A DNA stretch of 64,000 bases from Candidatus Aminicenantes bacterium. Its GTDB lineage: Bacteria; Acidobacteriota; Aminicenantia; Aminicenantales; UBA4085. Positions 1-64,000 of the stretch are shown here, piece by piece. The number at the start of each line of letters is the position of its first letter. Within the stretch, counting starts at the first letter, position 1. The position numbers and the translations under genes are program-made. Under the pieces are notes generated by a model, which was not told the origin of the DNA, searched no databases, and worked only from the letters and a program-made list of their open reading frames with translations. Location of the stretch: NCBI GenBank assembly GCA_963803915.1, contig CAWDOL010000015.1, forward strand, positions 140,013-204,012, in the 5' to 3' direction.

Positions 1-474
1 GGCATCTGGCCGACCCAGGGCGGCGTCTGGGTGAAGTACGCCAAGGATAACGGTTGGGGGCTTCTTTCTTCGTCGGCGGATTGGATCGCCACGGGGAAAA
101 TGCGAACCGCAGCCGGGAATACATGGCCGGCCGGACTCCACGAATCGTCCCATCCATTGGGGCGGCCGGCGGCTTGGTTCAATAATCTTTCCCAACCTTT
201 CGGAAAGGCTCCGGCTGTGGCGCCGGAACGGCCCCAGCCGTTCGGTCCCCTTTCCAACGGTCCTCCGAACAAATCAACGGCTGCCGGCCCCGCTCCCATC
301 GGATCTTCAAAGGGCCCCGGCTCGACCGGATTCGTCTTCGATAGACAACCGAATCTCGATCCGAATCACGGAGATTCATTCCTCGCGCCGCGGAATCGTC
401 TTCCCTCTCCGGGCGAACCCGGATTCCGGTGTCCGGCGGAGAAAAACCTGATTCCTCGAATGGAAAAAAAATAA
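1..474 (+). CDS. FG-GAP/VCBS-like repeat protein, C-terminal fragment (5' end outside window)
   Basis: Frame 1 is open from nt 1 (GIWPTQGGVWVKYAKDNGWG..SADWIATGKMR). The repeat unit matches the adjacent 840-aa protein. Stop TAA 472-474. Shares that protein's bipartite C-terminal tail. Confidence 0.55.
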   Translation, partial: GIWPTQGGVWVKYAKDNGWGLLSSSADWIATGKMRTAAGNTWPAGLHESSHPLGRPAAWFNNLSQPFGKAPAVAPERPQPFGPLSNGPPNKSTAAGPAPIGSSKGPGSTGFVFDRQPNLDPNHGDSFLAPRNRLPSPGEPGFRCPAEKNLIPRMEKK

Positions 475-522
475 AAGAGCAAGCCCGGTTTCCGGAGCAT
501 CCTATAGGGAAAATATTTCCCG

Positions 523-556
523 TTCGGCCGGGGGACCGGGAATATGCCCGGCCGGA
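523..556. terminator. GC-rich hairpin between convergent genes (candidate bidirectional terminator)
   Basis: CGGCCGGG (525-532) pairs perfectly with CCCGGCCG (547-554) around a 14-nt loop. It lies between the stops at 474 (+) and 612 (-). No clean U-tract. Confidence 0.25.
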
Positions 557-611
557 ATCGGGCCAACATCATAAAAAGCACCGCTGGGGGGCAGGGGTGA
601 TCGCCGGAATC

Positions 612-3134
612 CTAATTGATGCGTTCAGGGGATAAATTTTTCTGCGACTTGAACATGAAGCCCGATTCTCCAGGCCCCGGAAGGCGTCGAACCCGAGAGC
701 GAGGCTCGCCGGCGACCAGGTTTCCTTCCGTTTGGAAGCGGAATCCGCTCCCTCCGGGTCCTTCAGACGAGAGATCCATGTAGACCCCGCCTATGCCGGC
801 CGGGGGGATGGTTCCGCCTAAAGGAGCATCGAGTATCCGAGCATTCCAAAACCCTTGGCTCCAAGCGCCGCCCGCCATTCTGCCGACGGCGATGTCCCTT
901 GCCGTCGAGCCGATGTAAGCCCACGTCTGGCTGCGCGAGTATTTCACCCAAATGCCCGCCTGCCCCGGCCAGAGGCCGATCAGGTCGTCGAAGCCGTCAT
1001 TGTCCAGATCCCCGGCCGTGATCCGGCCGGCCGGAGAGGCCATTTTCACCCACTCGCCGGAAATCGAGTCGTTATAGAAAACCCCTTGGCCGGCCCACGT
1101 TCCCAGAAAATCGACGCGGCCGTCGCCGTTCATGTCGCCGGCGGCGATGTCCGAGGCCGCGGAACCGAGATAGCTCCAAGTCCCGGCTTTGGAAAGCTTC
1201 GTCCAGACGCCCGCCTGACTCGGCCAAACACCGACGAGGTCGTCCTTCCCGTCGCCGTCCAGGTCTCCGGCCGCGAGCAGATCGGCCGGCGTAGCCATAA
1301 GAACCCAGCTTCCGCTTACCGAGTCTTTGTAATAGACCCCCTGCCCGTCCCAGGTGCCGAGAAAATCGACGCGGCGGTCGCCGTTCATGTCTCCGGCCGC
1401 GACCCGGCGGGCCGCGTTCGATAGAAAAGCCCAAGCACCGTCGGCCGAGTTTCTGACCCAGACTCCGTTCTGTCCTCCCCAAATTCCGATGAGATCATCC
1501 TGGCCGTCCCCACCGAGGTCGCCGCAGACGATGAGATCGGCGGGGGAGGCCAGGGCGGTCCAGGCGCCGGTTTCGGAGCTCCGGGCATAGACTCCCTGCC
1601 CGTCCCAGGTGCCGACGAGATCCTTTTTCCCGGAGGAAAGTATCTTCTCGACCGCCGATGGGGCATGGATCCGACCCCAGCCGTAGACATTATTGGGGAC
1701 GGCGGAAGCTTCATCGCCGCCGCAGCCTTGGCTTGTTGTTTTCGGGACGGCCGTCCGGGTCATGGCGTATTCCAGGCCGGCGACGTTACCCGCCATGGCG
1801 GGATGGGCGGACAACATCAGCGCGGCCAACCCGGCCGCGTGAGGCCCGGCCATGCTCGTCCCGCTCATGGATTGATATCCGCCGTCGGGGATGGAGGACC
1901 GGATGGCCACTCCCGGCGCCGAGACGTCGGGCTTCATCCGGCCGCTGCCGTCAAGGGTCACCGGACCGCGGCTGCTGAAACCGGCGACGGAATCGGACGA
2001 ATCCGTGGCAGCGACCGTGAAGGACTCCTCGTAAATCCCCGCGGGCGCGTTGATCGTGCCGCAGGCAGGGCCGCTGTTTCCGGCCGAGTGGACGGTCAGG
2101 ATCCCGGCGGCGCGAACGTTTGCGACGACTGTCAGCAAAATGTCGGGGTCCGTGCAGCCCTCGCTCGGCGGGCAGCTCCAGGAATTGTTGATGATGTCGG
2201 GGGCCAGGGCGGGATCCGGGTTTTGGCCGTCGAGGTTGGTGGGCGCGATGAACCACTGGTAGCACTCGCTGTACGTGGCCGGCGTGCCCAGGCCGGATTT
2301 CATGTTGCGGCAGCCGATCCATTTCGATCCGGGCGCCACACCGACCGCGTTGGCCGCTCCCGCCGGCCAGCTCGGCTGGCTCGGCGCCAGGTCGTTGCCG
2401 GCGATGGTGCCCATGGTGTGGGTTCCGTGCCCGTGGTCGTCGTAAGGCTCCTTGAGGTCCCCGCCGGCGCCATGGACGGCGTCGTGCCAGCTGTAATTGT
2501 GGTCGACGGACGCTCCGTTCCAGCCGCGATACTGATTGATCAGTGCGGGATGGTCCCAGTCATAGCCCGTGTCCTGGCCGCCGACAACGACGCCTTGTCC
2601 ACGATATCCGCTCGTCCAGACCTGGGGCGCTCCGATCTTGTTGATGTTCCATTCGATGGCCGAGGGGGCCTGATCCAAAGGCATGTCGGCGGAGGGGGGC
2701 GGCGCGGGGAGGCTGATTCGCGGGTTCGCCGAGACGCGTGCGATATCCATACGCTCGGCCATCTTCTCGATGATGGGAAGATCGCCCCTGACCCAGATCA
2801 TGTTGGCCACCCAGAAGGGCTTGAATTCCGCCCCCAGCGCTTCCAGCTCCGCGATCACCGGAGGCTGAGTGGCGGCCGCGATCGCCGTCAGCTCCTGATA
2901 GACGAACGCGCCCTTGGCCGCTTTGGACGAGAGCCGGCCCGCGGGCTCCAGATCGGCTTGGACGGTAAGGAAGAGCAGAAACTCCGTCTTCGCCCCGCCC
3001 TCGGCAGTGCGGATGACCCAGCGATCGACCTTGGGCGCCCAGTCCGGAGACTGCGTTCGTCCGTCACCATGGCCTCCGACTCCGAATAAAACAACCGGGC
3101 CTAACCACAATGCATGGACGATCTTCAGTTTCAT
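612..3134 (-). CDS. Secreted subtilisin-like serine protease (peptidase S8) with C-terminal FG-GAP/VCBS-like repeats
   Basis: 840-aa ORF with a hydrophobic N-terminus. Catalytic motifs VVVGGQDTGYD (Asp), HGHGTHTMGTIAG (His) and SGTSMAGPHAAG (Ser). The C-terminal half has five GD(L/M)xGDG..D(L/F)(I/L/V)G.W repeats. Confidence 0.9.
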   Translation of the reverse strand: MKLKIVHALWLGPVVLFGVGGHGDGRTQSPDWAPKVDRWVIRTAEGGAKTEFLLFLTVQADLEPAGRLSSKAAKGAFVYQELTAIAAATQPPVIAELEALGAEFKPFWVANMIWVRGDLPIIEKMAERMDIARVSANPRISLPAPPPSADMPLDQAPSAIEWNINKIGAPQVWTSGYRGQGVVVGGQDTGYDWDHPALINQYRGWNGASVDHNYSWHDAVHGAGGDLKEPYDDHGHGTHTMGTIAGNDLAPSQPSWPAGAANAVGVAPGSKWIGCRNMKSGLGTPATYSECYQWFIAPTNLDGQNPDPALAPDIINNSWSCPPSEGCTDPDILLTVVANVRAAGILTVHSAGNSGPACGTINAPAGIYEESFTVAATDSSDSVAGFSSRGPVTLDGSGRMKPDVSAPGVAIRSSIPDGGYQSMSGTSMAGPHAAGLAALMLSAHPAMAGNVAGLEYAMTRTAVPKTTSQGCGGDEASAVPNNVYGWGRIHAPSAVEKILSSGKKDLVGTWDGQGVYARSSETGAWTALASPADLIVCGDLGGDGQDDLIGIWGGQNGVWVRNSADGAWAFLSNAARRVAAGDMNGDRRVDFLGTWDGQGVYYKDSVSGSWVLMATPADLLAAGDLDGDGKDDLVGVWPSQAGVWTKLSKAGTWSYLGSAASDIAAGDMNGDGRVDFLGTWAGQGVFYNDSISGEWVKMASPAGRITAGDLDNDGFDDLIGLWPGQAGIWVKYSRSQTWAYIGSTARDIAVGRMAGGAWSQGFWNARILDAPLGGTIPPAGIGGVYMDLSSEGPGGSGFRFQTEGNLVAGEPRSRVRRLPGPGESGFMFKSQKNLSPERIN

Positions 3135-3246
3135 GGCTTCAAATGCTCCCGCGCGCTTCTACATTTTGGTCGTCGGCCTGCTCGGCATGATCAGCTTCAT
3201 CGCGGTGGTCATGATCCTGATCACCGGCAAGACTTGACCCTCCGGT

Positions 3247-5335
3247 TCATCGCAGAGATACGTCGGCAGTACTCGTCCCGCCCTTCTGGGACGAGACGAC
3301 GATTTTAATGGGCGAGTCGCCTTCGACGACGGCCAGCCAGCGCAGCTCGCGCATCGGGCCGGCCGAGGCCGGCTTGGCTTCGGACCCGGCCGGCTCTTTG
3401 TAACCGGGAATGGGCATCGAACCCTCCAGAACACCCAGCCGGGCCGGAGATCCGCCCGACACGATGCGGAAATTGGCGCCCCCCGCCGTCAGCCAGGCTA
3501 AATCCTCCCGGTTTCCGGGGATCGATACGCCTTGGGCAAGATGCGTGGCCAAGGCGCCGCGGTTCTCGATTCGGGCTCTCACTTCGATAGCCCTGAACCG
3601 CCCCTCCGCCCCGGGCTGCCCGACACCGGCCAAGCTTTCCGCCGTCCATCCGGCAGCCGTTTTGGGATCGTCGGTGGCGCCGATGACGCGGGCCTTGGCT
3701 TCGGCCACGACGACATCGGGCAGCAGCCCGGCCCGGAACAGCTCGAACTTCCCGTGCGTCTCGCAAACGTAAGTCAGTGGCTCGCCCGGCCAGGCATTGT
3801 TCTGGTAGAGCGGGATCCAGCCCCCGATCTCGCCCGGCCCCAGCTCCGGATGGACGAAAGGCCGCCAGGGGATGAATAATTTCCCGCCGTACTTGGCGTC
3901 CTGCCAGGCCAGGAGAGCCCTTTGCTGGGTCAGGCCGGTCGGGTCGGGCGCGAGAGCCGGGAAGCCCGGGATGTCCCGGGCCGGGTTCCAGAGCTCGGTG
4001 GTGATGGAGTAGGAGCCGTGGTGGCGGAATTCCCAGTCCGTGGACAGCCCGTAGCCGTACTGCCGGTCGCTCAGCTCGTCGTAGCTGACCCGCCAGCCCC
4101 GGGGCAGCTCGTAGCCGCGTAGGGCGGCGAGCTTGTTCTTGCCCTGGGCCAGAGCGGCCTTGGCCTGGTCGAGGCCCGATGGGTCCTTCCAGACCGCGGG
4201 GACTTCCTCGCCGATGAGCTCCAGGTACTTGCGGCCCATGATGAAGTCCATCACGGCCACGTCCTTGGGGTGATAGGCGGTATGCGGCGAGGAGCCCATC
4301 GGCCGATAAGTGAATCCGCCCGAGGTATGGTAAGTTCTGGCCCATCAGGATGTTGCGGTGGGCCAGGAAGAAGTCGCAGAAGGCCTTGACCTCCGGTGAG
4401 GAGGCCGGGAAGTCGCCCGTGCCCCCGGCCGTGCCGTCGTCCCGATACCAGCGGATGGGAAAGTTGCGGTTGATGTCGATGCCCGACTCGGGGTCCTCGC
4501 CCCGGCGGCCGTCGCCGTCGTTGTCCAGGTCCTCGCCGACCACGGTATAGGTCGGGCGCGTCGTCGTCTCCTCATTCCGCAGCCTGACCATGAGCCGCGG
4601 GTCCGTCTCATCGGCCACGAGACGACCCTTGGCGTCCTTATAGCGGAACTGGGCGATGACGCCGTCCCCGTCGAGGTCGTCGGGGCCGTCCTCGTTCGTT
4701 CGTCCGTCGCGGTCGTCGTCCCGGAGCATGCTGTTGGCGCGCTGGGAGATGCCGCGCTCCAGGCTGTTCGAGTGGCCGTCGGGGTTGACGATCGGGCAGA
4801 TGTAGAAGACCTTGCGGTCGACCAGGGCGCGGATGGCGGGATCGGATTCGCAGCCGGAGACGAGCTTGTCGATGATATACAGGCAGACCTCCGTGCCGGT
4901 GAACTCGTTGCCGTGGGTCGAGCCGCAGATCCAGTGGCCGGGCTTGGAGAGGTGGGCGGGGACGGCGGGGGAGGCCGTGACGGCCGATCCCGCCGCGGAA
5001 GGCGGGAGCGCGGGGAGAAGCGATTCGAGGCTGACGCCTGTGCCCTTGTTGGTGACGGTCAGGACGAAGATCGGCCGTCCGAAGCTGCTGCGGCCGATCT
5101 CCTCGAGCTCGGTGATCTCGGGATAAGCTGCGGCGACGTCCTGGAGATAGCGCGTCACAGCGGCCGTGGTATGGAAGCCGTCGAAGGCGATCGGGACTCG
5201 GGAAGTCGACGGTGCGGACGCGGGAATCGCAGGCACGGGGATCGCGAAAACCAGGAGAAAGGCAAGAAGGCCGGCTGGAATCAGCCGTTCCAGGCTTGAT
5301 CCCATTGGGTCCGCATGGGGCGAGAGAATCGGCAT
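3247..5335 (-). pseudogene. Zinc carboxypeptidase (peptidase M14), reading frame broken once (or assembly indel)
   Basis: Upstream part is in the 703-aa ORF frame: signal peptide, HWICGSTHGNEFTG (HxxE), NPDGH, GIDINRNFP. Downstream part is in the 350-aa ORF frame: TYHTSGGFTYRPMGSSPHT. The frames join only if one nt is removed near 4332 (coding strand AAC-T-TAC). ATG at 5335 or 5305 is more plausible than 5416. Confidence 0.8.
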
Positions 5336-5409
5336 GGGAGCGCCTCCCGTCGAGCATTCCCCCCATGGGGCTAGGGGATTTATATCCGGGAGAAATCGGT
5401 TAGTCAAAT

Positions 5410-5438
5410 TTGACAAGGGGCTTCGCCCTTTCTATATT
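5410..5438 (+). promoter_or_regulatory. Sigma70-like promoter candidate for the 5503 gene
   Basis: TTGACA (5410-5415), a 17-nt spacer, then TATATT (5433-5438), preceded by AAAT. Lies about 65 nt upstream of the ATG at 5503. Confidence 0.4.
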
Positions 5439-5502
5439 CTTGCTGGGATGGTCTACCCCGTTCCGCAACGGCGAGGGGGAGGCAAAGAAGGGAGAGTCAT
5501 CC

Positions 5503-6208
5503 ATGACCCTGAGAAGGCTCGCTCTTGTTTTTTCGCTCGTTTTCGGTATGTCCGTATCGGTCCTGGCGGGGACGCTAGCCTCTAGCCCCGCGACAGGCCA
5601 GGAGAAGGAAGACCCGCAGATCGAGGCCTTCCTGAAGAAGCCGGCGCCGCTCGCGAAGGCCGACCAGGACGAGCTGGCCCGGCTGCTCTTCCGCAAGATG
5701 GCCAATGCCGCGGACGACGTCAAGCCGGAGTTCTACGTCAAATATTACAAGCTGGCCATGGACAGATGCCCGGACACCAACAGGGCCCATGAAGCCTACT
5801 GGAGGCTGACCAATCTCTACAATCGGGCCTATGACGAGCCGAAGCATGAGGAGATCGTCAAGATCCTGGAGCAGTTCCTGGCCCGGTACAAGACCTCGAC
5901 CGTCGTGTCGATGAAGAAGTACCCGGACGAGATGCTGGTCTTTTCGCCCATCCGGAGCCTTCACCAGGCCTACGAGAGTCTAGGGCGGTATGACCAGATC
6001 GCGGCCTACTACGACAAGATCGCGGCCCAGGAAGCCGGCTTTGCGATTTACGATTTTTTCGACTATGCCGACGCCCTGGACAAGGTCGAATCGCCTCAAG
6101 GACGCCGTCGTCTGGTATGAGAAGTTCCTGAAAAAATCCGAGGGAGACGACAGCGTCGACTTCATGCGCGAAATCGCCCAGGACCGGGTCAACGAGCTGA
6201 AGAAGTAA
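5503..6208 (+). pseudogene. Secreted helical-repeat (TPR-like) protein, frame broken near 6088 (or indel error)
   Basis: Signal peptide MTLRRLALVFSLVFGMSVSVLAG. The body runs in the 5410..6120 ORF frame up to ..YADALDKV. The conserved tail NRLKDAVVWYEKFLKKSEGDDSVDFMREIAQDRVNELKK* is in the 5990..6208 frame. There is one extra nt at GTC-G-AAT. Confidence 0.5.
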
Positions 6209-7637
6209 AGAGGTCCTTCTCTTTTTTCTTCCGTTGATAGTCGGCGGCGAATTTGAGAATCGCCTCCTCGGCCCGTCCGAAAGCCGGCGGCGCCGGATAG
6301 TCCGGGCGGCTGCGATAGAGGACCGACTTGGCCCCTTCCGGTGCCTCGATTGTAATCCTGACGGGGTAATGTCTTTCCTCCGGGTTGGGGGTGCCGCAGG
6401 ATGCCGGAAGATCGAAGAAACCGGCTTCGCGAATGAGGCGGAGGAGCGCGTCGACGCCCTCCGCCGCGACGGACATGGATTCGCTCTTGCGTATGACATC
6501 ATCCGGCCCCGCGTCGGCCGAGGGGTCCTGTCCGCCCCGGGGAATGGAGCTGACAAGCTCCATTCGCCCGTCTTTGATCAGGACTCCGGTGAGTCCGGCC
6601 ATATCATAATGGATGAGGATTTTAGGCCCGGCCGCCGCCGCCTCTTGATCCAGCTTCGGCTCGACGGAGTTTCCCTTCGGATCGATATACATCCATCGGC
6701 CCTTGAGATTGACTCGGGCTAATCCCCCGATGAAGGCATCGACGAAGTCGTATTGGAGGGGAATGACTTCGGTCCCGGTCTTGTCGACGAATCCGTAGCG
6801 GCCGGAGCGGCTCACCCCCGCCAGACCCTCGTGGAACACGAAAGCGAAATCGTAGGCTGGACGGACCGCGATCGTTCCCCGGGCGTCGATATACCCGTGT
6901 TTTCCGTTATCAGCGGATTGGACAACGGCCAAGCCATTGTAAAAGCCCTGGACCTGGAGAAATTTCGGGTCCTTCCACATGAGTCGGCCGGTCCGGTCGA
7001 CGAGGTTGTCCAGGCCGTCGTGGTTGACGCGCGCCCATCCCTCATGGAACTCCTCGGCCTCCGCGAATCTCGCCGGGAAGAGGGGGGCGCCGTTTTGGGC
7101 AATGAATCCCCAAGTGCCGTCATGGGAGACCGGGGCTGCGCCTTGGCTGAAATCGCCGGCGTCTTCATAGCGGAGGGGAATGACGGGACGGCCTTTCCCG
7201 TCGAGGAAGCCCCAAAGGCCGTTCTTCTGGACGCGGCCCCGCCCCTCGTTAAACGGATAAGCCGCCTCGTATTCGGGCGGGACGGCCCACGCTCCCGCCC
7301 TGTCGACGTAGCCCATCTTGTCTTCCTGCAGCGCCGGGGCCAGCCCTTCCGAAAAGGCGTCGGTATAGTCGAACTTCGCGGGAATGAGGATATTCCCCTT
7401 GAGGTCGATGAAGCCCCACTTCCCGCCCATCTTGACCGCGGCCGCCCCTTCCGAGAAAAAGCCGGTTTCCTCGAATCGCGGCGCGATCACGATCGTCCCC
7501 CGTGCGTTCATGAAGCCCCAGCGACCTCCCCTTTCTACGGCGAAGAGGCCGCTCGTGTCTTGCAGCCGCTTGTCCACAGCCGCAGCCGGGGTCGCGGCCA
7601 GTACGATCGCCAGCCCTGCCGACAGCCATATTTTCAT
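6189..7637 (-). CDS. WG (KWG) beta-repeat protein, secreted
   Basis: 482-aa ORF with a signal peptide. It carries many copies of G(R/K)WGF(I/M/V)(D/N)..G..(V/I)IP..(F/Y)(D/E) spaced about 30-35 aa apart. Its 3' end overlaps the convergent TPR-like gene by 20 nt. Confidence 0.8.
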   Translation of the reverse strand: MKIWLSAGLAIVLAATPAAAVDKRLQDTSGLFAVERGGRWGFMNARGTIVIAPRFEETGFFSEGAAAVKMGGKWGFIDLKGNILIPAKFDYTDAFSEGLAPALQEDKMGYVDRAGAWAVPPEYEAAYPFNEGRGRVQKNGLWGFLDGKGRPVIPLRYEDAGDFSQGAAPVSHDGTWGFIAQNGAPLFPARFAEAEEFHEGWARVNHDGLDNLVDRTGRLMWKDPKFLQVQGFYNGLAVVQSADNGKHGYIDARGTIAVRPAYDFAFVFHEGLAGVSRSGRYGFVDKTGTEVIPLQYDFVDAFIGGLARVNLKGRWMYIDPKGNSVEPKLDQEAAAAGPKILIHYDMAGLTGVLIKDGRMELVSSIPRGGQDPSADAGPDDVIRKSESMSVAAEGVDALLRLIREAGFFDLPASCGTPNPEERHYPVRITIEAPEGAKSVLYRSRPDYPAPPAFGRAEEAILKFAADYQRKKKEKDLFTSSAR

Positions 7638-7674
7638 TTTGTGCCCTCCCCGGAAACCGCGTGATTCATGATTT

Positions 7675-7815
7675 TCATATGCCCCATATTATATCCCAGG
7701 AGAGGGCGGACTGGGGCGAAACATCCCCGCTCAGATCGACGCCGGTGATCTGGTCTTCCGGCGTCCGGCCTTTCTCGCGGCCGGAGATGACGGCTTTCGG
7801 CTTGATTCCATCTCT
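7675..7815 (-). pseudogene. Relic of the 3' end of an ornithine-cyclodeaminase-family gene
   Basis: Minus-strand translation ..KAVISGREKGRTPEDQITGVDLSG.. parallels ..AVIAGRAKGRTSDSQITVVDLTG.. of the OCD gene. Nt 7731-7795 align with 12353-12417. No upstream ORF. Confidence 0.5.
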
Positions 7816-7918
7816 GCGATTCTGTGGATCCGGATCATCACTTGAGGAAAAGGATGGCCCTATGCTGCTATGGGGGCCAAATGCATTTTAAAAATCGACA
7901 TTGTTCCTGTATGCTTCA

Positions 7919-8053
7919 GCCCTGGAGAAGACGAATCGCCTCCCGGAGGCCGTCGTCTGGTACGAGAAATTCTTGAAGAAGTCCGCGGGCCATGACAGCG
8001 TCGATTTCAGGCGCGAAGTCGCCTAGGACCGGATCAAGGAGCTGAAGAAGTAG
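7919..8053 (+). pseudogene. Relic copy of the 3' end of the TPR-like gene
   Basis: ALEKTNRLPEAVVWYEKFLKKSAGHDSVDFRREVA*DRIKELKK* compares with ALDKV(fs)NRLKDAVVWYEKFLKKSEGDDSVDFMREIAQDRVNELKK* at 6073-6208. In-frame TAG at 8024-8026. No start codon. Confidence 0.6.
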
Positions 8054-8075
8054 GAAGCGATAAGGAGAGGCGGCC

Positions 8076-9026
8076 ATGAGATGGATCCTGATCATTCTTT
8101 TCTCCGGCCTGATCCTGTCGGCCGGATGGTCGGCCCCGGGAGGGATGGCCTCCCGCGAACAGCCCAAAACCGGCCTTCCGGGAATCTCCGGAAATCTCGT
8201 CTTCTTTTACTATCGGGATCTGCCCGGGGCCAAGACGTTCTACGGCGATACGCTCGGCCTCCCCCTCGTCCTCGACTACGGGTATGCCGCGATCTACCGC
8301 ATCACCGAGTCCTCCTTCGTCGGACTGGTGGACGAGGCGAAAGGCATGCACAAGGCAACCGAGCCGAAGACCGTGACTCTGGCCTTCGTCACGGACGAGG
8401 TCGACGGCTGGCATGCCTACCTGACGGGCAAGGGCGTGAAGATGCACAGTCCGCTGAAGGACTCAGCTTCGATCAACGTACGCGGGTTCGTGGCCCTGGA
8501 TCCGGAGGGGTACTTCTTAGAGTTCGAGAACTTCCTCGCGGCGCCGCGCAACGTCGGGATTCGTGAGAAGCTCGATTCGCTCCGCCCGCTTTATCCGCTC
8601 GCGGGAGCCCGGCCCGCCGGCCTGGGGGTGCGGGCGACCGTCTTCTGGCTCTATTACAACGACCTCGCCCCGGCCCAGAAGTTCGTCGAAGATGTCTTCG
8701 GCGTCGACCTGCTCGTCGACCAAGGCTTCTCCAAGGTCTACCCGTGCACGGCCTCGGGCTTCCTCGGGCTGGTCGACCAAGCCCAAGGACTGCACAAGTT
8801 TTCGGAGACCAAGTCCGTCAACGTGGCCTTCCAGACGCCCCACCTCGAGGCTTGGTTCGAGCGGTTCCGGAGCCGGGGGGTTCCCATCCGGTTGCCGCTG
8901 GAGGATGCGGATGGGGCGCTCGTCCGAGCCTTTGTGGCCCTCGACCCGGCCGGATACTTCCTTGAATTCCATTGGTTCCGGCCGGATCCCAAGAACGAGG
9001 CGATCCTCAAGATCCTGGCGAAATAG
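8076..9026 (+). CDS. Tandem VOC (glyoxalase/bleomycin-resistance/dioxygenase) family protein
   Basis: 316 aa. RBS AAGGAG lies upstream. Two similar modules each end in (F/V)ALDP(E/A)GYFLEF (GNLVFFYYRDLPGAKTFYGDTLGL.. and ATVFWLYYNDLAPAQKFVEDVFGV..). Confidence 0.75.
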   Translation: MRWILIILFSGLILSAGWSAPGGMASREQPKTGLPGISGNLVFFYYRDLPGAKTFYGDTLGLPLVLDYGYAAIYRITESSFVGLVDEAKGMHKATEPKTVTLAFVTDEVDGWHAYLTGKGVKMHSPLKDSASINVRGFVALDPEGYFLEFENFLAAPRNVGIREKLDSLRPLYPLAGARPAGLGVRATVFWLYYNDLAPAQKFVEDVFGVDLLVDQGFSKVYPCTASGFLGLVDQAQGLHKFSETKSVNVAFQTPHLEAWFERFRSRGVPIRLPLEDADGALVRAFVALDPAGYFLEFHWFRPDPKNEAILKILAK

Positions 9027-9031
9027 CCCCC

Positions 9032-10312
9032 ATGAAGCGTCTCCTTTTGTCTCCGGTTCTTGCAGGGCTCGTTCTTATGTGTGCCCCCGTCGCTTCATCT
9101 CCGCAGCGACGGACTTTGGCTGAAGCGCTCGTTGATCCCATGGTGCAGACCGCCCTCCAGCACATCGATGGCCGCGCGGAAAGGATGGGAGCCGATTTGG
9201 CCAAGATCGGCGCCATTCCTTCCCCATCCGGCGGCGAGCATGCGCGCGCCGCGGCCGTGGCGGCGATGATGCGGGCCATCGGCTTGTCGGCCGTGACTGT
9301 GGATGCCGTGCCGAACGCCGTCGGATATATCCCCGGGCGCTCGGGGCGGGCTCTCGTCTTTGTTTCCACCCTGGACGATCTGGCGACGGTGACCGCGCAT
9401 CAGAGCCGGGCCGCGGGCCCGCCGCGCGTGGACGGCGATCGGGTCCTGGGACCCGGCACCAATACCTCGGCGACCACCATGGCTCTTCTGAGCGCGGCCG
9501 AGGCCTACCTGAAGGCCGGGCTCAAACCGGAGCACGACCTGGTGTTTGCCGCCGTGGCCCAGGAAGAGACGGGCCTGACGGGCATGAAGAAGCTTTACGC
9601 CGATTACCGGGACCGGGCCGTCGGATTCGTCGACATCCTCGGCGACGGCCGCTCGATCTCCTATGGGGCGCTGGGAATCCACTGGTGGAAAGTGATCGCT
9701 TCGGGTCCCGCGGGCCACTCGTTAGGCGGCGGACTGCCCAACGTCAACCAGGGCCTCGGCCGGGCCGTCGACCGCATCCTGGCCTTGCCGCATCCGGCCC
9801 GCGAGACCGCTTTGCGCACGGTCGTCAACGTCGGCATCATCCAGAGCGGCACCGTATTCAATCACAAGCCCGAGAGCGGTTGGTTCTCACTGGATATCCG
9901 CTCCCTGGAGGCGGGATCGATCGACGCCGTTGAAAGCGCCGTGCGGGCCGAGCTGGCGCGCATCACCGAAGAGACGGGCATCGCTTTCAGGATGGAGCCC
10001 TTCCAAATCACTCCCGGCGGCCAGATCCCGGGGGCCGAGAGCTCTCCTCTGGTAAAGACGGCCGCCGCTATCTCCCGCCATCTGGGGTACGAGCCGCGTC
10101 TGGGCAATGCCGGCTCCTCCAACATGAACGTGGCTGTAGGAGGGGGCACGCCGGCCATCGGATTGGGCGGTGATCGGGGAGGCGCGAGGGGGACGCCCGA
10201 GGAGTGGGCCGGCATCCCGGCCATGGTCAGAAGCGCGAAGCACGTCTTTCTTCTGGCCGCGACCCTGGGCGGTGCGGCGTCGCTTGACTCCTCGAGTCTC
10301 GGAGCTTTATAG
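9032..10312 (+). CDS. Peptidase M20 family (secreted)
   Basis: Signal peptide MKRLLLSPVLAGLVLMCAPVASS begins at the ATG at 9032. Metal-site context GPGTNTSATT and AVAQEETGLTGM. M20-like dimerisation and C-terminal region. Confidence 0.8.
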   Translation: MKRLLLSPVLAGLVLMCAPVASSPQRRTLAEALVDPMVQTALQHIDGRAERMGADLAKIGAIPSPSGGEHARAAAVAAMMRAIGLSAVTVDAVPNAVGYIPGRSGRALVFVSTLDDLATVTAHQSRAAGPPRVDGDRVLGPGTNTSATTMALLSAAEAYLKAGLKPEHDLVFAAVAQEETGLTGMKKLYADYRDRAVGFVDILGDGRSISYGALGIHWWKVIASGPAGHSLGGGLPNVNQGLGRAVDRILALPHPARETALRTVVNVGIIQSGTVFNHKPESGWFSLDIRSLEAGSIDAVESAVRAELARITEETGIAFRMEPFQITPGGQIPGAESSPLVKTAAAISRHLGYEPRLGNAGSSNMNVAVGGGTPAIGLGGDRGGARGTPEEWAGIPAMVRSAKHVFLLAATLGGAASLDSSSLGAL

Positions 10313-10358
10313 TCGGCGATGAGAGGTTCAATTCTTTTTTTCACGGGGGGCGCAGCCT

Positions 10359-11279
10359 GTGATTCGAGCGTTTATTGGCGTCACCGACAGGGATTGGTAC
10401 GACCTGCTGTCCATAACTCCCGGTATCGATGAAGTCAACTTCTGGCAACCGGGAGGGCATCGTAAGTTCAGCGCCCTTGTGCCGGGGGAGATGTTCCTCT
10501 TCAAGCTTCACAGTCCGGAGAACTATATCGTCGGTGGAGGATTCTTCTCTTACTCCACCCTTCTGCCGACGAGCCTGGTTTGGGACTCCTTCAGGCAAAA
10601 GAACGGCGCCCGTTCGCTTCCGGAGATGAGAGCGCGGATTCAGCGGCTCCGTCAGAGCCTCGGCTCCAGGCACGAGGACTTCGTCATAGGCAACATACTG
10701 TTGACGCAGCCATTCTTCTTTGTTCGGGAGGAGTGGATTCCCATTCCGTATGATTGGAAGCCAAATATCGTCTCGGGTAAGAGATATGATCTGGAAACCG
10801 AGCCGGGGCTATCTCTATGGCGGGAGATCCAAGTCAGGCTGGCGGATCGTCAACTTCCCAATATGCCGGAGAATCCGATCCGAAGGTACGGTGATCCTAT
10901 TCTGGTTACCCCCAGGCTTGGACAAGGCGCGTTCCGAATCCAAGTTACGGATGCTTACGCTAAGCGTTGCGCCGTAACCGGCGAGAGAACCCTGCCGGTA
11001 CTGGAGGCAGCCCATATCAAGCCCTTTTCGGATGGCGGTGAGCATGCGGTTCCCAATGGTGTTCTTTTCCGTTCCGATATCCATACGCTGTTTGACAGAG
11101 GCTATGTGACGGTCTCGCCGGAATATCGCTTCGAAGTCAGCCAGCGAATCCGAGAGGATTTCGAGAATGGGCGGGATTACTATCGGTTGGCAGGGAGCCG
11201 TCTGATTCTTCCAAATGATATCGCTCAAAGACCGGATCTCGAGATGCTACGCTGGCACAATGAGCGTTTCTTGGGCTGA
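10359..11279 (+). CDS. HNH nuclease (HNH_2/PF13391-like) with N-terminal PUA/EVE/ASCH-like putative reader domain; candidate Type IV restriction enzyme
   Basis: 306 aa, GTG start. N-terminus: NFWQPGG..LVPGEMFLFKLHSPENYIVGGGFF. C-terminus: GQGAFRIQVTDAYAKRCAVTGERTLPVLEAAHIKPFSDGGEHAVPNGVLFRSDIHTLFDRGYVTV. Lower GC than the flanks. Confidence 0.8.
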   Translation: MIRAFIGVTDRDWYDLLSITPGIDEVNFWQPGGHRKFSALVPGEMFLFKLHSPENYIVGGGFFSYSTLLPTSLVWDSFRQKNGARSLPEMRARIQRLRQSLGSRHEDFVIGNILLTQPFFFVREEWIPIPYDWKPNIVSGKRYDLETEPGLSLWREIQVRLADRQLPNMPENPIRRYGDPILVTPRLGQGAFRIQVTDAYAKRCAVTGERTLPVLEAAHIKPFSDGGEHAVPNGVLFRSDIHTLFDRGYVTVSPEYRFEVSQRIREDFENGRDYYRLAGSRLILPNDIAQRPDLEMLRWHNERFLG

Positions 11280-11303
11280 ATACCCTGTGGCCGGAGCTGA
11301 CTG

Positions 11304-12293
11304 ATGGAGATGGAGCAGCGAGCACGGGTCTTCCTCGAGCTTTCCAAGTACACCGGCCGGGATGTCACGGCGGACTTCATCAAGCGCACCTTGGATCATC
11401 TCCCCGCTCTGGGCTTGCCTAGGATCCATTCGCTCTTCGAGGGGATCTACAAGCCTGCTGGGGATAAGTACGCCCTGTGCATTTACAGCCGCTCCGCGGC
11501 AGGAGCGGAGCATGCCGCGTATCCAGATGCGCTGGAGTTCCGGGAGGACGGCAGCTGGATCATGCTCTATTCTCCGAAACGAGGGTCTCTCGACACTTCG
11601 GTCAATCGGGCGCTGATGGCCTGTCAACGAGATCATATTCCGGTGCTTGTCATTGTTAAGATCAAACAAGACAAAAGGCTGCGAGGAGAAAGGTACAGAA
11701 TACTTGGTGCGGCTTTCATCGAGGAATACCGGCCTGATCTGGAGAGCTTTGTTCTTCGCGGCGGAAGAGCGAACATCGTTGATGGGCTCTTTGGCCCTCT
11801 TCAAGAAGAGGAGCGCGACCGATTCCTGATACGGAATCGGGTTTTCTCTCCATTCGCCCTCATTCGCGAGGATCGAACTCTCCATCAATATGACCGGGCC
11901 AGCCGTGAGCGTGCTTTCCGCTCAATTCTTTTAGAGGAGTATGGATGTCTTTGTGCGGTGTGCAAATCCAAGTTCATCCTTCGCGCGGGGCTCCAGAATC
12001 CCATCATCGAGGCAGAAGCCGCTCACATTATCCCGGTTAAAGCAAAAGGGCCAGATGACCCCCGCAACGGATTATCGCTGTGCCGGAGACACCACTGGGC
12101 TTTCGATCTTGGCCTGTTTACGGTCACCGATGCGGCGACGGTGAAGGTCAGCCCAAGAGTGCAGACGGCCATTCGTGAGAAATTCGATCTTGAGGAGTAC
12201 GAGGGCGAAGCTTTGATCCCTCCCGTCAATGATTTGTGCCGGCCGCATGAAACGGTCCTGCATTGGCACCAGAAGGAGAGCTTTCTCCGTTAG
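11304..12293 (+). CDS. HNH nuclease (HNH_2/PF13391-like) with N-terminal SRA/YDG-like putative reader domain; candidate Type IV restriction enzyme
   Basis: 329 aa, starting 24 nt after the previous gene. N-terminus: GIYKPAGDKYALCIYS..AAYPDALEFREDGSWIMLYS..NRALMACQRDHIPVLVIV. C-terminus: CAVCKSKF..EAEAAHIIPVKAKGPDDPRNGLSLCRRHHWAFDLGLFTV. Confidence 0.8.
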   Translation: MEMEQRARVFLELSKYTGRDVTADFIKRTLDHLPALGLPRIHSLFEGIYKPAGDKYALCIYSRSAAGAEHAAYPDALEFREDGSWIMLYSPKRGSLDTSVNRALMACQRDHIPVLVIVKIKQDKRLRGERYRILGAAFIEEYRPDLESFVLRGGRANIVDGLFGPLQEEERDRFLIRNRVFSPFALIREDRTLHQYDRASRERAFRSILLEEYGCLCAVCKSKFILRAGLQNPIIEAEAAHIIPVKAKGPDDPRNGLSLCRRHHWAFDLGLFTVTDAATVKVSPRVQTAIREKFDLEEYEGEALIPPVNDLCRPHETVLHWHQKESFLR

Positions 12294-13249
12294 CCGTTCA
12301 GAGCCCTCATGACAGCTGTCGCGAGGGCGATGTCCTGCACGGCCACCCCGGTCAGATCGACGACGGTGATCTGGCTGTCGGAAGTCCGGCCTTTCGCCCG
12401 GCCCGCGATGACGGCCCCCAGCTCGACACAGCGATCTTCCTTGATCTTGCCCGCCTCGAGCGCCCTGTGAATCTCGCCCCGGAGCCGGCACTGGGGTAGG
12501 CTGTCCGCCACGATCACGTCGGCCCCGGCCAGGATGTCCGAATCGAGCTCCTGCTTTTCGGGCGTGTCCGAGCCGACGGCCGTGATGTGGGTGCCCGGCC
12601 GCAGGTCGGCGGCCGAGAGGAGGGGCGTTTTCGACGGCGTCGCCGTGACGACCAGATTGCAGGACTTCAGGATGGCCGTCGTGTCTCGCGTTATTTCCAC
12701 CGCGAAGCCGAGGGAGCCCATCTCCCGTTTGTAGCTCTCGAGCTCGTCCGCGAGAGGCCCCCAGGCCAAAACATCCCGGCAATCCGTGATCCGCTCGAGC
12801 CACTCGAGCTGAAGCCGGGCCTGGACCCCGGCGCCGACGATGCCGATGCGCTCGACCTTGCGGGGCGCGAAGTATTTGGCCGCAATCGCGCCGGCAACCG
12901 CGGTCCGGACATCGGTCAGGTGCCCCTCGTCGAGCAGGATGGCGGCGGATTCGCCGGTGCTCTGCTTAAAGAGGAGCATGCAGCCGTTGCCCGACGGCAG
13001 CCCCAAGGCGGGATTGCCGTAGAAGCCGGAGGCGATCTTGATGACGTAGTATTCGTCGCCCTTGATGTAGCCGTACTTGATGTGAGTCTCGCCCTTGTCC
13101 AGGATCAGCTCGCCGACCGACGGCACGATCGCCCGGCCCTCGGAGTAGGCGACGAAACCCGCTTCGATGGCCGGGACGAGGTCCAGCGAGGGGAGGACTT
13201 CTTTGATCTCGGCCGGCGTTATGATCTTCACGAGAGGCCTCGGCGGCAA
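12290..13249 (-). CDS. Ornithine cyclodeaminase / mu-crystallin family protein
   Basis: 319-aa ORF with the family pattern ..GYIKGDEYYVIKIASGF..TDVRTAVAGAIAAKYFA..IGIVGAGVQARLQLEWL.. Start is TTG at 13249 or GTG at 13231. The stop overlaps the stop of the convergent HNH gene. Confidence 0.85.
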   Translation of the reverse strand: MPPRPLVKIITPAEIKEVLPSLDLVPAIEAGFVAYSEGRAIVPSVGELILDKGETHIKYGYIKGDEYYVIKIASGFYGNPALGLPSGNGCMLLFKQSTGESAAILLDEGHLTDVRTAVAGAIAAKYFAPRKVERIGIVGAGVQARLQLEWLERITDCRDVLAWGPLADELESYKREMGSLGFAVEITRDTTAILKSCNLVVTATPSKTPLLSAADLRPGTHITAVGSDTPEKQELDSDILAGADVIVADSLPQCRLRGEIHRALEAGKIKEDRCVELGAVIAGRAKGRTSDSQITVVDLTGVAVQDIALATAVMRALNG

Positions 13250-13252
13250 CGC

Positions 13253-14383
13253 CTATTTCGCCCCTAGCTCCTTGAGCAGCTCGCTGATCCGGCCGAGTGC
13301 CGGTTCCAGATATTCGTGAGGCTGGCCGTAGCTGATGCGGACGAAATGGTCCAGCCCGAAGTGGTCGCCGGGCACGATGAGCACCTTCTTCTCGTCGCGC
13401 AGCCGCTCGACAAGTCGGGTGGAATTAATGTCCAAGCCGTACTTCACGAAAGCGATGGCCGCGGCCTGGGGCGCCGCGCCGCTGAGGACGCCTCCCTGTT
13501 CCTTCATCCACTGTGCCAAAACAGGATAGCCGCGGCGGATATAGCCGCGGGTGCGTTGGATGATGCGGGGCCGGACGCGGGGGGACAGGGCATAGGCCGC
13601 CAGGTGGTTCGAGAGCATCGTGGCGCTCAGGGTCAGGTATTCGTGCCTGGCCCAGAGCTCATCGATGACGTCGGCCGGGCCGACGGCCCAGCCGATCCGC
13701 AGCCCCGGCAGGCCGTAGGCTTTGCTCAGGCTGCCCACGGCCAGGACCTTGTCGTACCTGCCGTAGAACGAAGGCGTCTGCTCTTCGGCCACCCGCTCGG
13801 CTCCGGCGTAAACTTCATCCGCCAATATCCAGGCTCCGGAGGGACGGGCGGCTTCGATGATCGCCTCCATCTCCTCGTTCTTGAGGATGTAGCCCGTCGG
13901 GTTGTTCGGGTTGCAGACCGCGATCAGCTTCGTTTTCGGGGTTACGGCCTTCTTGAGGCTTTCTAGGTCAAGGGCCCAGCCGTTCTTCTCGTCCAAGGAA
14001 AAAGTCCTGAGGTCGAGATTCAGGTTCTTGGCCAATCCCCAAATCTGCATGTAGTTCGGCAGCATGACGGCGGCCTGGTCCCCGCCTGCGAGCAGACCCC
14101 AGAGGATGTCGTAGTTGGCTTCGATGGCGCCTACAGTGACAAGGACGTTCTCCGGGCCCGCCCCTGGATAAAGGGCCGCGATGTTGCCTCTCAGCTCCGG
14201 GATGCCGTTGGCATGGGCGTAGTCCATCTCCAGAGCTTGCAGGCCGGCCAGCCCCTCCGGATCGTCCTGATAGAGCTCTTTCAGGGTCATCGGATGAACC
14301 CCGCTCTCCGAAAGGTTGTAGTCGACCGCCTTCTCGAACTTCGACATCATCCGTTCCATCACGAAAGGCTGAAACTGGGGCAT
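13253..14383 (-). CDS. Aminotransferase, class I/II (PLP-dependent)
   Basis: NPNNPTG and SLSKAYGLPGLRIGW (PLP-lysine context). The ATG at 14383 is preceded by AGGAGG. Its stop lies 3 nt from the OCD start, so the two are a likely operon. Confidence 0.85.
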   Translation of the reverse strand: MPQFQPFVMERMMSKFEKAVDYNLSESGVHPMTLKELYQDDPEGLAGLQALEMDYAHANGIPELRGNIAALYPGAGPENVLVTVGAIEANYDILWGLLAGGDQAAVMLPNYMQIWGLAKNLNLDLRTFSLDEKNGWALDLESLKKAVTPKTKLIAVCNPNNPTGYILKNEEMEAIIEAARPSGAWILADEVYAGAERVAEEQTPSFYGRYDKVLAVGSLSKAYGLPGLRIGWAVGPADVIDELWARHEYLTLSATMLSNHLAAYALSPRVRPRIIQRTRGYIRRGYPVLAQWMKEQGGVLSGAAPQAAAIAFVKYGLDINSTRLVERLRDEKKVLIVPGDHFGLDHFVRISYGQPHEYLEPALGRISELLKELGAK

Positions 14384-14405
14384 GGGCGCCTCCTTTGACG
14401 GGGGG

Positions 14406-14434
14406 AGGATAGCCCGGGCGAGGAGCAGGGTCAA
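14406..14434 (-). promoter_or_regulatory. Sigma70-like promoter candidate for the aminotransferase-OCD operon
   Basis: The minus strand reads TTGACC, a 17-nt spacer, then TATCCT, ending about 20 nt upstream of the RBS/ATG at 14383. Confidence 0.3.
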
Positions 14435-14508
14435 GAGCCCGCGCTGGGGCGGCGCCCCGAAACGCGAACCAAGGATATTCCTCTCTCTCTGTCGAATGAT
14501 TGAACTCC

Positions 14509-14530
14509 CTAAAAAAGCCCGAGGGCTTCC
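14509..14530 (-). terminator. Orphan intrinsic-terminator-like hairpin plus U-tract (minus strand)
   Basis: The minus strand reads GGGAAGCC-CTCG-GGCTT-TTTTAG: a 5-7 bp stem followed by a T-run. It sits inside a divergent intergenic region with no upstream minus-strand gene to terminate. Confidence 0.3.
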
Positions 14531-14572
14531 CGACGCCGCGATCCGGAAGCATCCGGGAAGGAAAGGAAGGCG

Positions 14573-16672
14573 ATGATGCGCGAGAAAGGGCTGTGGCTGT
14601 GTCTGACGGGGATTCTGTCTCTTTCGCTAGCCTCAGGAAACGGGGCCTCTCCATCCCCTGAAGGCGAGGCGAAGCCGAGCTACCCGATCGTCGATACCGG
14701 AGTCGCGACATTTTACAGCAACGATGCCGTCATCCCCGCGCCGGCCGAGGGGGCTCCTTTCTACGGACAGGATGCGACCTATCAGGGCAACGAGCCTTCC
14801 TATACCGATAACGGAGACGGGACCATCACCGATAACGTGACGGGCTTGATGTGGCAGAAGGATATGGGGAGTAAAATGTCGTTCGATGAAGCGGCGGCGG
14901 TCGCGCCGTCGTTGAGATTGGGCGGTTACGCCGATTGGCGGATTCCCTCGATTAAGGAGCTCTATTCCCTCATCCTGTTCACGGGGCAATCGAAAGGGGA
15001 ATCCGCCGTCAAGGCGTTCATCGATGAGTCCTATTTCATTCAGCCTTTGGGAGACACGGCCCAGGGCGAACGCCCGATTGATGCCCAGACATGGTCAGCG
15101 ACGAAGTACGTCGGAACGACCATGAGGGGGAATGAGACGATATTCGGGGTCAATTTCGTAGACGGGCGTATCAAAGGCTACCCCAAGATCGGAAATAGGA
15201 CCGGCCGCTCATCCGCCAATAGAATGTTCTTCCGCATGGTTAGGGGGAATCCCGCCTACGGACGCAATGATTTCGTGGATAACAACGATGGGACGATATC
15301 CGACAGGGCCACCGGTTTGATGTGGCAGAAGGCGGATGACGGTACGGCCCGCGATTGGGAAAGCTCGCTTGCGTATGCCGAGAATCTGGTCTTGGCGGGC
15401 CATTCCGACTGGCGTTTGCCCGATGCGAAAGAGCTCCAGAGCATTGTCGATTACACCCGGGCCCCGGACGTGACGCATTCGGCCGCCATTCATCCGCTGT
15501 TTCAGACCACTTCCATCGCGGACCCGGACGGGGTGGCCGGGCAATATCCGTTCTTTTGGACCGGCACGACCCATCTCGATGGGCCGAACCCCTATGCCTC
15601 GGCGGTCTACATCGCTTTCGGCAAAGCGCTGGGCAAGATGCGGGGGTTGCTGATGGACATGCACGGCGCGGGCGCGCAGCGGAGCGATCCGAAATCGGGA
15701 AACAGGGAGAGCTATCCCCAGTTCTTCGGCCCGCAGGGCGATCTTCGGTCTGTCTATAATTATGTCCGCTGCGTCAGGAATATCACGAAGGGGGGTCCCG
15801 TCGCTCGGATCCGCGAGGGCGCGCCGATGCGCGTGGTCACGCTCGGCACCGGCACGCCCCAGTTCAATGCGGCTCGGTCCGGACCGTCCGCGCTGATTCG
15901 TCAGGGGGACGGGAATTATCTCGTCGACATGGGCAACGGCACGCAAGCCGGACTCAGCCGCCTCGGTCTGAGCCCCCGGCAGCTTTCCGCGCTGATCATC
16001 ACGCATCACCATCTGGACCACAACGAGGAGTTCATCCCTCTTTTCATCGGGATCTGTCTGGCCGGCGGTGCGGCGGAAATCATCGGACCGCCGGGCACGA
16101 AGGCTCTCGCGGCGTTCATCTTGGAATTCTACGCCGAGGACATCCGCTACCGGCTCCGGCGTCAGGGCGGGGGTGCCTCGAAGATCCCGTCGCCCCCCGT
16201 GCGGGAGATCAAGGGCGGCGAAGCCTTCGTTCTGGGTTCGATCATGGTCACGACGGCCAAGGTCAACCATGCCCTCCCCACCGTCGCTTACCGCTTCGAC
16301 CGGGACGGCCGGTCGATCGTCGTTTCGGGTGACCTGACCTATTCGGAAAGCCTGGTCGACTTGGCCCGGGCCGCCGACGTGCTGGTCATGGACTCCGGCG
16401 GATCCCCGGTGCGGGCCGGCGCTCCGGGAAGGGGGCCCATCGGAAACCGGCCGGGGGCCGGAGCGGGCGGGGGCGATTTAAGGGCGCATGCCTCTCTGCA
16501 GGAAGTGGGCGAGATGGCCCAAAAAGCCGGGGTGAAGAAGCTGGTGTTAACCCACATCGGTCCGGGAACGATCGATGAGGCGGCGACCCAAAAAGCCCTG
16601 GGACGATTCTATTCGGGGGAAGTCGTCGTCGGCCATGACGGACTGGAAGTCACTCCCTCGCGGGTCCGGTAA
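14573..16672 (+). CDS. Fusion protein: two DUF1566 (Lcl C-terminal-like) modules + MBL-fold metallo-hydrolase
   Basis: 699 aa with a signal peptide. Two DUF1566 modules: DNGDGTITDNVTGLMWQKD..DWRIPSIKEL and NNDGTISDRATGLMWQKAD..DWRLPDAKEL. The C-terminal half has the MBL motif IITHHHLDHNEEF and ..VLTHIGPG. Confidence 0.75.
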   Translation: MMREKGLWLCLTGILSLSLASGNGASPSPEGEAKPSYPIVDTGVATFYSNDAVIPAPAEGAPFYGQDATYQGNEPSYTDNGDGTITDNVTGLMWQKDMGSKMSFDEAAAVAPSLRLGGYADWRIPSIKELYSLILFTGQSKGESAVKAFIDESYFIQPLGDTAQGERPIDAQTWSATKYVGTTMRGNETIFGVNFVDGRIKGYPKIGNRTGRSSANRMFFRMVRGNPAYGRNDFVDNNDGTISDRATGLMWQKADDGTARDWESSLAYAENLVLAGHSDWRLPDAKELQSIVDYTRAPDVTHSAAIHPLFQTTSIADPDGVAGQYPFFWTGTTHLDGPNPYASAVYIAFGKALGKMRGLLMDMHGAGAQRSDPKSGNRESYPQFFGPQGDLRSVYNYVRCVRNITKGGPVARIREGAPMRVVTLGTGTPQFNAARSGPSALIRQGDGNYLVDMGNGTQAGLSRLGLSPRQLSALIITHHHLDHNEEFIPLFIGICLAGGAAEIIGPPGTKALAAFILEFYAEDIRYRLRRQGGGASKIPSPPVREIKGGEAFVLGSIMVTTAKVNHALPTVAYRFDRDGRSIVVSGDLTYSESLVDLARAADVLVMDSGGSPVRAGAPGRGPIGNRPGAGAGGGDLRAHASLQEVGEMAQKAGVKKLVLTHIGPGTIDEAATQKALGRFYSGEVVVGHDGLEVTPSRVR

Positions 16673-16675
16673 GCC

Positions 16676-16770
16676 TCCGGGCTTTCCTGTTTCCCAGCCG
16701 CATCAGCAGCCCCATGGCGACGAGGACCAGGGCGACGATGAAATCGACTCGGAAGGCGGAGCCGTGATGC
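16676..16770 (-). pseudogene. Relic of the C-terminal helix of an SSS-transporter paralog
   Basis: Minus-strand translation ..AFRVDFIVALVLVAMGLLMRLGNRKARR.. compares with ..AFRIDFAVALALVAMGLLMRMGKKKTRRG* at 32201-32290. The nt similarity is obvious (CCGCATCAGCAGCCCCATGGCGAC is shared). Confidence 0.45.
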
Positions 16771-16915
16771 CACGGCCGGCAACGTCATCCGCTTCGAGAC
16801 GCGCTGAGGGGCGGAGTCTGGTTTCCCCGCCGGGCCGTTCCGGATGGGGGACGCCTCTGCCTTCGCAACGGTCCCGAGCCTGAGCCGGTCGCGCTCCGAA
16901 ATCGCGGCGGGCCGC

Positions 16916-19525
16916 CTACTCGTAGCGCAGGGATTCGGTCGGCTTCTTGCGGGCGACGCGGGCCGTCTGCCATCCCGTCGTCAACAGGGCGACGGCCAGG
17001 GCTCCGGCGAGGACGATTAAATACATCCCCGCCGGAAGCCCGACCTTGTAGACGAAGTTCTTGAGCCAGCGGCCCATCGCGTACTGGGCCAGCGGGAAGG
17101 CGATCGCGGCCGAGGCCAGGACCAGGCCGATGAGTCGGCGGTTGAGAAGAACCATCAATCGGGACCACGACGCGCCCATGACCTTGCGGATGCCGACTTC
17201 CTTCGTCCGCTTTTCCACGGCGTAGGCCGTGAGACCCGCGACGCCGAGGCAGGCGATGAAAATCGTCAGGCCGGCGAAAACCCGGAAGATCCGCTCCATC
17301 CTCGTCTCGCGCCGATAGAGATCGTTGAACGCGTCGTCGAGGAAGAAGTAGTCGAAGGGTTGGCCCTTGGTCCGTCTTTCGAACGCCTCTCTCAGGACGC
17401 TCAGGGTTCGCGGCAGATCCCCCGGTTTGATGCGGACGATGATCTGGCTCCCGGCTTCATAGAGCAAAGCCAGGGGCTGGATGGTCTGATGGAAGGAGAG
17501 GAAATAAAAGTCTTTGACGACCCCCGCGACGCGCAGCTCCCGGCCCCGGCCAAGCAGCCCGTCGATTCGCTTGCCCAGGGGATTCTTCCAGCCGAGGGCC
17601 TTGACCGCCGTCTCGTTCAGCAGGACGCCCTGCTGGTTCTGGCCGACTCCGGGCGAGAAGTTGCGGCCTTGAATTAAGCCGATCCGAAAGAGATCCAGGA
17701 AGCGATCGTCGATCGAATCGAAATAGATGTCCATGGGAGTCGGGCTCCCGGTTTCCGACTCGAATCGGACCGCCGACATGAGGCCGCCGATCTGAAGGGG
17801 TAGGGCGCTCGATCGGGAAACGCCCAAGACCTCCGGACGGCCGAGAAAGTCGTTTTGAATCGCCTCGGCCGCGCCGGCGGTTTCCTTTTCCCGCACCGGG
17901 ATGACGATGACCTGCTCCCTGTCGTAGCCCAGGTTCTGGGACTTGATGTAAGTCATCTGCCGCCAGATGACGGACGTGGCCAGAGCCAGAAAGATGGCCG
18001 CGGAGAACTGGACGATCACCAGGGCGCTGCGGAGCTTCAGGCCCCGCCGTCCCTGGGGACGGAATTGGGACAGAGTCCCCAGCGGCCGCATGGAGGAGAG
18101 GACGGCGGCGGGGTAGAGGCCGGCCAGGATTCCGACGCCCAACGCCCCCAGGACGGCAGCCGACAGGAAGCCGGGATTCAGGATGCTTCCGATTTCGAGC
18201 CCGACGCCGGTCAAGGCTTGGAATTTCGGCCAGAAGACGCGGACAATGGCCAGGGCCAGGATCAGGGCGGCGATCGTCATGAACACCGACTCGGCGATAA
18301 ATTGCCGGAAGAGCGAGCGCCGGCTGGCGCCGGTCACTTGGCGAATGCCGATTTCCTTGGCCCGGGAGGCCGAGCGGGCGGTCGTCAGGTTGATGTAGTT
18401 GACGCAGGCGATCACGAGTAGGGCCAAGGCGATGGATGCGAAGAGAATGACGTAGTGGATCTCGTCGTTGGTTTCCTCCCCGCCATTGATCCGGGATCGC
18501 AAGTGGATATCCGTGAGGGGCTGCAGCGTCATCGCCAATCCCTTCCGGGGGTCGGCTTTGGCGTAGGAGCTGATCAGGGCGGGAAGCTTGGCCTCGACCT
18601 CGGCTCGGGAGCTCCCCTCCGCGAGCTTAACGTAGGTGAAGAAGTTGCGGACACGCCAGGTGTCAAACATATAGGCGTTCCCGGCATCGGCCCGCAGCGT
18701 CTCCAGGGAGACCAGAAAGCGGAACTGGAGGTGCGAAGGGGCCGGAATTCTCTTGAGAACGCCGGTGACCGTGAGGTCGGTCTGTCGGGATCCCCGTTTG
18801 AGCGACACCGGTTGGCCGATCGGGTCCGCGTCGCCGAAGAGCTTCGCGGCGAGGTCCTGCCCGAGGACGACGGACCCCGGCGCGGAGAGGGCCGTTTTCC
18901 GGTCGCCGCGAAGGAGGGGGAACGAAAACAGGTCCAGGAATCCGGCGTCGGCGTAGGTGCCTTCTTCCAGGAAGGACTTTTCCCCGCTGCTTAGGACCGC
19001 CGTTCTCCAGAAACGGTAGACGCGGGCGGTTTCGGCGATTTCGGGGATATTCGAGGCCAAGGCCGGCGCCAGGACCTCGGGTACGCCAGGGTCCAATTGA
19101 TCCGGTTCCAGCGCCGCCCGGCCGAGCACGCGGTAGATCCGTCCGGCGTCTTCGTGGAACCGGTCGAAGCTCAGCTCGAACCGGACGTAGGCGGCGATCA
19201 TGATCACGCCGGCCAGGCCGACGGCCAGCCCGGCCAAGTTGATCAGGGAGAACCATTTGTTCTTGCGGATGTTGCGATAGGAGATGAGGAGATAGTTTCT
19301 GATCATGGCGATGCTCCAGTAGAGTCGGTTGGAGAGGAAGCCGGGCGAGGATTTCAGGACCTGGGCCCAATACCAGGCCCGGGCGGCGGCGCGACCGCGG
19401 GTCCGGCCGATGTCCTCGAAGGCTTCCTGGAAATCCCCGAGGTGCGTGTGGAGGCCCTGGTCCGTGAAGAGAAGCTTCAGCAGCCGGCGGGCCGCGGCGG
19501 GCGGCCGGAGATCGGGCGTCTTCAT
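16916..19525 (-). CDS. ADOP-type duplicated MacB/FtsX-family ABC permease
   Basis: 869 aa. PadR-linked prefix region, then IRNYLLISYRNIRKNKWFSLINLAGLAVGLA, and two FtsX-like 4-TM modules separated by large periplasmic domains. Starts 2 nt after the padR stop. Confidence 0.85.
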   Translation of the reverse strand: MKTPDLRPPAAARRLLKLLFTDQGLHTHLGDFQEAFEDIGRTRGRAAARAWYWAQVLKSSPGFLSNRLYWSIAMIRNYLLISYRNIRKNKWFSLINLAGLAVGLAGVIMIAAYVRFELSFDRFHEDAGRIYRVLGRAALEPDQLDPGVPEVLAPALASNIPEIAETARVYRFWRTAVLSSGEKSFLEEGTYADAGFLDLFSFPLLRGDRKTALSAPGSVVLGQDLAAKLFGDADPIGQPVSLKRGSRQTDLTVTGVLKRIPAPSHLQFRFLVSLETLRADAGNAYMFDTWRVRNFFTYVKLAEGSSRAEVEAKLPALISSYAKADPRKGLAMTLQPLTDIHLRSRINGGEETNDEIHYVILFASIALALLVIACVNYINLTTARSASRAKEIGIRQVTGASRRSLFRQFIAESVFMTIAALILALAIVRVFWPKFQALTGVGLEIGSILNPGFLSAAVLGALGVGILAGLYPAAVLSSMRPLGTLSQFRPQGRRGLKLRSALVIVQFSAAIFLALATSVIWRQMTYIKSQNLGYDREQVIVIPVREKETAGAAEAIQNDFLGRPEVLGVSRSSALPLQIGGLMSAVRFESETGSPTPMDIYFDSIDDRFLDLFRIGLIQGRNFSPGVGQNQQGVLLNETAVKALGWKNPLGKRIDGLLGRGRELRVAGVVKDFYFLSFHQTIQPLALLYEAGSQIIVRIKPGDLPRTLSVLREAFERRTKGQPFDYFFLDDAFNDLYRRETRMERIFRVFAGLTIFIACLGVAGLTAYAVEKRTKEVGIRKVMGASWSRLMVLLNRRLIGLVLASAAIAFPLAQYAMGRWLKNFVYKVGLPAGMYLIVLAGALAVALLTTGWQTARVARKKPTESLRYE

Positions 19526-19527
19526 GC

Positions 19528-19860
19528 TCAGGCCTCGTCCGTCTCGGCGTCAGGGATAGGGGCGTCGGCCCACATGGCGGATTGGATCCTGTACATTTCG
19601 GCCAGCGCCATCTTCCCTTCGCGGGTCACGCGGTAGATCCGCTTGCTGCGGCCACCGCGCGTTTTCAGCGGTTCGCTCAACGTTGACCGCAGGAGCCCCT
19701 TCTTGTCCAAGCGGTCGAGCGGATCGAAAATGGAGCCGAAGGACCAGCGTTTGCCGGTCATGTTGTCCAGAAGCTCCCGGATGGGAACGCAGTAGGCGTT
19801 GTCTTTAAGCTTCCAGACGGCCAGCAGGACGAGCTCCTCGGATCGGGTTATGAGTCTCAT
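19528..19860 (-). CDS. PadR family transcriptional regulator
   Basis: 110 aa. Winged-helix pattern ELVLLAVWKLKDNAYCVPIRELL..GSIFDPLDRLDKKGLLRS..RIYRVTREGKMAL. Confidence 0.9.
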   Translation of the reverse strand: MRLITRSEELVLLAVWKLKDNAYCVPIRELLDNMTGKRWSFGSIFDPLDRLDKKGLLRSTLSEPLKTRGGRSKRIYRVTREGKMALAEMYRIQSAMWADAPIPDAETDEA

Positions 19861-19874
19861 GAGCGCCTCTCACG

Positions 19875-19890
19875 GAATAATACGTTATTC
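19875..19890. promoter_or_regulatory. Inverted repeat, candidate PadR operator
   Basis: GAATAA-TACG-TTATTC is a perfect 6-bp-arm palindrome 15-30 nt upstream of the padR start. It is followed by an AT-rich stretch (19905-19950). Confidence 0.3.
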
Positions 19891-20229
19891 GGAGGACATT
19901 TGTTTCAAGTATCGAAAAATATATATAAACATATTAATATAAACATGATAGTCTTTTTTTTGGGCCATGGCTTGGCTGGAGGGGCCATTTCGTTAATGGG
20001 ATAAAAGTCGGGATGGAGCCATATGACCATGGCCGACCATCGTTCCCCCCGACCAGCCCGACGATCGGGATCGCCTCGGTGCCGCCGGCGTGCTGTTTCC
20101 AAATACGGCTGATGGATGGGATAAAAGACGCGGCCTGGGCCATTATGGACTTGCCGCCATAGCAACATTCCCTAAGTGTCGTCCGTTGTTTATATTGTGA
20201 CTCGAAGCCTTCGGCCAAGGAGTTTCCCT

Positions 20230-20838
20230 ATGACCTGCGAAAAAAATCGTTTGCCGGCTTTTATCGCTGCCGGCCTGCTCGTTTTTTCCCTCTCTCTTCT
20301 TGCCCAGGAGTACAAGTGGGCGGAGATCGATGAGGAAGCTTTCGAGACGACCCAGCCCACCGAAAAAATAATGGATGTCATCGGCATCAAGGCCGGGATG
20401 TCCATCGGCGAGGTGGGGGCGGGAGGCGGGCGGGTCGCCGTCCGGGTCGCCCGCCGGGTCGGACCTGCCGGGTGGGTCTACGCCAACGACATCACCGAAT
20501 CGGCCCTGGCCTATATGCGGGAGCGCTGCCGGCGCGAGAATATTTCCAATATGGTTGTCGTGCAAGGGACGCTGACGGATCCCTGCCTGCCCGCAGGGAG
20601 GCTCGACATGGTCTATATGACCTTCACTTACCGCCATCTCGACAAGCCGGTCGAGGTGCTCAGGAACATCGCTCCCTCCCTAAAGCCCGGGGGAGTCCTG
20701 GCGGTGATCGATTCGAAGGGCTATAACCGGAAGCCCGAGAACAACGAGATCATCAAGAACGCCGGCCTGGCCGGGTACAAGCTGACCAAGCTGGAGACGT
20801 TTCTGCCGGAGGACGATATCTATCTGTTTGCCAGATAG
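20230..20838 (+). CDS. Class I SAM-dependent methyltransferase with N-terminal signal/anchor
   Basis: ATG at 20230. Hydrophobic N-terminus LPAFIAAGLLVFSLSLLAQ. SAM-binding motif I IGEVGAGGGRVAVRVA, then GWVYANDI and LKPGGVLAVID. Confidence 0.8.
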   Translation: MTCEKNRLPAFIAAGLLVFSLSLLAQEYKWAEIDEEAFETTQPTEKIMDVIGIKAGMSIGEVGAGGGRVAVRVARRVGPAGWVYANDITESALAYMRERCRRENISNMVVVQGTLTDPCLPAGRLDMVYMTFTYRHLDKPVEVLRNIAPSLKPGGVLAVIDSKGYNRKPENNEIIKNAGLAGYKLTKLETFLPEDDIYLFAR

Positions 20839-20928
20839 CCGTTTTTCCTGCGATCCGCGCTTGGAAGCCGCTGACGATTCGGGAGGATCGTTGTATAATC
20901 AACGCCTCGGAAGGAGGCGGCGTCTTCC

Positions 20929-22065
20929 ATGTTTATGGAAATATCCCTGCTCGTTTATCTCGTCGGCAACGTGTACCTCCTGCGGCGCGCCTGGAAGGCC
21001 CTGGCCGGGATCGGTATCTGGCGTCAGGTCATTCTGGCCGCGTACCTCATCTTCTCTTACAGCTATTTCCTGATGCATCGGCTGGAGGGAGGGACGCATA
21101 CGCAGTTCAAGGAGTTCATCTGTGCCTGCGGCTCCGTGTACATCGGCATGCTCCTCTATTTCGCGCTGTTCACGCTCATCGCCGACCTGATCCTTTTCAT
21201 CGACCGGCGCAAGGCGATCCTGCCGAAGTCCCTGCGGGCCGACCGGCGGAAGGCCGGGCATTGGGCCTTTGGGCTTGTCGTGGGCCTTACGTTCGTTCTT
21301 CTTCTGGGCGGCTCGATCTATGCCCGCCATGTCCGCGTCCATCCGATGGGCATCACGATCGAGAAGTCCGGCGGCGAGCTGAAGAGCCTGAACCTTGTCG
21401 CCCTGGCCGACATCCATGTCGGGCCGTTCCTGCGGGTGTCCCGGCTGGAGAAGATCATCGCCAAGGTCAATGCCCTCAACCCCGACGTCGTCCTCCTGCT
21501 GGGCGACATCATGAACGAGGAGACGATCGAGCCGGAGAGGGAGCGCTTGCCGGCGGCCTTGGCCGAAATCCGGGCCAAGTACGGCGTCTTCACCTGCTTC
21601 GGCCAGCACGAATACTTCCTCGGCAAGAATTACAGCCTGGCCCTTTTCAAGGCTGCCAATATCCGCGTCTTGGAGGACGAGGCCGTTCTGGTGGCGGATT
21701 CCTTTTATCTCGTCGGACGGAGCGGCCACGGCTATTTCTCCAATTCCCGGCGCCGTCCGCCGCTCGGGCATATCCTCAAGGATGCGGATATAAGGCGGCC
21801 GGTCATCTTGTTGGATCATACCCCGATCGGCCTGAGCGAAGCCGCCGATGCCGGCGTCGATCTGCAGCTATCGGGGCATACGCATGCCGGGCAAGTCTTC
21901 CCGGCCACCTTGGTCAACAGCTTTCTCTACGAGATCGGGAACGGCTACGGCCGGAGGGGAAAAACCCAGTACTACGTCTCGGCGGGTGTCGGCGTCTGGA
22001 GCCCGCCGGCCCGGATCGGGTCCACGGCCGAGATCGCCCAACTGAAGATCACGCTTGAAAAATAA
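20929..22065 (+). CDS. Membrane-anchored metallophosphoesterase (calcineurin-like)
   Basis: 378 aa with about 4 N-terminal TM helices. Motifs LADIHVG, LLGDIMNEE, GQHEY, LLDHTP and LSGHTHAGQ. Confidence 0.85.
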   Translation: MFMEISLLVYLVGNVYLLRRAWKALAGIGIWRQVILAAYLIFSYSYFLMHRLEGGTHTQFKEFICACGSVYIGMLLYFALFTLIADLILFIDRRKAILPKSLRADRRKAGHWAFGLVVGLTFVLLLGGSIYARHVRVHPMGITIEKSGGELKSLNLVALADIHVGPFLRVSRLEKIIAKVNALNPDVVLLLGDIMNEETIEPERERLPAALAEIRAKYGVFTCFGQHEYFLGKNYSLALFKAANIRVLEDEAVLVADSFYLVGRSGHGYFSNSRRRPPLGHILKDADIRRPVILLDHTPIGLSEAADAGVDLQLSGHTHAGQVFPATLVNSFLYEIGNGYGRRGKTQYYVSAGVGVWSPPARIGSTAEIAQLKITLEK

Positions 22066-22330
22066 GTTGGCCTAAACGCTCCCCTTAATCCGCCCGGAAG
22101 CCGGCGATCCCGGGAATGGTCTTCGGCCCCTTCTTCATGTCATTCATACGGGATCGGCTACTTCTTGTAGTCCGGGGGAAGGAAAAGCCGGTCGTCCAGG
22201 GGGTTCCCCCCGAAGCGGGGCCCCCTTCCCAATGTTCGCTTATGGTCAATCCCTCCGTTCCGCAAGGAGAGACGCCTACATGCAGTCCTCCCCGAGTCAT
22301 AAGGGAGGCGGGAAGGGTTGATAATATAAA

Positions 22331-22561
22331 TCAGCTCTCGATCCCTTTGTCGTTCACGGCTTTGACGGTCACGACCAGGGATTCGCCCTTCCTGAACTGA
22401 AAGCCCGACAGAGCTGCCAGCGGTTCCTTGACCGTGACCGTCGCGGCGCCGGGAGAGGAACCGGGCCCATAGGTCGCGATATAAGAGACGATTTCCTTCG
22501 CCGGGCTCGGTGACCAGGCTGCTTCGGCCGTCCCCTTTTCGTATATTTCGCAAATTGACAT
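22331..22561 (-). pseudogene. Terminal fibronectin-type-III-like domain, 5'-truncated gene fragment
   Basis: ..AAWSPSPAKEIVSYIATYGPG..VTVKEPLAALSGFQFRKGESLVVTVKAVNDKGIES* fits an Fn3 pattern (W.P....I.SY.I.Y....L.G...G....V.V.AVN..G.S). The frame closes exactly where repeat DR1 and the low-GC island begin. Confidence 0.4.
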
Positions 22562-22599
22562 TGCCGAGCCGCCGGAAGTATATTCCCGGTGTGGTCAAA
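22552..22599 (+). promoter_or_regulatory. Promoter-like direct repeat DR1 (TTGACA-N18-TATATT)
   Basis: AAATTGACA..TATATTCCCGG.GTGG.CAAA matches 25198-25245 at 39 of 48 positions. TTGACA is at 22555-22560 and TATATT at 22579-22584. Weaker similarity continues to about 22625. Confidence 0.35.
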
Positions 22600-22639
22600 C
22601 GGAGGGATTCATCGGTCGGTGCGGGAATTCGCCATGCCG

Positions 22640-22761
22640 TGGAAAAAACAAATTCCTATATTCAATATTCACCCGGCTGGGGTGATGTTTACTGGATTGA
22701 TGCGAAAATAATTGAGGAATTAAGAATTTCCATCGGTTCCGCTCAGGAACCAGGAAGTTAA
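22640..22761 (+). pseudogene. C-terminal fragment of a third PD40-propeller paralog
   Basis: ..QYSPGWGDVYWIDAKIIEELRIS.. compares with ..EPGNGRSDIFWVDAKIIEELKITN* and ..SPGNGNGDIYWIDARVIEELRMKN* of the next two genes. No N-terminal part is present. Confidence 0.5.
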
Positions 22762-22790
22762 GAATTCAGAGTTAAAAGAGGATGTGATAA

Positions 22791-23795
22791 ATGAAGAAAT
22801 TCTTTATCATTTTAACAATATTTGTAAATATAAATTCTTTTGTGTCTGCACAGGATTTGCCCGCACTTAAAGGGCCATATCTTGGTCAGAAACCGGCCGG
22901 ATTAATGCCGGAAATTTTTGCTCCCGGAATATTATCAACTATAGCTCATGAACACAGCAGTCCTGAATTCTCACCCGATGGAAAGGAAGTGTACTATTCC
23001 GTAATATTTCCGGGTGTACAGACTGAAGTAATAATGTTTCGGAAAATAATTGATGGGCAATGGTCAGAACCTGAAGTCGCTCCGTTTTCCGGGCAGCACA
23101 GAGATGGAAGTCCTGTTTACTCTAAGGATGGTTTAAAATTATTTTTCTATTCAATGAGGCCTTATCCGGGGACTTTGGAACCGGAACAAATGGATTTATG
23201 GTTTGTAGAGAAAAAACAAAACAGTTGGGGGAAACCACAACATTTGGGTGATTTGATAAATTCAAACAAAAAAGAGATGATGTTATCGATTGCAAAAAAC
23301 GGGAATCTGTATTTTACCGTGATAGAAAAGGGGAACCACATTTTATATAAATCTGTATATGCAGATGGGAAATATACGGCGGCTCAGAGCCTCGGGAAAT
23401 TTATCGGAGAAAATTTTGCCGAATGGTGTCCATTTATTGCTCCTGATGAAAGTTATCTGATTTTTTCTGCATATGAACTAAAAGGGGATGAGAATAACGA
23501 CCTTTATATTGCTTTTAGGAATCCGGATGGAAGCTGGAAAAAACCGATTAATATGGGACCTTCAATTAATTCTGAATTTCAGGAACAATTCCCTAAGGTC
23601 AGCCCGGATGGGAAATATCTCTTCTTTACAAGCAACAGGTTCAGGGTAGAAAGGAAAATCAATGAGGAATTCTTTTACAAAATGCCTCTTACATATAAGA
23701 AAATACAGGAAATTATGAACGAACCCGGGAACGGCAGAAGCGATATATTTTGGGTAGATGCGAAGATAATAGAGGAATTAAAAATTACGAATTGA
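22791..23795 (+). CDS. PD40/TolB-like beta-propeller repeat protein, secreted
   Basis: 334 aa with a signal peptide. PD40-type motifs SPDGKEVYYS, SKDGLKLFFYS, APDESYLIFSA and SPDGKYLFFTSNR. AT-rich codon usage. Confidence 0.7.
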   Translation: MKKFFIILTIFVNINSFVSAQDLPALKGPYLGQKPAGLMPEIFAPGILSTIAHEHSSPEFSPDGKEVYYSVIFPGVQTEVIMFRKIIDGQWSEPEVAPFSGQHRDGSPVYSKDGLKLFFYSMRPYPGTLEPEQMDLWFVEKKQNSWGKPQHLGDLINSNKKEMMLSIAKNGNLYFTVIEKGNHILYKSVYADGKYTAAQSLGKFIGENFAEWCPFIAPDESYLIFSAYELKGDENNDLYIAFRNPDGSWKKPINMGPSINSEFQEQFPKVSPDGKYLFFTSNRFRVERKINEEFFYKMPLTYKKIQEIMNEPGNGRSDIFWVDAKIIEELKITN

Positions 23796-23919
23796 GAGTC
23801 AGGAGTTAAGAGTAATATTTCAATATATTATTTTTCGGTTTTGCGTGCAGTATTTCTTTTTACCATAAAATCACGGAGAAAGCAAAGATAATTTAGATCA
23901 AGAGTTAGAAGAATAAGGT

Positions 23920-24915
23920 ATGGAAATGAAGAATTTAATAATCTTATTATTCAGTTTTGTTAATATTGGCATTTTTGTTAATGCACAAAATATTCCAATC
24001 CTTAAAGGTCCATATCTTGGTCAGAAACCGCCCGGAATGATACCGGAAATATTTGCTCCGGGTATAATATCGACCGGATATTATGAAAGAAGTATTGTCT
24101 TTTCCCCTACACTTGATGAAATATTTTATCAGTTAAGAGGTTTGAGATTTACGACATTTATTCTTACTTCGAAAATACAGAATGGAATATGGAAGCAGCC
24201 GGAAGTTGCATTATTTTCCGGATATCCTGAATATTGTGATGATTGTCCGTTTTTTAATTATGAAGGGAATACTTTGCTTTTTGTATCAAAGAGACCAATC
24301 CCCGGTACTCAGGTGATTCAAAAAGAATCGGATATTTGGTTTCTCAGGAAAGACAGTAATGGATGGGGACAACCGGAATATTCAGGGAGTATCTTGAATT
24401 CCTCAGGTGATGATGATTATCCGACAGTTTCAAAAATGAACAATATTTATTTTTGTTCAAACAGAGACGGTAATTATGACATTTATGTATCTGAATATTC
24501 AGAATCTGGATATTCTAAACCCGTTCGAATTAATGCTCCCATAAGCACTGAAAAATTTGAAGGACACCCTTTTATTGCTGCCGATGAAAGCTATCTTATC
24601 TTTTCTTCTGACCGCCCGGGTGAACTTGGACAGGCTGATTTATATATCAGCTTTAGAAAGAAGGATAATTCCTGGTCGGAACCTATAAACATGGGAGATA
24701 AAATTAACACTCCTTTTCACGAGGCAGCCCCTTACGTATCTCCCGATGGGAAATATTTATTCTTTTGCAGTTTCCGCCCAAATTATGGAGAGTATTATAG
24801 TAAGAAGTTGGAATATAATGATATAAAAAAACACTTAAATAGTCCAGGAAATGGAAACGGAGATATTTATTGGATTGATGCAAGAGTAATTGAAGAATTA
24901 AGAATGAAAAATTGA
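23920..24915 (+). CDS. PD40/TolB-like beta-propeller repeat protein, secreted (paralog)
   Basis: 331 aa, collinear with the previous gene (ILKGPYLGQKPPGMIPEIFAPGI.., AADESYLIFSSDR, SPDGKYLFFCS). The start could also be the ATG at 23926. Confidence 0.7.
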   Translation: MEMKNLIILLFSFVNIGIFVNAQNIPILKGPYLGQKPPGMIPEIFAPGIISTGYYERSIVFSPTLDEIFYQLRGLRFTTFILTSKIQNGIWKQPEVALFSGYPEYCDDCPFFNYEGNTLLFVSKRPIPGTQVIQKESDIWFLRKDSNGWGQPEYSGSILNSSGDDDYPTVSKMNNIYFCSNRDGNYDIYVSEYSESGYSKPVRINAPISTEKFEGHPFIAADESYLIFSSDRPGELGQADLYISFRKKDNSWSEPINMGDKINTPFHEAAPYVSPDGKYLFFCSFRPNYGEYYSKKLEYNDIKKHLNSPGNGNGDIYWIDARVIEELRMKN

Positions 24916-24983
24916 GAATAAAAGGTAAAAGAATGAAAATGTATATTCATAACTTTATGATTATTAAGGGAGATAAGGTGTGG

Positions 24984-25077
24984 CGGGAGGATGTAGGAAT
25001 CGAACCTACCCGGCCCCTTCGTCAGAAGCCGTGCCGGATTAAAGAGTCCGGAGGGCCAGCAGGCCCCATGCCCTCCC
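24984..25077 (-). pseudogene. Pseudo-tRNA-Sec (degenerate full-length copy of selC)
   Basis: 94 nt, collinear with selC at 53199-53292. The anticodon loop is 8 nt (CTCTTTAA instead of CTTCAAA, plus-strand 25039-25046). The D-stem 3' strand has lost a base (GGCCC vs GGCCCC). Confidence 0.7.
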
Positions 25078-25197
25078 GTTGAATTGGCAGTCGGCTAAAA
25101 ACCGATCGTATTCTATCCGGCAGGATGCTCCAAGCTAAAAGGGGGAGCGAGGTCATCGGAGAGATGACGGAAAGGGGTGTGAAGAATTAGCTGGCTG

Positions 25198-25245
25198 AAA
25201 TTGACACCGTCGAGCGGCAGGGATTATATTCCCGGCGTGGCCAAA
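25198..25245 (+). promoter_or_regulatory. Promoter-like direct repeat DR2 (TTGACA-N17/18-TATATT)
   Basis: Copy of DR1. TTGACA is at 25201-25206 and TATATT at 25225-25230. Lies upstream of a gene relic and esterase copy 1. Confidence 0.35.
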
Positions 25246-25261
25246 GGGGCATCGGCGTGAT

Positions 25262-25387
25262 GGAGTCTCCGGTGTTCAGTCCGGCGGGCGTTCGCACGGG
25301 CACGTTCTATCCGTCTGGCGCAAGGAATCGGACGGGAAGTGGCGTATCGTGTTCGACTCGGGCTGCCCGCCCTGTCAGGGGCAGTAG
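25262..25387 (+). pseudogene. Possible relic of a DUF4440/SnoaL-like gene 3' end
   Basis: Translation ..GHVLSVWRKESDGKWRIVFDSGCPPCQGQ* resembles the typical C-terminus (..VW.K..DGKW.I..D) of NTF2-like DUF4440 proteins. No credible N-terminal part. Confidence 0.25.
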
Positions 25388-25423
25388 GCCGCGGCCCCCT
25401 TCCGGCTATTGTGAGCTTGCAAA

Positions 25424-27253
25424 ATGAAAGAAAAAACGAGTGTCTTCATTCCCACACGGAAAGAGGAATATGGAAAAAGACGAGTCCGTTTAATATCGGG
25501 TTTTCTCCTATCAGGGCTTCTGTTCGGATCGCTGCTCCAGGCCCAAGTCCGGCCGGCTCATGTTTTCGACCACAACATGGTGTTGCAGCGCGACAAACCG
25601 GTCAGAATCTGGGGCTGGGCGGCACCGGATGAGAAGGTAAAAGTCGAATTCGGAGGACAAGTTAAGTCAACGGTTGCCAACCCGCAGGGTGAATGGTGCG
25701 CCTGGCTGGATGCCATGAGCGCAAACGCTCAACCGTCGGATATGAGAATTTCAGGCCGGGCGAGCTCCGTGCGGTTCACAAATGTTCTGGTCGGAGATGT
25801 CTGGGTTCTGGGAGGTCAAAGCAATATGGAATTTGACCTGGCCCGGATCTTCCACGGTGACGCGGAAATTCTATCGGCCCATTTCCCATTGATTCGCCTG
25901 ATGACCGTACCCAGCTCGGCCGATCTGAAGCCCCAAAAAGACTTTGAACGCATCAATGAGTACGATAGCTGGCTCGACCGGTATGACAAAAAGGGATTCT
26001 GGTTTGTATGTTCGCCGGAAACGGTTCCCACGTTCTCGGGAATAGGCTATGTCTTCGGCAGGCGCCTCCATCTGGCCGCTCAAGTTCCCATCGGCTTAGT
26101 GGACGTATCATTGGGCGGCACCACCGTCGAGGCCTGGCTTTCTCCGCAGACGTTAAGCAAAATGCCCGAAAACAGCTCCTTGCTGAAGCAATGGAATGAA
26201 AAAGCGGCCCATTATGATCCGGATAAGGATCTCAAGGAAAAAATCAAGAACTGGGAGACTCGAAGCGCGGAGAGGCTAAAAAAGGGCCTGGAGACGGAGC
26301 CGAAACCCGTTGCGCCTTCTCCCCATCCCGCTTTTGACCGAAATTTCCCCGGTTCATCCTATACGGGGATGGTCTCCGTGATAGCCGGGCTGGCCATAAA
26401 AGGAGTCGTGTTTCATCAGGGATACAATAATGCGCTTGAAGATTCCCGTCCCAAGCAGTATGCCTCCAACTTCAAGGCGCTGATCAACGATTGGAGGGAA
26501 ACGTTCAAGGACGCGAATTTGCCCTTTGGCATCATCGAGTTCAGCGCCGGCGGTGAACCGCAAACGCTCGATAATTACGAGGTCAGGATGCTGGATCCGT
26601 CACCGTTTGTTCGGGAGGCACAGTTTAACGCCTTTCGGACTGTCCCCCTTACCGGATTTGTTTGCTCCTATGACCAGCAGGTCAACTGGTACCATCCCCA
26701 GAAAAAGATGGAAGCCGCCGAAAGGATGGCGCGTTGGGCTTTGTCGACGCAGTATGGTTTCAACCTTAAATGGGAGCCGGCCGTTTGCACTAATGTTGAA
26801 AGACGAAAAGATAAAATCATCATCACCTTCGATAAGGAGGTCAAGGCTTCCGATGACCGTCCTTTCGAAGGCTTCTCAACGGCGGGAAGCGATGGCCGTT
26901 TCTTTCCCGCCCAAGCGGCCTATGTGACGACAAAAAATGAAAAAGGGCAGCCGGTATTCGACAAGAAAAAGATCGAAGTGTGGACTAGCCTATGTGCCGA
27001 TCCGGTTGAGGTCCGTTATGCCTGGGCCCGAAATCCGTTGGGAAATCTGGTTAGCTTGGAGTGCCCGATCATTCCCGTGCCGCCGTTTCGAACCGATGAT
27101 TGGAGCTATCCCGAGGCTCCTTATCAAGCGGATGAGTACGCGGCTCATAGAATTCGAATGAAAGAAATGCGAAGGCAGGCGGAAGAGCTGGCACGGCTCA
27201 GGATCCTTCGGGAGGCCGAACAAAAATTGAACGAGAGAGAAGAATTGAAATGA
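25424..27253 (+). CDS. Sialate O-acetylesterase family (SASA/DUF303, SGNH-like), copy 1
   Basis: 609 aa with a signal peptide. Hallmark VGDVWVLGGQSNMEFDL, then GGTTVEAW and VVFHQGYNNA. Near-identical paralog at 57849-59654. Confidence 0.85.
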   Translation: MKEKTSVFIPTRKEEYGKRRVRLISGFLLSGLLFGSLLQAQVRPAHVFDHNMVLQRDKPVRIWGWAAPDEKVKVEFGGQVKSTVANPQGEWCAWLDAMSANAQPSDMRISGRASSVRFTNVLVGDVWVLGGQSNMEFDLARIFHGDAEILSAHFPLIRLMTVPSSADLKPQKDFERINEYDSWLDRYDKKGFWFVCSPETVPTFSGIGYVFGRRLHLAAQVPIGLVDVSLGGTTVEAWLSPQTLSKMPENSSLLKQWNEKAAHYDPDKDLKEKIKNWETRSAERLKKGLETEPKPVAPSPHPAFDRNFPGSSYTGMVSVIAGLAIKGVVFHQGYNNALEDSRPKQYASNFKALINDWRETFKDANLPFGIIEFSAGGEPQTLDNYEVRMLDPSPFVREAQFNAFRTVPLTGFVCSYDQQVNWYHPQKKMEAAERMARWALSTQYGFNLKWEPAVCTNVERRKDKIIITFDKEVKASDDRPFEGFSTAGSDGRFFPAQAAYVTTKNEKGQPVFDKKKIEVWTSLCADPVEVRYAWARNPLGNLVSLECPIIPVPPFRTDDWSYPEAPYQADEYAAHRIRMKEMRRQAEELARLRILREAEQKLNEREELK

Positions 27254-27282
27254 ACGCGTGAGCAACGACGTTCGTCTCTCGT

Positions 27283-30153
27283 TCATAGGATGTTATCCAG
27301 CGTCTCCCAATTGAGCGAGTGAGCTGGCTCAAAGCGCTCCGAGCCGGCGTAGCGCAGCAGGCTGTGCATCAGCTGGCGCGCCTCGGGATGGTCCTGAAGC
27401 GCCGGCAGGTCGCTGGCGCAGACCAGCAGCTTGCCCCGGCCGACTTTGGCCTCGAAGAGCAGGCCCAGCTTGTGATTGCGGGCGAAGTTGTCGATGACAT
27501 GAATGATCGGGCGATAATCCGCCGGGGTTTCGTCCAAGATGATCGGCCGCGAGTTCTTGACGATGGGCCACCACTGCCAGTTGCTGTGAAACTCCGTCGG
27601 AAACTCCGCCAGCGCGGGATGGCTCGGATCGCAGAGGAACCCCTGCGTACCCGGCGCCGGCTCGATGTTTTGCGCCAGGGCGGCTTTCGCGAACATGGGC
27701 CAGCACCAAAAGTCGGTGGCAAACGCGCCGCCCACGGTGTGCTTGGGATCGTTCGTCCGGGAAAACAACAGGACCTTTCCGCCCTCGGATAGGAATGTCC
27801 GCGTCGTCGCGTCGAGGCGATTCGTCACCAGAACTTCCTTGAGCGTGCTGGTATCAACCTTGGGCGGAAAGACCCAGAGGTCATAGCTGTTGCGGCAATC
27901 TGTTCCCTCGATGGCGATGGTCAGCTTGACCTGGCGCGGGGCCTTGACCCGGTTCAGCGCAGCTTGTATCGGCCCGACGGAACCAAGCCCTCCCTCCTTG
28001 ATCGTCAGCGGTCCCAGCGCTCCCTCCGCGATCGGCGAGCCTTCGCCATCGCGGAGGGTCCAGTTCACACGGGCTTCGTGGAGGTCGGCCGGGCCATAGT
28101 GGGCAACCCTGACCTCGCCGGTGAAGGTTTCGTCCGTGGTCCAGGCGTATTTCTCCAGCAAGAGGAGCGGCACGGTTTCGCTGCAAAACTCCCGCCATTT
28201 GTCCGGCCTGGTGATTCCCTTCGACTCCATGAACACGTTCAGCATCCCCACCAGCGCCGTTCCCTGCCCGGGGAAATCCATCAAGTCCAGCCAGTGAAAA
28301 CCGCTTAATCCGGGCGTGCGCAACGCGGCCTCGAGGTCCTCGCGCTGGCAGATGGCGGCCAAGGCGCCGGAGGCCCGCAGGAAGTCGTGGGAGAGATCCA
28401 GCATGCCGGCGTCCCGCAGGCGCTGCTGAAAGATCTCCAGGTTCCGCGCCTTGAGCACGCCCGTGTATTTCGGGATCTCGCGAAAGTCCGGGGCCATCGC
28501 GAATTCGGCGATTTCGTGGCTGATGACCGGCACCGGCACGTCCTGGATCGATTCGTCGTAATTCACCAGGGACGAAGGCGGACGGCTGTCGATGTGGCCG
28601 CCTTGGGGGAAATCGCCGGCGAAGAACGCGCCGCGCACGGGCAGGTTCTTTCCGGTCTTGCCCGTCACCCAGAAATCGTCGCCTTCCGCGTAGCTCGGAT
28701 CCCAATGGTTGTTGTTCGCCCCTTGGGCGTAGAGTCGGCGCGGATCGCGCTTTTGAAAGCGGGCCACCAGCTCGAACATGGCCGGCTTGCGCTCGAGCTC
28801 GTTGCCGAGCGTGAATAGGACGAAGGACGGGTGATTGCCGAAATGCCGGAAGATCAATTCGGCCTCGCGCAGCGCGTAGTCGTACAGCGAGGCGTTGGGG
28901 TCGGCGCCCGGCACGTCAAGATAGTCGATGTTCCGCTTGGCCGCCTCCGTGCTCTCGGGCGCCTGGAACGCGCTGCGCTTGTTGGGCAGCTCGACCTGGA
29001 AATACATCCCCAGCTCATCCGCCGCCGCGAAGGCGGCCTCGGGGGGGCACCAGGAATGAAAGCGGACGTGGTTGAGCCCCCAATCCTTGAGAATCCCCAA
29101 AACCCGCAGCCAGCCGGCCTTGTCCATGGGCGGATAGCCGGTCAGTGGATAGTTGGCGCAGTCCAGCCGCCCGCGCAGAAAGATCGTCCGCCCGTTGATC
29201 GCAAGCCGCTGCCTGTCCCGCTTGAAATCGCGCAGCCCGAAGCGGACGGCGCGTTGATCGGTAAAGGACTGCCCGCCGGCGACGGCGGACAACCGCAATT
29301 CCAGCCCCAGCATGGCCGGCTGAAACTCATCCCACAGCGGCGCCGCTTCGCCCGGCTGATAGATGAACTCGACCCTGTTGCGCGCTTCCGGCGCCTGCAC
29401 GACGATGGATTGTGCGGCGAAGTCCGCCGGCCTGACGACATTGGCGCTCCGGCATTGCAGCGCCAGCTCTCCGGTCGCCGGCTGCCCCGTCACATTCCCC
29501 ACCACCACCCGGACGCGCGCCTGCTTGCCGGCCGCGTCGGGATAGACCTGCACGTCCTCGATCCAGACCGGGTCCGTGGCGCGGAGCTCGAGCCGGCCGA
29601 TGATGCCGTTCCAATTGGTCTGGGTCCGCTCGTCCACCGCGTGGGAGGGCCCGACCGGCGGCAGCTTGGCGTTGTCCACCAGCACGGTTATCGTGTGGCG
29701 ACCGAGCCTGAGAGCGCGCGTAAGGTCAAAAACCTGCGGGGCGCTGAGCGTGTCGTCGGCGCCGCAATCCCCGTCATCCACCCATACCCGCGTGCTCTTG
29801 GTGCGCTCCAGCAGCAGGGTGATCCGCTTGCCTTGCCAAGCCTCGGGAATGACCACCTCGCGCTGATACCAGGCGGGGCCTTTCCAGTACCAGACGCGGG
29901 AGAGGCGATCTTCAGCCCGCTCGTCCTTGAGCTCCCCCTTGTGATTGGTGTCGGTCGTGCCGGGCAGGGTCACCGAGTCATCCAGCTTCTCGGCGAACCA
30001 CCTCATCGCGACGCCGGTGTTGTGCGGATCCAGACGGAATTGCCAGGCGCCGGCCAGGGGAATGGTGTTCGCCGGGGGAAGAGCCGCTGGGCCGTGGGCG
30101 GCTGCCAAGCTCAGGTACGCGATGGACACAAGCCAGGCCGTTATCTTGGGCAT
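27283..30153 (-). CDS. Glycoside hydrolase family 2-like enzyme (sugar-binding + TIM-barrel), secreted
   Basis: The ATG at 30153 gives signal peptide MPKITAWLVSIAYLSLAAAHG. Motifs: WYWKGPAWYQREVVIPEAWQGKRITLLLERTKSTRVWVDD and LNHVRFHSWCPPEAAFAAADELGMYFQVELPN. The 100 codons upstream in the ORF track look non-coding. Confidence 0.75.
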   Translation of the reverse strand: MPKITAWLVSIAYLSLAAAHGPAALPPANTIPLAGAWQFRLDPHNTGVAMRWFAEKLDDSVTLPGTTDTNHKGELKDERAEDRLSRVWYWKGPAWYQREVVIPEAWQGKRITLLLERTKSTRVWVDDGDCGADDTLSAPQVFDLTRALRLGRHTITVLVDNAKLPPVGPSHAVDERTQTNWNGIIGRLELRATDPVWIEDVQVYPDAAGKQARVRVVVGNVTGQPATGELALQCRSANVVRPADFAAQSIVVQAPEARNRVEFIYQPGEAAPLWDEFQPAMLGLELRLSAVAGGQSFTDQRAVRFGLRDFKRDRQRLAINGRTIFLRGRLDCANYPLTGYPPMDKAGWLRVLGILKDWGLNHVRFHSWCPPEAAFAAADELGMYFQVELPNKRSAFQAPESTEAAKRNIDYLDVPGADPNASLYDYALREAELIFRHFGNHPSFVLFTLGNELERKPAMFELVARFQKRDPRRLYAQGANNNHWDPSYAEGDDFWVTGKTGKNLPVRGAFFAGDFPQGGHIDSRPPSSLVNYDESIQDVPVPVISHEIAEFAMAPDFREIPKYTGVLKARNLEIFQQRLRDAGMLDLSHDFLRASGALAAICQREDLEAALRTPGLSGFHWLDLMDFPGQGTALVGMLNVFMESKGITRPDKWREFCSETVPLLLLEKYAWTTDETFTGEVRVAHYGPADLHEARVNWTLRDGEGSPIAEGALGPLTIKEGGLGSVGPIQAALNRVKAPRQVKLTIAIEGTDCRNSYDLWVFPPKVDTSTLKEVLVTNRLDATTRTFLSEGGKVLLFSRTNDPKHTVGGAFATDFWCWPMFAKAALAQNIEPAPGTQGFLCDPSHPALAEFPTEFHSNWQWWPIVKNSRPIILDETPADYRPIIHVIDNFARNHKLGLLFEAKVGRGKLLVCASDLPALQDHPEARQLMHSLLRYAGSERFEPAHSLNWETLDNIL

Positions 30154-30298
30154 CGTCTTGGATCTTCCGTGTGCTTCGGAGCTTTCATCGGCTAAGCCTC
30201 CCTGCAGAGAGATTCTGCCAGAAAACTCACATGGTGTCTGTATCCGTTTTGCGGGATAAGGTCCGCGTCTGTTTATCCGGATGTTCGAGTTCGCCCGC

Positions 30299-30327
30299 TT
30301 GACTTCCATCCACCGCTCCCATAAATT
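30299..30327 (+). promoter_or_regulatory. Sigma70-like promoter candidate for the 30367 gene
   Basis: TTGACT (30299-30304), a 17-nt spacer, then TAAATT (30322-30327), about 40 nt upstream of the ATG. Confidence 0.35.
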
Positions 30328-30366
30328 GAAAAGGCTCGCCATTGCGAAGAGAAGAGGGATCGGATC

Positions 30367-31593
30367 ATGAAGGTAGACAAGCTTTTCTCGGCCCTTCTCT
30401 CGGCCGGCCTTGCCGCGCTGCTCGTTCTTTCCCTTTCTCCAGGCCTGAACGGACAATCCGGGAGCGACGCCTCACGGCTGCTCGGCAAATGGTCCGGACG
30501 AACGGAGTTCGGCCAGCTCGTCCTTGAGTTCCGTTCCGCCACCCAGCTCGTCTTCGAGGGCGACGTCGTGAGCTATAAGCTGCTCCCCGGAATCATCCGC
30601 ATTGAGGATGAGGACGGAACGACTGATTATCGCTACGCCTTCCGCGGCGACACGCTCGTCGTATCCTTCCCGGAGGGTATCCAGGTTGAGTTCACCAGAC
30701 TCGGTGCCCCTCCGAAACCCCTGCCTGCCCCGCTCGCGGGAACAAAGCCCGGCCGGTCTGAGCCGACGCCGTCGGCCGCAGGTAGGGGAGCGGAAATCGG
30801 CGCCCCGGGCATCGCCTCCTCGCCGCAGATCGGGGCCGGAGAAGCAGGGGATGCCGGATGGGGATTCAAGTTCCAGCCGCCTGCCGGCTGGAAGTTCCAG
30901 AGCTCGCCAGAAGGCATCTTCCTGGGCCACGACACGGTTGCCGGGATGATCCTCGTCCTCCCTCACACGGCCGCGAACATCCAAGCCGTCCGGGAGCAGA
31001 TGATGCTGGGGCTCCACGAAGAGGGCCTGGACCTCACGCCGGCCGGGGGCTTGCGCCCTGCGGGGGCATCGGCCCTGGCCGGGGACTATGAAGGCGTCGT
31101 CCAGGGCGGGCAGGCCAAAGCCCTCGGTCTCGGGACTCTATCGCCGTTCGGCGGCGGCGCTTTCATTGTCGCGCTGACCACACCCGAGAAGTTTGGCCGG
31201 GAGCTGCCCGCGGCAGCCGAGACAATCGCCCGAAACATGAGGTACTTTCGCGTCGAAGCCTCCGAGGTCATGAGCCACTTCGCCGGCACTTGGGTTACGA
31301 TGACCAAAAGCACGGAGACGCGCTTCACCCTGACGCCCGCGGGTGAGTTCTACTCCGGCTACGAAGCGAGCTATTCAGGACGGTTCGACGATGGCGGCGC
31401 GTGGGGGACGGCAAGCAACAGCAGCGATCGCGGGCGCTGGACCGTTCGCGGCGACAAGCGGCAGGGCCAGATCATCCTCACCTATTCGAACGGCCGTCAA
31501 GTTCAGATTCCGTACAGAGTCCAAGTCGAGAGGGGGGAGACATTCTGGAACGAGTACTGGTTCAACGGAGATCTTTATGGAAGACGGCGATGA
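30367..31593 (+). CDS. Hypothetical secreted protein
   Basis: 408-aa ORF with a signal peptide (LSAGLAALLVLSLSPGLNG) and coding-like composition. No family motif recognised. Confidence 0.5.
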   Translation: MKVDKLFSALLSAGLAALLVLSLSPGLNGQSGSDASRLLGKWSGRTEFGQLVLEFRSATQLVFEGDVVSYKLLPGIIRIEDEDGTTDYRYAFRGDTLVVSFPEGIQVEFTRLGAPPKPLPAPLAGTKPGRSEPTPSAAGRGAEIGAPGIASSPQIGAGEAGDAGWGFKFQPPAGWKFQSSPEGIFLGHDTVAGMILVLPHTAANIQAVREQMMLGLHEEGLDLTPAGGLRPAGASALAGDYEGVVQGGQAKALGLGTLSPFGGGAFIVALTTPEKFGRELPAAAETIARNMRYFRVEASEVMSHFAGTWVTMTKSTETRFTLTPAGEFYSGYEASYSGRFDDGGAWGTASNSSDRGRWTVRGDKRQGQIILTYSNGRQVQIPYRVQVERGETFWNEYWFNGDLYGRRR

Positions 31594-31645
31594 GAGAAGG
31601 CTGCTTTGCGCTCTTCCGTTGCAGCGGCACTGCCAAAGGCAAGTG

Positions 31646-32154
31646 ATGCCGAGACGCCGTCCCGCCCCGTCTCTCGTCGCCGCCCAGGCCGTCAAGGTCC
31701 AGTTTGGCCTCGATGCCAACGCCACGGCGAGGGCCTTGCGGGCCGAGGGCTACTTGGGCGGGATGATCGCCACGGGGGTGTCGTCGTGGCCCTGGCCCAG
31801 CATTACCGGCCGGACCCGGACGGCGTCGTCAACGCCCTGAAGGCCGCCGGCTATTCCCTTGACGAATTCGGCTCGCCTCTCATCCAAGCCTTCGGCCTGG
31901 CCTTGAACGACTTTGCCGCTCTCATGAAGCGGACCCTTTACTCCGTGGGCGCGATGGTCCGCGTCATGGTCCAACGGATGAGCAAGCCGATCGACGCGGC
32001 CGCGGCGCTTGTCGTCGGATACGCGCTCAGGACCGCGCGCGAGGTGACCGCCGCCCTCAAAGAAGGCGGCTACCAGCGGACGGCCCTCGGTGCGGTCTTC
32101 GGCCTGACGTTTGTCCGGATCGGCCAGCTCCTGGCGTCGCTGGGCATCGGGTGA
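31646..32154 (+). pseudogene. Hypothetical helical-repeat protein, frame broken in a G-run at 31774-31778
   Basis: A recurring unit appears in two frames: ARALRAEGY (31343 ORF frame), then NALKAAGYSLDEF and TAALKEGGYQRTAL (31606 ORF frame). Start is uncertain (31577 or 31646). Confidence 0.3.
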
Positions 32155-32200
32155 GGGACCCGTCACTGGCCCGGCGCTACGGACCTTCGAGTTAAGGCCA

Positions 32201-33951
32201 TCAGCCGCGGCGGGTCTTCTTTTTCCCCATCCGCATCAGCAGCCCCATGGCGACCAGGGCCAGGGCCACGGCGAAGTCGATGCGGAAGGCGGGTGCATCC
32301 TTGTAGAGTGTCAGGACGAGCAGCGAGACGGCCGCGACCAGCGCCCCGAAGGCCGCCAGCATGAACCCGATGACCCCGAAGGGCGAAAGGGCATCGCTCT
32401 TGGCGCCCTCGAAAAGGAAGGGCGTCTTCAGATCGGCGAAGAAAGCCGCGACCCGTTGCTTCTCGCCCTCCGGCGTCGGGCGCGAGGCCGTCCCGATGAC
32501 CATCCCGAGGATCGTGGCCGTGACGCTCACGACCGTGGCCGCGGAGTTCCAGCCGCTGCGGAGCCAGAACTCGAGCCTCGGGTCGGCTTTCATCGCCTCG
32601 GCGTAGACCTGGACCAGGATAGAAGTTCGTCAGGACCAGGAGCACGCCCGTGACGCAGCCCGCCGTCAGCCCCCACAGCGTCCCCCGCGCGTTGAACTTT
32701 CTTGAACAGCAGGCCGAAGATCAGCGGAATCATGGTGGCCGGCCCGAAGGCGCTGAAGACGCGGAACATGATGTCCATCAGGTTGAAGCCCTGCAGGGCG
32801 TTGAACAGCATGGCCAGCAGCACCGTGACCGTCCCGATCAGCACCGTGAAGGCGCGGCCGGTGAAGATTTCCTGCTTCTCGGTCAGTCCGGGCTTGATCT
32901 TCCTCTTGAAGAAGTCGCGGGTCAGGACGCCGGACAGGGTGTTGAACTCCGAGCCCAGGGTGGACATCGTCGAGCTGATGACCGAGGCCAGGATCAGGCC
33001 CATCATCCCGACCGGCAGGATCTTCAGGCTGATCAGGGCGTAGACTTCCTTGGCGTTGGCGATCCCGGGCAGCAGCACCCGGGCCGCGATGCCCGGCAGG
33101 AAGAAGATCGGCGGCATGACGAACATCAGGCCGGCGATCAGGGCGATCATCTTGCCGATCTCCTTCTCGCTCTTCAGGGTGTTGTACTTCTGGACCAGGG
33201 CCCAGCTGGCGTTGTAGGAGAGGACGGTGACCAGGAAGACGGTGAAGACGAGGTAGGACCAGCCGTAGGGCTCCGGGGCCGGGTTGAAGAAGCCGGCCGG
33301 CAGCGCCCGGGCGAAATCCCCCAGGTTGCCGATCCTGCCCAGGGTCAGGATGAAGAGGGTGATGACCGAAACGGCCAGGATGGAGACGTTGACGAAGTCG
33401 GTGATCATGACCGTCATCTGGCCGCCCATGAACGAATACAGGATCATGACCAGCCCGATGATGGCCATGAAGGCGGTGATCGAGAGCCCCAGCCCGCGCA
33501 GGGCCACGGCGAAGATGATCGAGGTCGAGAGGATCTTCAGGGCGTTGTCGAACATGCGCAGCGGCAGGCCGGTCCAGACGAAGACCTGGTGGACGATCGG
33601 GCTGTAGCGGCGCTCCATGAAGCCGAGCGGGGTCATGACCCGGGCCCGCCGCCAGCGGCGGGCCGTGAGCAGCCCGCCCAGCACGATGCAGAGCGGGCTG
33701 ATCCACAGGATGACGACGGCCACGATGCCGTACTTGTAGGCGATCTCGTTGTAGATGACGAAGAGCAGGGCGCTGAACGAGGCCTTGTAGAACGACGTCC
33801 CGGCCAGCCACCAGGGCATGACGTTGCCGGCCGCGAAGTAGTCCTTGGCTTTCCGGATGTAGCGGGCCGAGGCCAGGCCGACGCCGACGACGACGATGAA
33901 ATAGGAGAGGATGACCAGGTAGTCGGGAAGCCGGATGCCCTGGTCGTCCAT
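32201..33951 (-). pseudogene. Sodium:solute symporter (SSS) family transporter, two frame breaks near the 3' end
   Basis: Start MDDQGIRLPDYLVILSYFIVVVGVGL.. with about 13 TM segments. The frame shifts at about 32697 (AAG-AAA-G-TTC) and about 32617 (TTC-TAT-C-CTG). Joining the three frames gives ..LFKKFNARGTLWGLTAGCVTGVLLVLTNFYLVQVYAEAMKADPRLEFW.. Confidence 0.8.
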
Positions 33952-35248
33952 CACAGCTCCGAGAGGACGCCGTCCAGAATCGGCCACCGAGGCGTCGATC
34001 TGCTCCGGCGTGATGACCAGGGGCGGGGCCACCCGCATGACGTTGCCGTGCAGGCCGAGCTTGCCGCACATCAGGCCCCTGCTCCACGCACTCGAGGACG
34101 ATTGCCTTGGCCAGGTCCGTGGCCGGCTCCTTGGTCTCGCGGTCGAGCACGAACTCGATTCCGTACACGAGCCCCATGCCCCGGACGTCGCCGATCACCG
34201 GGTGCTTAGCCATCAGGTCGAGAAGCTTTCCCTTGAGATAGGCGCCGTTGCGGACGGCCTTCTCCAGGAGGCCCTCCTTCTCGATGATCTCGAGGACGGC
34301 CAGCGAGCCGGCGCAGCTCAGCGGGTTCCCGCCCAGGGTCGAGGACATCTCGCCCCGCTCGAGGCAGGCGAAGACTCTCGGCCCGGGTCAGGAGGGCCGC
34401 AATGGGCGCGCCGCTGCCGATCCCCTTGCCGAGGACGAGGATGTCGGGAGCGAGGGATTCGTGCTCCAGGGCCCACATCGTCCCGGTGCGGCCGAAGGAG
34501 GACTGGACCTCGTCCAGGATGAAGAGCAGACCCCGGCTTTTGGCCCAGGCCTCGAGCTTCTTGAGGCAGCCCGGGGGAGGGAAGACGAATCCGGCCGTGC
34601 CCTGGTAGGGCTCGACGATGACGGCGGCCAGGGAGCCGGAGGATTGGACCTCGACGGTCTGGTCGAGGAAAGTCAGGCAGAAACAGATCGCATTCCGGAT
34701 GGGTTTTGCCGAAGGGACAGCGATAGCAATACGGGTAGGGAGCCAGGATCGTGCCCGGGACAAGCGGCCCGTAGCTGCGGCGGATCTTGGGGATGCCGCT
34801 CAGGCTCATGGGGCCGAAGGTCCGGCCGTGGAAGCCGCCCCAGAAGGAGACGATCTCGTACTTGTCGGTGAATCGTTTGGCCAGGCGCATGGCCGCGTCC
34901 ATGGCCTCGGAGCCGGTGGTCAGGAAGATGACCTTGTCCAGGTGCGGCGGCGCGGCCCGCACGATCTTCTCGGCCAGTCGCAGCCGCTCCGGGGTCGGAA
35001 AGTCGAAGGTGTTGAGGAGTCTCGCGGCCTGGCTCGGCCAGGGCTTCGGCCAGGACGGGATGGGCGTGGCCGACGTTGGCCACCAGCACGCCCGAGGTCC
35101 AGTCGATGTAGTGCTTCCCGTCGACGTCCCAGATCTCGGCTCCCGAGGCGTGATCCCAGACGACCGGCGCCTGCCAGTTCATGCATTCGGGCTCGTAGGT
35201 CCGGGACTTTTCCAGGAGCTCTTGGGTTTTCGGCCGGGAGTTTGTCAT
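33951..35248 (-). pseudogene. Class III (omega-type) aminotransferase, at least five frame breaks
   Basis: Segments lie in alternating frames: DGKHYIDWTSGVLVANVGHAHP / LLNTFDFPTPERLRLAEKIV..TTGSEAMDAAMRLAK / AAVIVEPYQGTAGFVFPP..ILDEVQSSFGRTG / MSSTLGGNPLSCA / GNVMRVAPPLVIT / ILDGVLSEL*. Breaks are at about 35031, 34682, 34376, 34076 and 33981. The stop overlaps the SSS start (TGATG). Confidence 0.8.
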
Positions 35249-35382
35249 GGTCGGCTCCTTGCTTCCGTTGAGTGTCTGCCCTTATTTTCTCCGCGCCCGG
35301 CCGCGTGTCAAGCGACCCCGACGGGACGCCCGATGCGGCAACCCTGGCCGTGATGGGCGCAGAGTGCTAGAATCAGCCCATC

Positions 35383-36612
35383 ATGGATGAGAGGGTTCTT
35401 CGGGCCGTCGACGACAATCTCGAGGGGGCGCTGGAAATCCTGCGCGGGCTGATCGAGATCCCGTCCACGAGGGGCGAAGAGAAGGGCCCGGCCCGATTCC
35501 TCCAGCCGCGCCTGGCAGGCCTGGCCGATTCGGCCGAGCTCGTCCCCGTCCCCGATTCCATCCGGGACGACCCCGACTATTCCTTCCCGCTCGACGGCTT
35601 CCGCTACACGGGCGAGGCCAATCTGCGGGCTGCATCAAGGGGAACGGAGCGGGCCGCAGCCTGGCTCTCAATACCCACTTGGACGTCGTGCCCGCGACAC
35701 CCGGACAGGTCGAGCCCTTCAAGGCGCGGATCGAAAACGGCTGGGTCCACGGCCGCGGGGCCTGCGATGCCAAGGGGCAGGCGGCCGTCATCTGGCTCGT
35801 CCTCAAGTCCCTGGCCGATCTGGGCCTGCGCCCCGGGGGAGACCTGACCGCGGATTTCGTCGTCGAGGAAGAGTGCGGCGGCAACGGGACGCTCCTGGTG
35901 CAGCGAAACGGCCTGGCTGCCGACGGCGCGATCGTCCTCGAGCCTACCGGCCTCGACGTCGTCCATCTTGTGCGCGGGGCCGTTTGGTTCGAAGTGCGGA
36001 CGTCGGGTGTGGCCGGCCACAGCGGCAGCCCCGGCACGACCGTCAGCGCCCTGAAAGAGGCCGTCGAGGTCATGCGGGCCATCGAGGCTCTCAGGGAGGA
36101 GACGCTGGCCGTGTCGCGGCAAGCCGTACCCGAGATCGCGGACCACCCCAACCCGGCGCCCTGCACTTTCGGCATGCTCCATTCGGGCGTCTGGCCGGCC
36201 GCCGCGCCGGACGAGGCCGTCCTCAAGGGCGTGTTCGGGTTTCTGCCTCCCTTCCAGCCGGCGGCAAATCCAGACTCGCCTGGCGGAAGCCGTGCGCCCC
36301 TTCCGGGCGGAAGTCCGGTTTACGATGCTGCGCAACGATCCGTCCAGCGTCCCCCCGGCGCATCCCTTGCCGCAGACCCTGCTTGCGGCCTGCCGCGAGG
36401 CCGGTCTCGCGGCCCGGCCGGCCTTCATGAACGCCTCGTGCGACGCCTGGCGATACACGGAAGGGCTGGGCATTCCGGCCGTCGTCTTCGGTGCCGGCTC
36501 CATCGGGACGGCGCACGGCCGGGACGAGCGGGTGGCTGTCGACGATCTCAGAAAGGCGGCCTCCGCCATCATCCGATTCATCGATCAATGGAGCGGGCTC
36601 GAACATGTCTGA
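35383..36612 (+). pseudogene. Peptidase M20 (ArgE/DapE/deacylase-like), two frame breaks
   Basis: LNTHLDVVPA, GRGACDAKG and VVEEECGGNG. The C-terminal part ..NASCDAWRYTEGLGIPAVVFGAGSIGTAHGRDERV.. is in a third frame. Breaks are at about 35631 (-1) and about 36263 (+1). Confidence 0.8.
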
Positions 36613-37663
36613 AAAGCCGACCATGAAAGCGCTGGTCAAGACCGCCAAGGGCGAGGGCTTCGTCGAGCTTCGGGACGTCCCGGTCCCGGAGATCGGACCC
36701 GGCGACGTCCTCATCGAGGTCAGAGCGGCCGGCATTTGCGGCACCGACATCCACATTCTGCATGACGAGTTTCCGTACTGGCCGCCGGTCATCCTGGGCC
36801 ACGAGTTTGCGGGCGTCGTCGCCGCTCTGGGCCCGGACGTCCGGGGCTGGGCCGTGGGAGACCGCGTCGTGGGCGAGCCGCACACCCTGGCCTGCGGGAC
36901 TTGCTGGCTCTGCCGGACCGGGAGCCGCCAGCTGTGCGCCTCCAAGCGCTCGCCCGGCTGGGGCATCGACGGTTGCTTTGCGAAATGGATGCGCTATCCC
37001 GAGCCGGCCCTTCTCCACCGTATCCCCGACGATATGCCCTTTGAGGAAGCCGCCTTCGTCGAGCCGGCGGCCAACGTCGTCCACGACGTGCTCGAGCGCG
37101 GCCGGGTCGAGCCGGCGGACGCGGTGATCGTCGTCGGCCCGGGGCCGATCGGCCTCATGGCGGCCATGGCGGCCAAGGCAGCGGGCGCGGCCCGCGTGGC
37201 CGTGGCCGGAACAAACGCCGATGAGGCTGTTCGCTTGCCCGCGGCCCGCAAGATCGCCGCGATCGACGCCGTCTGGAATGTCGAGAAAGACGATGTCCCG
37301 GCCGCGGCCGCCGCGTTCACCGACGGGCGCGGCGCCGACCTGGTGGTCGAAGCCAGCGGCTCCGAGGGCGGCATCGGCCTCTCCGTCCAGCTGGTCCGCA
37401 AGAAGGGCAGGGTGGCGGCCATCGGCCTCACGGGACGGCCGGCGATCTCATTCCCCTACGAAGCCGCCATGTCCAAGGCCGTCGATTTCATCTTCAATAT
37501 GTCCACGTCTTACACGTCCTGGGACCGGGCCATCCGCCTCGTCCACAGCCGGCAGATCGATGTCCGGCCGTTGCTTACCCATAAAGGCGGGCTGGACCGG
37601 TGGCGCGAGCTCTTCTCGGCGATGGAGAGCAAGCAGGGCCTCAAGGGCGTCTTCATCCCCTGA
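36605..37663 (+). CDS. Zinc-dependent alcohol/polyol dehydrogenase (MDR family)
   Basis: ATG at 36605 (8-nt overlap with the upstream gene). Motifs GICGTDIH, GHEFAGVV, structural-zinc cysteines CGTCWLCRTGSRQLC, and GPGPIGLMAA. Confidence 0.85.
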   Translation: MSEKPTMKALVKTAKGEGFVELRDVPVPEIGPGDVLIEVRAAGICGTDIHILHDEFPYWPPVILGHEFAGVVAALGPDVRGWAVGDRVVGEPHTLACGTCWLCRTGSRQLCASKRSPGWGIDGCFAKWMRYPEPALLHRIPDDMPFEEAAFVEPAANVVHDVLERGRVEPADAVIVVGPGPIGLMAAMAAKAAGAARVAVAGTNADEAVRLPAARKIAAIDAVWNVEKDDVPAAAAAFTDGRGADLVVEASGSEGGIGLSVQLVRKKGRVAAIGLTGRPAISFPYEAAMSKAVDFIFNMSTSYTSWDRAIRLVHSRQIDVRPLLTHKGGLDRWRELFSAMESKQGLKGVFIP

Positions 37664-37692
37664 ACGGGGAGCGGCCCAGGAAGGAGAAAGCC

Positions 37693-38722
37693 ATGACTCA
37701 TGAGTTCGGCATCATCGGGGCGGGGATCATGGGCGGCGCCGTCGGCCGGGTCCTCAAGAACATACCCAGTGTGAAGATCCGGGCCATCTGCGATCCGGAC
37801 ATCGAGCGGCGCGAAGCGCTGGGCCAGGAGCTGGGCGTTGCGGCCCTCTACGCGAACCACAAAGACATGCTGGACAAGGAGAAGCTCGATGCGGTGGCCG
37901 TGGCCACGCCGGACCATTTTCATCGCCGGCCCGTCGTCGACGCCCTGCAGGCCGGCTGCCATGTCTATGTCGAAAAGCCGATGGCGACCTCGCAGGCCGA
38001 CGCCGAGGAGATGTTCCGGGTGGTGAAGACAACCGGCAAAAAGCTCCAGGTCGACTTCAACCACCGCTGGCTCTCGCCCTACCACAAGGTCCGCGAGATG
38101 ATCACGGCCGGCAAGATCGGCGAGCCGCTCATCGGCTTCGCCCGCAAGAACAACCCGATCTTCGGTACCGACCCAGATGATCAAGTCCTGGTCGGCCAAG
38201 TCCACCCCGGCCTGGTTCCTGTCCTGCCACGACATCGACCTGATGACCTGGTGGTTCGACGCCGATCCGGTCGAGGCCTATGCCCGCGGGACCAAGAAGG
38301 TCCTGGCCGGGATGGGCTTCGATACCTACGACGGCATCCAGTCGCTGGTGACCTATGAGGGCGGCAAGCACGCCACCTACGAAGCCGTCTGGATCTACCC
38401 GAATTCGAGCCCCTACATGCCCGACTCGTTCATGGAGATCATCGGCAGTGCCGGCTCCCTGCACCTGGACCGCAAAGCCGAAGCGATCGACGCCCTGCTC
38501 CCGGAGAAGTTCGATTGCCCCAGGACTTTCCTCAATTATAAGGTCTTCGATGAATGGCAGGGTGCCTTCCCGGCCGCGGTGCGGGGCTTCGTCTATGCCA
38601 TCGAGCACGACACGGAGCCCCATGTCGGCGCCCGCGACGGCGTCCGGAGCACGGCCGTCCTGGACGCCATCCATCGCTCGCTCGCGTCCGGGAAGCCCGA
38701 GACAATCAGCCTGAACGTCTGA
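37693..38722 (+). pseudogene. Gfo/Idh/MocA family oxidoreductase, one frame break near 38165
   Basis: RBS AAGGAG then ATG at 37693. Motifs FGIIGAGIMGG and VYVEKPMA. After ..ARKNNPIF the sequence continues in the 38177 ORF frame (VPTQMIKSWSAKSTPAWFLSCHDIDLM..). Confidence 0.8.
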
Positions 38723-38749
38723 CCGGCCCTCGTACGACGGAGTCATGCC

Positions 38750-39421
38750 ATGAAATTCGCCGACGACATCGCAATGTTCGCCTTCATGGAGAAGACCTTC
38801 TACTCGGGGGCCATCTCCGACATCCTCGACGGGATGGGCTTTCCGGTGTGCGCCGCCGGCCCGCATGCCCTGATTCGGCCGCTCTACCAGCAGGCCGTCT
38901 GCGCCGGCCGCGTCCGGACGCTGCTCAACGCGCCCATGCGGACCGGCCGCGAGGACCCGTACAAGCTGGCCATCGCCCTCATGGACAGCCTCAAGCCCGG
39001 CGATGTCGCCGTAGCCACGGCGACCAAGCCGCTCGAGACCGGGATCATGGGCGAGCTTTCGGCCACGGCCATGCGGAGCCGCGGCGCCCGCGGCTGCCTC
39101 GTCGACGGCTACACCCGCGACGCCCGCAAGATCATCCAGATGCAATTCCCCGTCTTCGCCAAGGGCATCTCGCCGATCGACACCACGGACCGGGCCGGCG
39201 TCGTCGATATCGACGGCCCCGTGCTTTTCGCCGGCCGCCGCATCAGCCCGGGAACGATCGTCTTTGCCGATCTCGACGGCATCGTCTTTATCCCCAGGGA
39301 GATCGAGAAGGAGGCCATCGGGGAGGCCGTTCGCCGGGTCAAGGCCGAGTCGACGGTCCGCAAGTCCCTGGCGGCCGGAAAGAAAGTCCGCGACGTCTGG
39401 GACAAGCACCACGTCATGTAA
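38750..39421 (+). CDS. RraA / HMG-aldolase (demethylmenaquinone methyltransferase-like) family protein
   Basis: 223 aa: ..GIMGELSATAMRSRGARGCLVDGYTRDARKI..FPVFAKGISPID..ISPGTIVFADLDGIVFIP.. Confidence 0.8.
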   Translation: MKFADDIAMFAFMEKTFYSGAISDILDGMGFPVCAAGPHALIRPLYQQAVCAGRVRTLLNAPMRTGREDPYKLAIALMDSLKPGDVAVATATKPLETGIMGELSATAMRSRGARGCLVDGYTRDARKIIQMQFPVFAKGISPIDTTDRAGVVDIDGPVLFAGRRISPGTIVFADLDGIVFIPREIEKEAIGEAVRRVKAESTVRKSLAAGKKVRDVWDKHHVM

Positions 39422-39437
39422 GTGAGGAGCTCCGCCG

Positions 39438-42400
39438 ATGACGAGAAAGATCGCCGCCGCGCTCATCCTGATGGCCGTCGCCGGACTCGGCTTCCCTCCG
39501 CAGAGGCGGGCCCTCGAGCCCCTGAGCTATCGCGAGGATTTCGAGTCCCGGGAGCTCAATGCCTGGGCCTCCTACCCGCTCTGGCAGGACACGGCCTTCG
39601 ACCCGAACATCCGGCCGGATACCATCGTCGCCGGGGACCCGAATATCTCGCTGGTCGAGAAGGTCACGCCTTACTCGCCGGTCGAGTGTTACGCGGGGGC
39701 GCAAAAGGCTTTGCAGGCGTGGTTCCGGCCGGGTTCCTCGGTGAGTCTGCGGGTCTACCTCAAGACGGAGCTGCGGCCCGAGTGGATCAAGATCAGGCTG
39801 GCAGCAGGCGACAAGGGGGCCGTGGACTTCACCGCGGCCGGCCCGCCGACCAACGCCTGGCTGCCCCTGACCGCGTCGTATGAGGATTTCGTCCGGTCGA
39901 ACCCCGCCATCGGAGGGGGCGACCTCCAAATCCACGGGCTGGCCGTCATGGCCAAATTCTCCAAGGGCGATCCGGCCATGCCCATCTATTTCGGGCTCGA
40001 CGACGTCGTCGTCACGGCCGAGCAGGAAGCCGCGTTCCGGTTCGCCGAGCCGGCCGTCGACAAGCTCAGCGAGTGGACGCCTTTCATTCCGCGCCAGGCG
40101 TATCAGACGGGCGACACGCTCGTGGTCGAGGGAAAATGGCCCTTCGAGGCGGACCGCGTCGAGCTCGAGGTCGGGAGCTTCGCGACAGAAGGAAAGCCCC
40201 TCGCCGTGAGCCGTCTCGCGTTGAAGGACGGGGCAGTGGAGCGGCTCGGTCAAGCTGCCCTTTCCCCCGGGCCTTTACCGGGCTCGCTTGACGGCTTTCG
40301 ACGGGGCGGTGCCCGCGGCCGAAACGGAGTTCACGTCCATATCGTTCCCGCGGGAATCGCCGGCCGGCATCCGCGGCTGTGGTTCGACGAAACAGTCGAG
40401 GCCCAAGATCGCGGCCCGCCTGGCCGAGCCCCGTTTCAAGGCCGTCCGCGACGGTATCCTGGCCGACCTCAAGGACAGCCGGGAGAAGCTGCCGCCCGAG
40501 AAGATCGTCTTCGATATCGACGCCTTCCCTGGGGACGAGCCGCTCATCGGCAACGTGCCCCGCTCCATCTACCCCTGGTTCACCCGCATCACGTCCTGGG
40601 AGAAGGCCCTCCGCTCGAGCGCCCTGGCTTATGCCCTGTGCGGAGTGGAGGAGGCCGGGGCCTACGGCAAGGCTGTCCTTCTGAAGCTGTGCACCTTCCC
40701 GTTCTGGGTCCATCCCTGGTTCGAGACGCGCGGGCAGCACATCTACTATCCGGTCGGCGAGCTGAGCATGGAAGCGGCGCTGGCCTACGACCTTTTCTAC
40801 GGGCTGATGAGCGAGACGGAGCGCCGGGCCTGCCGCGAAGCATTCCGCCGCAACATGGTCATGGGGCTGTCACCGCGGCTATGTCGAGGACAACCTGGTT
40901 ACGAGCGGCACTTCCAACTGGATCGCCCATGTCACCTGCGGCTCGCTCATGGCCCAGGCGGCTGTCTTCGGCGACGGGGCGGCCGATGAAAAGCAGGAGC
41001 TTCACTTTACCGGCGCCGTCCTCAAGCTCCACGACTTCATCGGCAAATCCGTCGGTGCGGACGGCGGGTACGGCGAGAGTCTCGGCTACAGCACGTTCAC
41101 CATGCTTTCGCTCTCCAAGGCGCTGCCCGCCCTCGACAACGTCTTCGGCCTGGACCTCTCGGCCCCGCTCTCCCGCACCTATCCCGACCTGATCTGGGCC
41201 GGGCTGATCAAAGACAAGCTCTTCTTCCACTACGGCGACTCGGGCGGGAGCCTCGGCCCGATCACCAGCGGGGCCGGCATCCTCAATCCGATCCCCAATT
41301 GGGCCTGGCTGGCGGCCAAGCTCAAGGATCCGCAGCTTCTCTGGCTCTACGCCTTTCTCAAGAAGGAGGAAACCTTCCAGGACGTCCTCCACCCGACGGA
41401 GGCGCTGCCCCGCAAGGATCCCTTCGCCGAGAACCCGATCAGGCTTTTCCGCGACCTGGGCACCACCGTCTTCAAGAGCGGCTGGGAGCGCGACGACTTC
41501 GCCTTCGTCATGCGCACGGGCGCCTTCTACAACCACCAGCACCTGGACCAGGGCTCGTTCTGGCTGGCCGACCGCGGCATCGTCTTCATCGGCGAGCGCA
41601 CCGGCAGCCACTATTACGACGATCCATACTACCAGTCGCACTACACCCAGCCCGCGGCCCACTCGACCATCCTCATCGATCGCAACCCGCAGAGCCAGCG
41701 CAACGGCGATCCGCTGCGGCTTATCGACGGCTTCGCCGACCGGGCTTTTATCCGCGAATTCCTGGATGGGAAGGCGGCCGCCTTTTCGTCCGGCGACATC
41801 GGCCGCCTCTACGGGGACAAGATCAAGACGATGCGCCGCGGCGCGCTCTACCTCAAGCCGCGGGCCGTCCTCATGATCGACACGATCGTCCCCGCGAAGA
41901 ATGACGTCGATGTGACGCTTCTCTTCCAATCATCCAGGCTCGAGGACATCCGGCCGTCGCCTCGAGACTCGCGGATCGTCAAAGGCGGCAGCGCCCTCCA
42001 CATCGCCCACCTGGCGCCGGCGGAGAAGACGGAGGTCAAGACAGAGGAGACGCCGGTCTACATCAAGACCCTGGGCTCGGAGTATCCGCTGGCCAAGGAA
42101 GGCATGCTGACGGTTACGGCCCGCACCAAGGGGCGGCCTTTGGTCATGGCCAGCCTGCTCCGGGTGGATGCCCCTGAGAGCGGCTCCCTCGAAGTCAACA
42201 CCGGGGGACGGATTCGTGGCGGGCGAGATCGACGGCTGGCGCTACGCCGTCGGCCATGACTTGGGCCGCCGCATCCAACCCGGCGGATTCGCCACGGACG
42301 GCCAGGCCCTGGCCTGGAAAGAAGGGGCGGTGTTCGCGGTCGAGGCCAAGGTCCTGGTGCGCGGAGGCAAGTCTCTTTTCGAGTCGAGCGAGCCGGCAAC

Positions 42401-42521
42401 GTTCGAGCTTTTGCCCGACAGGATCACGGGCTGCCTGGCGGCCCCGGCCAAGATCGTGCTCTTCGCGGCGTCGCGTCCGGCATCGGTCACCGTCAACGGC
42501 AAGGCGCTTCAAATCGTTTGA
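39438..42521 (+). pseudogene. Heparinase II/III-like (polysaccharide-lyase-like) protein, at least five frame breaks
   Basis: Signal peptide. HPRLWFDE..; C-terminal Hepar_II_III-type block GAFYNHQHLDQGSFWLADRGIVFIGERTG..AAHSTILIDRNPQ. Four ORF-track pieces are in different frames. Breaks are at about 40250, 40345, 40403, 40867 and the G-run at 42203-42207. Confidence 0.7.
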
Positions 42522-42598
42522 CCTACGATAAAAGCAGTCAGCGGCTGAAGATGAGCCTCCCGGCCGGCGAGGTCGTGGTGACTTTTTAGGAGAAGCGG

Positions 42599-43987
42599 AT
42601 GGACAGACGAAAATTCATCGGCGTGTCCTCGGCCGGGGCGGCGGCCTTCCTCTCCGGTCTCAAGCCCGCTGCGGCGTCCGCGGACCGGACCGTCCCCACC
42701 GATCAGGCCGCACCGTCCGCTTTCCAGCCCCACGCTCCGCTGCCGACGGGGGAGCCGGCCCTCGCTTCGTTCTCCCCGGCCGATCTTCGCCGGATCAAGC
42801 GCCAGTACGAGTATGACCTCTACGAAGATTTCCTGCCCTTTATGGACAAGTTCGTGGTGGACCACGAATACGGCTCGTTCATGTGCACGGCCGACCGCGA
42901 CGGCACGCGCCTTTCCGAGGACAAATCGGCTTGGTTCACGGGCCGCGGCATCTGGGTCTATTCCTTCCTCTACAACAACCTGACCCATGATCCGAAGCAT
43001 CTCGAGATCGCCCGCAAGGCCGTGGACTTCATCCTCAAGTCCAAGCCGCGGGAGAACGACCTTTGGCCGTCGGCGTTCACCCGGGAAGGCGAACCGAAGG
43101 GCGCCCCGGACGCCAGGACGTACGGGGACCTCTTCATCGCCTCCGGGCTGGCCGAATTCTCGGCGGCCTCCGGCGACCCGCGCTCCTTCGATATGGCCAA
43201 GGAGCTTCTCCTCAAGTGCTTGCGCGTGTACGACCGGCCCGATTTCTGCCCGGAGATCGTCAATGACTACAAGCTGCCGAACGTGCCGCTTGTTCCCGGG
43301 GCCCGTGTCCAGGGGGTCTGGTTCTGCACCTTGAGCCTGGCCACGACCTTGCTGACGCACCGCCGCGACGAGCAGGTCGCGGCCGTCGCCGACCGGTGCA
43401 TCGACGCCGTCATGAACCGTCACTTCAACCCGGAGTACGGCCTGAACAACGAGATTCTGGAGCACGACTTCTCCCGGCCCCGAAACGACCTGGCCCGCTT
43501 CGTCTACACCGGGCATTGCATCGAGACGCTGTGGATGGTCATGGACGAGGCCGCGCGGAGGAAGGACCGGACCCTCTTCGAGAAGGCCGAGGCGCGGCTG
43601 CGGCGGGCCGTCGAGGTCGCTTGGGACGACATCTACGGCGGCGTCTTCCGAAGCCTCAACGATGCCGAGGCCAACGTCTGGTACACGGACAAGGTCCTGT
43701 GGGCGCAGGAGGAAGTCCTCATCGGTACGCTGATGGCGGCCGAGCACGCCGGCAGCGCCTGGGCCAAGGAGTGGTTCGTCCGGATGTACAACTACGTCCA
43801 TGACAAGTGGCCGCTGGCCAAGCACGGTTTCCCGCTCTGGGATAACTCCACCGATCGGAAAGTGACGTTCGTGCCGCACTCCACACGGATCGAGAACTTC
43901 CATCATCCCCGCCACCTGATGCTCAACCTGCTGGCCGCCGGGCGCCTGCTCGACAGGGGCGGCAAAGTTTCGGGCGTCTTCACTTAA
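42599..43987 (+). CDS. AGE-superfamily (N-acylglucosamine 2-epimerase-like, alpha/alpha-barrel) protein with Tat signal
   Basis: MDRRKFIGVSSAGAAAFLSGL (twin-arginine). Motifs: DKSAWFTGRGIWVYSFLYN, YTGHCIETLWMVMDEA, LWAQEEVLIG, NFHHPRHLM. Confidence 0.6.
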   Translation: MDRRKFIGVSSAGAAAFLSGLKPAAASADRTVPTDQAAPSAFQPHAPLPTGEPALASFSPADLRRIKRQYEYDLYEDFLPFMDKFVVDHEYGSFMCTADRDGTRLSEDKSAWFTGRGIWVYSFLYNNLTHDPKHLEIARKAVDFILKSKPRENDLWPSAFTREGEPKGAPDARTYGDLFIASGLAEFSAASGDPRSFDMAKELLLKCLRVYDRPDFCPEIVNDYKLPNVPLVPGARVQGVWFCTLSLATTLLTHRRDEQVAAVADRCIDAVMNRHFNPEYGLNNEILEHDFSRPRNDLARFVYTGHCIETLWMVMDEAARRKDRTLFEKAEARLRRAVEVAWDDIYGGVFRSLNDAEANVWYTDKVLWAQEEVLIGTLMAAEHAGSAWAKEWFVRMYNYVHDKWPLAKHGFPLWDNSTDRKVTFVPHSTRIENFHHPRHLMLNLLAAGRLLDRGGKVSGVFT

Positions 43988-43996
43988 GAGAAGGCC

Positions 43997-44755
43997 ATGG
44001 AAAAGCTGTCGTACTACGATTGCTTCTGTTCCGTCGGGCGGGTCGGGAATCCGATCCTCCTGGACATTCCGGATGTCGCCGGGCTGAAGAAGGAGATGGC
44101 GGCGGCCGGTGTGGAGCGGGCCCTGGTCTCGCACACTCTGGCCCGCTTCGGCGACCCCGTTATCGGCAATTCCCGGCTGATGACGGAGATCGCCGGCGAC
44201 CCGGACCTGGATCCGGTCTGGTTTCTCCTGCCGCATCACACGGGGGAGATGCCTCCGCCGCCGCGGCTGCTCGAAGAGATGAAGGCGGCCGGCGTCAGGG
44301 CCGTACGCCTGGACCCCGGCCGGACCCATCAGGGCTTCTCCCTGGCCGAATGGTGCGCGGGCGATCTTCTGGCGGCCCTTGAAGAGGCCCATTTGCCGCT
44401 CCTTCTCGATGCCGATGCCGTGACCTGGGACGAGGTTCGGGACCTACTCCAAAACCACCCCGCGCTGCCGCTCGTCATGGCCAACTGCACCTATCGCTTC
44501 AACCGGTTTCTCTACCCTCTGTTCGAGAAGTACCCGAATCTCCATGTCGAGATCTCCCGCTTCCTGGGCGCCGGGGCCATCGAAGACGTCGTCCGGCGCT
44601 TCGGCAGCCGGCCGCTGCTCTTCGGCACCAACATGCCGTATTACACGGGGACGGCCGCCGTGGGGCGGCTGGCCTACGCCGAGATCGGAAGGGACGAGAA
44701 GGAATCCATCGCCGGCGGCAATCTGCGCGGGATCATCGGGGAGGCCTGGTCATGA
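43997..44755 (+). CDS. Amidohydrolase-2 (TIM-barrel) fold protein lacking the N-terminal HxH
   Basis: 252 aa, collinear with the next gene (..LLFGTNMPY..). It has YYDCFCSVG where the paralog has IIDMHAHVG. Confidence 0.55.
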   Translation: MEKLSYYDCFCSVGRVGNPILLDIPDVAGLKKEMAAAGVERALVSHTLARFGDPVIGNSRLMTEIAGDPDLDPVWFLLPHHTGEMPPPPRLLEEMKAAGVRAVRLDPGRTHQGFSLAEWCAGDLLAALEEAHLPLLLDADAVTWDEVRDLLQNHPALPLVMANCTYRFNRFLYPLFEKYPNLHVEISRFLGAGAIEDVVRRFGSRPLLFGTNMPYYTGTAAVGRLAYAEIGRDEKESIAGGNLRGIIGEAWS

Positions 44756-45549
44756 GCGCCCTCGAAGAGCGGATCCACGCCGGCCTGCCCCTGGACGACA
44801 TCGAGATCATCGACATGCACGCCCATGTCGGCCCCTTCTACAACCTGCACATCCCGGCCGCCTCCGCCGCGGACATGGTCCATGTCATGGACCTCTGCGG
44901 CATCCGGAGGACCGTGCTCTCGGCCAACTTGAGCTTCGAAGGCGATATCGCCGCGGGCAACGACATGATGCGCGAAGCGGTGGCGGCGCATCCGGGCCGA
45001 CTGCTCGGCGCGTGCGCCGTCAGCGGCAGCTATCCCGAGCTCTCGCAGGCCGAGCTGGAGCGGTGCTTCGCCCGGCCGGGTGTCGTCTTGATCAAGCTCC
45101 ATCCCTGGTACACCAAGTGCGCCCTGAACGATCCACGAATGAAGGGCATCTACGCTTTCGCCGAGGAAAGAAAAGTCCCCGTCCTGGTCCACACCTGGCT
45201 CGACGGCGATCCCTTCGGCTCGCAGGACCTGTTCGCCGCGGCGGCCCGCGAACACCCGGGCATCAGCTGGATCATGGGCCATTCGGGGGGCCCTTACGGG
45301 AGCCGGCGCGCGGTCGAGATCGCCCGTGAATCACCCAACGTGTTTCTCGACACCACGCTTTCGATGTGCCCGGCCCGGCAGATCGAGTTCTTCGTCGGGG
45401 AGGTCGGCGCGGAGCGCATCCTCTTCGGCACGGACAATCCCTTTATCGATCCGCGGCCGCAGATCGGGCGGGTCGGCTTGGCCCAGATATCGCTGCAGGA
45501 CAAAATCGCCATCTTCGGCGGCAACGCAAGAAAGCTGCTGGGGCTCTAG
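44752..45549 (+). CDS. Amidohydrolase-2 family metal-dependent hydrolase
   Basis: 265 aa with an ATGA start/stop overlap with the upstream gene. Motifs IIDMHAHVGP, VLVHTW, GHSGG and FGTDNPFIDP. Confidence 0.7.
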   Translation: MSALEERIHAGLPLDDIEIIDMHAHVGPFYNLHIPAASAADMVHVMDLCGIRRTVLSANLSFEGDIAAGNDMMREAVAAHPGRLLGACAVSGSYPELSQAELERCFARPGVVLIKLHPWYTKCALNDPRMKGIYAFAEERKVPVLVHTWLDGDPFGSQDLFAAAAREHPGISWIMGHSGGPYGSRRAVEIARESPNVFLDTTLSMCPARQIEFFVGEVGAERILFGTDNPFIDPRPQIGRVGLAQISLQDKIAIFGGNARKLLGL

Positions 45550-45592
45550 ACGGCCGGGTTATGTGACGGCGACGGATGTCGTGGAGGAAAAG

Positions 45593-46726
45593 ATGAGAAG
45601 AGCGTTGTATTGGGCCGCGGCTCTCCTTGGCGCGGCGGTCGCGTTCGGATACGCATCGCCCCAGGAAACCATCAACATCCCGGGGACCGTCGGCGTCGTC
45701 ATGCAGTCGAACGAACGGCTGCTCTACCCGCGCTTGGAGGATGTGGCCATTCGGACCATGGACCGCCTGCCGGACGGGGTGGGGCTCAAGCTGCTGCTCG
45801 TTTCGGATTTGAAGGGCTTCTCCCGCTTCGAGTATGCGACGAACGGCGCCCCGTTCCGCGAGGCGGCCGGGGGGAGCCTGGTCATCGCCTTCGAGGACAA
45901 GCACACGCCCGATGTCCAGAAGACGGCGACGATCATCCGCGCCGTGAGCGCCTCCGGAGCAGTCTCCAAGGATTACGGCCTCAACGTCAACTATTACCCG
46001 CGGGAGCTCTACGCCAAGGCCGGCCAGACCGCGCCGGGCTACGTCATTGTCCAAAAGACGGATATCCCCATCGTCCTCAGCCGTGTGGCGGACTGGATCG
46101 TCGACCAGCCGACGTCCGAGGACGCCGCGTTTGCCGCCGCAACCTGGGGGAAAGCTATCGAGGGAGCGACGACTCCGCTGGACAAGGCCCGGCGGCTGGC
46201 CCGGGCGCTGATGGACGAGCTCAAGACCCACCGGGGCACCCCTTCCGACAAGATGAACGTGCCGCCCTTCGAGCAGTATCGGCGGCTCATGGCGGGGGAG
46301 GATCGGGCCTGGTGCAGCAACCTGGCCGATATCTTCGTCCATGCCTGCAACGCCCTGGGCGTGCCGGCGCGCCAGATCAAGATGATGCGGACCTGGTCCA
46401 AGGGCAGCGCCTATGACTTGCTGATGGCCGAGGGTCACTCCACGACGGAGATCTTCGCCGCGGACCTCAACAAGTGGGTCTGGATCGACCTGACCTTTGC
46501 CATGACCGGGATGGAGCTTTCCGGCCTGGGTTCGATCCACATGGCCGAGCTGGCCCGGGCCCTCAACGATGCGGACCGGATCGGCGGCCTGACGGCCACC
46601 GTCTATGATCCGCAAACACGGACCGAAAGGCGGATGAGCGCCATCGACAGCCCCGGCCGCGATGCTCTGCTGAACTACTTCAAGCGGGACCAGATGTTCA
46701 CCTATTTCCAGAAGAAGACACCATGA
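45593..46726 (+). CDS. Transglutaminase-like cysteine-protease-fold protein, secreted
   Basis: The ATG at 45593 follows GGAGG. Signal peptide. Cys context RAWCSNLADIFVHACNALGVPAR. His/Asp context AEGHSTTEIF..KWVWIDLT. Confidence 0.65.
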   Translation: MRRALYWAAALLGAAVAFGYASPQETINIPGTVGVVMQSNERLLYPRLEDVAIRTMDRLPDGVGLKLLLVSDLKGFSRFEYATNGAPFREAAGGSLVIAFEDKHTPDVQKTATIIRAVSASGAVSKDYGLNVNYYPRELYAKAGQTAPGYVIVQKTDIPIVLSRVADWIVDQPTSEDAAFAAATWGKAIEGATTPLDKARRLARALMDELKTHRGTPSDKMNVPPFEQYRRLMAGEDRAWCSNLADIFVHACNALGVPARQIKMMRTWSKGSAYDLLMAEGHSTTEIFAADLNKWVWIDLTFAMTGMELSGLGSIHMAELARALNDADRIGGLTATVYDPQTRTERRMSAIDSPGRDALLNYFKRDQMFTYFQKKTP

Positions 46727-47757
46727 AGCCGCCCATCAAAGCCCCCGTCGTTTTCAAGGTAACGGACTACGTCGAGCGCGATCTTGCTTGGGAGAAAGCC
46801 GAGTGCAAAAACCTCGGCATCAAGCTCGCCGCCTACCAGCTCAAGACGGCCCCGGCGGCCGAGATCGTGGCCAAGGTCAGGGACGCCGACATCGTGCTCG
46901 TCAACATGGCCGCGTTCAGGGAGGACGTCATCTCCAAGCTGAAGCGGACCAAGCTTGTCATCCGCCACGGCATCGGCTACGACAACGTCGACGTGGCGGC
47001 CTGCACCCGGCAGGGCATCGTCTTCGCCAACGAGGCCACAGCCTCGAGCGAGGATGTGGCCGAGCATGCCCTGATGCTCATGCTGGAGGCCTATCGCAAG
47101 AAGCGCGTCCAGGACGAGATGCTCAAGGACTGGATCCGGACAGGCGTCTGGAGCTCCGAAAAGATCCATCCGCTCTTCCGCCTGGCGGGCAAGACGATCG
47201 GCATCGTCGGTTGCGGCAACATCGGTTCGCGAGTCTTCAAAAAGATTCAGGGCTGGGGCACGAAGGTTCTGGTCAGCGACCCCTACCTCCCGAAGGAAAG
47301 GAAGGATGAGCTGGGGATTGTCCATACGCCCCTCGAGGTCCTCTTAAAGGAATCGGACATCGTCACCATCCATGTCCCGGTGACGCCGGAGACGCGGGGC
47401 GTGTTCGATGCCGCGCATCTGGCCCTCATGAAGCCGACGGCCGTCCTCGTCAACACCGCGCGCGGGCCGATCATCAAGACGCAAGACCTCATCAGGGCTC
47501 TCAAGGCCGGGAAGATCGCGGGCGCGGCGCTGGACGTCTTCGAGGAGGAGCCGCCGAAGCCCAAGCTCGAGCTCTTCAAGATGAAGAACGTCATCCTCAG
47601 CCCTCACGTCGCCTGGTACAGCGAGGAAGGGGGGCTTGATATCCGCCGCATGATCATGGAGGACGTCCGGGCCTTCCTGGCCGGCCGTCTGCCCCGTTTT
47701 GTCATCAACCCTGAAGTCCTCCAAAGCGCCGTCCTGCGCTATCCCTTAAAGAAATAA
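46723..47757 (+). CDS. D-isomer-specific 2-hydroxyacid dehydrogenase (CtBP/PGDH-like)
   Basis: 344 aa with an ATGA overlap with the upstream gene. Motifs GIVGCGNIGSRV, VTIHVPVTPETRG, NTARG and SPHVAW. Confidence 0.85.
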   Translation: MKPPIKAPVVFKVTDYVERDLAWEKAECKNLGIKLAAYQLKTAPAAEIVAKVRDADIVLVNMAAFREDVISKLKRTKLVIRHGIGYDNVDVAACTRQGIVFANEATASSEDVAEHALMLMLEAYRKKRVQDEMLKDWIRTGVWSSEKIHPLFRLAGKTIGIVGCGNIGSRVFKKIQGWGTKVLVSDPYLPKERKDELGIVHTPLEVLLKESDIVTIHVPVTPETRGVFDAAHLALMKPTAVLVNTARGPIIKTQDLIRALKAGKIAGAALDVFEEEPPKPKLELFKMKNVILSPHVAWYSEEGGLDIRRMIMEDVRAFLAGRLPRFVINPEVLQSAVLRYPLKK

Positions 47758-47771
47758 GTCCGGCCCGACTT

Positions 47772-48986
47772 TCAATACGCTATAACCGAATACCCGAATC
47801 GCTTGACATATTTATAGCCCTCGACTTCGGCAACGGCGTAGGCCTTCCCGTTGACGAAGGCCAGCTGGCCGACGGGGATCGTGGTCTCGAACCGGCCGAT
47901 GTAAACACCCTGGCCGTCGAAAAGGTCGATCATCGAAGACTCCAACGTCGAATCCTCGATCACGAAATACCAGCCGTTGTCCATGGGGGCGCAGTATCGA
48001 TAAGCCGGAAGAATTTTCGGGTACGTCATCGCCTTCCGGACATCGTCCTTAAGGGCCATGTTGCTCTGGCTGCTGGCCAGAAATTCCATCACCGAGGTTT
48101 CGAAATAGTGTTCCTTGTGCGCCTGCGTGACCGGCTTGGGGCTGTCGTCTTTTCGGATGATCAGCCTCGCCGCTCCGTCATCCCCGAAGAATTTTATCTC
48201 GTAAGTCGCGGGAAAGGCGATGATGATCCGTCCATCGCGCGTCACTGTGGGGTTGAGGACCGGCTTGAAGGCCGTATCGCTCATGATGCCGGCCAGCATC
48301 TTGGCCCGGTCGGAGGGGTCCGTCGGAGTCCGCATTTGGAGCTTTTCACGATGGAACTCGGTCTGCAGCTTGAAATCCTTGTCGAATAGTCCATAGACGG
48401 TGGCGAAGGTGACGTTGCCCGCAGCCTCCTCGCGATTTCCCATGGTCGAAGAAAAATACATCCCGTTCGGAAGCAGGAACACGGCCCCGGCCTGGCGTCC
48501 CGTCTTGATCATGTCCGAATAGCGCCCGCTTTCCTTGTCGAAAAACAGGATGCGATTCGCGACGATGTCGGTAGCATAGATGTGGCCTTTACCGTCGAAT
48601 TCGGGCGCCCAGATGTTCTGGAACTCGCCCGGTCCCTGCCCCTGGCGTCCCATGGTCAGAAGATACTTCCCCGCGGCGTCGTATTTCTGAATCTGCTTGC
48701 GGTCCCAGTTGACGACGTAGATGGCCCCCTTTTCGTCGGCCGCGCATTGGATGTTTTTCTCGAATAGGTAATGCTCGTCCCCTTCGGCCTGACCAATCGT
48801 CAGTTCTTCCTTGAAGACGATCTTTTTGCGTTGTCCTGGCGGCAAGGCGGGCTCTTTAGGATTATTGACGATCCTTGGCGCGGCCGGCGGGCCGGTTTGC
48901 GAATCGGTGCCTGCGGAAAATCCCCCCGCTCCCACTGTCAGCGCCAAAACAACAAGAGATGCCCACATCGGACCAATCCTTTTCAT
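47772..48986 (-). CDS. Six-bladed beta-propeller-like secreted protein
   Basis: The ATG at 48986 is preceded by GGAGG. Signal peptide. Repeated short-strand blades (..YVVNWDRKQIQKYD.., ..IYATDIVANRILFFD..). No catalytic motif recognised. Confidence 0.55.
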   Translation of the reverse strand: MKRIGPMWASLVVLALTVGAGGFSAGTDSQTGPPAAPRIVNNPKEPALPPGQRKKIVFKEELTIGQAEGDEHYLFEKNIQCAADEKGAIYVVNWDRKQIQKYDAAGKYLLTMGRQGQGPGEFQNIWAPEFDGKGHIYATDIVANRILFFDKESGRYSDMIKTGRQAGAVFLLPNGMYFSSTMGNREEAAGNVTFATVYGLFDKDFKLQTEFHREKLQMRTPTDPSDRAKMLAGIMSDTAFKPVLNPTVTRDGRIIIAFPATYEIKFFGDDGAARLIIRKDDSPKPVTQAHKEHYFETSVMEFLASSQSNMALKDDVRKAMTYPKILPAYRYCAPMDNGWYFVIEDSTLESSMIDLFDGQGVYIGRFETTIPVGQLAFVNGKAYAVAEVEGYKYVKRFGYSVIAY

Positions 48987-49050
48987 GTTGGCTCCTCCCA
49001 TCCGGCCCTACGGATTCCTCGGCCCAAGGATATCTTAGCTTATGTCGGGC

Positions 49051-49758
49051 CTATCGCAGGAGGCCGAAAGCAATGGCCAGAAAGCTCGGGCCGTTGATGC
49101 CGCCATGGAGGATGACGCCCAGCCAGGAGTTCTTGGTTCTCTGGACGATGTAGGATTGGATGAAGATCAACGGGATCAGGGTGATGAGCAGCTGCCAGCC
49201 GAATGCGGCGTGAAACAACGCCCAGCCCAGGCCGTGGACGATCCAAGCCCGCTTGCCGAAGGCGAGCTCCTGGCGGGGCAGCATCACGCCGCGCCAGAGG
49301 ATCTCCTCGCCGAGGATATTCAGAATCCAATAGGGCGCCCAGACCAAAAGCAGCCAGTACCGGCCCGCGCTCAGGGGCTCGAATGCCATGAAGGGCGGCG
49401 TGGTATCGAACGAGCCGGCGATAAGCTCGGCCGCCTTCATCACCAGGACGCTGCCGACGCCGACCGCGAGGAAACCGCCAAGAGCCCAGGCCAGGTCTTT
49501 ACCCGAAATCCGGCGGAACCTCATCCGCTCAACCCAGGTCCGCTTGGACAGCCGAAATCCTTCTCCTTTGAGGATTAAAACGGCGGTAATGATGAGCGGG
49601 ACGAACACGCCGAGTCCGGCCAGCAGGAACCAGGCGAAAATCGTCTCCTGGCCCGTCTTGCGGCTGAACCAAGGGATGGCAAAAGCCGTGATGACATAGA
49701 GCAGCAGCGCCGCGGGAACATAGACGGCCAGCGAACCCGACCAACCGAGCTTTCTCAT
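49051..49758 (-). CDS. CPBP family intramembrane glutamic endopeptidase (CAAX protease-like)
   Basis: 235 aa, polytopic. Motifs GEEILWRG (EExxxR), ALFHAAF (FxxxH) and ILHGGINGP (HxxxN). Confidence 0.8.
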   Translation of the reverse strand: MRKLGWSGSLAVYVPAALLLYVITAFAIPWFSRKTGQETIFAWFLLAGLGVFVPLIITAVLILKGEGFRLSKRTWVERMRFRRISGKDLAWALGGFLAVGVGSVLVMKAAELIAGSFDTTPPFMAFEPLSAGRYWLLLVWAPYWILNILGEEILWRGVMLPRQELAFGKRAWIVHGLGWALFHAAFGWQLLITLIPLIFIQSYIVQRTKNSWLGVILHGGINGPSFLAIAFGLLR

Positions 49759-49822
49759 GCTTTAAGCTTCTCGATAGAAGGCGCTCCTTGCCCGCCCTTC
49801 CCGAGAAATATCATAAATCCGA

Positions 49823-49838
49823 TGCCGATCAATCGGCA
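49823..49838 (-). terminator. Weak hairpin downstream of the tricorn-like gene
   Basis: TGCCGA-TCAA-TCGGCA (6-bp stem). On the minus strand it is followed by TCGGATTTAT. Lies about 65 nt after the stop at 49902. Confidence 0.2.
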
Positions 49839-49901
49839 AGTTTGCCATGTCCCTGCGAGACCAAGTTAGGATGATTCCGGTGAAGGATTTCGTGGCCGAG
49901 A

Positions 49902-52900
49902 TCAGTTCTTCGGTTTGGCGGCAAGCCGCTTCATCAGCTCCGCGACCGCCGCTTTCAGCTGCCGATCGATGCCGGCGGCTACTTCCTCCGGCCGGTTGCC
50001 GACCTCGATATCGGGCGCGATGCCTTCGTTCTCGATCGTCCCCTTGCCCTCCGCGGGGTAGACGAGCACACCGCCGTCGATAAGCCGCATGCCTCCGGTG
50101 GAGGCCAGGCTGCCCGCCGTCCGCAAGCCGATGATGGGGCCCATGTCCCACTGGCGGAAGATGGCCGCGAACGTCTCGCCGCTCGACTCGACGCTCTCGT
50201 TGATCAGGCAGGCCTTGATCCCGCAAAACACGGGTTCGGGCTCGGCGATCGAGGCTTTCCCGTGCGGAAGGGAAGACCGGAAGATCATCCTGCGGTTCAG
50301 TCGCTCGAGCATCCAGACGGGCGAGTATCCGCCGCTGTTGTACCGGATGTCCAGGATGATGCCTTCCTTATGAAGCAGGGCGGGGGCATGGCGGAAGAAC
50401 GCGGCGATGCCCGAGGTATACGTGTCGGGAAGATGGAGATACCCGATCCGGCCTCGCTCTCCTTGTCCACCGCATCGCGGTTGCGCGAAACCCAATCCTC
50501 ATAGCGGAGCTGATCGCCCTCGCGTTCCGAGTAAGCCGCCGGTCTTGTGGTCAGATGCCGGGCGCCCTCCAGGGTCGGCAGGGCGTTCAGTGTGACGACG
50601 ACGTCTTGTCCCGCCTTATCGAGAAGAAAGGCATCGGGATTGACGCCCTCTTGAAGGGGCTGGCCATCGATTGCCAGGAGATATTCCCCCTCCCGGACAT
50701 CCATGCCCGGGAGAGCCAGGGGGCCGATCGAATCCGGATCCCCGCTCCGCCCGCGAAAGACGTGGGCGATTTTATAGAGACGGGTCGCCGGATCCGGCTC
50801 CAGATCAATACCCAGCAGTCCGTGGCTGCGATGGACCGGGTTGGGAATATCGCCGCCGGAGATCTCCAAATGGCTGTGGCCGAGCTCGGAGAACATCTCT
50901 TCCAGGAGATAGTTAAGGTCCTGGCGGGAGGCCACATGCGGAAGCAGAGTCTCGTATCGGAGCCTGACGGCCGACCAATCGACGCCTCGCATCTTTTCGT
51001 CGTAAAAGAAATCCCGCACGATGCGCCACGCTTCCCGAAAGATCTGAGACCACTCTTTTCGGGGATCGAGACGCAGGCGCAGCCCGGAAAGGTCCAAGCG
51101 GCCGTCGTCGGCAACCCGCGCCGTCTTGAGGTCGAGAACGCTGATCCCGCCGTCTCCCCGGTAGGCGGCTACCGCCGAACGGGCCGCGGGGATCAGAAAG
51201 TAGGCGTCGCGGCTGAGGATCGTCTCCTCCTTCGAGGCCATGGCGAAAAGCTTGAAGCACGATTCGCCCCCGGCCGGAGACGATCTGTAGATCAACCCGC
51301 CCGCGACGGCCCGCAGGGAATCATAGGATGAATCCGGCACGGGCAGAGCCATGGCCCTGCCGCCCAATCCGTCGACATCGATCCGCAGCGGCGCCGCCCC
51401 GGCTTCTTCGCCGGCAGGCGCGGCGCTCTTCATCCCCGGGGCAAAAGGCGACATCGCCTCCCGCCGCAGGGTCGCCGCCACGATCGTCGAGGGGTTGACC
51501 ATGTGATGATCGCCGTCCCAGAACGAATCCTCCACATTGATTCGGCTGTCCGAAATCCAATACAGAAAAAGGCCGGCGGCGTCGAATTGCGGATTCGAGG
51601 CGTTCGCGGAGCCGTCGGTCACGCGGAAAGACCGATCCTGGTCGAGGGAATAGAGATAGACCGAGCCAAGCCAGTTGGGGTTGCCCAGAGTGTAGGTCAG
51701 CCAGCGGCTGTCGGACGACCAGGTGGCCGAGGCGAACGGCAGCGAGCCCTGATAGGCATTGAAGAAAACTTTCTTCACGGCGCGGGTCTCGAGATCGAGG
51801 ATGTAATAGGCGGCCCGATGATCGGCGAAGCCGATTTTGCGGCCGTCGGGCGACCAGCTTAAGGGGCCGATCCTTCCGGCTTCGCAGGAGCTGACCTGTT
51901 CTGCTTCCCGGCTTCCTTCCGCCCAGCCGAGATAGATCTGATCCTCCCCCGTGACGTCGGAGACATAGGCGTAGCTTCCCCCCATGGGGTTCCATTGCGG
52001 GTATCGCTCATAGGCGCCGGGCGTCCGGCTCGCATTTCGGGTGGTCTTCCGGTCGAGATCCAGGAGGAACAAGTCCCCCCTCGCGTTGAGTATCAGCTTG
52101 CGGCCGTCAGGGGAGATGGCGGGGGCTCCGGAGACGAACTTTTCGACGCTGATTTCGCTCGCTTTCGGGAGATCGGCGGACCCTGGAATTTCGATCCGGA
52201 CCGGGTGAGAGGTCCCTTTCCGGACGTCGAAAATCTGGATCTGTCCGGCGTTTTCGAAAACGATCCGGTCACCGCCCCGACTCGGCCAGCGGACGGGCCA
52301 GTCTTTGAAAAAAGTCCCCTGAAAGACCTGGCCGGCTTTGAGGTCATGCACCCATAGGTTGGGTACGCGACCTTCGCCTCTATCGCTGACGAAGAAGAGG
52401 CGATCCCCGCACCATATCGGATGGTTGTTGACGGAGGCATCGGCGATGATCCGTTCCGAGCTTCGTCCGGCTAAGTCGTACGTCCAGATTTCGGCCCCGG
52501 CTCCGCCGCGATATCCCTTGATCGGACGATCGAGGCGGGTCCGGCAGAAGGCGACCTTATCTCCGGCCGCGTTGAAGTCGGCCAGATCCGCCTCCGGCAG
52601 CTCCAGGACCTGGACCAGACCGCCCCGGGCCGGAACGCTATGGAGCCGGTTGATCCGGTAGGAAACGCTGTCGGCGTTGGAGCGGAACACAATGGTTTTT
52701 CCGTCGCGGCTCCAGTCGACGACCCACTCGTCGGCCGGATGATACGTCAGCCGCCGTGGTTTCCCGCCCGTGACGGGCATGACATAGATGTCTTTATTCC
52801 CCTCGAACTCCGCGGTGAAGGCGATCTGCCGGCCATCGGGAGAGAATTTCGGCAGGATCTCCTCGCCGGGAAAGTCGGTGAGGTGTTGGGCACTGCCGCC

Positions 52901-53092
52901 CTGGACCGATGAAAGGTAGACATCGCCTCCATGGCAAAAGACAAGGCGATCCCCATGGATGTCGGGATATCGCAGGAGCTTCGTCTCCGCGGCCAATCCT
53001 GCCGCTGCCCCTGCCCATCCCAGGCCTATCGCGAGAATCCATTTTTCGATTCCTACTAACCGCATTTGCAGACTCCTTCTGTCCTTATTCAA
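49902..53092 (-). pseudogene. Tricorn-like protease (TolB-type propellers + PDZ + S41 peptidase), one frame break near 50452
   Basis: N-terminus YPDIHGDRLVFCHGGDVYL..FSPDGRQIAFTAEFEGNKDIYVM. After ..AVDKESE the S41 domain continues in the 197-aa ORF frame (GRIGYLHLPDTY..LDIRYNSGGY..SSGETFA..). One nt is missing. Confidence 0.8.
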
Positions 53093-53198
53093 CGACGGAT
53101 ATGTGTTTAGACGTGGGCGAGAGGCTTTAAGTTGCGCCGGGCCGGAAAAGAACCAGATGTCTGGGGAGGGATTTGCCGGCGTTTCGGGAAAGGTGGAG

Positions 53199-53292
53199 CG
53201 GGAGGATGTAGGAATCGAACCTACCCGGCCCCTTCGTCAGAAGCCGCGCCGGATTTGAAGTCCGGAGGGGCCACCAGGCCCCGTGCCCTCCC
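53199..53292 (-). tRNA. selC: tRNA-Sec (anticodon UCA)
   Basis: Reverse complement: GGGAGGGC-AC-GGGGCC-TGGT-GGCCCC-T-CCGGA-CTTCAAA-TCCGG-(24-nt variable arm)-GTAGG-TTCGATT-CCTAC-ATCCTCCC-G. It has a long acceptor stem, a 6-bp D-stem with a 4-nt loop, a long extra arm and discriminator G. CCA is not encoded. Confidence 0.85.
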
Positions 53293-53356
53293 GTGGGACA
53301 AGGGATGGTATTTGGTCAGGGAACCGAAGTCAAGAAGGCTGGATCTTAAGGTGCGT

Positions 53357-54259
53357 TCACGATCGGGGAGAAGGCGGGTGGAAATGAATGTGGACTTGCC
53401 CCAATAGGTCGATATCCCTATGGAGAGTCTTTTCCAGGTGAGCCGAGAGGGCATCTCCCTCGGCAACGGTTATAGCGCCGTCAACGGCAACGGTCAGGTT
53501 GAGGACGATATAGGGGCCGAAGCGATGCGCTTTCATCTCCTCGACCGAGAGGATTCCGAGCGTTTCGGCGGCGGCGGCATCGACCTTCTTTTTCAGCTCC
53601 GGCGTGGGCACGGTATCCATAAGGTCCCCCGAGGATTCGCGCAGAATCTCGAGACCCGTTCGAAGGATCACCAGGGCCACCAAGGCCCCGGCCAGGGGAT
53701 CAAACCACGGATAGCCGCTCAGGGCCAGCAAAATACCGAGGCCGGCGGCGGCGGCGGAAAAGACGTCGTTCCGATGGTCGGCAGCCAGAGCGTGTACCGC
53801 AGGATTTCCGGTCTGCCGGGCGATCCGTTTGGTCTTCCAGCTCAACCAGATCTTCAGGCCCACGGTAAACAAGGCCGCCGCGAGGGCTCCTAGGGAAGCC
53901 TGGGCGGGCTCCGTCTTGCCGGAGAGCAGGTCGTAAACCTTGTTGGCCGCGTCCCAGAAGATGGCCACGGCTGTCGTTAAAACGAAGGAGCCGATAATAA
54001 GGGCCGCGATGCTCTCGAGCTGCCGGTGGCCGTAGGGATGCTCGTCGTCGGCAGGCTGGCGGGCTTTCCTCATGAAGACCTTGATGATGATGCCGTAGGC
54101 CACGTCGGAAGTGGAGTTGATCCCGTCGGCCAGCAGGGCGGAGCTATGGCCCAGGATTCCGAAGGTGGTCTTCAGAGCCGCCAGCCCGGCATTTGTAAAC
54201 AGGGCCAGGTTGACGGCATAGGCGTTCCGTCGATCGGCTTGCGCCGCCGCCTTGCCCAT
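53357..54259 (-). CDS. Cation diffusion facilitator (CDF) family transporter
   Basis: The ATG at 54259 is preceded by GGAGG. Motifs: HSSALLADGINSTSDVAY, DDEHPYGHRQLE, HALAADHRNDV. A cytoplasmic C-terminal domain is present. Confidence 0.85.
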   Translation of the reverse strand: MGKAAAQADRRNAYAVNLALFTNAGLAALKTTFGILGHSSALLADGINSTSDVAYGIIIKVFMRKARQPADDEHPYGHRQLESIAALIIGSFVLTTAVAIFWDAANKVYDLLSGKTEPAQASLGALAAALFTVGLKIWLSWKTKRIARQTGNPAVHALAADHRNDVFSAAAAGLGILLALSGYPWFDPLAGALVALVILRTGLEILRESSGDLMDTVPTPELKKKVDAAAAETLGILSVEEMKAHRFGPYIVLNLTVAVDGAITVAEGDALSAHLEKTLHRDIDLLGQVHIHFHPPSPRS

Positions 54260-54437
54260 ACTTCCTCCGGATGTCAGGCTGCGATGGCCTTCTTTAAATT
54301 TGAAAAGATCAGTATAGCAGAATAGAAAGTTGATTCCACAAAATGCGGTCGAGCGATAAAGGCCGGGTTGAAACCTGGGGCGTTTTTTTTTATCCGGAAG
54401 TATAATAGGCCCGGGATTTTCATCGAGGAGGGAACCC

Positions 54438-55961
54438 ATGAAAACGCCGCGAATCCTGACCTTCGTCCTCGCCCTGGGGATCGTATTTTCCGCTGCCCCT
54501 GCGAGCGGTGCGGGAAGCGAAGCGCCGGCCGGGCAGGAAGCCCAAGCAGGTACCCCCGATCATTCCGAGGTCTTTGGCATATGGCGGTTGGTTAAATTCG
54601 ACGACCGCGCCGTCGAAGACAACATCTGCCTCTACTTGTCCTCGTCGACGTGGTTCGTGGCCGTCGAGGAACGGGGGTCCGATAAGCTGATTTTCGTCGG
54701 CGGGAACTTGACCGTGAATGGCGACGAGCTCCGGCTCTTTTCCCTCGATTATGAGGCCAAGCACACGCCCTACCTCTGGCTTCCCGACAAGCTCACGGAC
54801 CTGGCCGAAAACAAAGCCGGGAAAACCTTCTTTCCCGGATGGGACTGGCTCGTCGAATTTCCGCGGTTCGAAATGAAGGGCGGCGCGTCGCTGGTCATGA
54901 GCGGCGGCCTTCCTGACGATAAAACCATCGTGTTCGAGCGCCTCGCGGCCGCGACCCCCGGCACGCTTGCGGGCGTCTGGTTGCCGCCGAAAAGCAAACT
55001 GCCTGCGGCGTTCGAAGTCCCGCTCGTGACCTGGACCCTCGGGCCGGACGGATCGTTTTCCTCGAAGAAAAAGACGCTCGGGCGGGAGGTCGAGACGACG
55101 GGCGCGTATCAGATTTTCGGCCCGTTGCTCCAAGTGAAGATGAAGGGCCAAGCCGAGGAGAATCTCTACCCCTTCGCTCTTTACACCTTATTCGACAAAT
55201 CCGGGTCGCTCCTGATGGCGAAAGCCCCCACCGGAAAATTGTGGGCTTTCTTCCGCGGAGGCGCCGCCGCAGGAGGCGGGGGAGGGACGGCGAAGCCTAC
55301 CATCGGCGGGACGTGGTCGATCGAGGACGAAAGCGGGGAAGCGCGAGTGACCTTCGCGCCCGACGGATCCTACACCCGGGAAACCCGCCGGTTGGGCGAA
55401 ATCGTCGAAAAGTCCTCGGGCAAATGGCGGGTGGAGGGCGCAACACTCGTCGTCGATGATCAGGCGGAGGGGACTTCTCGAATACCTTTCCGCCTGACCG
55501 ATCCAAGCCTGCTTGAGCTCACGATCGAAGGTACCCCGATGGTCTTTAAAAGGAAGACGGCCGCGACCGGAGGCACGGAGGGGAAAGCGACGGAAGGCGC
55601 GGGAGGAGGCGCGGCGCCCGGTGGAGAAACCAAGGGCGGGACCGCCGGTGAGGCGGGGAAGACCGACGCCGCCAAGGCGGCTTTGCAGGCCACATGGTAC
55701 GGCCCCCTCGTCAACGTCTACGGGATTCAATCGGGCGTCCTGACCCTGACCTTTCTGGCCGACGGACGTTTCGAAGGGGTCTGGTCCCTTGGAGCGGGGG
55801 CCGCGTTTCCTCAAACGGGCAAATGGAGGCTGGCGGGCAACCAGATCATTCTCGAGCACGACGCAGGAGGGGCGAACACGCTTAAGTACACCCTGGTCGG
55901 GGACGCCTTGACCCTCGATTCGTTTCCCTCGATGAGGCCCGCGACGCTCTATCGGCAGTAG
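54438..55961 (+). CDS. Hypothetical secreted protein with repeated lipocalin-like (GxW..) modules
   Basis: 507 aa with a signal peptide. Recurrent modules: FGIWRLVKFDD.., GGTWSIEDESG..GKWRVEGATLVVDD, TGKWRLAGNQIILEHD. A G/A/T-rich linker is present. Confidence 0.5.
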   Translation: MKTPRILTFVLALGIVFSAAPASGAGSEAPAGQEAQAGTPDHSEVFGIWRLVKFDDRAVEDNICLYLSSSTWFVAVEERGSDKLIFVGGNLTVNGDELRLFSLDYEAKHTPYLWLPDKLTDLAENKAGKTFFPGWDWLVEFPRFEMKGGASLVMSGGLPDDKTIVFERLAAATPGTLAGVWLPPKSKLPAAFEVPLVTWTLGPDGSFSSKKKTLGREVETTGAYQIFGPLLQVKMKGQAEENLYPFALYTLFDKSGSLLMAKAPTGKLWAFFRGGAAAGGGGGTAKPTIGGTWSIEDESGEARVTFAPDGSYTRETRRLGEIVEKSSGKWRVEGATLVVDDQAEGTSRIPFRLTDPSLLELTIEGTPMVFKRKTAATGGTEGKATEGAGGGAAPGGETKGGTAGEAGKTDAAKAALQATWYGPLVNVYGIQSGVLTLTFLADGRFEGVWSLGAGAAFPQTGKWRLAGNQIILEHDAGGANTLKYTLVGDALTLDSFPSMRPATLYRQ

Positions 55962-55997
55962 ACCGAAGGCGAGCGCGGCCGCCCGAGCAGAGGCCGG

Positions 55998-57557
55998 TCA
56001 GGCCGGCCGCGCGGCTTTCCAACCGGCGTGGAGCTCGCGGCTCAGGCGATCCACCAGCGCTTCTTGGCCGGGCTTGCCGGCCAGGTTGATGTTCTCGGCC
56101 GGATCTTTCCCGTGGTCATAGAGCTCCCGTGCGACCAGGGCGTGATCCGGGGAAAACCATTCGGTGTATCGGTACCGGTCCGTTCGCATCGTCCGGCCGT
56201 AGATCCCCCTGCGCCGTGAATGCTCCTGGGAGAAAGCGGCTTTTTTCCAGCTCCGCCCCGGATTCCGCATCAGGGGGACGAGGCTCGCTCCTTCGAGGTT
56301 TCGGGGCACGGGCAGACCGGCCAGCTCGCACAGCGTCGGATAGATGTCGACGAACTCCGAGAGGCCGTCCGTCGCCGCGCCCGGCTTGTCTTGCCCGGGA
56401 GCGGCGATGATGAGCGGCGAGTGCGTTCCCCGCTCGAAATTCGTCATCTTGCCCCAGATGTCGTTCTCCCCCAGGTGCCAGCCGTGGTCCCCCCAGAGGC
56501 AGATGATGGTATCGTCGCGCAAGCCCAGCCGGTCCAGCTCGCCGATCACGCGGCCGACCATGGCGTCGACGTAGCTCACGCAGGCGCAATAGGCCCGGAT
56601 CACCTCGAGCTGCTTTGCCTCCGGGATCGAACCCTCCTTGGGCATGTCTTTGTATACCCGCGGCTCCTCGGGGGATGGGAAGGCGCAGGCCGGCGCCCCG
56701 TCGGGGGCAAACGGATTTTCGGCCCGGCGGATGCTCTCGGGAGGATAGAGGTCGAAGTATTTTTTGGGGGCAACGAAGGGCAGATGCGGCCGGATGAAGC
56801 CGACGCACAGGAAGAACGGCTCGGCCCGCGAGCTGTAGGCGTTCAGGAGCTCGACGGCTTTGTCGGCCGTCTTACCGTCGGTCAGGTGATTGTCGGGGCA
56901 ATCCGCGCTCTCCCAGACCGGCCCGTGGACGGCCACGCGGCTTCCCAGCTTGAGGACCAGGCCTGTCTTGGGATCCGTCCGAGGGGGCGTTCGCTCGACC
57001 TGCTGACCGCGGGCCAGCGCGGCCTGGGTGTCCTCCTCGAGCTCGGCCAGGATCTTCTGATCGACGTACGTCGCGGCCTTCGGCGCCCAATGGGGATCGC
57101 TCCACGAGCGCGGATCGTCCAGGCCGCCGTGGAAGATCTTGCTCAGCCCCCGGGTTCGGTATCCGTTCTCCTTGAAATATTGGGGCAGGGTCACGGCGTC
57201 CGGGATGTTGACGCGAAAATGAGTCTGTAGATCATAGATTCCGGTGGTGTCCGGCCGTAAGCCGGTGAGGAGCGAGGCCCGCGACGGATTGCAGATCGAT
57301 TGCTGGCAATACGCCCGGCGGAAGAGAGTTCCCCGCGCGGCCAGGGCGTCGATGTGCGGGGTCTTCATCAGCGGCGTCCCGTAGCAGCCGAGCTGGGGCC
57401 TGAGGTCGTCGACGGCGATGAAGAGGATATTCGGCCGCCGGCGGGGGCCGGATTGCGTCACGCCTGGAATCCCGCCCTTGTAGGCTCGAGATACGAGGGC
57501 GGAGGTGCCGGCCGCGAGGCCGTAGCTCAGGATCTCTCGACGGGATAGGGGCGCCAT
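55998..57557 (-). CDS. Sulfatase (formylglycine-dependent; iduronate-2-sulfatase-like) with Tat-type signal
   Basis: ATG at 57557. MAPLSRREILSYGLAAG. NILFIAVDDLRP. CQQSICNPSRASLLTG (C-x-P-x-R). GDHGWHLGE. Confidence 0.85.
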   Translation of the reverse strand: MAPLSRREILSYGLAAGTSALVSRAYKGGIPGVTQSGPRRRPNILFIAVDDLRPQLGCYGTPLMKTPHIDALAARGTLFRRAYCQQSICNPSRASLLTGLRPDTTGIYDLQTHFRVNIPDAVTLPQYFKENGYRTRGLSKIFHGGLDDPRSWSDPHWAPKAATYVDQKILAELEEDTQAALARGQQVERTPPRTDPKTGLVLKLGSRVAVHGPVWESADCPDNHLTDGKTADKAVELLNAYSSRAEPFFLCVGFIRPHLPFVAPKKYFDLYPPESIRRAENPFAPDGAPACAFPSPEEPRVYKDMPKEGSIPEAKQLEVIRAYCACVSYVDAMVGRVIGELDRLGLRDDTIICLWGDHGWHLGENDIWGKMTNFERGTHSPLIIAAPGQDKPGAATDGLSEFVDIYPTLCELAGLPVPRNLEGASLVPLMRNPGRSWKKAAFSQEHSRRRGIYGRTMRTDRYRYTEWFSPDHALVARELYDHGKDPAENINLAGKPGQEALVDRLSRELHAGWKAARPA

Positions 57558-57692
57558 GGCGATCCTCTCTATTCTATGGGCTTGGTTTTGAATACGGGAT
57601 AATCCGGAGGCTGTCAAGGGATTTCCGCATCCAGGCGGAAGCGCGTTCAGCCAGGGGATAAGCCGGAAGAGCCGGTTTTCTGCGGGGGCGTC

Positions 57693-57725
57693 TTTGAAGT
57701 CTGGAGGGGCCACCGGGCCCCGTGC
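57693..57725 (-). pseudogene. Fragment of selC (anticodon loop to D-arm only)
   Basis: TTTGAAGTCTGGAGGGGCCACCGGGCCCCGTGC compares with TTTGAAGTCCGGAGGGGCCACCAGGCCCCGTGC at 53254-53286. The acceptor, variable and T arms are absent. Confidence 0.6.
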
Positions 57726-57767
57726 TTTTCTTTATAAGTCCATCCGGTGGGAACAAGGAACATGTGC

Positions 57768-57796
57768 TTGAAGAGTCCCGACTCGTGGTCTACAAT
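57768..57796 (+). promoter_or_regulatory. Sigma70-like promoter candidate for esterase copy 2
   Basis: TTGAAG (57768-57773), a 17-nt spacer, then TACAAT (57791-57796), about 50 nt upstream of the ATG at 57849. Confidence 0.35.
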
Positions 57797-57848
57797 CGCA
57801 CCAAGTCCCAAGGCTTTTTCGGGTTTATGCTTCCGGAGAAAAAGGCGC

Positions 57849-59654
57849 ATGCACACGCGGAAAGAGGAATATGGAAAAAGACGAGTCAATTTATTATCAG
57901 GTTTTCTCCTATCAGGGCTTCTGTCCGGATCGCTGCTCCAGGCCCAGGTCCAGCCGGCTCATGTTTTCGACCATAATATGGTGTTGCAGCGCGACAAACC
58001 GGTCAGAATCTGGGGCTGGGCGGCACCGGATGAGCAGGTAAAAGTCGAATTCGGAGGACAAGTTAAGTCAACGGTTGCCAACCCGCAAGGTGAATGGTGC
58101 GCCTGGCTGGATGCCATGAGCGCAAACGCTCAACCCTCGGATATGAGAATTTCAGGCCGGGCGAGCTCCGTGCGGTTCACGAATGTTCTGGTCGGGGATG
58201 TTTGGGTTCTGGGAGGTCAAAGCAATATGGAGTTTGACTTGGCCCGAATTTTCCACGGTGACGCGGAAATTCTGTCGGCTCATTTCCCCTTGGTTCGCCT
58301 GATGACCATACCCAGTTCGGCCGATCTGAAGCCCCGTAAAGACTTTGAACGCATCAATGAGTACGACAGCTGGCTCGACCGGTTTGACAAAAAGGGATTC
58401 TGGTTTCCATGTTCGCCGGAAACGGTTCCCACTTTCTCAGGAATAGGCTATGTCTTCGGCAGGCGCCTCCATCTGGCCGCTCAAGTTCCCATCGGTTTGG
58501 TGGACGTATCATTGGGCGGCACCACCGTCGAGGCCTGGATCTCTCCGCGGACGCTCATTAAAATGCCCGAAAACCGTTCCCTGCTGAAGCAATGGAATGA
58601 AAGAGCGGCCGACTATGATCCGGATAAGGATCTCAAGGAGAGAATCAAGAACTGGGAGACTCGAAGCGCGGAGAGGCGGGAAAAGGGCCTGGAGACGGAG
58701 CCTAAGCCCGTGGTACCTTCTCCCTATCCCGCTTTTGACCGGAATTTTCCCGGTTCATCCTATACGGGGATGGTGTCCGTGATAGCCGGGCTGGCCGTAA
58801 AAGGCGTCGTGTTTCATCAGGGCTATAATAATGCCCTTGATGATTCCCGGCCCAAGCAGTATGCATCCAACTTCAAGGCGCTGATCAACGATTGGAGAGA
58901 AACGTTTCAGGATGCGAATTTGCCCTTCGGCATCATTGAGTTCAGCGCCGGCGGGGAACCGCAAACCCTCGCTAATTACGAGGTCAGGATGTTGGATCCG
59001 TCGCCGTTTGTTCGTGAAGCGCAGCTTAACGCCTTTCGGACTGTTCCCCATACCGGATTTGTTTGCTCCTATGACCAGCAGGTCAACTGGTACCATCCCC
59101 AGAAAAAGGTGGACGCCGCCGAAAGGATGGCGCGTTGGGCTTTATCGACGCAGTATGGTTTCAGCCTCAAATGGGAGCCGGCCCTTTGCACGAATGTGGA
59201 AAGACGGAAAGATAAAATCGTCATCACCTTCGATAAGGAGGTGAAAGCTTCCGATGACCGGCCTTTCGAAGGCTTCTCCACGGCGGGGAGTGATCGCCAT
59301 TTCTTTCCTGCCCAAGCGGCTTATGGGATGACAAAAAATGATAAAGGGCAGCAGGTATTCGATAAAAAAAGGATTGAGGTGTGGAATAGCCTATGTGCTG
59401 ATCCGGTCGAGGTCCGCTATGCCTGGGCCCGAAATCCGTTGGGAAATCTGGTTAGCTTGGAGTGCCCGATCATTCCCGTGCCGCCGTTTCGAACCGATGA
59501 TTGGAGCTATCCTGAAGCTCCTTATCAACCGGATGAGTATGCGGCTCATAGAATTCGAATGAAAGAAATGCGAAGGCAGGCGGAAGAGCTGGCGAGACTC
59601 AGGGTCCTTCGGGAGGCCGAACAAAAATTGAACCAGAGAGAGAGACTGAAATAA
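57849..59654 (+). CDS. Sialate O-acetylesterase family (SASA/DUF303), copy 2
   Basis: Collinear with 25424-27253 with scattered substitutions (LVRLMTIPSSADLKPRKDF vs LIRLMTVPSSADLKPQKDF). Has GGQSNMEFDL. Nt homology starts at 57852 / 25453. Confidence 0.85.
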   Translation: MHTRKEEYGKRRVNLLSGFLLSGLLSGSLLQAQVQPAHVFDHNMVLQRDKPVRIWGWAAPDEQVKVEFGGQVKSTVANPQGEWCAWLDAMSANAQPSDMRISGRASSVRFTNVLVGDVWVLGGQSNMEFDLARIFHGDAEILSAHFPLVRLMTIPSSADLKPRKDFERINEYDSWLDRFDKKGFWFPCSPETVPTFSGIGYVFGRRLHLAAQVPIGLVDVSLGGTTVEAWISPRTLIKMPENRSLLKQWNERAADYDPDKDLKERIKNWETRSAERREKGLETEPKPVVPSPYPAFDRNFPGSSYTGMVSVIAGLAVKGVVFHQGYNNALDDSRPKQYASNFKALINDWRETFQDANLPFGIIEFSAGGEPQTLANYEVRMLDPSPFVREAQLNAFRTVPHTGFVCSYDQQVNWYHPQKKVDAAERMARWALSTQYGFSLKWEPALCTNVERRKDKIVITFDKEVKASDDRPFEGFSTAGSDRHFFPAQAAYGMTKNDKGQQVFDKKRIEVWNSLCADPVEVRYAWARNPLGNLVSLECPIIPVPPFRTDDWSYPEAPYQPDEYAAHRIRMKEMRRQAEELARLRVLREAEQKLNQRERLK

Positions 59655-59682
59655 ACACAAGGCTTACGACGTCCGTCTCTTG

Positions 59683-59803
59683 TTCATAGGCAGAGGAACC
59701 CCTGCGTGCCCGGCGCCGTCTGGCCCGGCTGATAAATGAACTCGACCCTCTTGCGCGCATCCGGAGCCTGCACGACGATGGATTGCGCGGCGAAATCCGC
59801 CGG
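59683..59803 (-). pseudogene. Deletion-riddled remnant of the GH2-like gene
   Basis: 59683-59690 matches 27282-27289 (stop region). 59691-59718 matches 27632-27659. 59723-59803 matches 29350-29430. The intervening 342 bp and 1690 bp, and everything 5' of 29431, are missing. Confidence 0.65.
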
Positions 59804-59836
59804 CACGGCGACACCGGCTTTTCCAAAGCCGCCTTG

Positions 59837-61348
59837 TTATGCCCTGGTGATGGCGTTCGAGAATCCGGTAATGCGGCCAATCCAGGCGATGAAGGCCTCC
59901 GGGTCCTCATTGGCGCCGTGCCCGGCGTCCCAGTACAGCCGGGCGTTCACGCCCATGCCTCGGTTCTCGAGACGGGCGGCCAGGTTGGCAAAAACGGTCT
60001 GCGACGTGTGATTGTCGGACGTGCCCTGGCGAAGCCACCAGTGCTTGGCGCAGCGGTTGTCGTCCCGACCGATGAAGTCCATGGCGTTCATCATGCTCAC
60101 CACCGTCTTCAGGTCGTCGCCGATTTCGGCGCTCTTGTCGCCGGTGGTGTTCCGCAGGCTGAAGTCGGTGAAATGCCTAGCGTTGGTCGTCTTGTCGCCG
60201 AAGAGGATGGTCTCGGGCTGCTTCAGATCGAAATCGTCGAAGGCGGGCAGGGCTTTCATCCGGCCGGCATGGGCGACGAAATCCGCGAAGGTAAACGAGG
60301 CTCCCTTGTCCGTCCAAGCAAGCCACGGGTTCCCGGCCAGATATTCCTTGCGCTTCTCCTCGGCCAAGCTTCGAAGATACTTGTCGGCCGCGGGAATCAG
60401 GTATGTTTGCAATAGGTAAGCGCCGTAGTTATCCGCGGTGATGGCTCCGAAGCCGTTTCTGCCCTCGAGGTTCAGGGCCGCCAGATGCTCGGCGAAGGCG
60501 GCTTTCAGCCGCTTGGACAGCTCCTGGTCCACCAAGCCTGATCGAGCCGGCACGGTGCCGTACATCCATTCATAGGCCATGTCGGCGTGATCCAGGTCGG
60601 TGATGGGGCAGAAGCAAGCACCGGCGAAGATATCGTCGTCCGCGTCGGCGGCGCCGATCTCTCTGAGATAGGCGTCGAAGAGAGGGTTGTTGCCGGACGC
60701 GCCGAGAAGAGCCGAGAGGGCGCCGCCCGCGCTCACGCCGGTCGAGACGATATGATCGACGTTCCCGGGCACGATGCCCTTGTTGTGGCGCAGATAGCGG
60801 ACGGCGGCCTTCAGGTCGACGATGGCGGCCGGCGCCTTGCCGTAGTAAGTGCCGTCGGCGGCCTTGTTGTCGCGTCCGCGGCAGCCCGGCGCCACTACCA
60901 CATAGCCTGCGGCCAGGGCCAGATCGGCGTTGCCGCTGATGCCGGTCCCGCCGGCAAGTCCGCGCATGCCCCGCCCTCCCGAGCCCCCGGCCGCGTTATT
61001 CACGGACATATAGCCGCCGACCCCGATGACGAAGAGGATGGGGGCGTTCGCGGCGTCGACCGCCGCTTCGCCGACCTTGACGGGAGCGCTGACGTTCAGG
61101 CTCTGATAGTCTTTGTCCACGGGGTTCGCGACATAAGGAATGTGTATATAGGAGCGGTAGGTGACTGTCTTGTCGCCCGCCGAGGTTTTGACCGTCTTGG
61201 TTTCCAGGGTGAAGCTGTCCTTGGGAAACAGCAAGGGATCCTGGGCCCGACTCGGGGGTGCGTCGATTGCCTTTCCCGATATCGGCGACAAGCAGAAGGC
61301 GACGACGAGCAGGGTGAGAACTGTCGAGAGATGCCGTGTCGTAATCAT
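59837..61348 (-). CDS. Subtype-B tannase-like alpha/beta hydrolase (TanB-Lp-like), secreted
   Basis: ATG at 61348 with a signal peptide. It is collinear, from memory, with Lactobacillus plantarum tannase: VVVAPGCRGR, DLKAAVRYLRHN, STGVSAGGALSALLGASGN, CPITDLDHADMAYEW, ALPAFDDFDL, AKHWWLRQG. Confidence 0.7.
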   Translation of the reverse strand: MITTRHLSTVLTLLVVAFCLSPISGKAIDAPPSRAQDPLLFPKDSFTLETKTVKTSAGDKTVTYRSYIHIPYVANPVDKDYQSLNVSAPVKVGEAAVDAANAPILFVIGVGGYMSVNNAAGGSGGRGMRGLAGGTGISGNADLALAAGYVVVAPGCRGRDNKAADGTYYGKAPAAIVDLKAAVRYLRHNKGIVPGNVDHIVSTGVSAGGALSALLGASGNNPLFDAYLREIGAADADDDIFAGACFCPITDLDHADMAYEWMYGTVPARSGLVDQELSKRLKAAFAEHLAALNLEGRNGFGAITADNYGAYLLQTYLIPAADKYLRSLAEEKRKEYLAGNPWLAWTDKGASFTFADFVAHAGRMKALPAFDDFDLKQPETILFGDKTTNARHFTDFSLRNTTGDKSAEIGDDLKTVVSMMNAMDFIGRDDNRCAKHWWLRQGTSDNHTSQTVFANLAARLENRGMGVNARLYWDAGHGANEDPEAFIAWIGRITGFSNAITRA

Positions 61349-61481
61349 GGAAGCCCCCTCTACTGGTGGTCCATCTGAAGAGATCCCAGTCAAGCGTAAA
61401 CGCAATAAGGCCATCAAGAAGGGCAACTTGAACCCATACAAAGCGACCGATCGCCATCCCAAGGACAGATAATCCCGTCGA

Positions 61482-63408
61482 TTATTTAAGGACGTGGGCG
61501 TCGCCGCTGCGGCGGGTCAGCTGCGTTTTATCCAGGTATTCCAGGACGGCGCAGGCGTACTTGCGCGAGACCTTGAGCACGTCCTTGGCCTCGGCGATGG
61601 TGATCGAGCGGCGCAGCTTGAGGAACTGGAGCACGGCCGTCTTGGCCTTCTCCAGGGCTTCCTTATGCATCGTGACCTTGGGATCGATGCGCACGAGAAC
61701 GCCCTGCTGGGCCAGCGTGCCCATGATCTTGCGGAATTGGTTGAGGGGCAGGCGCAGCTCCTTGACCACGTCGTCCTCGAGGGGCGGCTCGAAGGCGGCC
61801 CGCTTGAAGATCGCCTCGACCTTGCGGGCCAGGTCCTGATCCTTGTCGACCAGCTTGGCTTGGTGGCCGGGCAGGTTGACGCCTCCCTCGAGGCGGACGA
61901 TGGCCTGGGCGGAGGCGAGGGCGTCTAGGCCTTGGCGCAGCACCGCGTCGCCCGTCTCCCGCCCAAGGGTCGAGGCCAGGTCGGCCGAGGGCATGAACGG
62001 CTTATGGGGATTGTCGGTCAGGTACTTCTTGATCGAAGCGTAGGCCTTGTCTCGCAACGCAGCGAATGCCTCGGCGGGCATATATCGATCGTCCTTCTCG
62101 CCTTTGATCCTGACCAGGCGGCCGGAGGGGATGAGGCCGTCCACGGCGGCGCGGATGATGGCGGTCGTCTTCCCCAGAGCGAGCGAGACGTCTTCGATGG
62201 CGAGCGCCTTGGCCGGATCCTTGCGGAAGAACTGATCGACGGCCTCGGGGAAGGCTCCCTCGAACTTGCGGATTCCGGCCAACGCCGCCTCGTCGAATCT
62301 CTTATGGCGCGCCGGTGAGACGTCGAGCACCTCGCCGCCGCCGATCGTGTTGAGGGGCGAGAACGTGCGGATGATGAAGCGGTCGCCGAAGAGGGCGGTC
62401 GTGGGCGCTTCCAGGACGAACTGGGCCAGCATGGTCTCGCCCGGCAGCATCTTCTCCTTCTCCAGGAGCACGACCCGGGCGATCGTCTCGTCCGTGCCGA
62501 CGTGGAAGCGGACGCGGTCGCGGGTTTTAAGCTCGATGTCCGCGTTCTGGAGCAAGCGCAGGCGGGCGTCGAGCCTCTGCGTCGGCTTCGAAGAACCCGG
62601 GCCGGGCGGCGCATTGGCCGCGCCGCAAGGCGTCCTTCTCTACGTCGTGGATGTTGAGGGCGGTGCGGCGGCCGAGTCCCGAGGCTTCCTGCTTGGACTT
62701 GTGGACCTGGACGCCGCGGATCCGGGTTTCGATCCTCTCGGGCAGGATCTCGATCTTGTCGCCGACTTTCACTTCGCCCGACAGCACCGTCCCGGCGATG
62801 ACCGTGCCGAAGCCGTGCTTGACGAAGACGCGGTCGATAGGCATACGGAAGTAGCCGCAGTCGTCGCGCCTGTCCACGCGCCGGCCGGCCGCCTTCAGCG
62901 CCTCGACCAGGGCGGGCAGGCCCGCTCCCGTATGGGCCGAGACGGGCATGATGGGCGCCTGTTCGAGGAAGGTGCCGGCGACAAAGCCGCGCACCTCGGC
63001 CGTCAGGGCTTCGATGCGCTCCTCGTCCACGAGGTCGGATTTGGACAGGACGATGATGCCCTCGCGCACCGAGAGCAGCCTCAGGATGTCGAAGTGCTCG
63101 CGAGTCTGGACGGAGATGCCCTCGTCGGCGGCGATGACGAACAGCACGGCGTCCACGTTGGAGGCGCCGGCGACCATGGTCTTGACGAACTTCTCGTGGC
63201 CGGGGACATCGATGAAGACGATCTGCTTCTCGTAGTCGGGCAGATCGAGAAAGACGAACCCGAGCTCGATGGTCATGCCCCGCTCTTTCTCCTCGGGCAG
63301 GGTGTCGGGGTCGGTGCCGGTCAGGGCTTTGACCAGGGCGGATTTGCCGTGATCGATGTGGCCGGCGGTGCCGACGATGACGTGGGGCTTTTCGCTCATC
63401 GGGGTCAT
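61482..63408 (-). pseudogene. selB: Selenocysteine-specific elongation factor SelB, one frame break near 62586
   Basis: GTPase motifs GTAGHIDHGKS, DVPGHEKF and SKSD. After ..RGQCAARPGFFE the protein continues in another frame (PTQRLDARLRLLQNADIELKTRDRVRFHVGT..) through the winged-helix C-terminal domains. There is one extra nt (GAA-G-CCG). Confidence 0.85.
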
Positions 63409-63636
63409 GTCTTGCGCTTTGTGGTTTCGCGGGTCCGCCGGGCGTGCCCGCGGCGGCGGTATTATAACACGCCCCGCGTTTGGAGCCGGGTCTTCCGCTT
63501 GACCAGGTTGCTGACGATATCCCGGCCCGTCATGGAGGCGGGGAAGAGGGCTCCGAAGCGGAGGGGGGATGTTCCCGGGAAATATATGGCCAACTTTTTT
63601 TCTCCCGGCAGGGTATATATTAAGGAATCAACGATC

Positions 63637-64000
63637 ATGCTAAAAAACTATATCCATGTCGCCCTGCGGAATCTCCGCCGCCACAAGCTCTATTCGCTGA
63701 TCAACATTTTCGGCTTGGCGGTCGGGATGGCCTGCAGCCTTATCATCTTCCTCCATATCGCCCACGAGTTCAGCTATGACAGGCAAAGCCCGGCCGCCGG
63801 CCGCACATACCGCATCACGGCCGAGTTCCAACGCGGCGAACGCTCCAGCCTCATGCCGTATATTCCGGCCGGACCCACTCTCGCGGCCGAGCTTCCCGAA
63901 GTCGAGGCCGAGGCAAGGCTGTTCACCTACTCCTGGAAGGAAAAAGCCCTGATCGGCGCCGGCCCCCATTCGTTCTATGAAGAGGGCTTCTTCCTGGCCG
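63637..64000 (+). CDS. MacB/FtsX-family ABC permease, N-terminal fragment (3' end outside window)
   Basis: ATG at 63637: MLKNYIHVALRNLRRHKLYSLINIFGLAVGMACSLIIFLHIAHEFSYDR.. The frame stays open to the window end, so it is absent from the ORF track. Confidence 0.7.
   Translation, partial: MLKNYIHVALRNLRRHKLYSLINIFGLAVGMACSLIIFLHIAHEFSYDRQSPAAGRTYRITAEFQRGERSSLMPYIPAGPTLAAELPEVEAEARLFTYSWKEKALIGAGPHSFYEEGFFLA

Follow-up and report, generated by a model that had tools for sequence, protein, structure and literature searches.

Tandem reader-HNH nuclease genes in Candidatus Aminicenantes, probably an exchangeable operon of two Type IV restriction enzymes

Two adjacent genes, ORF1 and ORF2, found in a 64,000-nucleotide stretch of DNA from Candidatus Aminicenantes (the window), probably constitute a small, horizontally exchanged operon that encodes two Type IV restriction endonucleases, each complete and individually competent, and each built from a reader domain of the PUA superfamily fused to an HNH nuclease domain. 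The two products are most likely autonomous enzymes with complementary specificities. What is new is the unannotated family of N-terminal domains to which the reader of ORF1 belongs, the pairing of ORF1-type genes with divergent partners at about 40% of the loci sampled, and the variants of the locus that occur in related genomes.

Type IV enzymes with a reader::HNH architecture protect bacteria from phages that modify their DNA, and serve as reagents for the mapping of 5mC and 5hmC. The reader of ORF1 represents a very large family that has neither a Pfam nor a PADLOC model, that has no characterised member, and that occurs with three types of effector, and its ligand could add a new specificity, possibly that of an ASCH-type reader for 6mA or N4-modified cytosine, as has long been predicted. 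With its interchangeable partners and locus variants, the pair is also a compact natural system for the issue of complementary coverage versus joint action of Type IV enzymes, while if the two genes are merely ordinary neighbours, their description is a routine improvement in annotation.

Gene layout and base composition

Both ORFs are intact and transcribed in the same direction, and the coordinates, lengths, spacing and peptides quoted in the preliminary description of this DNA proved correct. The features of the locus that precede, separate and follow the two genes are as follows.

10284-10313, plus strand: candidate sigma-70-like promoter just 5' of ORF1, TTGACT-18-TATAGT, matching 10/12 positions (consensus scan, a pattern match only)
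10344-10349, plus strand: RBS-like GGGGGG, 9 nt 5' of the ORF1 GTG start (read from the sequence)
10359-11279, plus strand: ORF1, 306 aa, GTG start
11280-11303, plus strand: intergenic spacer of 24 nt between ORF1 and ORF2
11293-11296, plus strand: RBS-like GGAG inside the spacer
11304-12293, plus strand: ORF2, 329 aa, ATG start
12290-12293, unstranded: overlapping convergent stop codons TTAG, the TAG of ORF2 and the TAA of an ornithine-cyclodeaminase gene

The GTG start of ORF1 is consistent with the N-termini of its homologs (MRAFVGVTD). A terminator scan returned no terminator-like site in the spacer between the two genes, and the closest candidate is a weak 5-pair stem within ORF1 itself (11184-11200). 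The overlap of the ORF2 stop codon with that of the convergent neighbour, pointed out earlier, is present in the sequence. Antisense ORFs that run over the pair, such as one of 213 aa on the minus strand (11247-11888), were taken as artefacts of high GC content.

The genes differ in composition from their surroundings, in agreement with the preliminary hand counts, and the dip across the pair is moderate in size. In sliding windows GC falls to 0.55-0.56 over the islet versus 0.64-0.68 in the flanks; gene by gene it is 0.547 for ORF1 and 0.556 for ORF2, as against 0.634 +/- 0.034 for 33 host genes, and GC3 is 0.62 in the pair versus 0.76 +/- 0.10 in the host, the third lowest of 33. A search around the islet for direct or inverted repeats that would mark the ends of a mobile element yielded just short matches at chance level.

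By Pfam, the flanking genes encode a glyoxalase, an M20 peptidase, an ornithine cyclodeaminase and an aminotransferase, and are thus metabolic; there is no defence island around the pair in the window. Motifs of C5 or N6/N4 methyltransferases were absent from every called gene of the 64-kb window by regular expression, a crude test, and the earlier statement that the pair has no DNA methyltransferase partner holds to that extent.

Architecture of the two proteins

The domains assigned to the two proteins are listed below.

10359-10793, plus strand: predicted N-terminal beta-barrel reader domain of ORF1, residues 1-145 (AF2 model, Foldseek)
10806-10913, plus strand: inter-domain linker of ORF1, with a helix at residues 150-164 and a low-confidence segment at 166-185 (AF2 model)
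10914-11276, plus strand: HNH_2 domain and C-terminal helices of ORF1, predicted catalytic residues H219, N233, H242 and D246
11304-11783, plus strand: predicted N-terminal SRA-like domain of ORF2, residues 1-160 (AF2 model, Foldseek)
11895-12290, plus strand: HNH_2 domain of ORF2, predicted catalytic residues H241, N255, H264 and D268

The AF2 model of ORF1 (pLDDT 87 overall and about 90 over the N-terminal barrel) supports a predicted arrangement of a PUA-superfamily reader of the ASCH/EVE-like kind, a linker helix, and an HNH_2 nuclease. When the model was searched with Foldseek, the best PDB match was the EVE-HNH enzyme VcaM4I (E 5.8e-8), followed by TagI, ASCH domains, af2351, the N-domains of McrB, and YTH and EVE domains, which bears out the PUA/EVE/ASCH-like barrel originally proposed. 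The best matches among isolated domains were ZmASCH (E 3.9e-4, target TM 0.60), af2351 (TM 0.63) and the ASCH domain of TRIP4, and the EVE structure 1zce (E 0.064) was a weaker match than the ASCH structures (E about 4e-4). Neither Pfam EVE (PF01878) nor Pfam ASCH (PF04266) matched ORF1 or any of 63 family members. The invariant columns of the N-terminal domain are rich in aromatic residues, and include the NFWQP motif (27-31), W13, W75, F119, F120 and W126. VcaM4I is also the best PDB match of ORF1 by sequence (profile E 4.4e-10), through the HNH part alone (residues 169-267). In VcaM4I, residues 148-178 form an autoinhibitory linker helix (PMC7897488), to which the linker of ORF1 may be positionally equivalent.

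For ORF2, the AF2 model (pLDDT 87) supports a divergent SRA-like reader followed by a helical linker and an HNH_2 nuclease with a putative Cys/His zinc site. The best Foldseek match was the SRA-HNH enzyme TagI (E 8e-10, 335 columns), with a TM-score of just 0.27-0.31 because the domain orientations differ, and was followed by the SRA domains of SUVH6, KRYPTONITE and SUVH9 and the SRA-like domains of AbaSI and PvuRts1I. These matches uphold the SRA-like assignment made from the sequence pattern, although Pfam SAD_SRA (PF02182) gave no hit at E <= 1, either in ORF2 itself or across the 64 family members scanned, and no Pfam model covers the N-terminal domain of either protein. The profile of the ORF2 family gave a marginal match to TagI (E 1.2e-3) over residues 95-279, that is, part of the SRA domain and the HNH domain. 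Motifs of the SRA type are distributed along the N-terminal region (GIYKP at 47-51, Y73-P-D75, DGSW at 82-85, N101..L104, IPVLVI at 112-117 and RYRILG at 130-135), and the candidate pocket residues Y56, Y73 and D75 are conserved across the family; the flipped-base pocket of TagI consists of two aromatic walls and a carboxylate (Y55, Y67 and an Asp). Searched alone, the ORF2 N-terminal domain occurs solely in fusion with HNH_2, and the family is small, with about 260 clusters, mainly from metagenome-assembled genomes of Acidobacteriota and Aminicenantes.

The assignment of both C-termini to HNH_2 (PF13391) is sound, with scores of 42.6 bits for ORF1 and 47.1 bits for ORF2 at a gathering cutoff of 21. 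Conservation of the catalytic His and Asn positions, which had been put forward as a check on that assignment, extends through both families, as H219/N233/H242/D246 of ORF1 are invariant or nearly so among 63 homologs and H241/N255/H264/D268 of ORF2 among 64. The latter four align to H229, N245, H254 and D258 of TagI, all essential by mutagenesis. In ORF2, C217-x-x-C220 together with C260/H263 forms a putative zinc site; ORF1 has a lone Cys204 and therefore no CxxC zinc site. The C-terminal domains of the two proteins are homologous (hhalign 98.7%, E 4e-16) and share about 31% identity, whereas the N-terminal domains, as had been claimed, are unrelated by profile-profile comparison (hhalign probability 0.2%).

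Taken together, the models support placing ORF1 and ORF2 among the PUA-superfamily::HNH Type IV restriction enzymes (Lutz et al. 2019). Both proteins have an N-terminal PUA-superfamily fold in their predicted structures, the fold assignments resting on those structures and, for ORF2, on the one marginal profile match to TagI; both have an HNH domain with intact His/Asn/His; and no DNA methyltransferase adjoins the pair, consistent with the finding that fewer than 6% of PUA::HNH enzymes have one nearby (PMC6765204). A PADLOC run, proposed earlier as a check, returned generic HNH models (PDLC04132 and PDLC03546), over the C-terminal region only, and neither a named defence system nor a system-specific model.

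Some of the PADLOC matches involve HNH models that carry the label 'Type II restriction enzyme' (PDLC03546, 3.8e-9 and 3.6e-4; PDLC03529), and the DNA in view is 64 kb of a genome, so that conventional, sequence-specific Type II-like HNH enzymes with methyltransferases encoded elsewhere in the genome have to be weighed. We regard this as highly improbable. The matches are weak and confined to the HNH region, the N-terminal domains have predicted folds of modified-base readers rather than sequence-recognition folds, and an unlinked methyltransferase would be unusual for a Type II system. Furthermore, among those homologous loci for which genes were called or annotated, just as in the window, no methyltransferase adjoins the genes, except for a type ISP R-M enzyme at one locus (L130) and a small gene with a methyltransferase fold at another (L123). 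Assignment to the phosphorothioate-dependent SBD-HNH enzymes (NCBIfam NF045808, PT-DNA_restrict) was rejected, as the scores of 58.8 and 84.9 bits fall far below the cutoff of 180 and cover the HNH region only.

Related enzymes and a proposed mode of action

The closest relatives of ORF1 in layout are the EVE-HNH enzymes of the VcaM4I, TspA15I and CmeDI group (PDB 6yex), in which a PUA-superfamily barrel is likewise joined through a linker helix to an HNH_2 domain followed by C-terminal helices, and which resemble ORF1 in length (about 305 aa), in having a single Cys in place of CxxC, and in the H/N/H/D pattern. The resemblance does not extend to sequence in the reader: the N-terminal domain of ORF1 has no sequence similarity to the EVE domain of VcaM4I, whose pocket residues are P24, W82 and Y130, and appears structurally nearer to ASCH. 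ORF2 shares an SRA-like barrel and a Cys/His-zinc HNH with the SRA-HNH enzymes TagI, ScoA3IV (Sco5333) and TbiR51I (PDB 6ghs), but is very divergent from TagI, and begins with an additional helical segment (residues 1-45).

A comparable combination is known from Streptomyces coelicolor, where a PUA-like::HNH and an SRA::HNH protein are also encoded in one small chromosomal cluster. Sco5330 (ScoA3V) is a distant-PUA::HNH enzyme with nicking activity stimulated by 6mA, and Sco5333 (ScoA3IV) is an SRA::HNH enzyme directed to 5mC, so that the two have different, complementary modification preferences. The likeness of ORF1 to ScoA3V is one of description, and the arrangements differ. Sco5330 and Sco5333 are three genes apart rather than adjacent, whereas ORF1 and ORF2 form a tight, operon-like pair of a type seen repeatedly across many genomes. 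Sco5330 also has a predicted adenine methyltransferase, Sco5331, as its neighbour in the cluster, and no counterpart of it adjoins ORF1 and ORF2. ScoMcrA (SBD-SRA-HNH, PDB 5zmm), which turned up as a fold match for each of the two models, likewise couples two different modification readers to HNH cleavage, and the NCBIfam PT-DNA_restrict model matches the HNH regions of ORF1 and ORF2. In ScoMcrA, however, both readers and one HNH domain reside on a single polypeptide, as opposed to one HNH protein per reader here, and the sulfur-binding domain of ScoMcrA is found in neither ORF1 nor ORF2.

VcaM4I and TagI dimerise via their HNH domains, and their readers flip the modified cytosine, as seen in crystal structures for VcaM4I and modelled for TagI. 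By analogy, each of the two proteins would most likely homodimerise via its HNH domain, with the N-terminal beta-barrel flipping a modified base of incoming DNA into its pocket; base flipping would then release or position the HNH dimer, and the DNA would be cut nearby. The SRA-like reader of ORF2 would most likely sense 5-methyl- or 5-hydroxymethyl-cytosine, and the ASCH/EVE-like reader of ORF1 some other mark, for example another cytosine adduct, N4-modified cytosine or N6-methyladenine, although both targets are guesses. Together, the pair would thereby restrict phage or plasmid DNA with a broader set of modifications. The host itself presumably lacks the sensed marks and therefore would not require a methyltransferase.

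Pairing, loss and exchange across genomes

At about 40% of the loci sampled, the ORF1-type gene precedes an SRA-like::HNH gene. The partners belong to two or more divergent families, and the ORF1-type gene is the sole strongly recurrent neighbour of ORF2-type genes. Members of homologous pairs are 5-28 nt apart or overlap by 4 nt, with the second ORF starting before the first ends (L001, L128 and two metagenome contigs), and the identities of the partners co-vary over 10 paired loci (r = 0.81, Mantel p = 2e-4). On the other hand, ORF1-type genes are solo at 10 of 17 independently sampled loci and ORF2-type genes at about 15 of 26, and elsewhere (L043, L050 and L044) the two genes come in the opposite order, separated by 166-265 nt or by other genes. 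The pair recurs and is inherited together without being obligatory, which partly answers the question, raised when the two genes were first described, of whether they belong together.

The same locus exists in swapped, deleted or solo versions in close relatives. For instance, L128 is closely related to the window (the OCD is 90% identical), and among the genomes that share the gene context of L128, one has ORF1 with an in-frame deletion remnant of its partner and another has the ORF2 type alone.

The tight pairing, the overlaps of the translational-coupling type and the co-varying identities are also compatible with an enzyme of two cooperating proteins, in which ORF1 and ORF2 form a hetero-oligomer via their related HNH domains or function as an obligate sensor/effector pair. 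Homology of the HNH domains, the fact that VcaM4I and TagI dimerise through theirs, the recruitment of partners from more than one SRA-like::HNH family, and the observation that the distant PUA-HNH enzyme ScoA3V does no more than nick DNA in vitro all point in this direction. Nevertheless, such an enzyme seems unlikely, given that each gene is solo in the majority of sampled loci, that near-isogenic contexts have one partner deleted and the other intact, and that loci with reversed order, wide gaps or intervening genes are found. Moreover, reader, linker and catalytic residues are complete in each protein, the HNH domains are rather different in sequence and only one has the zinc site, and the co-variation may merely mirror shared descent of the cassette. 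A two-component system is improbable too, in which a hetero-oligomer with two readers would cleave only, or better, in response to two marks or reading modes, and in which the SRA-like subunit would be swapped as a specificity cassette in arms races with phages. Two autonomous, complementary enzymes therefore remain the preferred reading.

A different set of observations would fit a role outside of defence. The N-terminal domain of ORF1 is present in 2439 representative clusters, and identity within the ORF1 family is 56-60% across phyla, a level of conservation that is unusually high for a defence gene. ASCH, PUA and YTH domains frequently bind RNA, and because of this the ligand of ORF1 need not be DNA; for ZmASCH and YqfB, the substrates are RNA or nucleosides. 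The ordinary metabolic neighbours of the pair in the window are matched at two other loci (L124 and L125). The genes could encode selfish or housekeeping HNH nucleases, for example homing-type endonucleases, or else enzymes of repair or RNA processing that use the PUA-like domain to recognise a damaged base or modified RNA. We consider this very unlikely, as the genes are found without an intron, intein or homing context, the nearest full-length structures are those of characterised restriction enzymes, and the distribution is patchy, with presence/absence polymorphism among close relatives. The N-terminal domain of ORF1 also occurs, at 42-48% identity, in fusions with the Type IV restriction nuclease domain Mrr_cat and with KAP NTPase, and would on these sequence grounds be a modular sensor that is attached to three effector types.

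The surroundings of homologous genes likewise favour Type IV enzymes that are exchanged between genomes. GC of the islet is below that of the host in 5/5 loci tested. A search of a phage genome collection gave matches confined to the HNH parts, including HHPV4I, and viral contigs of IMG/VR contain relatives of ORF1 but none of ORF2. ORF1 homologs are also found on plasmids and between integrases, and the neighbours of ORF1-type genes or of pairs include toxin-antitoxin modules, the Type ISP R-M enzyme, integrases, an AHH/Imm11 toxin pair (a toxin with its immunity gene) and, in a further set, a serine recombinase with an AAA ATPase and an S8 peptidase.

Gene layout and base composition

The two genes lie in tandem where the preliminary description had placed them, each with an RBS-like purine run ahead of its start codon and with a spacer of 24 nt between them.

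10284-10313, upstream of ORF1: promoter-like site, a pattern match
10359-11279, plus strand: ORF1, GTG start, 306 aa
11304-12293, plus strand: ORF2, ATG start, 329 aa

The start of ORF1 is consistent with the N-termini of its homologs. No terminator-like site was found in the spacer, the nearest candidate being a weak stem within ORF1. Beyond ORF2 lies a convergent gene for ornithine cyclodeaminase, and the overlap of convergent stop codons reported earlier is present at 12290-12293, where TTAG holds both the TAG of ORF2 and the TAA of its neighbor. The lower GC content claimed for the islet is likewise real, though moderate, with sliding GC of ~0.55 across the islet versus 0.64-0.68 in the flanks, per-gene values of 0.547 (ORF1) and 0.556 (ORF2) versus 0.634 +/- 0.034 for the 33 other genes of the window, and a GC3 of 0.62 for the pair versus 0.76 +/- 0.10 for the same 33 genes. 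A search for repeats flanking the islet, as marks of a mobile element, found none. Some homologs of ORF1 elsewhere are isolated amid housekeeping genes, as is ORF1 in the window.

Nuclease and putative reader domains

The C-termini of both proteins score well above the cutoff for Pfam HNH_2, and the two HNH domains are mutually homologous (hhalign 98.7%, E 4e-16). The catalytic sets, H219, N233, H242 and D246 of ORF1 and H241, N255, H264 and D268 of ORF2, are invariant or nearly so across 63 and 64 aligned homologs, respectively, and the ORF2 residues align to H229, N245, H254 and D258 of the SRA-HNH enzyme TagI, which are essential according to mutagenesis. ORF2 also has a zinc-type site (C217-x-x-C220 ... 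C260/H263); ORF1, like the EVE-HNH enzyme VcaM4I, has one Cys only.

The N-termini are unrelated in sequence, as had been proposed (hhalign probability 0.2%), and no Pfam model matches the N-domains of the window proteins or of any of the 63 and 64 family members. From the family alignments, AlphaFold2 gave confident models of both proteins (pLDDT 87.3 for ORF1 and 87.2 for ORF2). In Foldseek searches against the PDB, VcaM4I ranked first for the ORF1 model (5.8e-8) and TagI next, followed among isolated PUA-superfamily domains by ZmASCH (3.9e-4, target TM 0.60), with further matches to af2351, McrB N-domains, TRIP4 ASCH, EVE proteins and YTH domains. The top match of the ORF2 model was TagI (8e-10), with others to the SRA domains of SUVH6, KRYPTONITE and SUVH9 and to the SRA-like domains of AbaSI and PvuRts1I; the ORF2 family profile also finds TagI (E 1.2e-3) over residues 95-279, reaching into the SRA domain. 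The predicted layout of ORF1, with a barrel at 1-145, a helix at 150-164, a flexible segment and an HNH domain from ~189, agrees with that of VcaM4I, in which a PUA domain (1-147) is followed by an autoinhibitory linker helix (148-178) and a dimerising HNH domain (179-309) (PMC7897488). The folds guessed in the preliminary description thus hold at the level of predicted structure, with ORF1 a putative PUA-superfamily reader::HNH fusion and ORF2 a putative SRA-like reader::HNH fusion.

PUA-superfamily::HNH fusions are an established kind of protein that has been systematically screened (Lutz et al. 2019), and crystal structures exist for VcaM4I and TagI. Because neither ORF passes sequence-based membership tests for the named SRA, EVE and ASCH families, both are filed as new, divergent members of this known architectural class, outside the TagI and VcaM4I families. 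The novelty is modest, as the class is known already; the leads are an unannotated reader domain with a very large family and a pairing that recurs with a swapped partner, neither of which was found described in a limited literature search.

The ORF1 family comprises at least 8000 scored database clusters, the top 120 of which are full-length, 56-76% identical, and drawn from Acidobacteriota, Myxococcota, Desulfobacterota, Gemmatimonadota and other phyla. The ORF1 N-domain alone (window 10359-10853) retrieved 2439 representative clusters (50% identity), including proteins in which an N-domain 42-48% identical to that of ORF1 is fused to a Mrr_cat PD-(D/E)XK restriction nuclease domain (P0329 and P0362, 335 and 341 aa) or to a KAP-family P-loop NTPase (P0354, 934 aa). 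An N-domain that is joined in this way to one or another nuclease or NTPase effector is the hallmark of sensor modules in conflict systems. The ORF2 family is small (~260 clusters), chiefly from metagenome-assembled genomes of Acidobacteriota and Aminicenantes, and its N-domain was seen solely with HNH_2.

Pairing and partner exchange

Whether the two genes belong together had been left open. Among 122 loci sampled from the ORF2 side by genome and metagenome scans, an ORF1-family gene is the sole strongly recurrent neighbor, lying directly upstream (L001, L006, L007, L008, L045, L047, L049, L053) or downstream, separated by 166 nt, 265 nt and ~1 kb (L043, L050, L044). The ORF2 type is solo at ~15 non-redundant loci with adequate flanks, and none of its distant relatives (<40% identity) is paired with the ORF1 type. 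At 10 paired loci, identities among the ORF1 genes correlate with those among the ORF2 genes (r = 0.81, Mantel p = 2e-4), as expected from cassette inheritance but equally from shared host descent. In one Acidobacteriota metagenome-assembled genome with a solo ORF2 homolog, a different HNH_2 fusion (L012 7535-8512, minus strand, 325 aa), with an unrelated, unannotated N-terminal domain, is encoded two genes downstream of that homolog, in convergent orientation.

Seventeen loci were picked from the ORF1 side, independently of ORF2. Six have a ~304-313-aa HNH_2 gene immediately downstream (L128/129, L133, L135, L138 and two other contigs), with a 4-nt overlap or a gap of a few nt; one retains a deletion remnant of the partner and 10 are solo. 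At the named loci the partner is SRA-like but outside the ORF2 family, to which it is only 26% identical. This second SRA-like::HNH_2 family (304-311 aa) carries the classic motifs PYDD...G..YRY...N..L...PLIYFYG, and a search for Pfam SAD_SRA gave no match. Its members lie directly downstream of ORF1 homologs.

L128 5921-6850: second-family SRA-like::HNH_2 gene
L133 1885-2805: second-family SRA-like::HNH_2 gene
L135 5923-6855: second-family SRA-like::HNH_2 gene
L138 5919-6854: second-family SRA-like::HNH_2 gene

L128/L129 (GCA_002383325.1) represent a close relative of the genome of the window, with 90% identity in the neighboring ornithine cyclodeaminase. Its ORF1 nevertheless reaches just 72%, and in the second slot is a gene of the other SRA-like family. 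Related contigs sharing this context have an intact ORF1 followed by a 49-aa remnant of this SRA-like::HNH partner (L126 5921-6070; L127 1937-2086), or an ORF2-type gene alone (L002-L005). The remnant arose by an internal in-frame deletion that left the first 11 and last 38 residues; it shares 92% identity with the L128 protein at the C-terminus. Toxin-antitoxin genes (MazE/PIN, HicA/HTH) adjoin the slot, and at 5/5 loci tested the GC content of the nuclease genes is 5-14 points under that of their surroundings. The pairing is recurrent, but solo loci are numerous and either gene can be lost.

The best-supported reading is that ORF1 and ORF2 are Type IV modification-dependent endonucleases, each autonomous, whose genes share a transcript and are exchanged together as a small cassette, because neither protein lacks a reader, a linker or any of the catalytic residues, each is solo in many genomes, and loss of either leaves the other in place. 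The main rival, a cooperative or heteromeric enzyme, draws support from the gene overlaps of translational-coupling type, from SRA-like partners having been recruited repeatedly out of more than one family, and from the role of HNH domains as the dimer interface in this enzyme class; we consider it improbable. For two autonomous enzymes, analogy with TagI and VcaM4I suggests that each protein would dimerise via the HNH domain, take a flipped-out modified base into its barrel pocket and cleave the DNA nearby. Complementary coverage of modifications is the natural rationale for the pairing, because SRA domains recognise 5mC and 5hmC, ASCH-like domains are predicted, though never shown, to read 6mA, and the substrate of YqfB is N4-acylated cytosine; the specific marks for ORF1 and ORF2 are presumed. 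A PUA-like::HNH gene near an SRA::HNH gene is also found in S. coelicolor, where the distant-PUA::HNH Sco5330 (6mA-stimulated) and the SRA::HNH Sco5333 (5mC) are three genes apart.

Genomic contexts and other features of the window

An ORF1 homolog adjoins a Type ISP R-M enzyme on a Mesorhizobium plasmid, and another, on a Deinococcus plasmid, is flanked by integrases and an IS element. A third (60% identity) lies beside AHH nuclease toxin and Imm11 immunity genes, a polymorphic-toxin cassette (L134 318-2258). On the IMG/VR contig L135, the ORF1-like and SRA-like::HNH pair is downstream of what looks like an integrative element with a possible ATPase-protease defence pair (99-4908: large serine recombinase, 132-aa ORF, AAA ATPase of 332 aa, Peptidase_S8 subtilase of 788 aa). 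Non-defence roles are unlikely for ORF1 and ORF2, as are Type II-like ones; the observation of a two-gene islet is confirmed, and its interpretation as modification-dependent defence is supported.

Elsewhere in the window, a striking low-GC block at 22510-25200 (33-44% versus about 64%) is a much stronger compositional anomaly than the HNH islet, and seems to have been acquired recently from a donor of low GC content. Its tandem paralogs carry PD40 (TolB-like beta-propeller) repeats, and their N-termini resemble signal peptides. The arrangement of regulator and permease at 16916-19860 is ordinary.

16916-19525, minus strand: MacB/FtsX-type permease, 869 aa
19528-19860, minus strand: PadR-family regulator, directly upstream of the permease
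22791-23795 and 23920-24915: tandem paralogous genes, 334 and 331 aa, GC 38% and 35%, GC3 0.36 and 0.27
25424-27253: SASA carbohydrate esterase gene, 53% GC, after the PD40 paralogs

Follow-up and report, generated by a model that had tools for sequence, protein, structure and literature searches.

The window examined here, a stretch of 64,000 nucleotides, contains a low-GC islet lying between a host metallophosphoesterase gene and a degenerate copy of tRNA-Sec. The islet holds two intact genes for secreted PD40 propellers, and of a third such gene only the final ~25 codons remain. The features that bear on it, in positions of the window, are the following:

20929–22065, + strand: host metallophosphoesterase gene, the left anchor of the empty-site comparison, with an ortholog 77–78% identical in the closest relative (G007/L231)
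22552–22602, + strand: host promoter/leader copy 1, directed into the islet (motif TTGACA-18-TATATT at 22555–22584)
22640–24967, no strand: low-GC islet, very probably a fragment of a donor tandem PD40 array, recognised by its composition and by the empty site in the relative
~22664–22761, + strand: third PD40 gene, a 5'-truncated remnant with its last conserved codons and a drifted tail, recognised by C-terminal identity and its repeat family
22791–23795, + strand: PD40_A, a 334-aa secreted TolB-like beta-propeller (Pfam PF07676), GC 0.38, GC3 0.36
23920–24915, + strand: PD40_B, a 331-aa secreted TolB-like beta-propeller (Pfam PF07676), GC 0.35, GC3 0.28
24981/24985–25077, − strand: T1, a degenerate full-length tRNA-Sec copy with an encoded CCA
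25198–25248, + strand: promoter/leader copy 2 (motif at 25201–25230), upstream of a SASA-type esterase gene (25424–27253)
53200–53292, − strand: T2, a functional-looking tRNA-Sec with anticodon UCA, 91.5% identical to T1
57693–57725, − strand: T3, a 33-nt 5' fragment of tRNA-Sec

GC content is 35.6% between 22640 and 24967, whereas the genome averages 64.8%. In 200-nt windows, GC goes from 0.53–0.60 (22400–22700) to 0.26–0.43 (22600–24999) and is back at 0.57–0.66 by 25000–25400, in agreement with the abrupt drop that the initial annotation had described at both ends of 22640–24975. The tetranucleotide comparison proposed there also marks the islet as deviant, since its distance from its own genome is 0.084, ~9 standard deviations above the mean of genome windows (0.021 ± 0.007), and only 0.1% of 3000 random 2.3-kb genome windows are as AT-rich or as distant. 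The composition of the islet is foreign to the host genome. Its right end was placed where identity to the 3' flank of the relative's tRNA stops, which leaves 13–17 nt to the CCA end of T1; the adjacency to a pseudo-tRNA-Sec reported initially is thus confirmed, but not the distance of 9 nt. The left end is bracketed by the points at which homology to the promoter family stops (22612) and PD40 homology starts (22665). Elsewhere in the same genome there are other low-GC segments, ~71 kb in total and including one of 44 kb with two integrases beside a tRNA-His, so uptake of AT-rich DNA is habitual in this genome.

Both open reading frames, initially described as intact PD40/TolB-like genes of 334 and 331 aa, indeed match Pfam PD40, with 67.9 bits and an E-value of 6e-19 for 22791–23795 and 91.9 bits and 2e-26 for 23920–24915 (gathering cut-off 20.9). 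Neither protein matches any Pfam family besides PD40, the TolB N-terminal domain not being detected, and both N-termini resemble Sec signal peptides as judged by eye. The recorded gene call for PD40_B (P0001) has 329 aa, the length given by the second ATG at 23926, which is probably the true start. In the AlphaFold2 model of PD40_B (pLDDT 70.5, pTM 0.75, termini of low confidence), the top 10 PDB matches are all TolB propellers, the best of them with E-values of 5e-9 to 2e-8 and a query-normalised TM of 0.47–0.50, and the fold is that of a beta-propeller. Since the two genes are intact and appear to have kept their signal peptides, and since PD40_B retains 68 of the 68 columns invariant across its 27-sequence alignment, both are probably functional. 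In the periplasm or outside the cell, their products probably act as binding or scaffold propellers alongside the peptidases and hydrolases that adjoin such arrays. The 5'-truncated third copy with a conserved C-terminus was likewise recovered; it contains SPGWGDVYWIDAKIIEELR, belongs to direct repeat family D2, and is 72% identical to the C-terminus of PD40_B and 58% to that of PD40_A.

The islet genes represent two divergent additions to a PD40 family already present in the host, which has at least 21 paralogs, and searches with this secreted propeller family gave more than 6000 relatives. The nearest relatives of PD40_A are all metagenomic and 57–62% identical. For PD40_B the closest sequence is P0002, which lies on a contig of 37% GC, with identities of 70% (aa) and 72% (nt). 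Among metagenome contigs, L132 (37% GC, at least four tandem PD40 copies) bears a 70% ortholog of PD40_B and L146 (38% GC, ~9 copies) a 60% ortholog of PD40_A, and the tetranucleotide distance of the islet to these two is just 0.023–0.024; L148 and L228 have a similar tandem layout. Thus, the taxonomic affinity check suggested for the proteins leads to low-GC metagenome tandem-array genes at 57–70% identity. The best identity was 42% among 40 relatives, 45% among 400 genomes of the phylum, and 48–50% among GTDB species representatives, and scans of genome contigs with PD40_B, P0125, and the 27-sequence alignment as queries gave nothing above 50%. Neither the left nor the right junction was matched when JGI metagenome contigs were scanned for the exact patterns. 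Because the closest homologs are only 57–70% identical and unbinned, the true donor is an unsampled one, very probably of low GC (~37%).

On its left side, the islet is preceded by a promoter-like element whose duplication, claimed in the initial annotation, is seen at 22555–22584 and 25201–25230, each copy matching TTGACA-18-TATATT at 11 of 12 positions. The element forms a small dispersed family with more copies on contigs C6 and C10. The copy on C6 leads into an open reading frame that starts MDRRAFLKSSL, which in our own reading looks like a twin-arginine signal. A permissive Rfam search of 22000–25500 yielded no known RNA besides T1, and none in the promoter/leader elements.

On the right side, T1 holds the place next to the phosphoesterase gene that is occupied by tRNA-Sec in the relative, it is convergent with that gene as in G007/L231, and the flank on its 3' side, GCCACACC, does not differ from that of the relative's tRNA-Sec. 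T1 scores 47.4 bits against the tRNA-Sec model Rfam RF01852, where the cut-off is 47 and the working copy T2, which retains ~35 nt of the ancestral 3' flank, reaches 75. Its anticodon loop, CUCUUUAA, has 8 nt, and ARAGORN calls a four-base anticodon, cttt; a standard tRNA-Sec with a 7-nt loop and UCA was rejected for T1 on this basis. T3 is an old relic, also present beside selB in the relative (L231 17793–17873), and the selB/tRNA-Sec neighbourhood, with three tRNA-Sec-derived sequences, is a rearrangement hot spot. The 28 kb between T1 and T2 were considered as a classic integrated island and rejected, as they have host-like GC and no integrase, and as at least one of their genes (30367–31593) has an ortholog near the phosphoesterase gene in the relative. 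The few changes in T1 lie in loops (~3 of them in the anticodon loop) or preserve structure, all five helices are intact, and its thermodynamic fold has a 7-bp acceptor stem and a 5-bp T stem, as in the working tRNA-Sec of this genome. Because of these intact helices, the encoded CCA, and the nature of the changes, T1 might be taken for a tRNA-Sec derivative that arose recently in this lineage alone and continues to be produced and charged, acting as an allo-tRNA-like missense or four-base (AAAG) decoder, or as a regulatory RNA, although we consider this very unlikely. A search for its 18-nt anticodon arm in other species representatives gave 12 matches, about what chance would give by estimate, with none in a tRNA.

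In the closest relative, the phosphoesterase gene converges on tRNA-Sec at a distance of ~200 nt, whereas 2915 nt separate the same gene from the tRNA-Sec copy in this genome, and the islet is absent at the same site in that relative. This comparison had been proposed in the initial annotation, together with the idea of a cassette captured from a foreign AT-rich donor next to a tRNA-derived site, which the empty site, the lack of close homologs, and the matches to low-GC tandem arrays bear out. It is very probable that the islet was acquired horizontally from the array of a low-GC donor and inserted at the tRNA-Sec spacer. The insertion would be recent enough for its composition to remain unameliorated (GC3 of 0.28–0.36 versus ~0.8). 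The closest relative belongs to another species (77–78% protein identity for the flanking gene), which bounds the time of insertion only loosely.

Three other readings of the locus are far less likely. The genes could be native and ancestral, just odd in composition, as is suggested by the host PD40 paralogs, some of which have an intermediate GC of 0.47–0.52, and by a member of the PD40_B clade (P0022, 58% identity) on a 62% GC contig of host-like composition. However, homologs in ~440 related genomes never exceed 45% identity, the GC3 of the islet is far under the 0.49–0.90 of the host paralogs, and the prediction that close relatives would carry such genes at the same place failed in the closest relative, whose site is empty; an ancestral origin is therefore highly improbable. 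An assembly chimera, with a foreign low-GC fragment misjoined into the host contig, would account for the abrupt shift in composition at both ends, and the source is a metagenome-assembled genome of 76% completeness. Nevertheless, Logan contigs from two runs, ERR12035938 (7487 bp) and ERR15459710 (3339 bp), which are separate per-run assemblies, carry the same genes with the same spacing, in the order of host MacB, PadR, methyltransferase, and phosphoesterase genes, both PD40 genes, and the tRNA-like sequence. These contigs reproduce the left junction, which is unique sequence, and pass the right junction into tRNA sequence, where both stop at ~25009, within the repeated tRNA 3' half; what follows, from T1's mutated 5' half to the esterase gene, is joined to the islet in this assembly only. 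Moreover, the two flanks adjoin each other in the relative, so two false joins within a 200-nt spacer would be needed. The chimeric join that the initial annotation had left as an option is thus very unlikely, and the islet, by agreement in exact protein identity and gene spacing, is real. The sharp break in GC is biology and the contig is trustworthy at the islet. The remaining reading, that one acquired gene was recently amplified in tandem within this genome, fits three head-to-tail units with similar upstream sequences (73% between 22768–22939 and 23901–24074), and this reuse of junction sequence had been noted initially as the sign of an amplified cassette. The similarity itself was confirmed, but PD40_A and PD40_B are only 45% identical, each is closer to sequences elsewhere (57–70%) than to the other copy, and the tree, which places them in separate clades with support of 100 (PD40_A) and 99 (PD40_B), already refutes amplification, so that its likelihood is negligible. 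Neither clade holds any host or relative paralog, and the host paralogs group with Aminicenantes MAGs. The similar upstream sequences reflect old paralogy rather than recent amplification, and the tandem layout seems to have been inherited from the donor, whose kind of arrays usually number 4 to ~9 genes.

Under horizontal acquisition, a 2.3-kb piece would have been excised from a tandem array of secreted PD40/TolB-like genes in a low-GC (~37%) donor and inserted into the ~200-nt spacer that, in a host of 65% GC, separated tRNA-Sec from the metallophosphoesterase gene convergent with it. Its right end would have fallen 13–17 nt beyond the tRNA 3' end, while its left end would have cut a donor gene and come to abut the host promoter and leader. 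The host promoter now faces the two intact genes, and each of them still has an upstream ribosome-binding region of its own. Two joining routes have about the same likelihood, one by one-sided homology or illegitimate recombination and the other by a decayed tRNA-targeting element. A variant of horizontal acquisition that differs in mechanism takes the islet as the remnant of an integrative element targeting tRNA-Sec, from which later deletions took most of the cargo, the integrase, and the att repeat at the far end. This is a tentative possibility, favoured by an islet end within ~15 nt of the tRNA 3' end, a classic site, by selC (tRNA-Sec) being a known island site in enterobacteria (PMC6174562), by the three tRNA-Sec-derived sequences in the neighbourhood, and by the other low-GC element with integrases next to tRNA-His. 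Nonetheless, a search for PF00589 integrases gave six matches in the genome and none on the 378-kb contig (C15), and the islet open reading frames are PD40 only, with no integrase among them, as had been stated initially. The left junction was checked for an att-type copy of the tRNA 3' end, and such a repeat was rejected, as the best local match there is of 7 nt, with a score that 57% of random host windows equal. The crossover would fall outside the tRNA, whereas with tyrosine integrases it is usually within, and the left end is a truncated gene.

The islet is very probably an ordinary case of small horizontal gene transfer. It illustrates gene flow cleanly and on a small scale in an uncultivated Aminicenantes-like lineage of high GC, where part of a multi-copy propeller array was transferred between genomes that differ greatly in composition and came to lie in a repeatedly remodelled tRNA-Sec neighbourhood. 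It also brings into view a secreted PD40 propeller family of very large size, arrayed in tandem in many uncultured phyla, and a literature search on Aminicenantes and PD40 found no paper on this family.

Among known systems, the C-terminal six-bladed beta-propeller of TolB (PDB 1c5k, 2w8b) provides the best fold matches of the islet protein, and the PD40 repeats are above the Pfam cut-off. The islet proteins, unlike TolB, are propeller-only, ~330 aa long, and 14–16% identical to it. TolB proper (Tol-Pal) was ruled out, there being neither a match to the N-terminal TolB domain nor a tol-pal context: islet and array genes neighbour other PD40 genes, not tolA/Q/R/pal, and because the members of this family occur as multiple tandem copies and not within a tol-pal operon, they are not TolB orthologs.

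For T1, the comparison is with the tRNA-Sec-like allo-tRNAs and selC* tRNAs with altered anticodons that occur in Acidobacteria, with some pseudogenes tied to mobile DNA (Mukai et al. 2017, PMC5389517). T1, too, derives from tRNA-Sec, has a long variable arm and G73, and lacks UCA in its anticodon loop. In contrast to allo-tRNAs, this loop is 8 nt long, no tRNA of any other species representative contains the anticodon arm of T1, and the 12-bp acceptor branch folds as 7 bp plus 5 bp, so an assignment by the 8/4 or 9/3 form was rejected.

The islands linked to selC, pheV, and pheU in enterobacteria (PMC6174562, PMC11537424) differ from the islet, which has only 2.3 kb and in which neither an integrase nor att repeats were found, and which is inserted just outside a tRNA whose adjacent copy is degenerate, the working copy being 28 kb away. 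As in those islands, foreign DNA lies directly downstream of a tRNA, on its 3' side, it is absent in relatives, and tRNA sequence is duplicated in the neighbourhood.

The closest parallel in gene content is given by the PD40 tandem arrays of uncultured Aminicenantes, Acidobacteriota, Bacteroidota, KSB1, and Zixibacteria (L132, L146, L148, L228). In contrast to them, the islet is a mere 2.3-gene fragment within a 65% GC genome, and its order of PD40_A followed by PD40_B was not seen in the arrays sampled. The arrays share with the islet the protein family, its size, the head-to-tail layout, and the conserved C-terminal motif …GDIYW[IV]DA[KR]IIEEL…, and L132 and L146 also agree with it in composition.

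The low-GC islet at 22640-24967 has a GC content of 35.6%, against 64.8% for the host assembly (4.2 Mb in 30 contigs, 76% complete), whose 378-kb contig C15 holds the window. The abrupt drop described in the initial annotation is confirmed as a sharp one: measured in 200-nt windows, GC stays at 0.53-0.60 up to ~22700, falls to 0.26-0.43 over 22600-24999 and is back at 0.57-0.66 by 25000-25400. Moreover, the tetranucleotide distance between islet and genome is 0.084, compared with 0.021 +/- 0.007 for 3000 random windows of equal length, of which 0.1%, all from other low-GC segments of the genome, are equally extreme. The islet carries two intact PD40 genes and a 5'-truncated third, as first described:

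~22664-22761, 5'-truncated PD40 remnant keeping the C-terminal motif of the family
22791-23795, PD40_A, 334 aa, Pfam PD40 match well over the cut-off
23920-24915, PD40_B, 331 aa, Pfam PD40 match well over the cut-off

The gene call on record for PD40_B has 329 aa, and its start is probably the second ATG, at 23926. GC3 is 0.36 in PD40_A and 0.28 in PD40_B, versus 0.49-0.90 in the host's own paralogs.

The other low-GC segments of the host genome amount to ~71 kb, with 35-44% GC:

C16:1-44750
C8:119101-122350
C4:1-4950
C4:13751-16850
C4:27501-31850
C14:4201-6600
C26:2351-4300

A 44-kb low-GC element beside tRNA-His has two integrases, confirmed by family search; judged by eye, other ORFs in these segments include an NHL-like propeller with membrane proteins, polysaccharide-type membrane proteins, a helicase/restriction-like pair and a frameshifted cysteine-peptidase-like gene.

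A chimeric join in the assembly, one of the two explanations originally offered, is contradicted by an exact-protein look-up, which recovered the locus from two runs assembled independently by Logan, ERR12035938 (7487-bp contig) and ERR15459710 (3339-bp contig). Their gene order (MacB-like permease, PadR, methyltransferase, metallophosphoesterase, 76-aa ORF, PD40_A, PD40_B) and spacing are exactly those of the window and, since both run to ~25009, they reproduce the left junction as well as the one between islet and tRNA. Both contigs stop there, ~40 nt beyond the islet and within the tRNA 3' half, a repeated sequence in this genome at which a k-mer graph has to branch; the path onward through T1's mutated 5' half is seen in the present assembly only. 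The window has three tRNA-Sec-derived sequences:

24981-25077, minus strand, T1, degenerate tRNA-Sec copy adjoining the islet
53200-53292, T2, working tRNA-Sec copy with 35 nt of ancestral flank kept
57693-57725, T3, 5' tRNA-Sec fragment that overlaps a sulfatase gene at its start, an old fragment shared with the relative

An ancestral islet is contradicted by an empty site in the closest relative (genome G007 and L231, a longer JGI contig from that organism) and the lack of closer homologs in relatives. In the relative, the phosphoesterase ortholog (77-78% protein identity) and a good tRNA-Sec gene face each other in convergent orientation, ~200 nt apart, versus 2915 nt between phosphoesterase gene and tRNA-Sec copy in the window; no homolog above 42% identity was found in 40 relatives, and none above 45% among 400 sampled genomes of the phylum. 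The T1 3' flank GCCACACC is identical in the relative and is followed by a 1-4-nt difference and then CTCCC, beyond which AT-rich sequence begins; the right junction is thereby placed at about 24967/24968.

Regarding the source, the nearest proteins among 5.8 billion are all metagenomic, with 58-70% identity to PD40_B and 57-62% to PD40_A. The contig that encodes the one nearest to PD40_B (P0002; 70% aa and 72% nt identity) is 2.6 kb long, has 37% GC and carries at least four PD40 genes arranged head to tail, and the 60% ortholog of PD40_A is encoded on a 177-kb contig (local GC 38%) whose ~9 PD40 genes are mixed with SGL-type lactonase, peptidase M19, ankyrin and beta-lactamase-like genes. 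Further contigs show the identical tandem layout beside S41 peptidase, alpha/beta hydrolase and MacB-type transporters. The tetranucleotide distance of the islet to the contigs with these nearest homologs (L132 for PD40_B, L146 for PD40_A) is 0.023-0.024, typical of a host window to its own genome; both composition and protein affinity, the checks suggested at the outset, mark the islet as foreign. Best matches among species representatives (48-50%) are one Bacteroidetes and one Aminicenantes MAG. A maximum-likelihood tree with 84 members of the family puts PD40_A and PD40_B into different clades (support 100 and 99) of metagenome proteins only, one member of the PD40_B clade, on a 48% GC contig, being labelled Aminicenantes; paralogs of host and relative are placed elsewhere. 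These clades, together with an identity of only 45% between the two proteins, rule out amplification in place, and the tandemly amplified cassette initially proposed did not arise by amplification in the host. The islet is instead most probably a fragment inherited from an old donor PD40 array, the truncated first copy marking the cut point. Separately, a host PD40 paralog of intermediate GC (C3:320841-321770, 0.47) clusters closely with a gene of a Chrysiogenales-labelled MAG (L175), and may stem from a transfer within the PD40 family that was older or independent.

No integrase (PF00589) occurs on the whole 378-kb contig, as the initial annotation had noted more locally, and the left junction lacks a second tRNA 3' end. 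Two routes of insertion, about equally likely, remain. A tRNA-Sec-targeting element might have brought in the islet and since been lost almost entirely. Alternatively, a stray DNA fragment might have recombined, by illegitimate or one-sided homology-assisted recombination. The left end of the islet is a truncated gene that directly follows a promoter/leader element of the host. The family of this element is small and scattered over the genome, with a near-consensus promoter (TTGACA-18-TATATT) and a common leader start, CCCGGyrTrGTCAArCG..GGGATTCrTCGG:

22552-22602, promoter/leader copy
25198-25248, promoter/leader copy
C6:~2452-2539, promoter/leader copy
C10:10332-10390, promoter/leader copy

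The C6 copy lies ahead of an ORF whose beginning, MDRRAFLKSSL, resembles a twin-arginine signal. Overall, the islet is an ordinary case of horizontal transfer at a tRNA locus, and a well-supported one.

Whichever the route, the selB/tRNA-Sec neighbourhood is a hot spot. In distant relatives tRNA-Sec immediately follows selB, while the G007-like relative has a 44-nt 5' tRNA-Sec fragment beside selB and ~6.5 kb of other genes before the complete tRNA. Since this counterpart of T3 (L231 17793-17873) lies 76 nt downstream of selB, an old insertion, earlier than the divergence of the two species, split the tRNA-Sec that originally adjoined selB. A SASA-type carbohydrate esterase gene is duplicated (25447-27289 and 57848-59690; 92% nt identity, each ~53% GC), and the GH2-like gene behind the first copy recurs as short remnants behind the second, at 59690-59813; the pattern suggests a segmental duplication, since decayed, with a spacing of ~32.4 kb. 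The 408-aa gene at 30367-31593 is inverted and 8 kb to the right of the phosphoesterase gene, whereas its ortholog (L231 4689-5897) is ~4 kb to the left, which points to an inversion or translocation around the tRNA-Sec locus. selB itself (61482-63408, minus strand), a single 645-aa gene in the relative, is broken here into two ORFs that overlap and differ in frame, with the N-terminal GTPase part at 62527-63408 and the C-terminal part at 61482-62555, reflecting either a frameshift or pseudogene or an assembly indel error. Short intergenic repeats of 83-84% identity also occur (6073-6207 and 7919-8052; 16678-16759 and 32211-32292; 7725-7794 and 12346-12415).

As for function, the N-termini of PD40_A and PD40_B look by eye like Sec signal peptides. 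All 68 invariant columns of an alignment with the 27 closest relatives are kept in PD40_B, which argues that it is still functional. Its AlphaFold2 model (pLDDT 70.5, pTM 0.75; confident core, poor termini) is a beta-propeller whose best solved-structure matches are TolB propellers (E 5e-9, TM 0.47-0.50, 14-16% identity). However, PD40_A and PD40_B are not TolB, since they match no Pfam family beyond PD40, the TolB N-terminal domain not being detected, and lie outside any tol-pal operon. PD40 arrays adjoin peptidases, hydrolases and ABC exporters; these proteins may be secreted and serve as binding or scaffold modules in the scavenging of peptides or polymers.

Compared with T2, T1 has a change at the base ahead of the D stem, another at a single base of the D loop and the loss of one C, with a G-U pair still possible, and their 3' halves are identical. 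About 3 of its ~6 changes fall in the anticodon loop, which is CUCUUUAA versus CUUCAAA in T2 and has 8 nt, ARAGORN assigning a four-base anticodon, cttt; this anticodon arm was not found in any tRNA of other species representatives. All helices and the encoded CCA are kept, with a full cloverleaf fold (-49.9 kcal/mol, z -3.5). A working derivative, for which allo-tRNAs (PMC5389517) offer the comparison, is very improbable, and the simplest reading of T1 is a young pseudogene.

Follow-up and report, generated by a model that had tools for sequence, protein, structure and literature searches.

Islands that reside in tRNA or tmRNA genes are described by the Islander scheme, in which the target gene is regenerated, a tDNA fragment is displaced and an anticodon-centred 'A' site may serve for the crossover (Hudson, Lau and Williams 2015, PMC4383910). 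Williams 2002 is cited there as well. The anticodon-centred site is the target of many tyrosine integrases, and next to 3760 islands with a 3' fragment a rarer kind with a 5' fragment is known, counted as 159 islands (PMC4383910). A pseudogene of an allo-tRNA(UAU) from Edaphobacter C40 was found associated with a transposon-related open reading frame (ORF) (Mukai et al. 2017, PMC5389517), and the yeast mitochondrial tRNA-Thr(UAG) is a working tRNA with an eight-nucleotide anticodon loop (PMC7609411).

Here, we describe a tRNA-Sec-like gene copy, designated copy A, on contig C15 of a Candidatus Aminicenantes bacterium. The window, i.e. the whole stretch of DNA that was analysed, comprises 64,000 nucleotides of a metagenome-assembled genome of 30 contigs and 4.2 Mb, rated 76% complete. 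By its SelB relatives, the contig belongs to Candidatus Aminicenantes in the phylum Acidobacteriota. A previous sequence-only reading had interpreted this locus as a decayed full-length duplicate of the intact selC gene, copied together with neighbouring DNA at the border of a low-GC island. For comparison, selC-like sequences were gathered from 60 relatives and from the complete set of 27 family genomes.

Structure of copy A

The tRNA-like features of the two full-length loci in the window are:

24981..25077, minus strand: copy A, pseudo-tRNA-Sec (ARAGORN, RF01852 with 47.4 bits, minimum free energy fold)
25039..25046, minus strand: eight-nucleotide anticodon loop CUCUUUAA of copy A, replacing the CTTCAAA that all 10 distinct intact selC genes share
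25052..25061, minus strand: D-arm lesions of copy A (G19 to C, one C missing, linker gone), from alignment and fold
24983..25031, minus strand: 3' block of copy A with variable arm, T arm, acceptor 3' strand and discriminator, identical to the resident selC
53198..53292, minus strand: resident intact selC (UCA) without encoded CCA (ARAGORN tRNA-Sec(UCA); RF01852 with 75.0 bits)
53305..53333, minus strand: sigma-70-like promoter TTGACT-17-TACCAT, 12 nt upstream of the resident selC (promoter scan)

Copy A reads GGGAGGGCAUGGGGCCUGCUGGCCCUCCGGACUCUUUAAUCCGGCACGGCUUCUGACGAAGGGGCCGGGUAGGUUCGAUUCCUACAUCCUCCCGCCA in tRNA sense. The earlier description of a 94-nt sequence at 24984-25077 holds for the locus and is amended here: the gene lies on the minus strand and spans 97 nt, because it includes an encoded CCA (24981-24983). 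Its proposed collinearity with the intact selC over the full tRNA length was corroborated by a BLAST alignment covering the whole tRNA (~93% identity, E = 9e-33). ARAGORN recognised the resident gene as tRNA-Sec(UCA), whereas copy A was returned as a tRNA with no assignable identity (tRNA-???) and the four-base anticodon 'cttt'. Its score of 47.4 bits with the Rfam covariance model RF01852 is barely above the gathering score of 47, compared to 75.0 bits for the resident selC. The minimum free energies of both cloverleafs, calculated with RNAfold, are -49.9 and -51.8 kcal/mol, respectively.

From tRNA position 47 to the discriminator copy A equals the resident selC, and the acceptor 5' strand is identical too. 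Its stems comprise an acceptor stem of 7 bp plus a C.A pair, a 5-bp T stem and the long variable arm. Copy A thereby retains the 13-bp acceptor/T branch (8/5), the long variable arm and the discriminator G73 of a functional selC, whereas the UCA anticodon in a seven-nucleotide loop is not present. Instead of CUUCAAA, the anticodon loop reads CUCUUUAA (25039-25046; plus strand TTAAAGAG), which confirms the earlier claim of an eight-nucleotide loop and a lost UCA anticodon; at least one insertion and two substitutions are required to derive this loop from CUUCAAA.

Two further lesions are located in the D arm. The D loop is UGCU rather than UGGU, with G19 replaced by C at 25059; in tRNAs, G19 pairs with C56 at the elbow (textbook; PMC7609411). 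In addition, the CCCC run on the 3' side of the D stem is one C short (GGCCC-U). The sequence-only reading had correctly noticed the missing base but placed the defect in the stem itself. In the RNAfold model, the 6-bp D stem survives as G11 would pair with the former linker U (G.U); the D stem then abuts the anticodon stem, and it is the spacer separating both stems that has disappeared. Hence, a 6-bp D stem with a four-nucleotide D loop carrying G18 and G19 and a following linker does not occur in copy A. The G19-to-C change and the encoded CCA were not part of the earlier description.

Copy A also differs from the resident selC by U10 for C, A46 for G and the encoded CCA in place of CUC. 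U10, A46 and CCA represent the family consensus, and it is the resident selC which is derived there (C10, G46, no CCA); in total, copy A holds the consensus at four positions where the resident selC diverged. The 3' end of the resident gene reads GCUCCACC (53198-53200, 53195-53197), compared to the CCA-encoding GCCACACC in copy A and most relatives. Aligned with the family consensus, copy A is identical from A38 of the loop (25040) to the CCA, and all five events by which it departs from the consensus fall within the first 39 of 97 nt (p ~0.01 if evenly spread, by our own arithmetic).

Constraint on intact selC genes

Within this order, the 10 intact selC genes with distinct sequences align gap-free. 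When they were placed on the Sec cloverleaf, 97.5% of the cells were paired and nine pairs showed compensatory changes, which indicates that intact selC genes are under structural selection. G18, G19, U20, linker column 27 and the loop CTTCAAA are invariant among these 10 sequences, and the three lesions of copy A (loop, G19 and linker) all affect such invariant positions. The 14 intact copies (13 in relatives and the resident selC) reached Rfam scores of 71-77 bits, and four other decayed full-length copies in the family scored 66.8, 63.7, 61.8 and 50.1 bits; copy A has the lowest score among the 19 full-length copies. These results support the earlier classification of copy A as a decayed tRNA-Sec derivative lacking UCA.

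The loop variant CUCUUUAA gave no match in an exact-pattern scan of genome and metagenome contig collections and was absent among the 60 relatives. Upstream of copy A, the promoter scan revealed no promoter at its threshold; by eye, a weaker TTAGCT-17-TAGAAT element is located at 25110-25138, 32 nt upstream. One intact selC, equipped with a good promoter, is retained in the genome. Judging from its lesions, copy A has lost UGA decoding and is very probably inactive, and we consider it likely to be a non-functional, redundant selC paralogue.

Assembly quality

Single-base errors are frequent in parts of this assembly. In comparison with the same-genus genome G002, the segment from 32.2 to 40.8 kb contains 13 single-base insertions and three deletions (16 in 8.6 kb) in non-repetitive contexts. 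Over the wider stretch from 31774 to 42207 of the window, single-base indels are numerous, and most of them insert an arbitrary base. A single extra base near 62586 disrupts selB, and selA and selD contain one break each (contig C15 208327-210662, some 4.3-6.7 kb past the right edge of the window). A tricorn protease gene appears split (50297-53092 and 49902-50495), and in other parts of the genome the signature motifs of rpoB and gyrA are located in open frames of just 371 and 230 amino acids. As essential genes are broken as well, we attribute these indels to consensus errors and not to gene decay; the apparently broken selB, selA and selD genes thus provide no evidence for a loss of selenocysteine use. 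The completeness estimate of 76% may itself be lowered by the indel errors.

Copy A could then be a second intact selC, or a variant with a seven-nucleotide loop, into which the consensus of a poorly polished long-read assembly has introduced errors, as suggested by the insertions and deletions relative to G002, the split sel genes and the short rpoB and gyrA frames. We regard this explanation as very unlikely. In the 7.6 kb around copy A (22791-30456), which contain four unbroken ORFs of 334, 331, 609 and 1057 amino acids, no single-base assembly errors were seen. Moreover, the loop requires an insertion plus two substitutions and the change of G19 to C is a substitution, whereas errors elsewhere are almost all single insertions, and removal of any single base from CTCTTTAA fails to restore CTTCAAA.

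Decoding potential of copy A

The variable arm, the acceptor stem and G73 are serine-identity elements, and all three are intact in copy A. Together with the predicted stable cloverleaf, the retained U33 and the purines 3' of the anticodon, they would be compatible with a functional variant tRNA: a quadruplet decoder (CUUU reading AAAG, or GAAG with G.U wobble), a reader of lysine codons, or a decoy or regulatory RNA acting on SerRS, SelA or SelB. tRNAs with eight-nucleotide loops work elsewhere, as in yeast mitochondria (tRNA-Thr; PMC7609411). A tRNA-Lys(CUU) was not found in this 76%-complete genome, and the extra base in selB creates the reading TTC TTC GAAG CCG, in which GAAG could pair with CUUU if G.U wobble is allowed. 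Nevertheless, a working variant of this kind seems extremely unlikely, because G19 and the linker between D stem and anticodon stem are lost, no strong promoter is present and the variant is not conserved in any genome or metagenome searched. A quadruplet decoder would be expected to combine the eight-nucleotide loop with a sound body, conservation, expression and cognate sites; here, the loop is present on a damaged body and in a variant that no other searched genome or metagenome contains. The other extra bases of the assembly also speak against such decoding, as they occur in heterogeneous contexts and are accompanied by deletions and by broken essential genes. Finally, the tRNA-Sec body is a poor substrate for EF-Tu, and decoding would need SelB and a SECIS element.

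Programmed quadruplet decoding at the +1 frame breaks was considered separately and rejected: the breaks lie in heterogeneous contexts and share no motif, deletions occur as well, and rpoB and gyrA are broken. We therefore regard the frame breaks as errors and not as programmed sites.

Flanks of copy A and the low-GC island

The DNA adjoining the 3' end of copy A comprises two features:

24905..24980, minus strand: AT-rich 3' flank of 'E type' (CCAcaccttatctcccttaataatcataaagttatgaat...TTTTCATTC...), closest to the flank of genome G015
22640..24975, plus strand: low-GC island of 2.3 kb with 35% GC compared to about 62%, abutting the 3' end of copy A

AT-rich DNA begins right at the 3' end of copy A, which bears out the claim that the locus borders a low-GC island. 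The island holds two paralogous PD40 beta-propeller genes (22791-23795 and 23920-24915). The flank of copy A agrees with E-type flanks at 28-30 of the first 45 nt, but with the flank type next to the resident selC at only 0-9 of 45; downstream of the resident gene, the 3' flank matches that of the selC of G007, a genome of the same genus. On a larger scale, one side of the surroundings of the resident selC is conserved in G002 and the other side in G001.

E-type flanks adjoin selC copies in about six genera, and in several relatives the DNA downstream of them is lower in GC than the upstream side, as at copy A. In relatives, the flank contains four ~10-nt TTTCCGYC repeats and shows no stable fold. 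At loci L013, L014, L018, L029 and L037, about 110 nt downstream of selC are conserved, starting with CCAccccatataacccaagaaaatcagag... and followed by the four TTTCCGYC repeats. The appearance of this conserved module suggests a series of binding sites for a protein, which might be iterons or the arm sites of an integrase. A structured RNA was discarded as an explanation, since the consensus energy is only -1.4 kcal/mol and Rfam detects tRNA-Sec alone in these loci. An E-flanked fragment in G003 (contig C6) has Prim-Pol and AAA_25 genes as neighbours.

An independent Logan contig (ERR12035938), retrieved by an exact-protein look-up with the second PD40 protein, carries Metallophos, a 76-amino-acid ORF and both PD40 genes in this order and ends ~27 nt inside copy A, a stop that is expected at a repeat. 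The corresponding exact-protein look-up with the esterase and the two small ORFs overlapping copy A returned no record of an independent contig. At the left edge of the island, neither a displaced selC fragment nor a D flank was detected, as Smith-Waterman scores were no better than those of controls. PD40 homologues were uninformative as a tracer of the island's origin: with 23 matches in this genome, they form a large family of native paralogues.

Direct repeats at 22552-22599 and 25198-25245, identical at 37 of 48 positions, bracket the island together with copy A. We do not take them for an insertion signature: the ~55-nt promoter-like motif of which they are two occurrences is also present at seven other loci in relatives. 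This motif resembles a near-consensus promoter, AAATTGACA-N17/18-TATATTCCCGG.GTGG.CAAA, and is found twice in the window and at seven more loci (G007, G026 and G018). By its distribution it is a dispersed, lineage-specific motif with a putative promoter or regulatory role and not a target-site duplication.

A third selC piece and the esterase duplication

Three further features bear on the question whether the tRNA was copied with its neighbours:

57693..57725, minus strand: third selC piece, a 5' fragment (tRNA positions 7-38) with D arm, 5' strand of the anticodon stem and the whole CUUCAAA loop
25424..27253, plus strand: SASA-type esterase copy 1, 92% identical over 1843 nt to copy 2 (57848-59690)
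61482..63396, minus strand: selB, the ancestral upstream neighbour of selC in the family, split by one extra base near 62586

The ancestral order in the family is selB directly followed by selC, with a distance of only 13 nt in G003. The 5' fragment at 57693-57725 terminates exactly at the end of the CUUCAAA loop, and the junction after the loop (57652-57692; (G/T)ACGCCCCCGC...) is shared with G007. In that genome, selB and the 5' fragment are 80 nt apart, with the fragment on the downstream side, and no match to the esterase block of the window was obtained in the 16 kb compared. The fragment represents an insertion that entered selC long ago from its 5' side. In the present genome, an S9-peptidase gene and esterase copy 2 are now located between selB and this fragment.

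The esterase ORF starts 347 nt from the 5' end of copy A. The duplication, which comprises esterase and GH2 sequence, extends over 25447-27289 and 57848-59690 with 92% identity and adjoins the 5' fragment at its second block. Each esterase copy thus has a selC-derived piece on its divergent 5' side (24981-25077 next to 25424; 57693-57725 next to 57873), an arrangement which, together with the high identity of the esterase genes, would suit a plain segmental duplication in which selC, esterase and GH2 were copied as one block and one tRNA decayed afterwards. The boundaries of homology argue otherwise. According to a self-BLAST of the window, the similarity of the two full selC loci is confined to 24975-25079 and 53190-53294 and hence stops at the tRNA borders. 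The spacers between tRNA piece and esterase (369 nt and 122 nt) share no similarity (local alignment score 15 compared to a shuffle mean of 16). Copy A further possesses consensus bases and a CCA that are absent from the resident gene. Since the fragment junction exists in G007, behind selB, with no match to the esterase block in the 16 kb compared, the tRNA was not duplicated together with that block. We therefore consider a segmental duplication unlikely, and the earlier proposal that the tRNA was duplicated along with neighbouring DNA could not be upheld. The esterase duplication is, as far as homology boundaries indicate, a separate event which did not include the tRNA.

Esterase copy 1 is followed by a GH2 gene, of which two short remnants were observed behind esterase copy 2 (59690-59818, similar to 27631-27662 and 29338-29440). 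These remnants identify the second block as a copy of esterase and GH2 with large deletions.

selC as a recombination site in the family

Copy numbers in related genomes revealed that selC is affected far beyond this window: selC matches were obtained in 18 of the 27 family genomes, and 11 contained several pieces. In relatives, 3' fragments begin at positions 22-38, typically at ...cttca/AATCC (the slash marks the breakpoint), and 5' fragments end at positions 38-41. The breakpoints thus cluster in the anticodon stem-loop. G015 contains two 5' fragments between selB and the full copy. Integrase genes are located ~140 nt from a full copy in G014 (contig C38) and ~1 kb from a fragment in G002 (contig C110). 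The notion of selC as an island-integration hotspot can thus be extended to this lineage on the basis of the multiple pieces and the integrases beside selC in G014 and G002.

G014 carries three full selC copies. One of them (L037, G014:C26:7203-7299) has a UAA anticodon (loop CUUAAAA) and a UGAU D loop in which G19 is lost; a 3' fragment lies 2.3 kb away (L152, 4855-7299), and the main ORF in between is a 507-amino-acid sigma-70 (RpoD-like) gene. A second copy (L012, G014:C203:1449-1545) is chimeric: its anticodon stem combines a 5' strand of the CCGGA type with a 3' strand of the TCCAG type, resulting in a C.A mismatch at a pair that covaries perfectly in intact selC genes. This chimera is direct evidence that two selC lineages have recombined within the anticodon stem-loop. 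Judged by these sequence pieces, selC is repeatedly broken and rebuilt within its anticodon stem-loop in this family.

Origin of copy A

The consensus bases, the E-type flank and the position of the lesions 5' of position 38 make copy A look like a recombination junction or a displaced older copy. The sequence-only reading of a decayed duplicate as opposed to an att-type fragment is therefore only partly retained: copy A is full-length and decayed, but all lesions lie 5' of position 38, where att-type 3' fragments begin, and neither its flank nor its consensus bases are those of the resident gene. We propose that copy A was most probably left behind by site-specific recombination in the anticodon stem-loop of selC, and that it is neither a duplicate of the resident gene nor a working tRNA.

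In the suggested mechanism, elements with tyrosine integrases would use the anticodon-centred site of selC, some of them entering from the 5' side, and would carry tRNA-like attachment sequences, so that every integration would leave a second selC copy or fragment. Copy A would be such a junction copy, in which a pristine 3' block from A38 to CCA is followed by the element-type flank and the low-GC island. Its 5' part may derive from the attachment site of the element, which would never have been under tRNA selection. Alternatively, the 5' part may have decayed once a second functional selC made copy A redundant; in that case, recombination would have kept the 3' block like that of the resident gene. 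The integrase would since have been lost and the region rearranged.

A search for integrases (PF00589) on contig C15 gave no match; as a second island boundary is missing too, the element model is circumstantial at copy A. The 28 kb between the two full copies comprise ordinary metabolic genes which are chromosomal in the relative G002, and the two full copies therefore do not delimit one island. The sole full selC of G007 occupies the place of copy A, beside the Metallophos orthologue; the island is absent there, but the 3' flank differs from that of copy A and corresponds to the resident selC. Such contradictory synteny implies that several rearrangements occurred; comparison with G001, G002, G003 and G007 indeed revealed numerous rearrangements on short contigs.

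More far-reaching models were considered as well. Copy A might be transcribed and serylated and act as an expanded-loop decoder or decoy or, in a milder version, a family of selC-specific elements in Aminicenantes might possess complete pseudo-tRNA-Sec attachment sites, integrate from the 5' or the 3' side of the anticodon loop and employ the conserved ~110-nt flank with its four TTTCCGYC repeats as an arm; these models appear extremely improbable. Most likely, copy A is an ordinary scar of mobile-element recombination and not a new kind of tRNA.

For annotation, this means that tRNA finders and Rfam will call copy A a second tRNA-Sec or a tRNA with a four-base anticodon, while pseudogene or recombination scar is the proper label. 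selC is a busy recombination site in uncultured Aminicenantes, as it is in Enterobacteria, and its full-length, 5' and 3' pieces can be used as markers of island boundaries and genome rearrangements.

Comparison with known systems

tRNAs with eight-nucleotide anticodon loops are known as frameshift suppressors of the sufD/sufB type. Copy A resembles these and the yeast mitochondrial tRNA-Thr(UAG) in its eight-nucleotide loop and the retained U33. Such tRNAs are otherwise intact, expressed and of demonstrated function, unlike copy A, and the candidate target sites for copy A look like assembly errors. Natural tRNA-Sec species with anticodons other than UCA were reportedly described by Mukai and co-workers in Angew Chem in 2016; they are said to have seven-nucleotide loops, intact bodies and matching recoded selenoprotein genes. 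A Sec body with a changed anticodon is common to them and copy A, and the relative G014 also has a full-length copy with UAA. Copy A is distinguished from them by its eight-nucleotide loop, the D-arm lesions and the lack of conservation.

The allo-tRNA pseudogene of Edaphobacter C40 comes from the same phylum in the broad sense and shares with copy A a disrupted Sec-related body, mobile DNA nearby and the assessment as inactive in translation. Unlike allo-tRNAs of the 8/4 or 9/3 type, copy A derives from the local 8/5-type selC; damage is confined to its loops and linker, while most of the stem structure is preserved.

Islands of the Islander scheme differ from the present locus in that the repeat here is a full-length tRNA-like copy, the contig carries no integrase, no second boundary was found and the interval between the full copies, in which a tyrosine integrase would be expected, contains mostly ordinary chromosomal genes. 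The similarities are nevertheless extensive. The tRNA repeats have one orientation, both being located on the minus strand 28.2 kb apart; a block of identity extends from the anticodon loop to the 3' end (A38 to CCA), in agreement with breaks at positions 22-41 in relatives; and low-GC DNA adjoins the 3' end. In addition, selC fragments of the 3' and the 5' kind occur among the Aminicenantes relatives; they break within the anticodon stem-loop, and integrases are found next to them. Copy A is therefore best read as a new example of a well-known kind of tRNA-gene scar.

Follow-up and report, generated by a model that had tools for sequence, protein, structure and literature searches.

Introduction

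Runs of neighbouring genes interrupted by frameshifts are familiar from two settings. Long-read and hybrid assemblies can retain indel errors, which short-read polishers and frameshift correctors such as Polypolish (PMC8812927) and Kastor (PMC12007338) are meant to remove. Such errors split ORFs into adjacent pieces that match one protein, inflate pseudogene counts, accompany low completeness estimates in otherwise contiguous assemblies, and persist locally where polishing fails. The residual error usually described for long-read bacterial assemblies is one of homopolymer length (PMC8812927). Genuine pseudogene clusters and reductive evolution also produce adjacent frameshifted genes whose orthologues are intact in relatives; genuine prokaryotic indels are, however, deletion-biased (Kuo & Ochman, 2009; PMC2817411), and real decay brings nonsense substitutions, larger deletions and raised dN/dS while sparing essential genes.

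Here, we describe a 64-kb stretch of DNA (hereafter, the window) from a draft metagenome-assembled genome of Candidatus Aminicenantes (30 contigs, 4.2 Mb). An initial annotation, made from the sequence alone, listed 16 clustered reading-frame breaks in this window, and considered unpolished long-read consensus to fit them at least as well as operon decay. The locus resembles both settings in having adjacent split genes with intact orthologues. It differs from the usual long-read error in that mainly non-homopolymer bases are inserted, in blocks of ~6-16 kb, and it differs from real decay in every one of the respects listed above. We conclude that the cluster of broken genes is very probably not a real biological feature.

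Results

Frame breaks are concentrated in one block of the window

Indels were placed in two ways: by a MAFFT alignment of positions 32150-44050 of the window to the orthologous locus, itself intact, in another genome of the genus (G002:C110:1380-13200; 90% nucleotide identity), and by tblastn of G002 proteins against the window. The region from 31.7 to 42.6 kb (hereafter, the block), which falls within C15:171,000-183,000, contains 17 frame-breaking indels, 16 of them placed by the alignment or tblastn and the other lying at 31774-31778. They comprise thirteen 1-nt insertions, three 1-nt deletions and one 2-nt insertion; the spacer between genes carries two further 1-nt indels in the alignment, at positions 35270 and 35327. 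Fifteen of the 16 annotated positions were matched to within ~20 nt, and a further break, at ~42516, had been absent from the list. Four breaks annotated outside the block were found again, at 4307, 6092, 50429 and 62574, using a Viterbi frame tracker; Pfam domain architecture backs three of these four, with an M14 domain cut part-way through, and a tricorn protease and SelB each split in two. In all, 17 of the 21 breaks in the window lie within 10.7 of its 64 kb (binomial P = 2e-10), a degree of clustering well in excess of chance. The reported excess of insertions and the location of most breaks outside homopolymers also held up, as did the lack of in-frame stops, of which there are none in ~2,800 codons of the frame-corrected copies of the broken genes. 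Inserted A, T, G and C occur in roughly equal numbers in the alignment.

The rest of the genome was found to contain no further copy of the block, neither a duplicate nor a strain variant, and exact-protein look-ups with the intact RraA-like and alcohol dehydrogenase proteins of the window returned no independent contig from the same strain. In tblastn comparisons, the locus adjoins a ~17.8-kb insertion or rearrangement relative to G002.

Six of eight consecutive genes are broken

The assignment of breaks to six genes, with two genes between them intact, was confirmed by tblastn and alignment. The first gene (31673-32154, plus strand) encodes an orphan small repeat protein with a deletion-like (-1) frame switch at a run of five G residues (31774-31778). 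Codon usage (Viterbi) and GC3 place the switch at 31777/31780, and the xxALKxxGY repeat motif of the protein runs on across both frames. We found no homologue of this protein in 20 relatives, and the annotated shift is upheld only by indirect evidence. This is also the break in the longest homopolymer among the 17, and it could be a real length variant.

Next are two genes on the minus strand. A sodium:solute symporter gene (SSS/SSF, ~579 aa; 32216-33957) has two 1-nt insertions, an A at 32621 and a T at 32698, with a Pfam SSF match on the minus-strand ORF, tblastn pieces in three frames, and nucleotide alignment to G002 as evidence. A class-III (GABA-type) aminotransferase gene (430 aa; 33955-35248) has five, namely G at 33982 and 34074, C at 34377 and 34684, and T at 35034. 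Removal of single bases, as had been proposed, restored full-length ORFs; for the aminotransferase, removing the five bases gave a clean 430-aa ORF that is 96% identical to an intact orthologue of the same length (P0001). The closest aminotransferase in a collection of 5.8 billion proteins is 96% identical and comes from the sister species. A full-length protein of 430 aa is encoded by genomes G001 and G004, as well as by six or more independent short-read metagenome assemblies of the sister species. Plus-strand coding for these two genes was considered and rejected, since a Pfam scan of plus-strand ORFs from 32.6 to 35.3 kb was empty and GC3 phase points to the minus strand.

The remaining genes of the block are on the plus strand. 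An M20 peptidase gene (35383-36612; 409 aa in relatives) lacks one nucleotide at ~35632 and has an extra A at 36256; its Pfam Peptidase_M20 profile is split between frames (profile positions 6-113 and 115-205), in agreement with tblastn and the alignment. The adjacent gene for a Zn-dependent alcohol dehydrogenase (352 aa; 36605-37663) is intact, with ADH_N and ADH_zinc_N domains, and tblastn matches all 352 aa in one piece (92.6% identity). A Gfo/Idh/MocA oxidoreductase gene (342 aa; 37693-38722) has one 1-nt insertion, at 38161 (T), which leaves its N- and C-terminal Pfam domains in different frames; tblastn and the alignment agree. An RraA-like/aldolase gene (223 aa; 38750-39421) is again intact, with a Pfam RraA-like domain and an unbroken tblastn match over 223 aa (95% identity). 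Lastly, a gene for a heparinase II/III-like protein (39444-42589; 1059-1060 aa in relatives) has six frame breaks, at 40234 (+C), ~40336 (-1), 40394 (+A), 40863 (+G), ~42199 (+1) and ~42516 (+2), as indicated by five tblastn pieces in alternating frames, the Pfam domain Hepar_II_III_C, and the alignment; the last two positions are approximate, being in a more diverged stretch.

The genes that follow (42599-47727, plus strand) are all intact. They encode a GlcNAc-2-epimerase-like protein, two amidohydrolases, a protein of 381 aa that was not assigned to a family, and a putative D-2-hydroxyacid dehydrogenase; each has a single full-length tblastn match to its G002 orthologue, and the Viterbi frame switches there only at gene boundaries.

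We considered a mixed origin, in which artefacts account for most of the breaks but a very small number, perhaps just one, are real polymorphisms, for example the break at 31774-31778 or a compensating +1/+2 pair at ~42199 and ~42516. The former is in the longest run (G5), within an orphan gene that has no orthologue, and the segment between the latter two is only 60% identical to G002, with indels that sum to +3. However, deletion-like events near longer homopolymers are part of the error spectrum of the whole genome (see below), and the 42199-42516 segment matches its orthologue only in the shifted frame, so that the shift is disruptive rather than a new reading. We regard this mixed origin as highly improbable.

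Broken genes show no sign of relaxed selection

A check for relaxed selection had been proposed. Values of dN/dS were 0.11-0.18 for the frame-corrected broken genes and 0.15-0.18 for the intact alcohol dehydrogenase, RraA-like and epimerase genes; the broken genes are thus the same as their intact neighbours. Aligned to G002, the block contains no multi-base deletions. Hence, none of the signs of relaxed selection that we looked for in the block, namely raised dN/dS, nonsense substitutions and deletion-biased indels, was found.

Frame breaks extend across the genome and into essential genes

Breakage is not confined to dispensable genes. The rpoB gene has five insertion-like shifts, as compared to a single 1430-aa frame in congeners, and rpoC is split. 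Both tuf copies are broken, with EF-Tu cut inside domain 2; EF-G (fusA) is cut inside domain IV; ribosomal protein L1 (rplA) is cut at profile position 101/103; and L3 (rplC) and NusG (nusG) are also split. The region C3:370,000-389,000 carries rpoBC, tuf, fusA and ribosomal protein genes. The assembly ranks among the largest of its genus and among the more contiguous, yet its estimated completeness is 76%, whereas five of seven congeners are at 94-97%.

We counted frameshifts genome-wide with the frame tracker, a heuristic based on codon usage that was validated only on the window and one orthologous locus. It made no false calls on intact orthologous loci totalling ~52 kb, and of the 17 calls that it made in the window, 16 were corroborated and the other was false; the basis given for the window calls is orthologue alignment for 12, Pfam architecture for three, and coding potential alone for two. 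Across the 4.2-Mb genome, the tracker detected 2,271 frameshift-like switches (0.54 per kb), 74% of them insertion-like (87% if only the strictest class is counted). The switches are not tied to homopolymers. Longer homopolymers do feature among the deletion-like events: runs of at least 6 nt occur near 2.6% of deletion-like junctions, as compared to 0.9% of random coding positions. They are clumped (mean 5.4 and variance 30 per 10-kb bin), with 134 clusters of at least five events, dense blocks of roughly 6-16 kb, and event-free gaps of >5 kb that cover 52% of the genome and include clean stretches of up to 58 kb. The block in the window has 13 tracker detections, and 10.8% of equal-sized windows of the genome have as many or more.

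Event density rose ~2.5-fold from 61% to 71% GC. Detection power rises with GC3 too, and we draw no conclusion as to whether GC content is a cause of the dirty blocks.

That essential genes look broken in a genome presumably derived from living cells could, in principle, mean that thousands of +1 sites are corrected by RNA editing or programmed frameshifting; this is the only observation that speaks for such recoding. We saw no shared motif by eye at the 17 sites of the block, where the bases inserted are as mixed as described above, and orthologue alignments indicate that every indel in the block is unique to this assembly; congeners at ~90% nucleotide identity lack all of them. Moreover, an alternation of dense blocks with long clean stretches is characteristic of assemblies and not of decoding systems. 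Recoding is, in our judgement, vanishingly unlikely.

Discussion

We consider it highly likely, from comparative sequence analysis, that the frame breaks arose through errors in consensus or assembly, and not through mutation or gene decay. The initial annotation had left the choice between these readings in the balance; the genome-wide signature and the broken essential genes support an artefact. It is largely the whole-genome context that decides the matter: an artefact is very probable because the block is one of many, and because breaks of this kind also occur in the RNA polymerase and ribosomal genes.

The alternative is that a carbohydrate/amino-sugar utilisation operon is decaying, with true and very recent frameshifts in six genes of a dispensable locus. 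Such decay would fit with breaks confined to one co-located set of genes, with other genes intact a few kb away, and with the adjoining insertion or rearrangement of ~17.8 kb, by which the neighbourhood has been remodelled. It is hard to reconcile with the same signature in rpoB, rpoC, tuf, fusA, rplA, rplC and nusG, which cannot be pseudogenes, or with ~11% of equal-sized genome windows being equally or more broken. The 13 insertions as compared to three deletions are the reverse of the deletion bias of bacterial pseudogenes (PMC2817411), and there are no multi-base deletions, no nonsense substitutions, and no departure in dN/dS from the intact neighbours. Moreover, random errors at ~1.5 per kb would be expected to leave short genes untouched, as are two in the middle of the block. 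We therefore view decay of this operon as very unlikely. It is very unlikely, too, that a minority of the breaks, such as that at 31774-31778, are real population variants or, less likely still, that the whole operon is decaying amid assembly errors.

If the breaks are indeed errors of consensus or assembly, the genome sequence would be a mosaic, in which accurate blocks alternate with others whose single-base indels went uncorrected. The latter, of which 31.7-42.6 kb would be one, would have ~1.5-3 indels per kb, most of them spurious extra bases placed at random outside homopolymers. We infer that noisy long-read consensus was left unpolished in these blocks, perhaps because the stretches were bridged or covered by only a few long reads, or because accurate short reads were lacking there or failed to map. 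A merging of two alleles in a mixed-strain consensus was also considered as a source of the inserted bases; any insertion would be compatible with it. The classic residual error of nanopore assemblies is not of the non-homopolymer, insertion-dominated kind, which counts against an artefact. The errors look more like PacBio CLR-type consensus at low coverage, or like a hybrid assembly whose gaps were filled with long reads; our reading of the platform, and of why the errors fall in blocks, is conjecture.

The importance of the finding is for quality control only, in that some two thousand spurious frameshifts would be present in blocks across this Candidatus Aminicenantes genome. Gene calls, pseudogene counts, completeness estimates, and claims of decaying operons or split genes from this genome are unreliable until it is polished, and the same discount should be applied to any other finding from it that depends on broken or fused ORFs. 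The real genes of the organism are probably intact. Sister species have conserved and intact copies of the operon, which encodes the symporter, aminotransferase, M20 peptidase, dehydrogenases, RraA-like aldolase, heparinase-like protein and epimerase; it is presumably functional in this species also and should be treated as such.

Frame breaks coincide with small indels relative to an intact orthologous locus

The initial annotation listed 16 frame breaks at 31774-42207 and four elsewhere in the window, and weighed an assembly artefact against operon decay. The window spans positions 140013-204012 of contig C15 in a Candidatus Aminicenantes draft MAG (G000), which comprises 4.2 Mb in 30 contigs at ~65% GC. 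Four genomes of the same genus hold orthologues of the window's intact Zn-ADH (84-93% amino-acid identity), and in one of them, G002 (contig C110), the locus is made up of genes that are each an uninterrupted ORF: SSS (sodium:solute symporter; ~579 aa), class-III aminotransferase (430 aa), M20 peptidase (409 aa), ADH (352 aa), Gfo/Idh/MocA oxidoreductase (~342 aa), RraA (223 aa), heparinase-like (1060 aa) and epimerase-like (450 aa). When the G002 proteins were compared with the window by tblastn, SSS matched in three frames, the aminotransferase and the heparinase-like protein in five pieces each, M20 in three and Gfo/Idh/MocA in two; ADH, RraA and five downstream genes (42.6-47.7 kb) each gave one full-length match.

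In the nucleotide alignment to G002 (90.2% identity), every break in a gene with a G002 orthologue is a 1-2-nt indel in the window. The insertions lie at 32621 and 32698 in SSS; 33982, 34074, 34377, 34684 and 35034 in the aminotransferase; 36256 in M20; 38161 in Gfo/Idh/MocA; and 40234, 40394, 40863 and ~42199 in the heparinase-like gene, which also has a 2-nt insertion at ~42516. Deletions lie at ~35632 (M20) and ~40336 (heparinase-like). The annotated positions agree with the alignment to within ~20 nt, with ~42516 an additional break. The reported insertion bias is confirmed, with 13 single-base insertions and three deletions among the breaks of the block (~31.7-42.6 kb). Most of these indels are a foreign base between two unlike bases; the few that extend an existing run do so only from one to two or from two to three bases. 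The deletion-like break at the G5 run at 31774-31778 falls within a small orphan repeat protein for which no homologue was found among 20 relatives; it is supported by a switch of coding potential there and by the repeat motif, which runs on across frames.

In a GC3 phase plot, the best-coding phase switches every few hundred bases across 31.8-42.2 kb while the strand is unchanged. Pfam divides the M20 profile between frames (6-113 and 115-205), places the N- and C-terminal domains of Gfo/Idh/MocA in differing frames, identifies the heparinase II/III-like gene, and finds the Zn-ADH, RraA-like and GlcNAc-2-epimerase-like genes intact. Per-ORF GC1/GC2/GC3 values and Pfam assign SSS and its upstream neighbour to the minus strand, which accounts for the lack of matches in a plus-strand Pfam scan of 32.6-35.3 kb.

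Frame-corrected genes show no stops and no relaxed selection

Removal of the five inserted bases from the aminotransferase yields an unbroken 430-aa ORF. Its product belongs to a family with hundreds of ~430-aa members from Aminicenantes and Acidobacteriota and shares 96% identity with one intact protein of the same length. Codon-wise comparison with G002 found no in-frame stops in the frame-corrected genes, and there are no larger deletions in the block alignment. Relaxed selection, expected if the breaks were real, is not apparent: dN/dS relative to G002 is 0.11-0.18 for the five broken genes, similar to the 0.15-0.18 of ADH, RraA and the epimerase-like gene, all three intact. The locus is unbroken in the sister species, as seen in six or more independent short-read assemblies. 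Exact matching of the window's intact ADH and RraA proteins brought up no same-strain contig. Kuo & Ochman (2009, PMC2817411) found genuine prokaryotic indels to be biased towards deletions in all the groups that they surveyed.

Frameshift-like events are clustered and insertion-biased throughout the genome

Codon log-odds estimated from 789 long G000 ORFs were used in a Viterbi frame tracker with seven states, one for each of the six coding frames and one for non-coding sequence, scoring as frameshift-like any same-strand switch with the old frame still open past the junction. In the window, the tracker recovers the known breaks. Of the 17 frameshift-like calls that it makes there, 16 have corroboration and one is false; the corroboration comes from orthologue alignment (12), Pfam (three) or coding potential only (two). 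It made no false call in ~52 kb of unbroken orthologous sequence taken from G002 and the short-read assemblies. The four annotated breaks outside the block were also recovered, at 4307, 6092, 50429 and 62574, and domain architecture supports three of them, all in minus-strand genes with one frameshift: an M14 carboxypeptidase (3247-5416), cut mid-domain at ~4307; a tricorn protease (49902-53092), parted from its S41 domain at ~50429; and SelB (61482-63408), split after domain II at ~62574. These three are presumably errors of the type seen in the block. As had been proposed, the breaks of the window cluster in the block, with 17 of 21 in 10.7 of the 64 kb (binomial P = 2e-10).

Across G000 the tracker finds 2,935 frame switches without a change of strand, 2,271 of them frameshift-like (0.54 per kb). 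Insertion-like events make up 74% of the latter and 87% of the strictest class, a bias absent from ordinary gene boundaries. Counts per 10-kb bin have a mean of 5.4, a variance of 30 and a maximum of 31; the median spacing is 495 bp versus a mean of 1,790 bp, and event-free gaps of >5 kb cover 52% of the genome, the longest being 58 kb. With events <2 kb apart grouped together, 134 clusters have at least five events and 61 at least ten, the largest being roughly 6-16 kb long with ~2.4-3 detections per kb. The block has 13 detections, a number matched or exceeded by 10.8% of equal-sized G000 windows; the block is thus ordinary for this genome, whose average is higher than the event density in the remainder of the window. 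No second copy of the block was found in the genome.

Insertion-like junctions show no homopolymer enrichment genome-wide (a run of ≥4 within ±12 nt in 14%, versus 20% of random coding positions), and runs of ≥6 are slightly over-represented at deletion-like junctions. Event density climbs with GC, a trend confounded by detection power. A Zn-ADH paralogue on contig C14 (279095-280085) is also divided between two frames, one matching query residues 7-216 and the other 212-339, a further frameshift beyond the window.

Other features of the window

In G002, a class-I/II aminotransferase gene (window 13256-14395) directly adjoins SSS; in the window the two are ~17.8 kb apart (~14.4-32.2 kb), a difference from the sister species that points to an insertion or rearrangement. 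Within this stretch, PD40-repeat proteins are encoded in an island of 43-46% GC at 22-26 kb, and a GH2-family gene lies at 27283-30471. No frameshift was called in the stretch, of which the tracker can score all but the low-GC part. Two 1.85-kb copies (25447-27289 and 57848-59690; 92% identity; also 24975-25079 and 53190-53294) each lie in lower-GC DNA and encode a protein of ~610-635 aa that bears a SASA domain (sialate O-acetylesterase-like carbohydrate esterase); they resemble acquired genes that are paralogous or duplicated.

Essential genes are broken in the same way

Among seven relatives searched, six have rpoB as one open frame of 1429-1441 aa; in G000 it falls into seven HMM pieces in several frames. 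The tracker assigns five insertion-like shifts to rpoB and one to rpoC. By Pfam, EF-Tu is cut within domain 2 (profile positions 1-29 and 35-73 lie in successive frames), EF-G within domain IV and ribosomal protein L1 at profile position 101/103; L3 is in pieces, and the N-terminal domain and KOW motif of NusG are in unlike frames. The second tuf copy is likewise split. The region of contig C3 that includes rpoBC, tuf, fusA and ribosomal protein genes (370,000-389,000) is itself a dirty block and holds over 20 insertion-like frame switches. Such broken essential genes are incompatible with real mutations in a living cell. Estimated completeness is 76% for G000 and 94-97% for five of seven more fragmented congeners.

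Given the same insertion-biased, block-wise shifts genome-wide and the broken essential genes, we consider the frame breaks of the block very probably artefactual, the first of the two explanations offered in the initial annotation. The block would then be one of many uncorrected stretches of insertion-biased consensus error in a draft MAG. A possible source of the errors and of their block-wise arrangement, suggested by the insertion bias outside homopolymers and the block size of roughly 6-16 kb, is a low-coverage, noisy long-read consensus or long-read bridging that escaped polishing. More than one frame is also seen for rpoC in G002 (C33:7682-11574) and in a further relative, G019 (C1:500240-504266), and for rpoB in another, G005 (contig C139). 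Indel errors may therefore also be present in other public genomes of the clade; alternatively, some of these may have a genuinely split rpoC.
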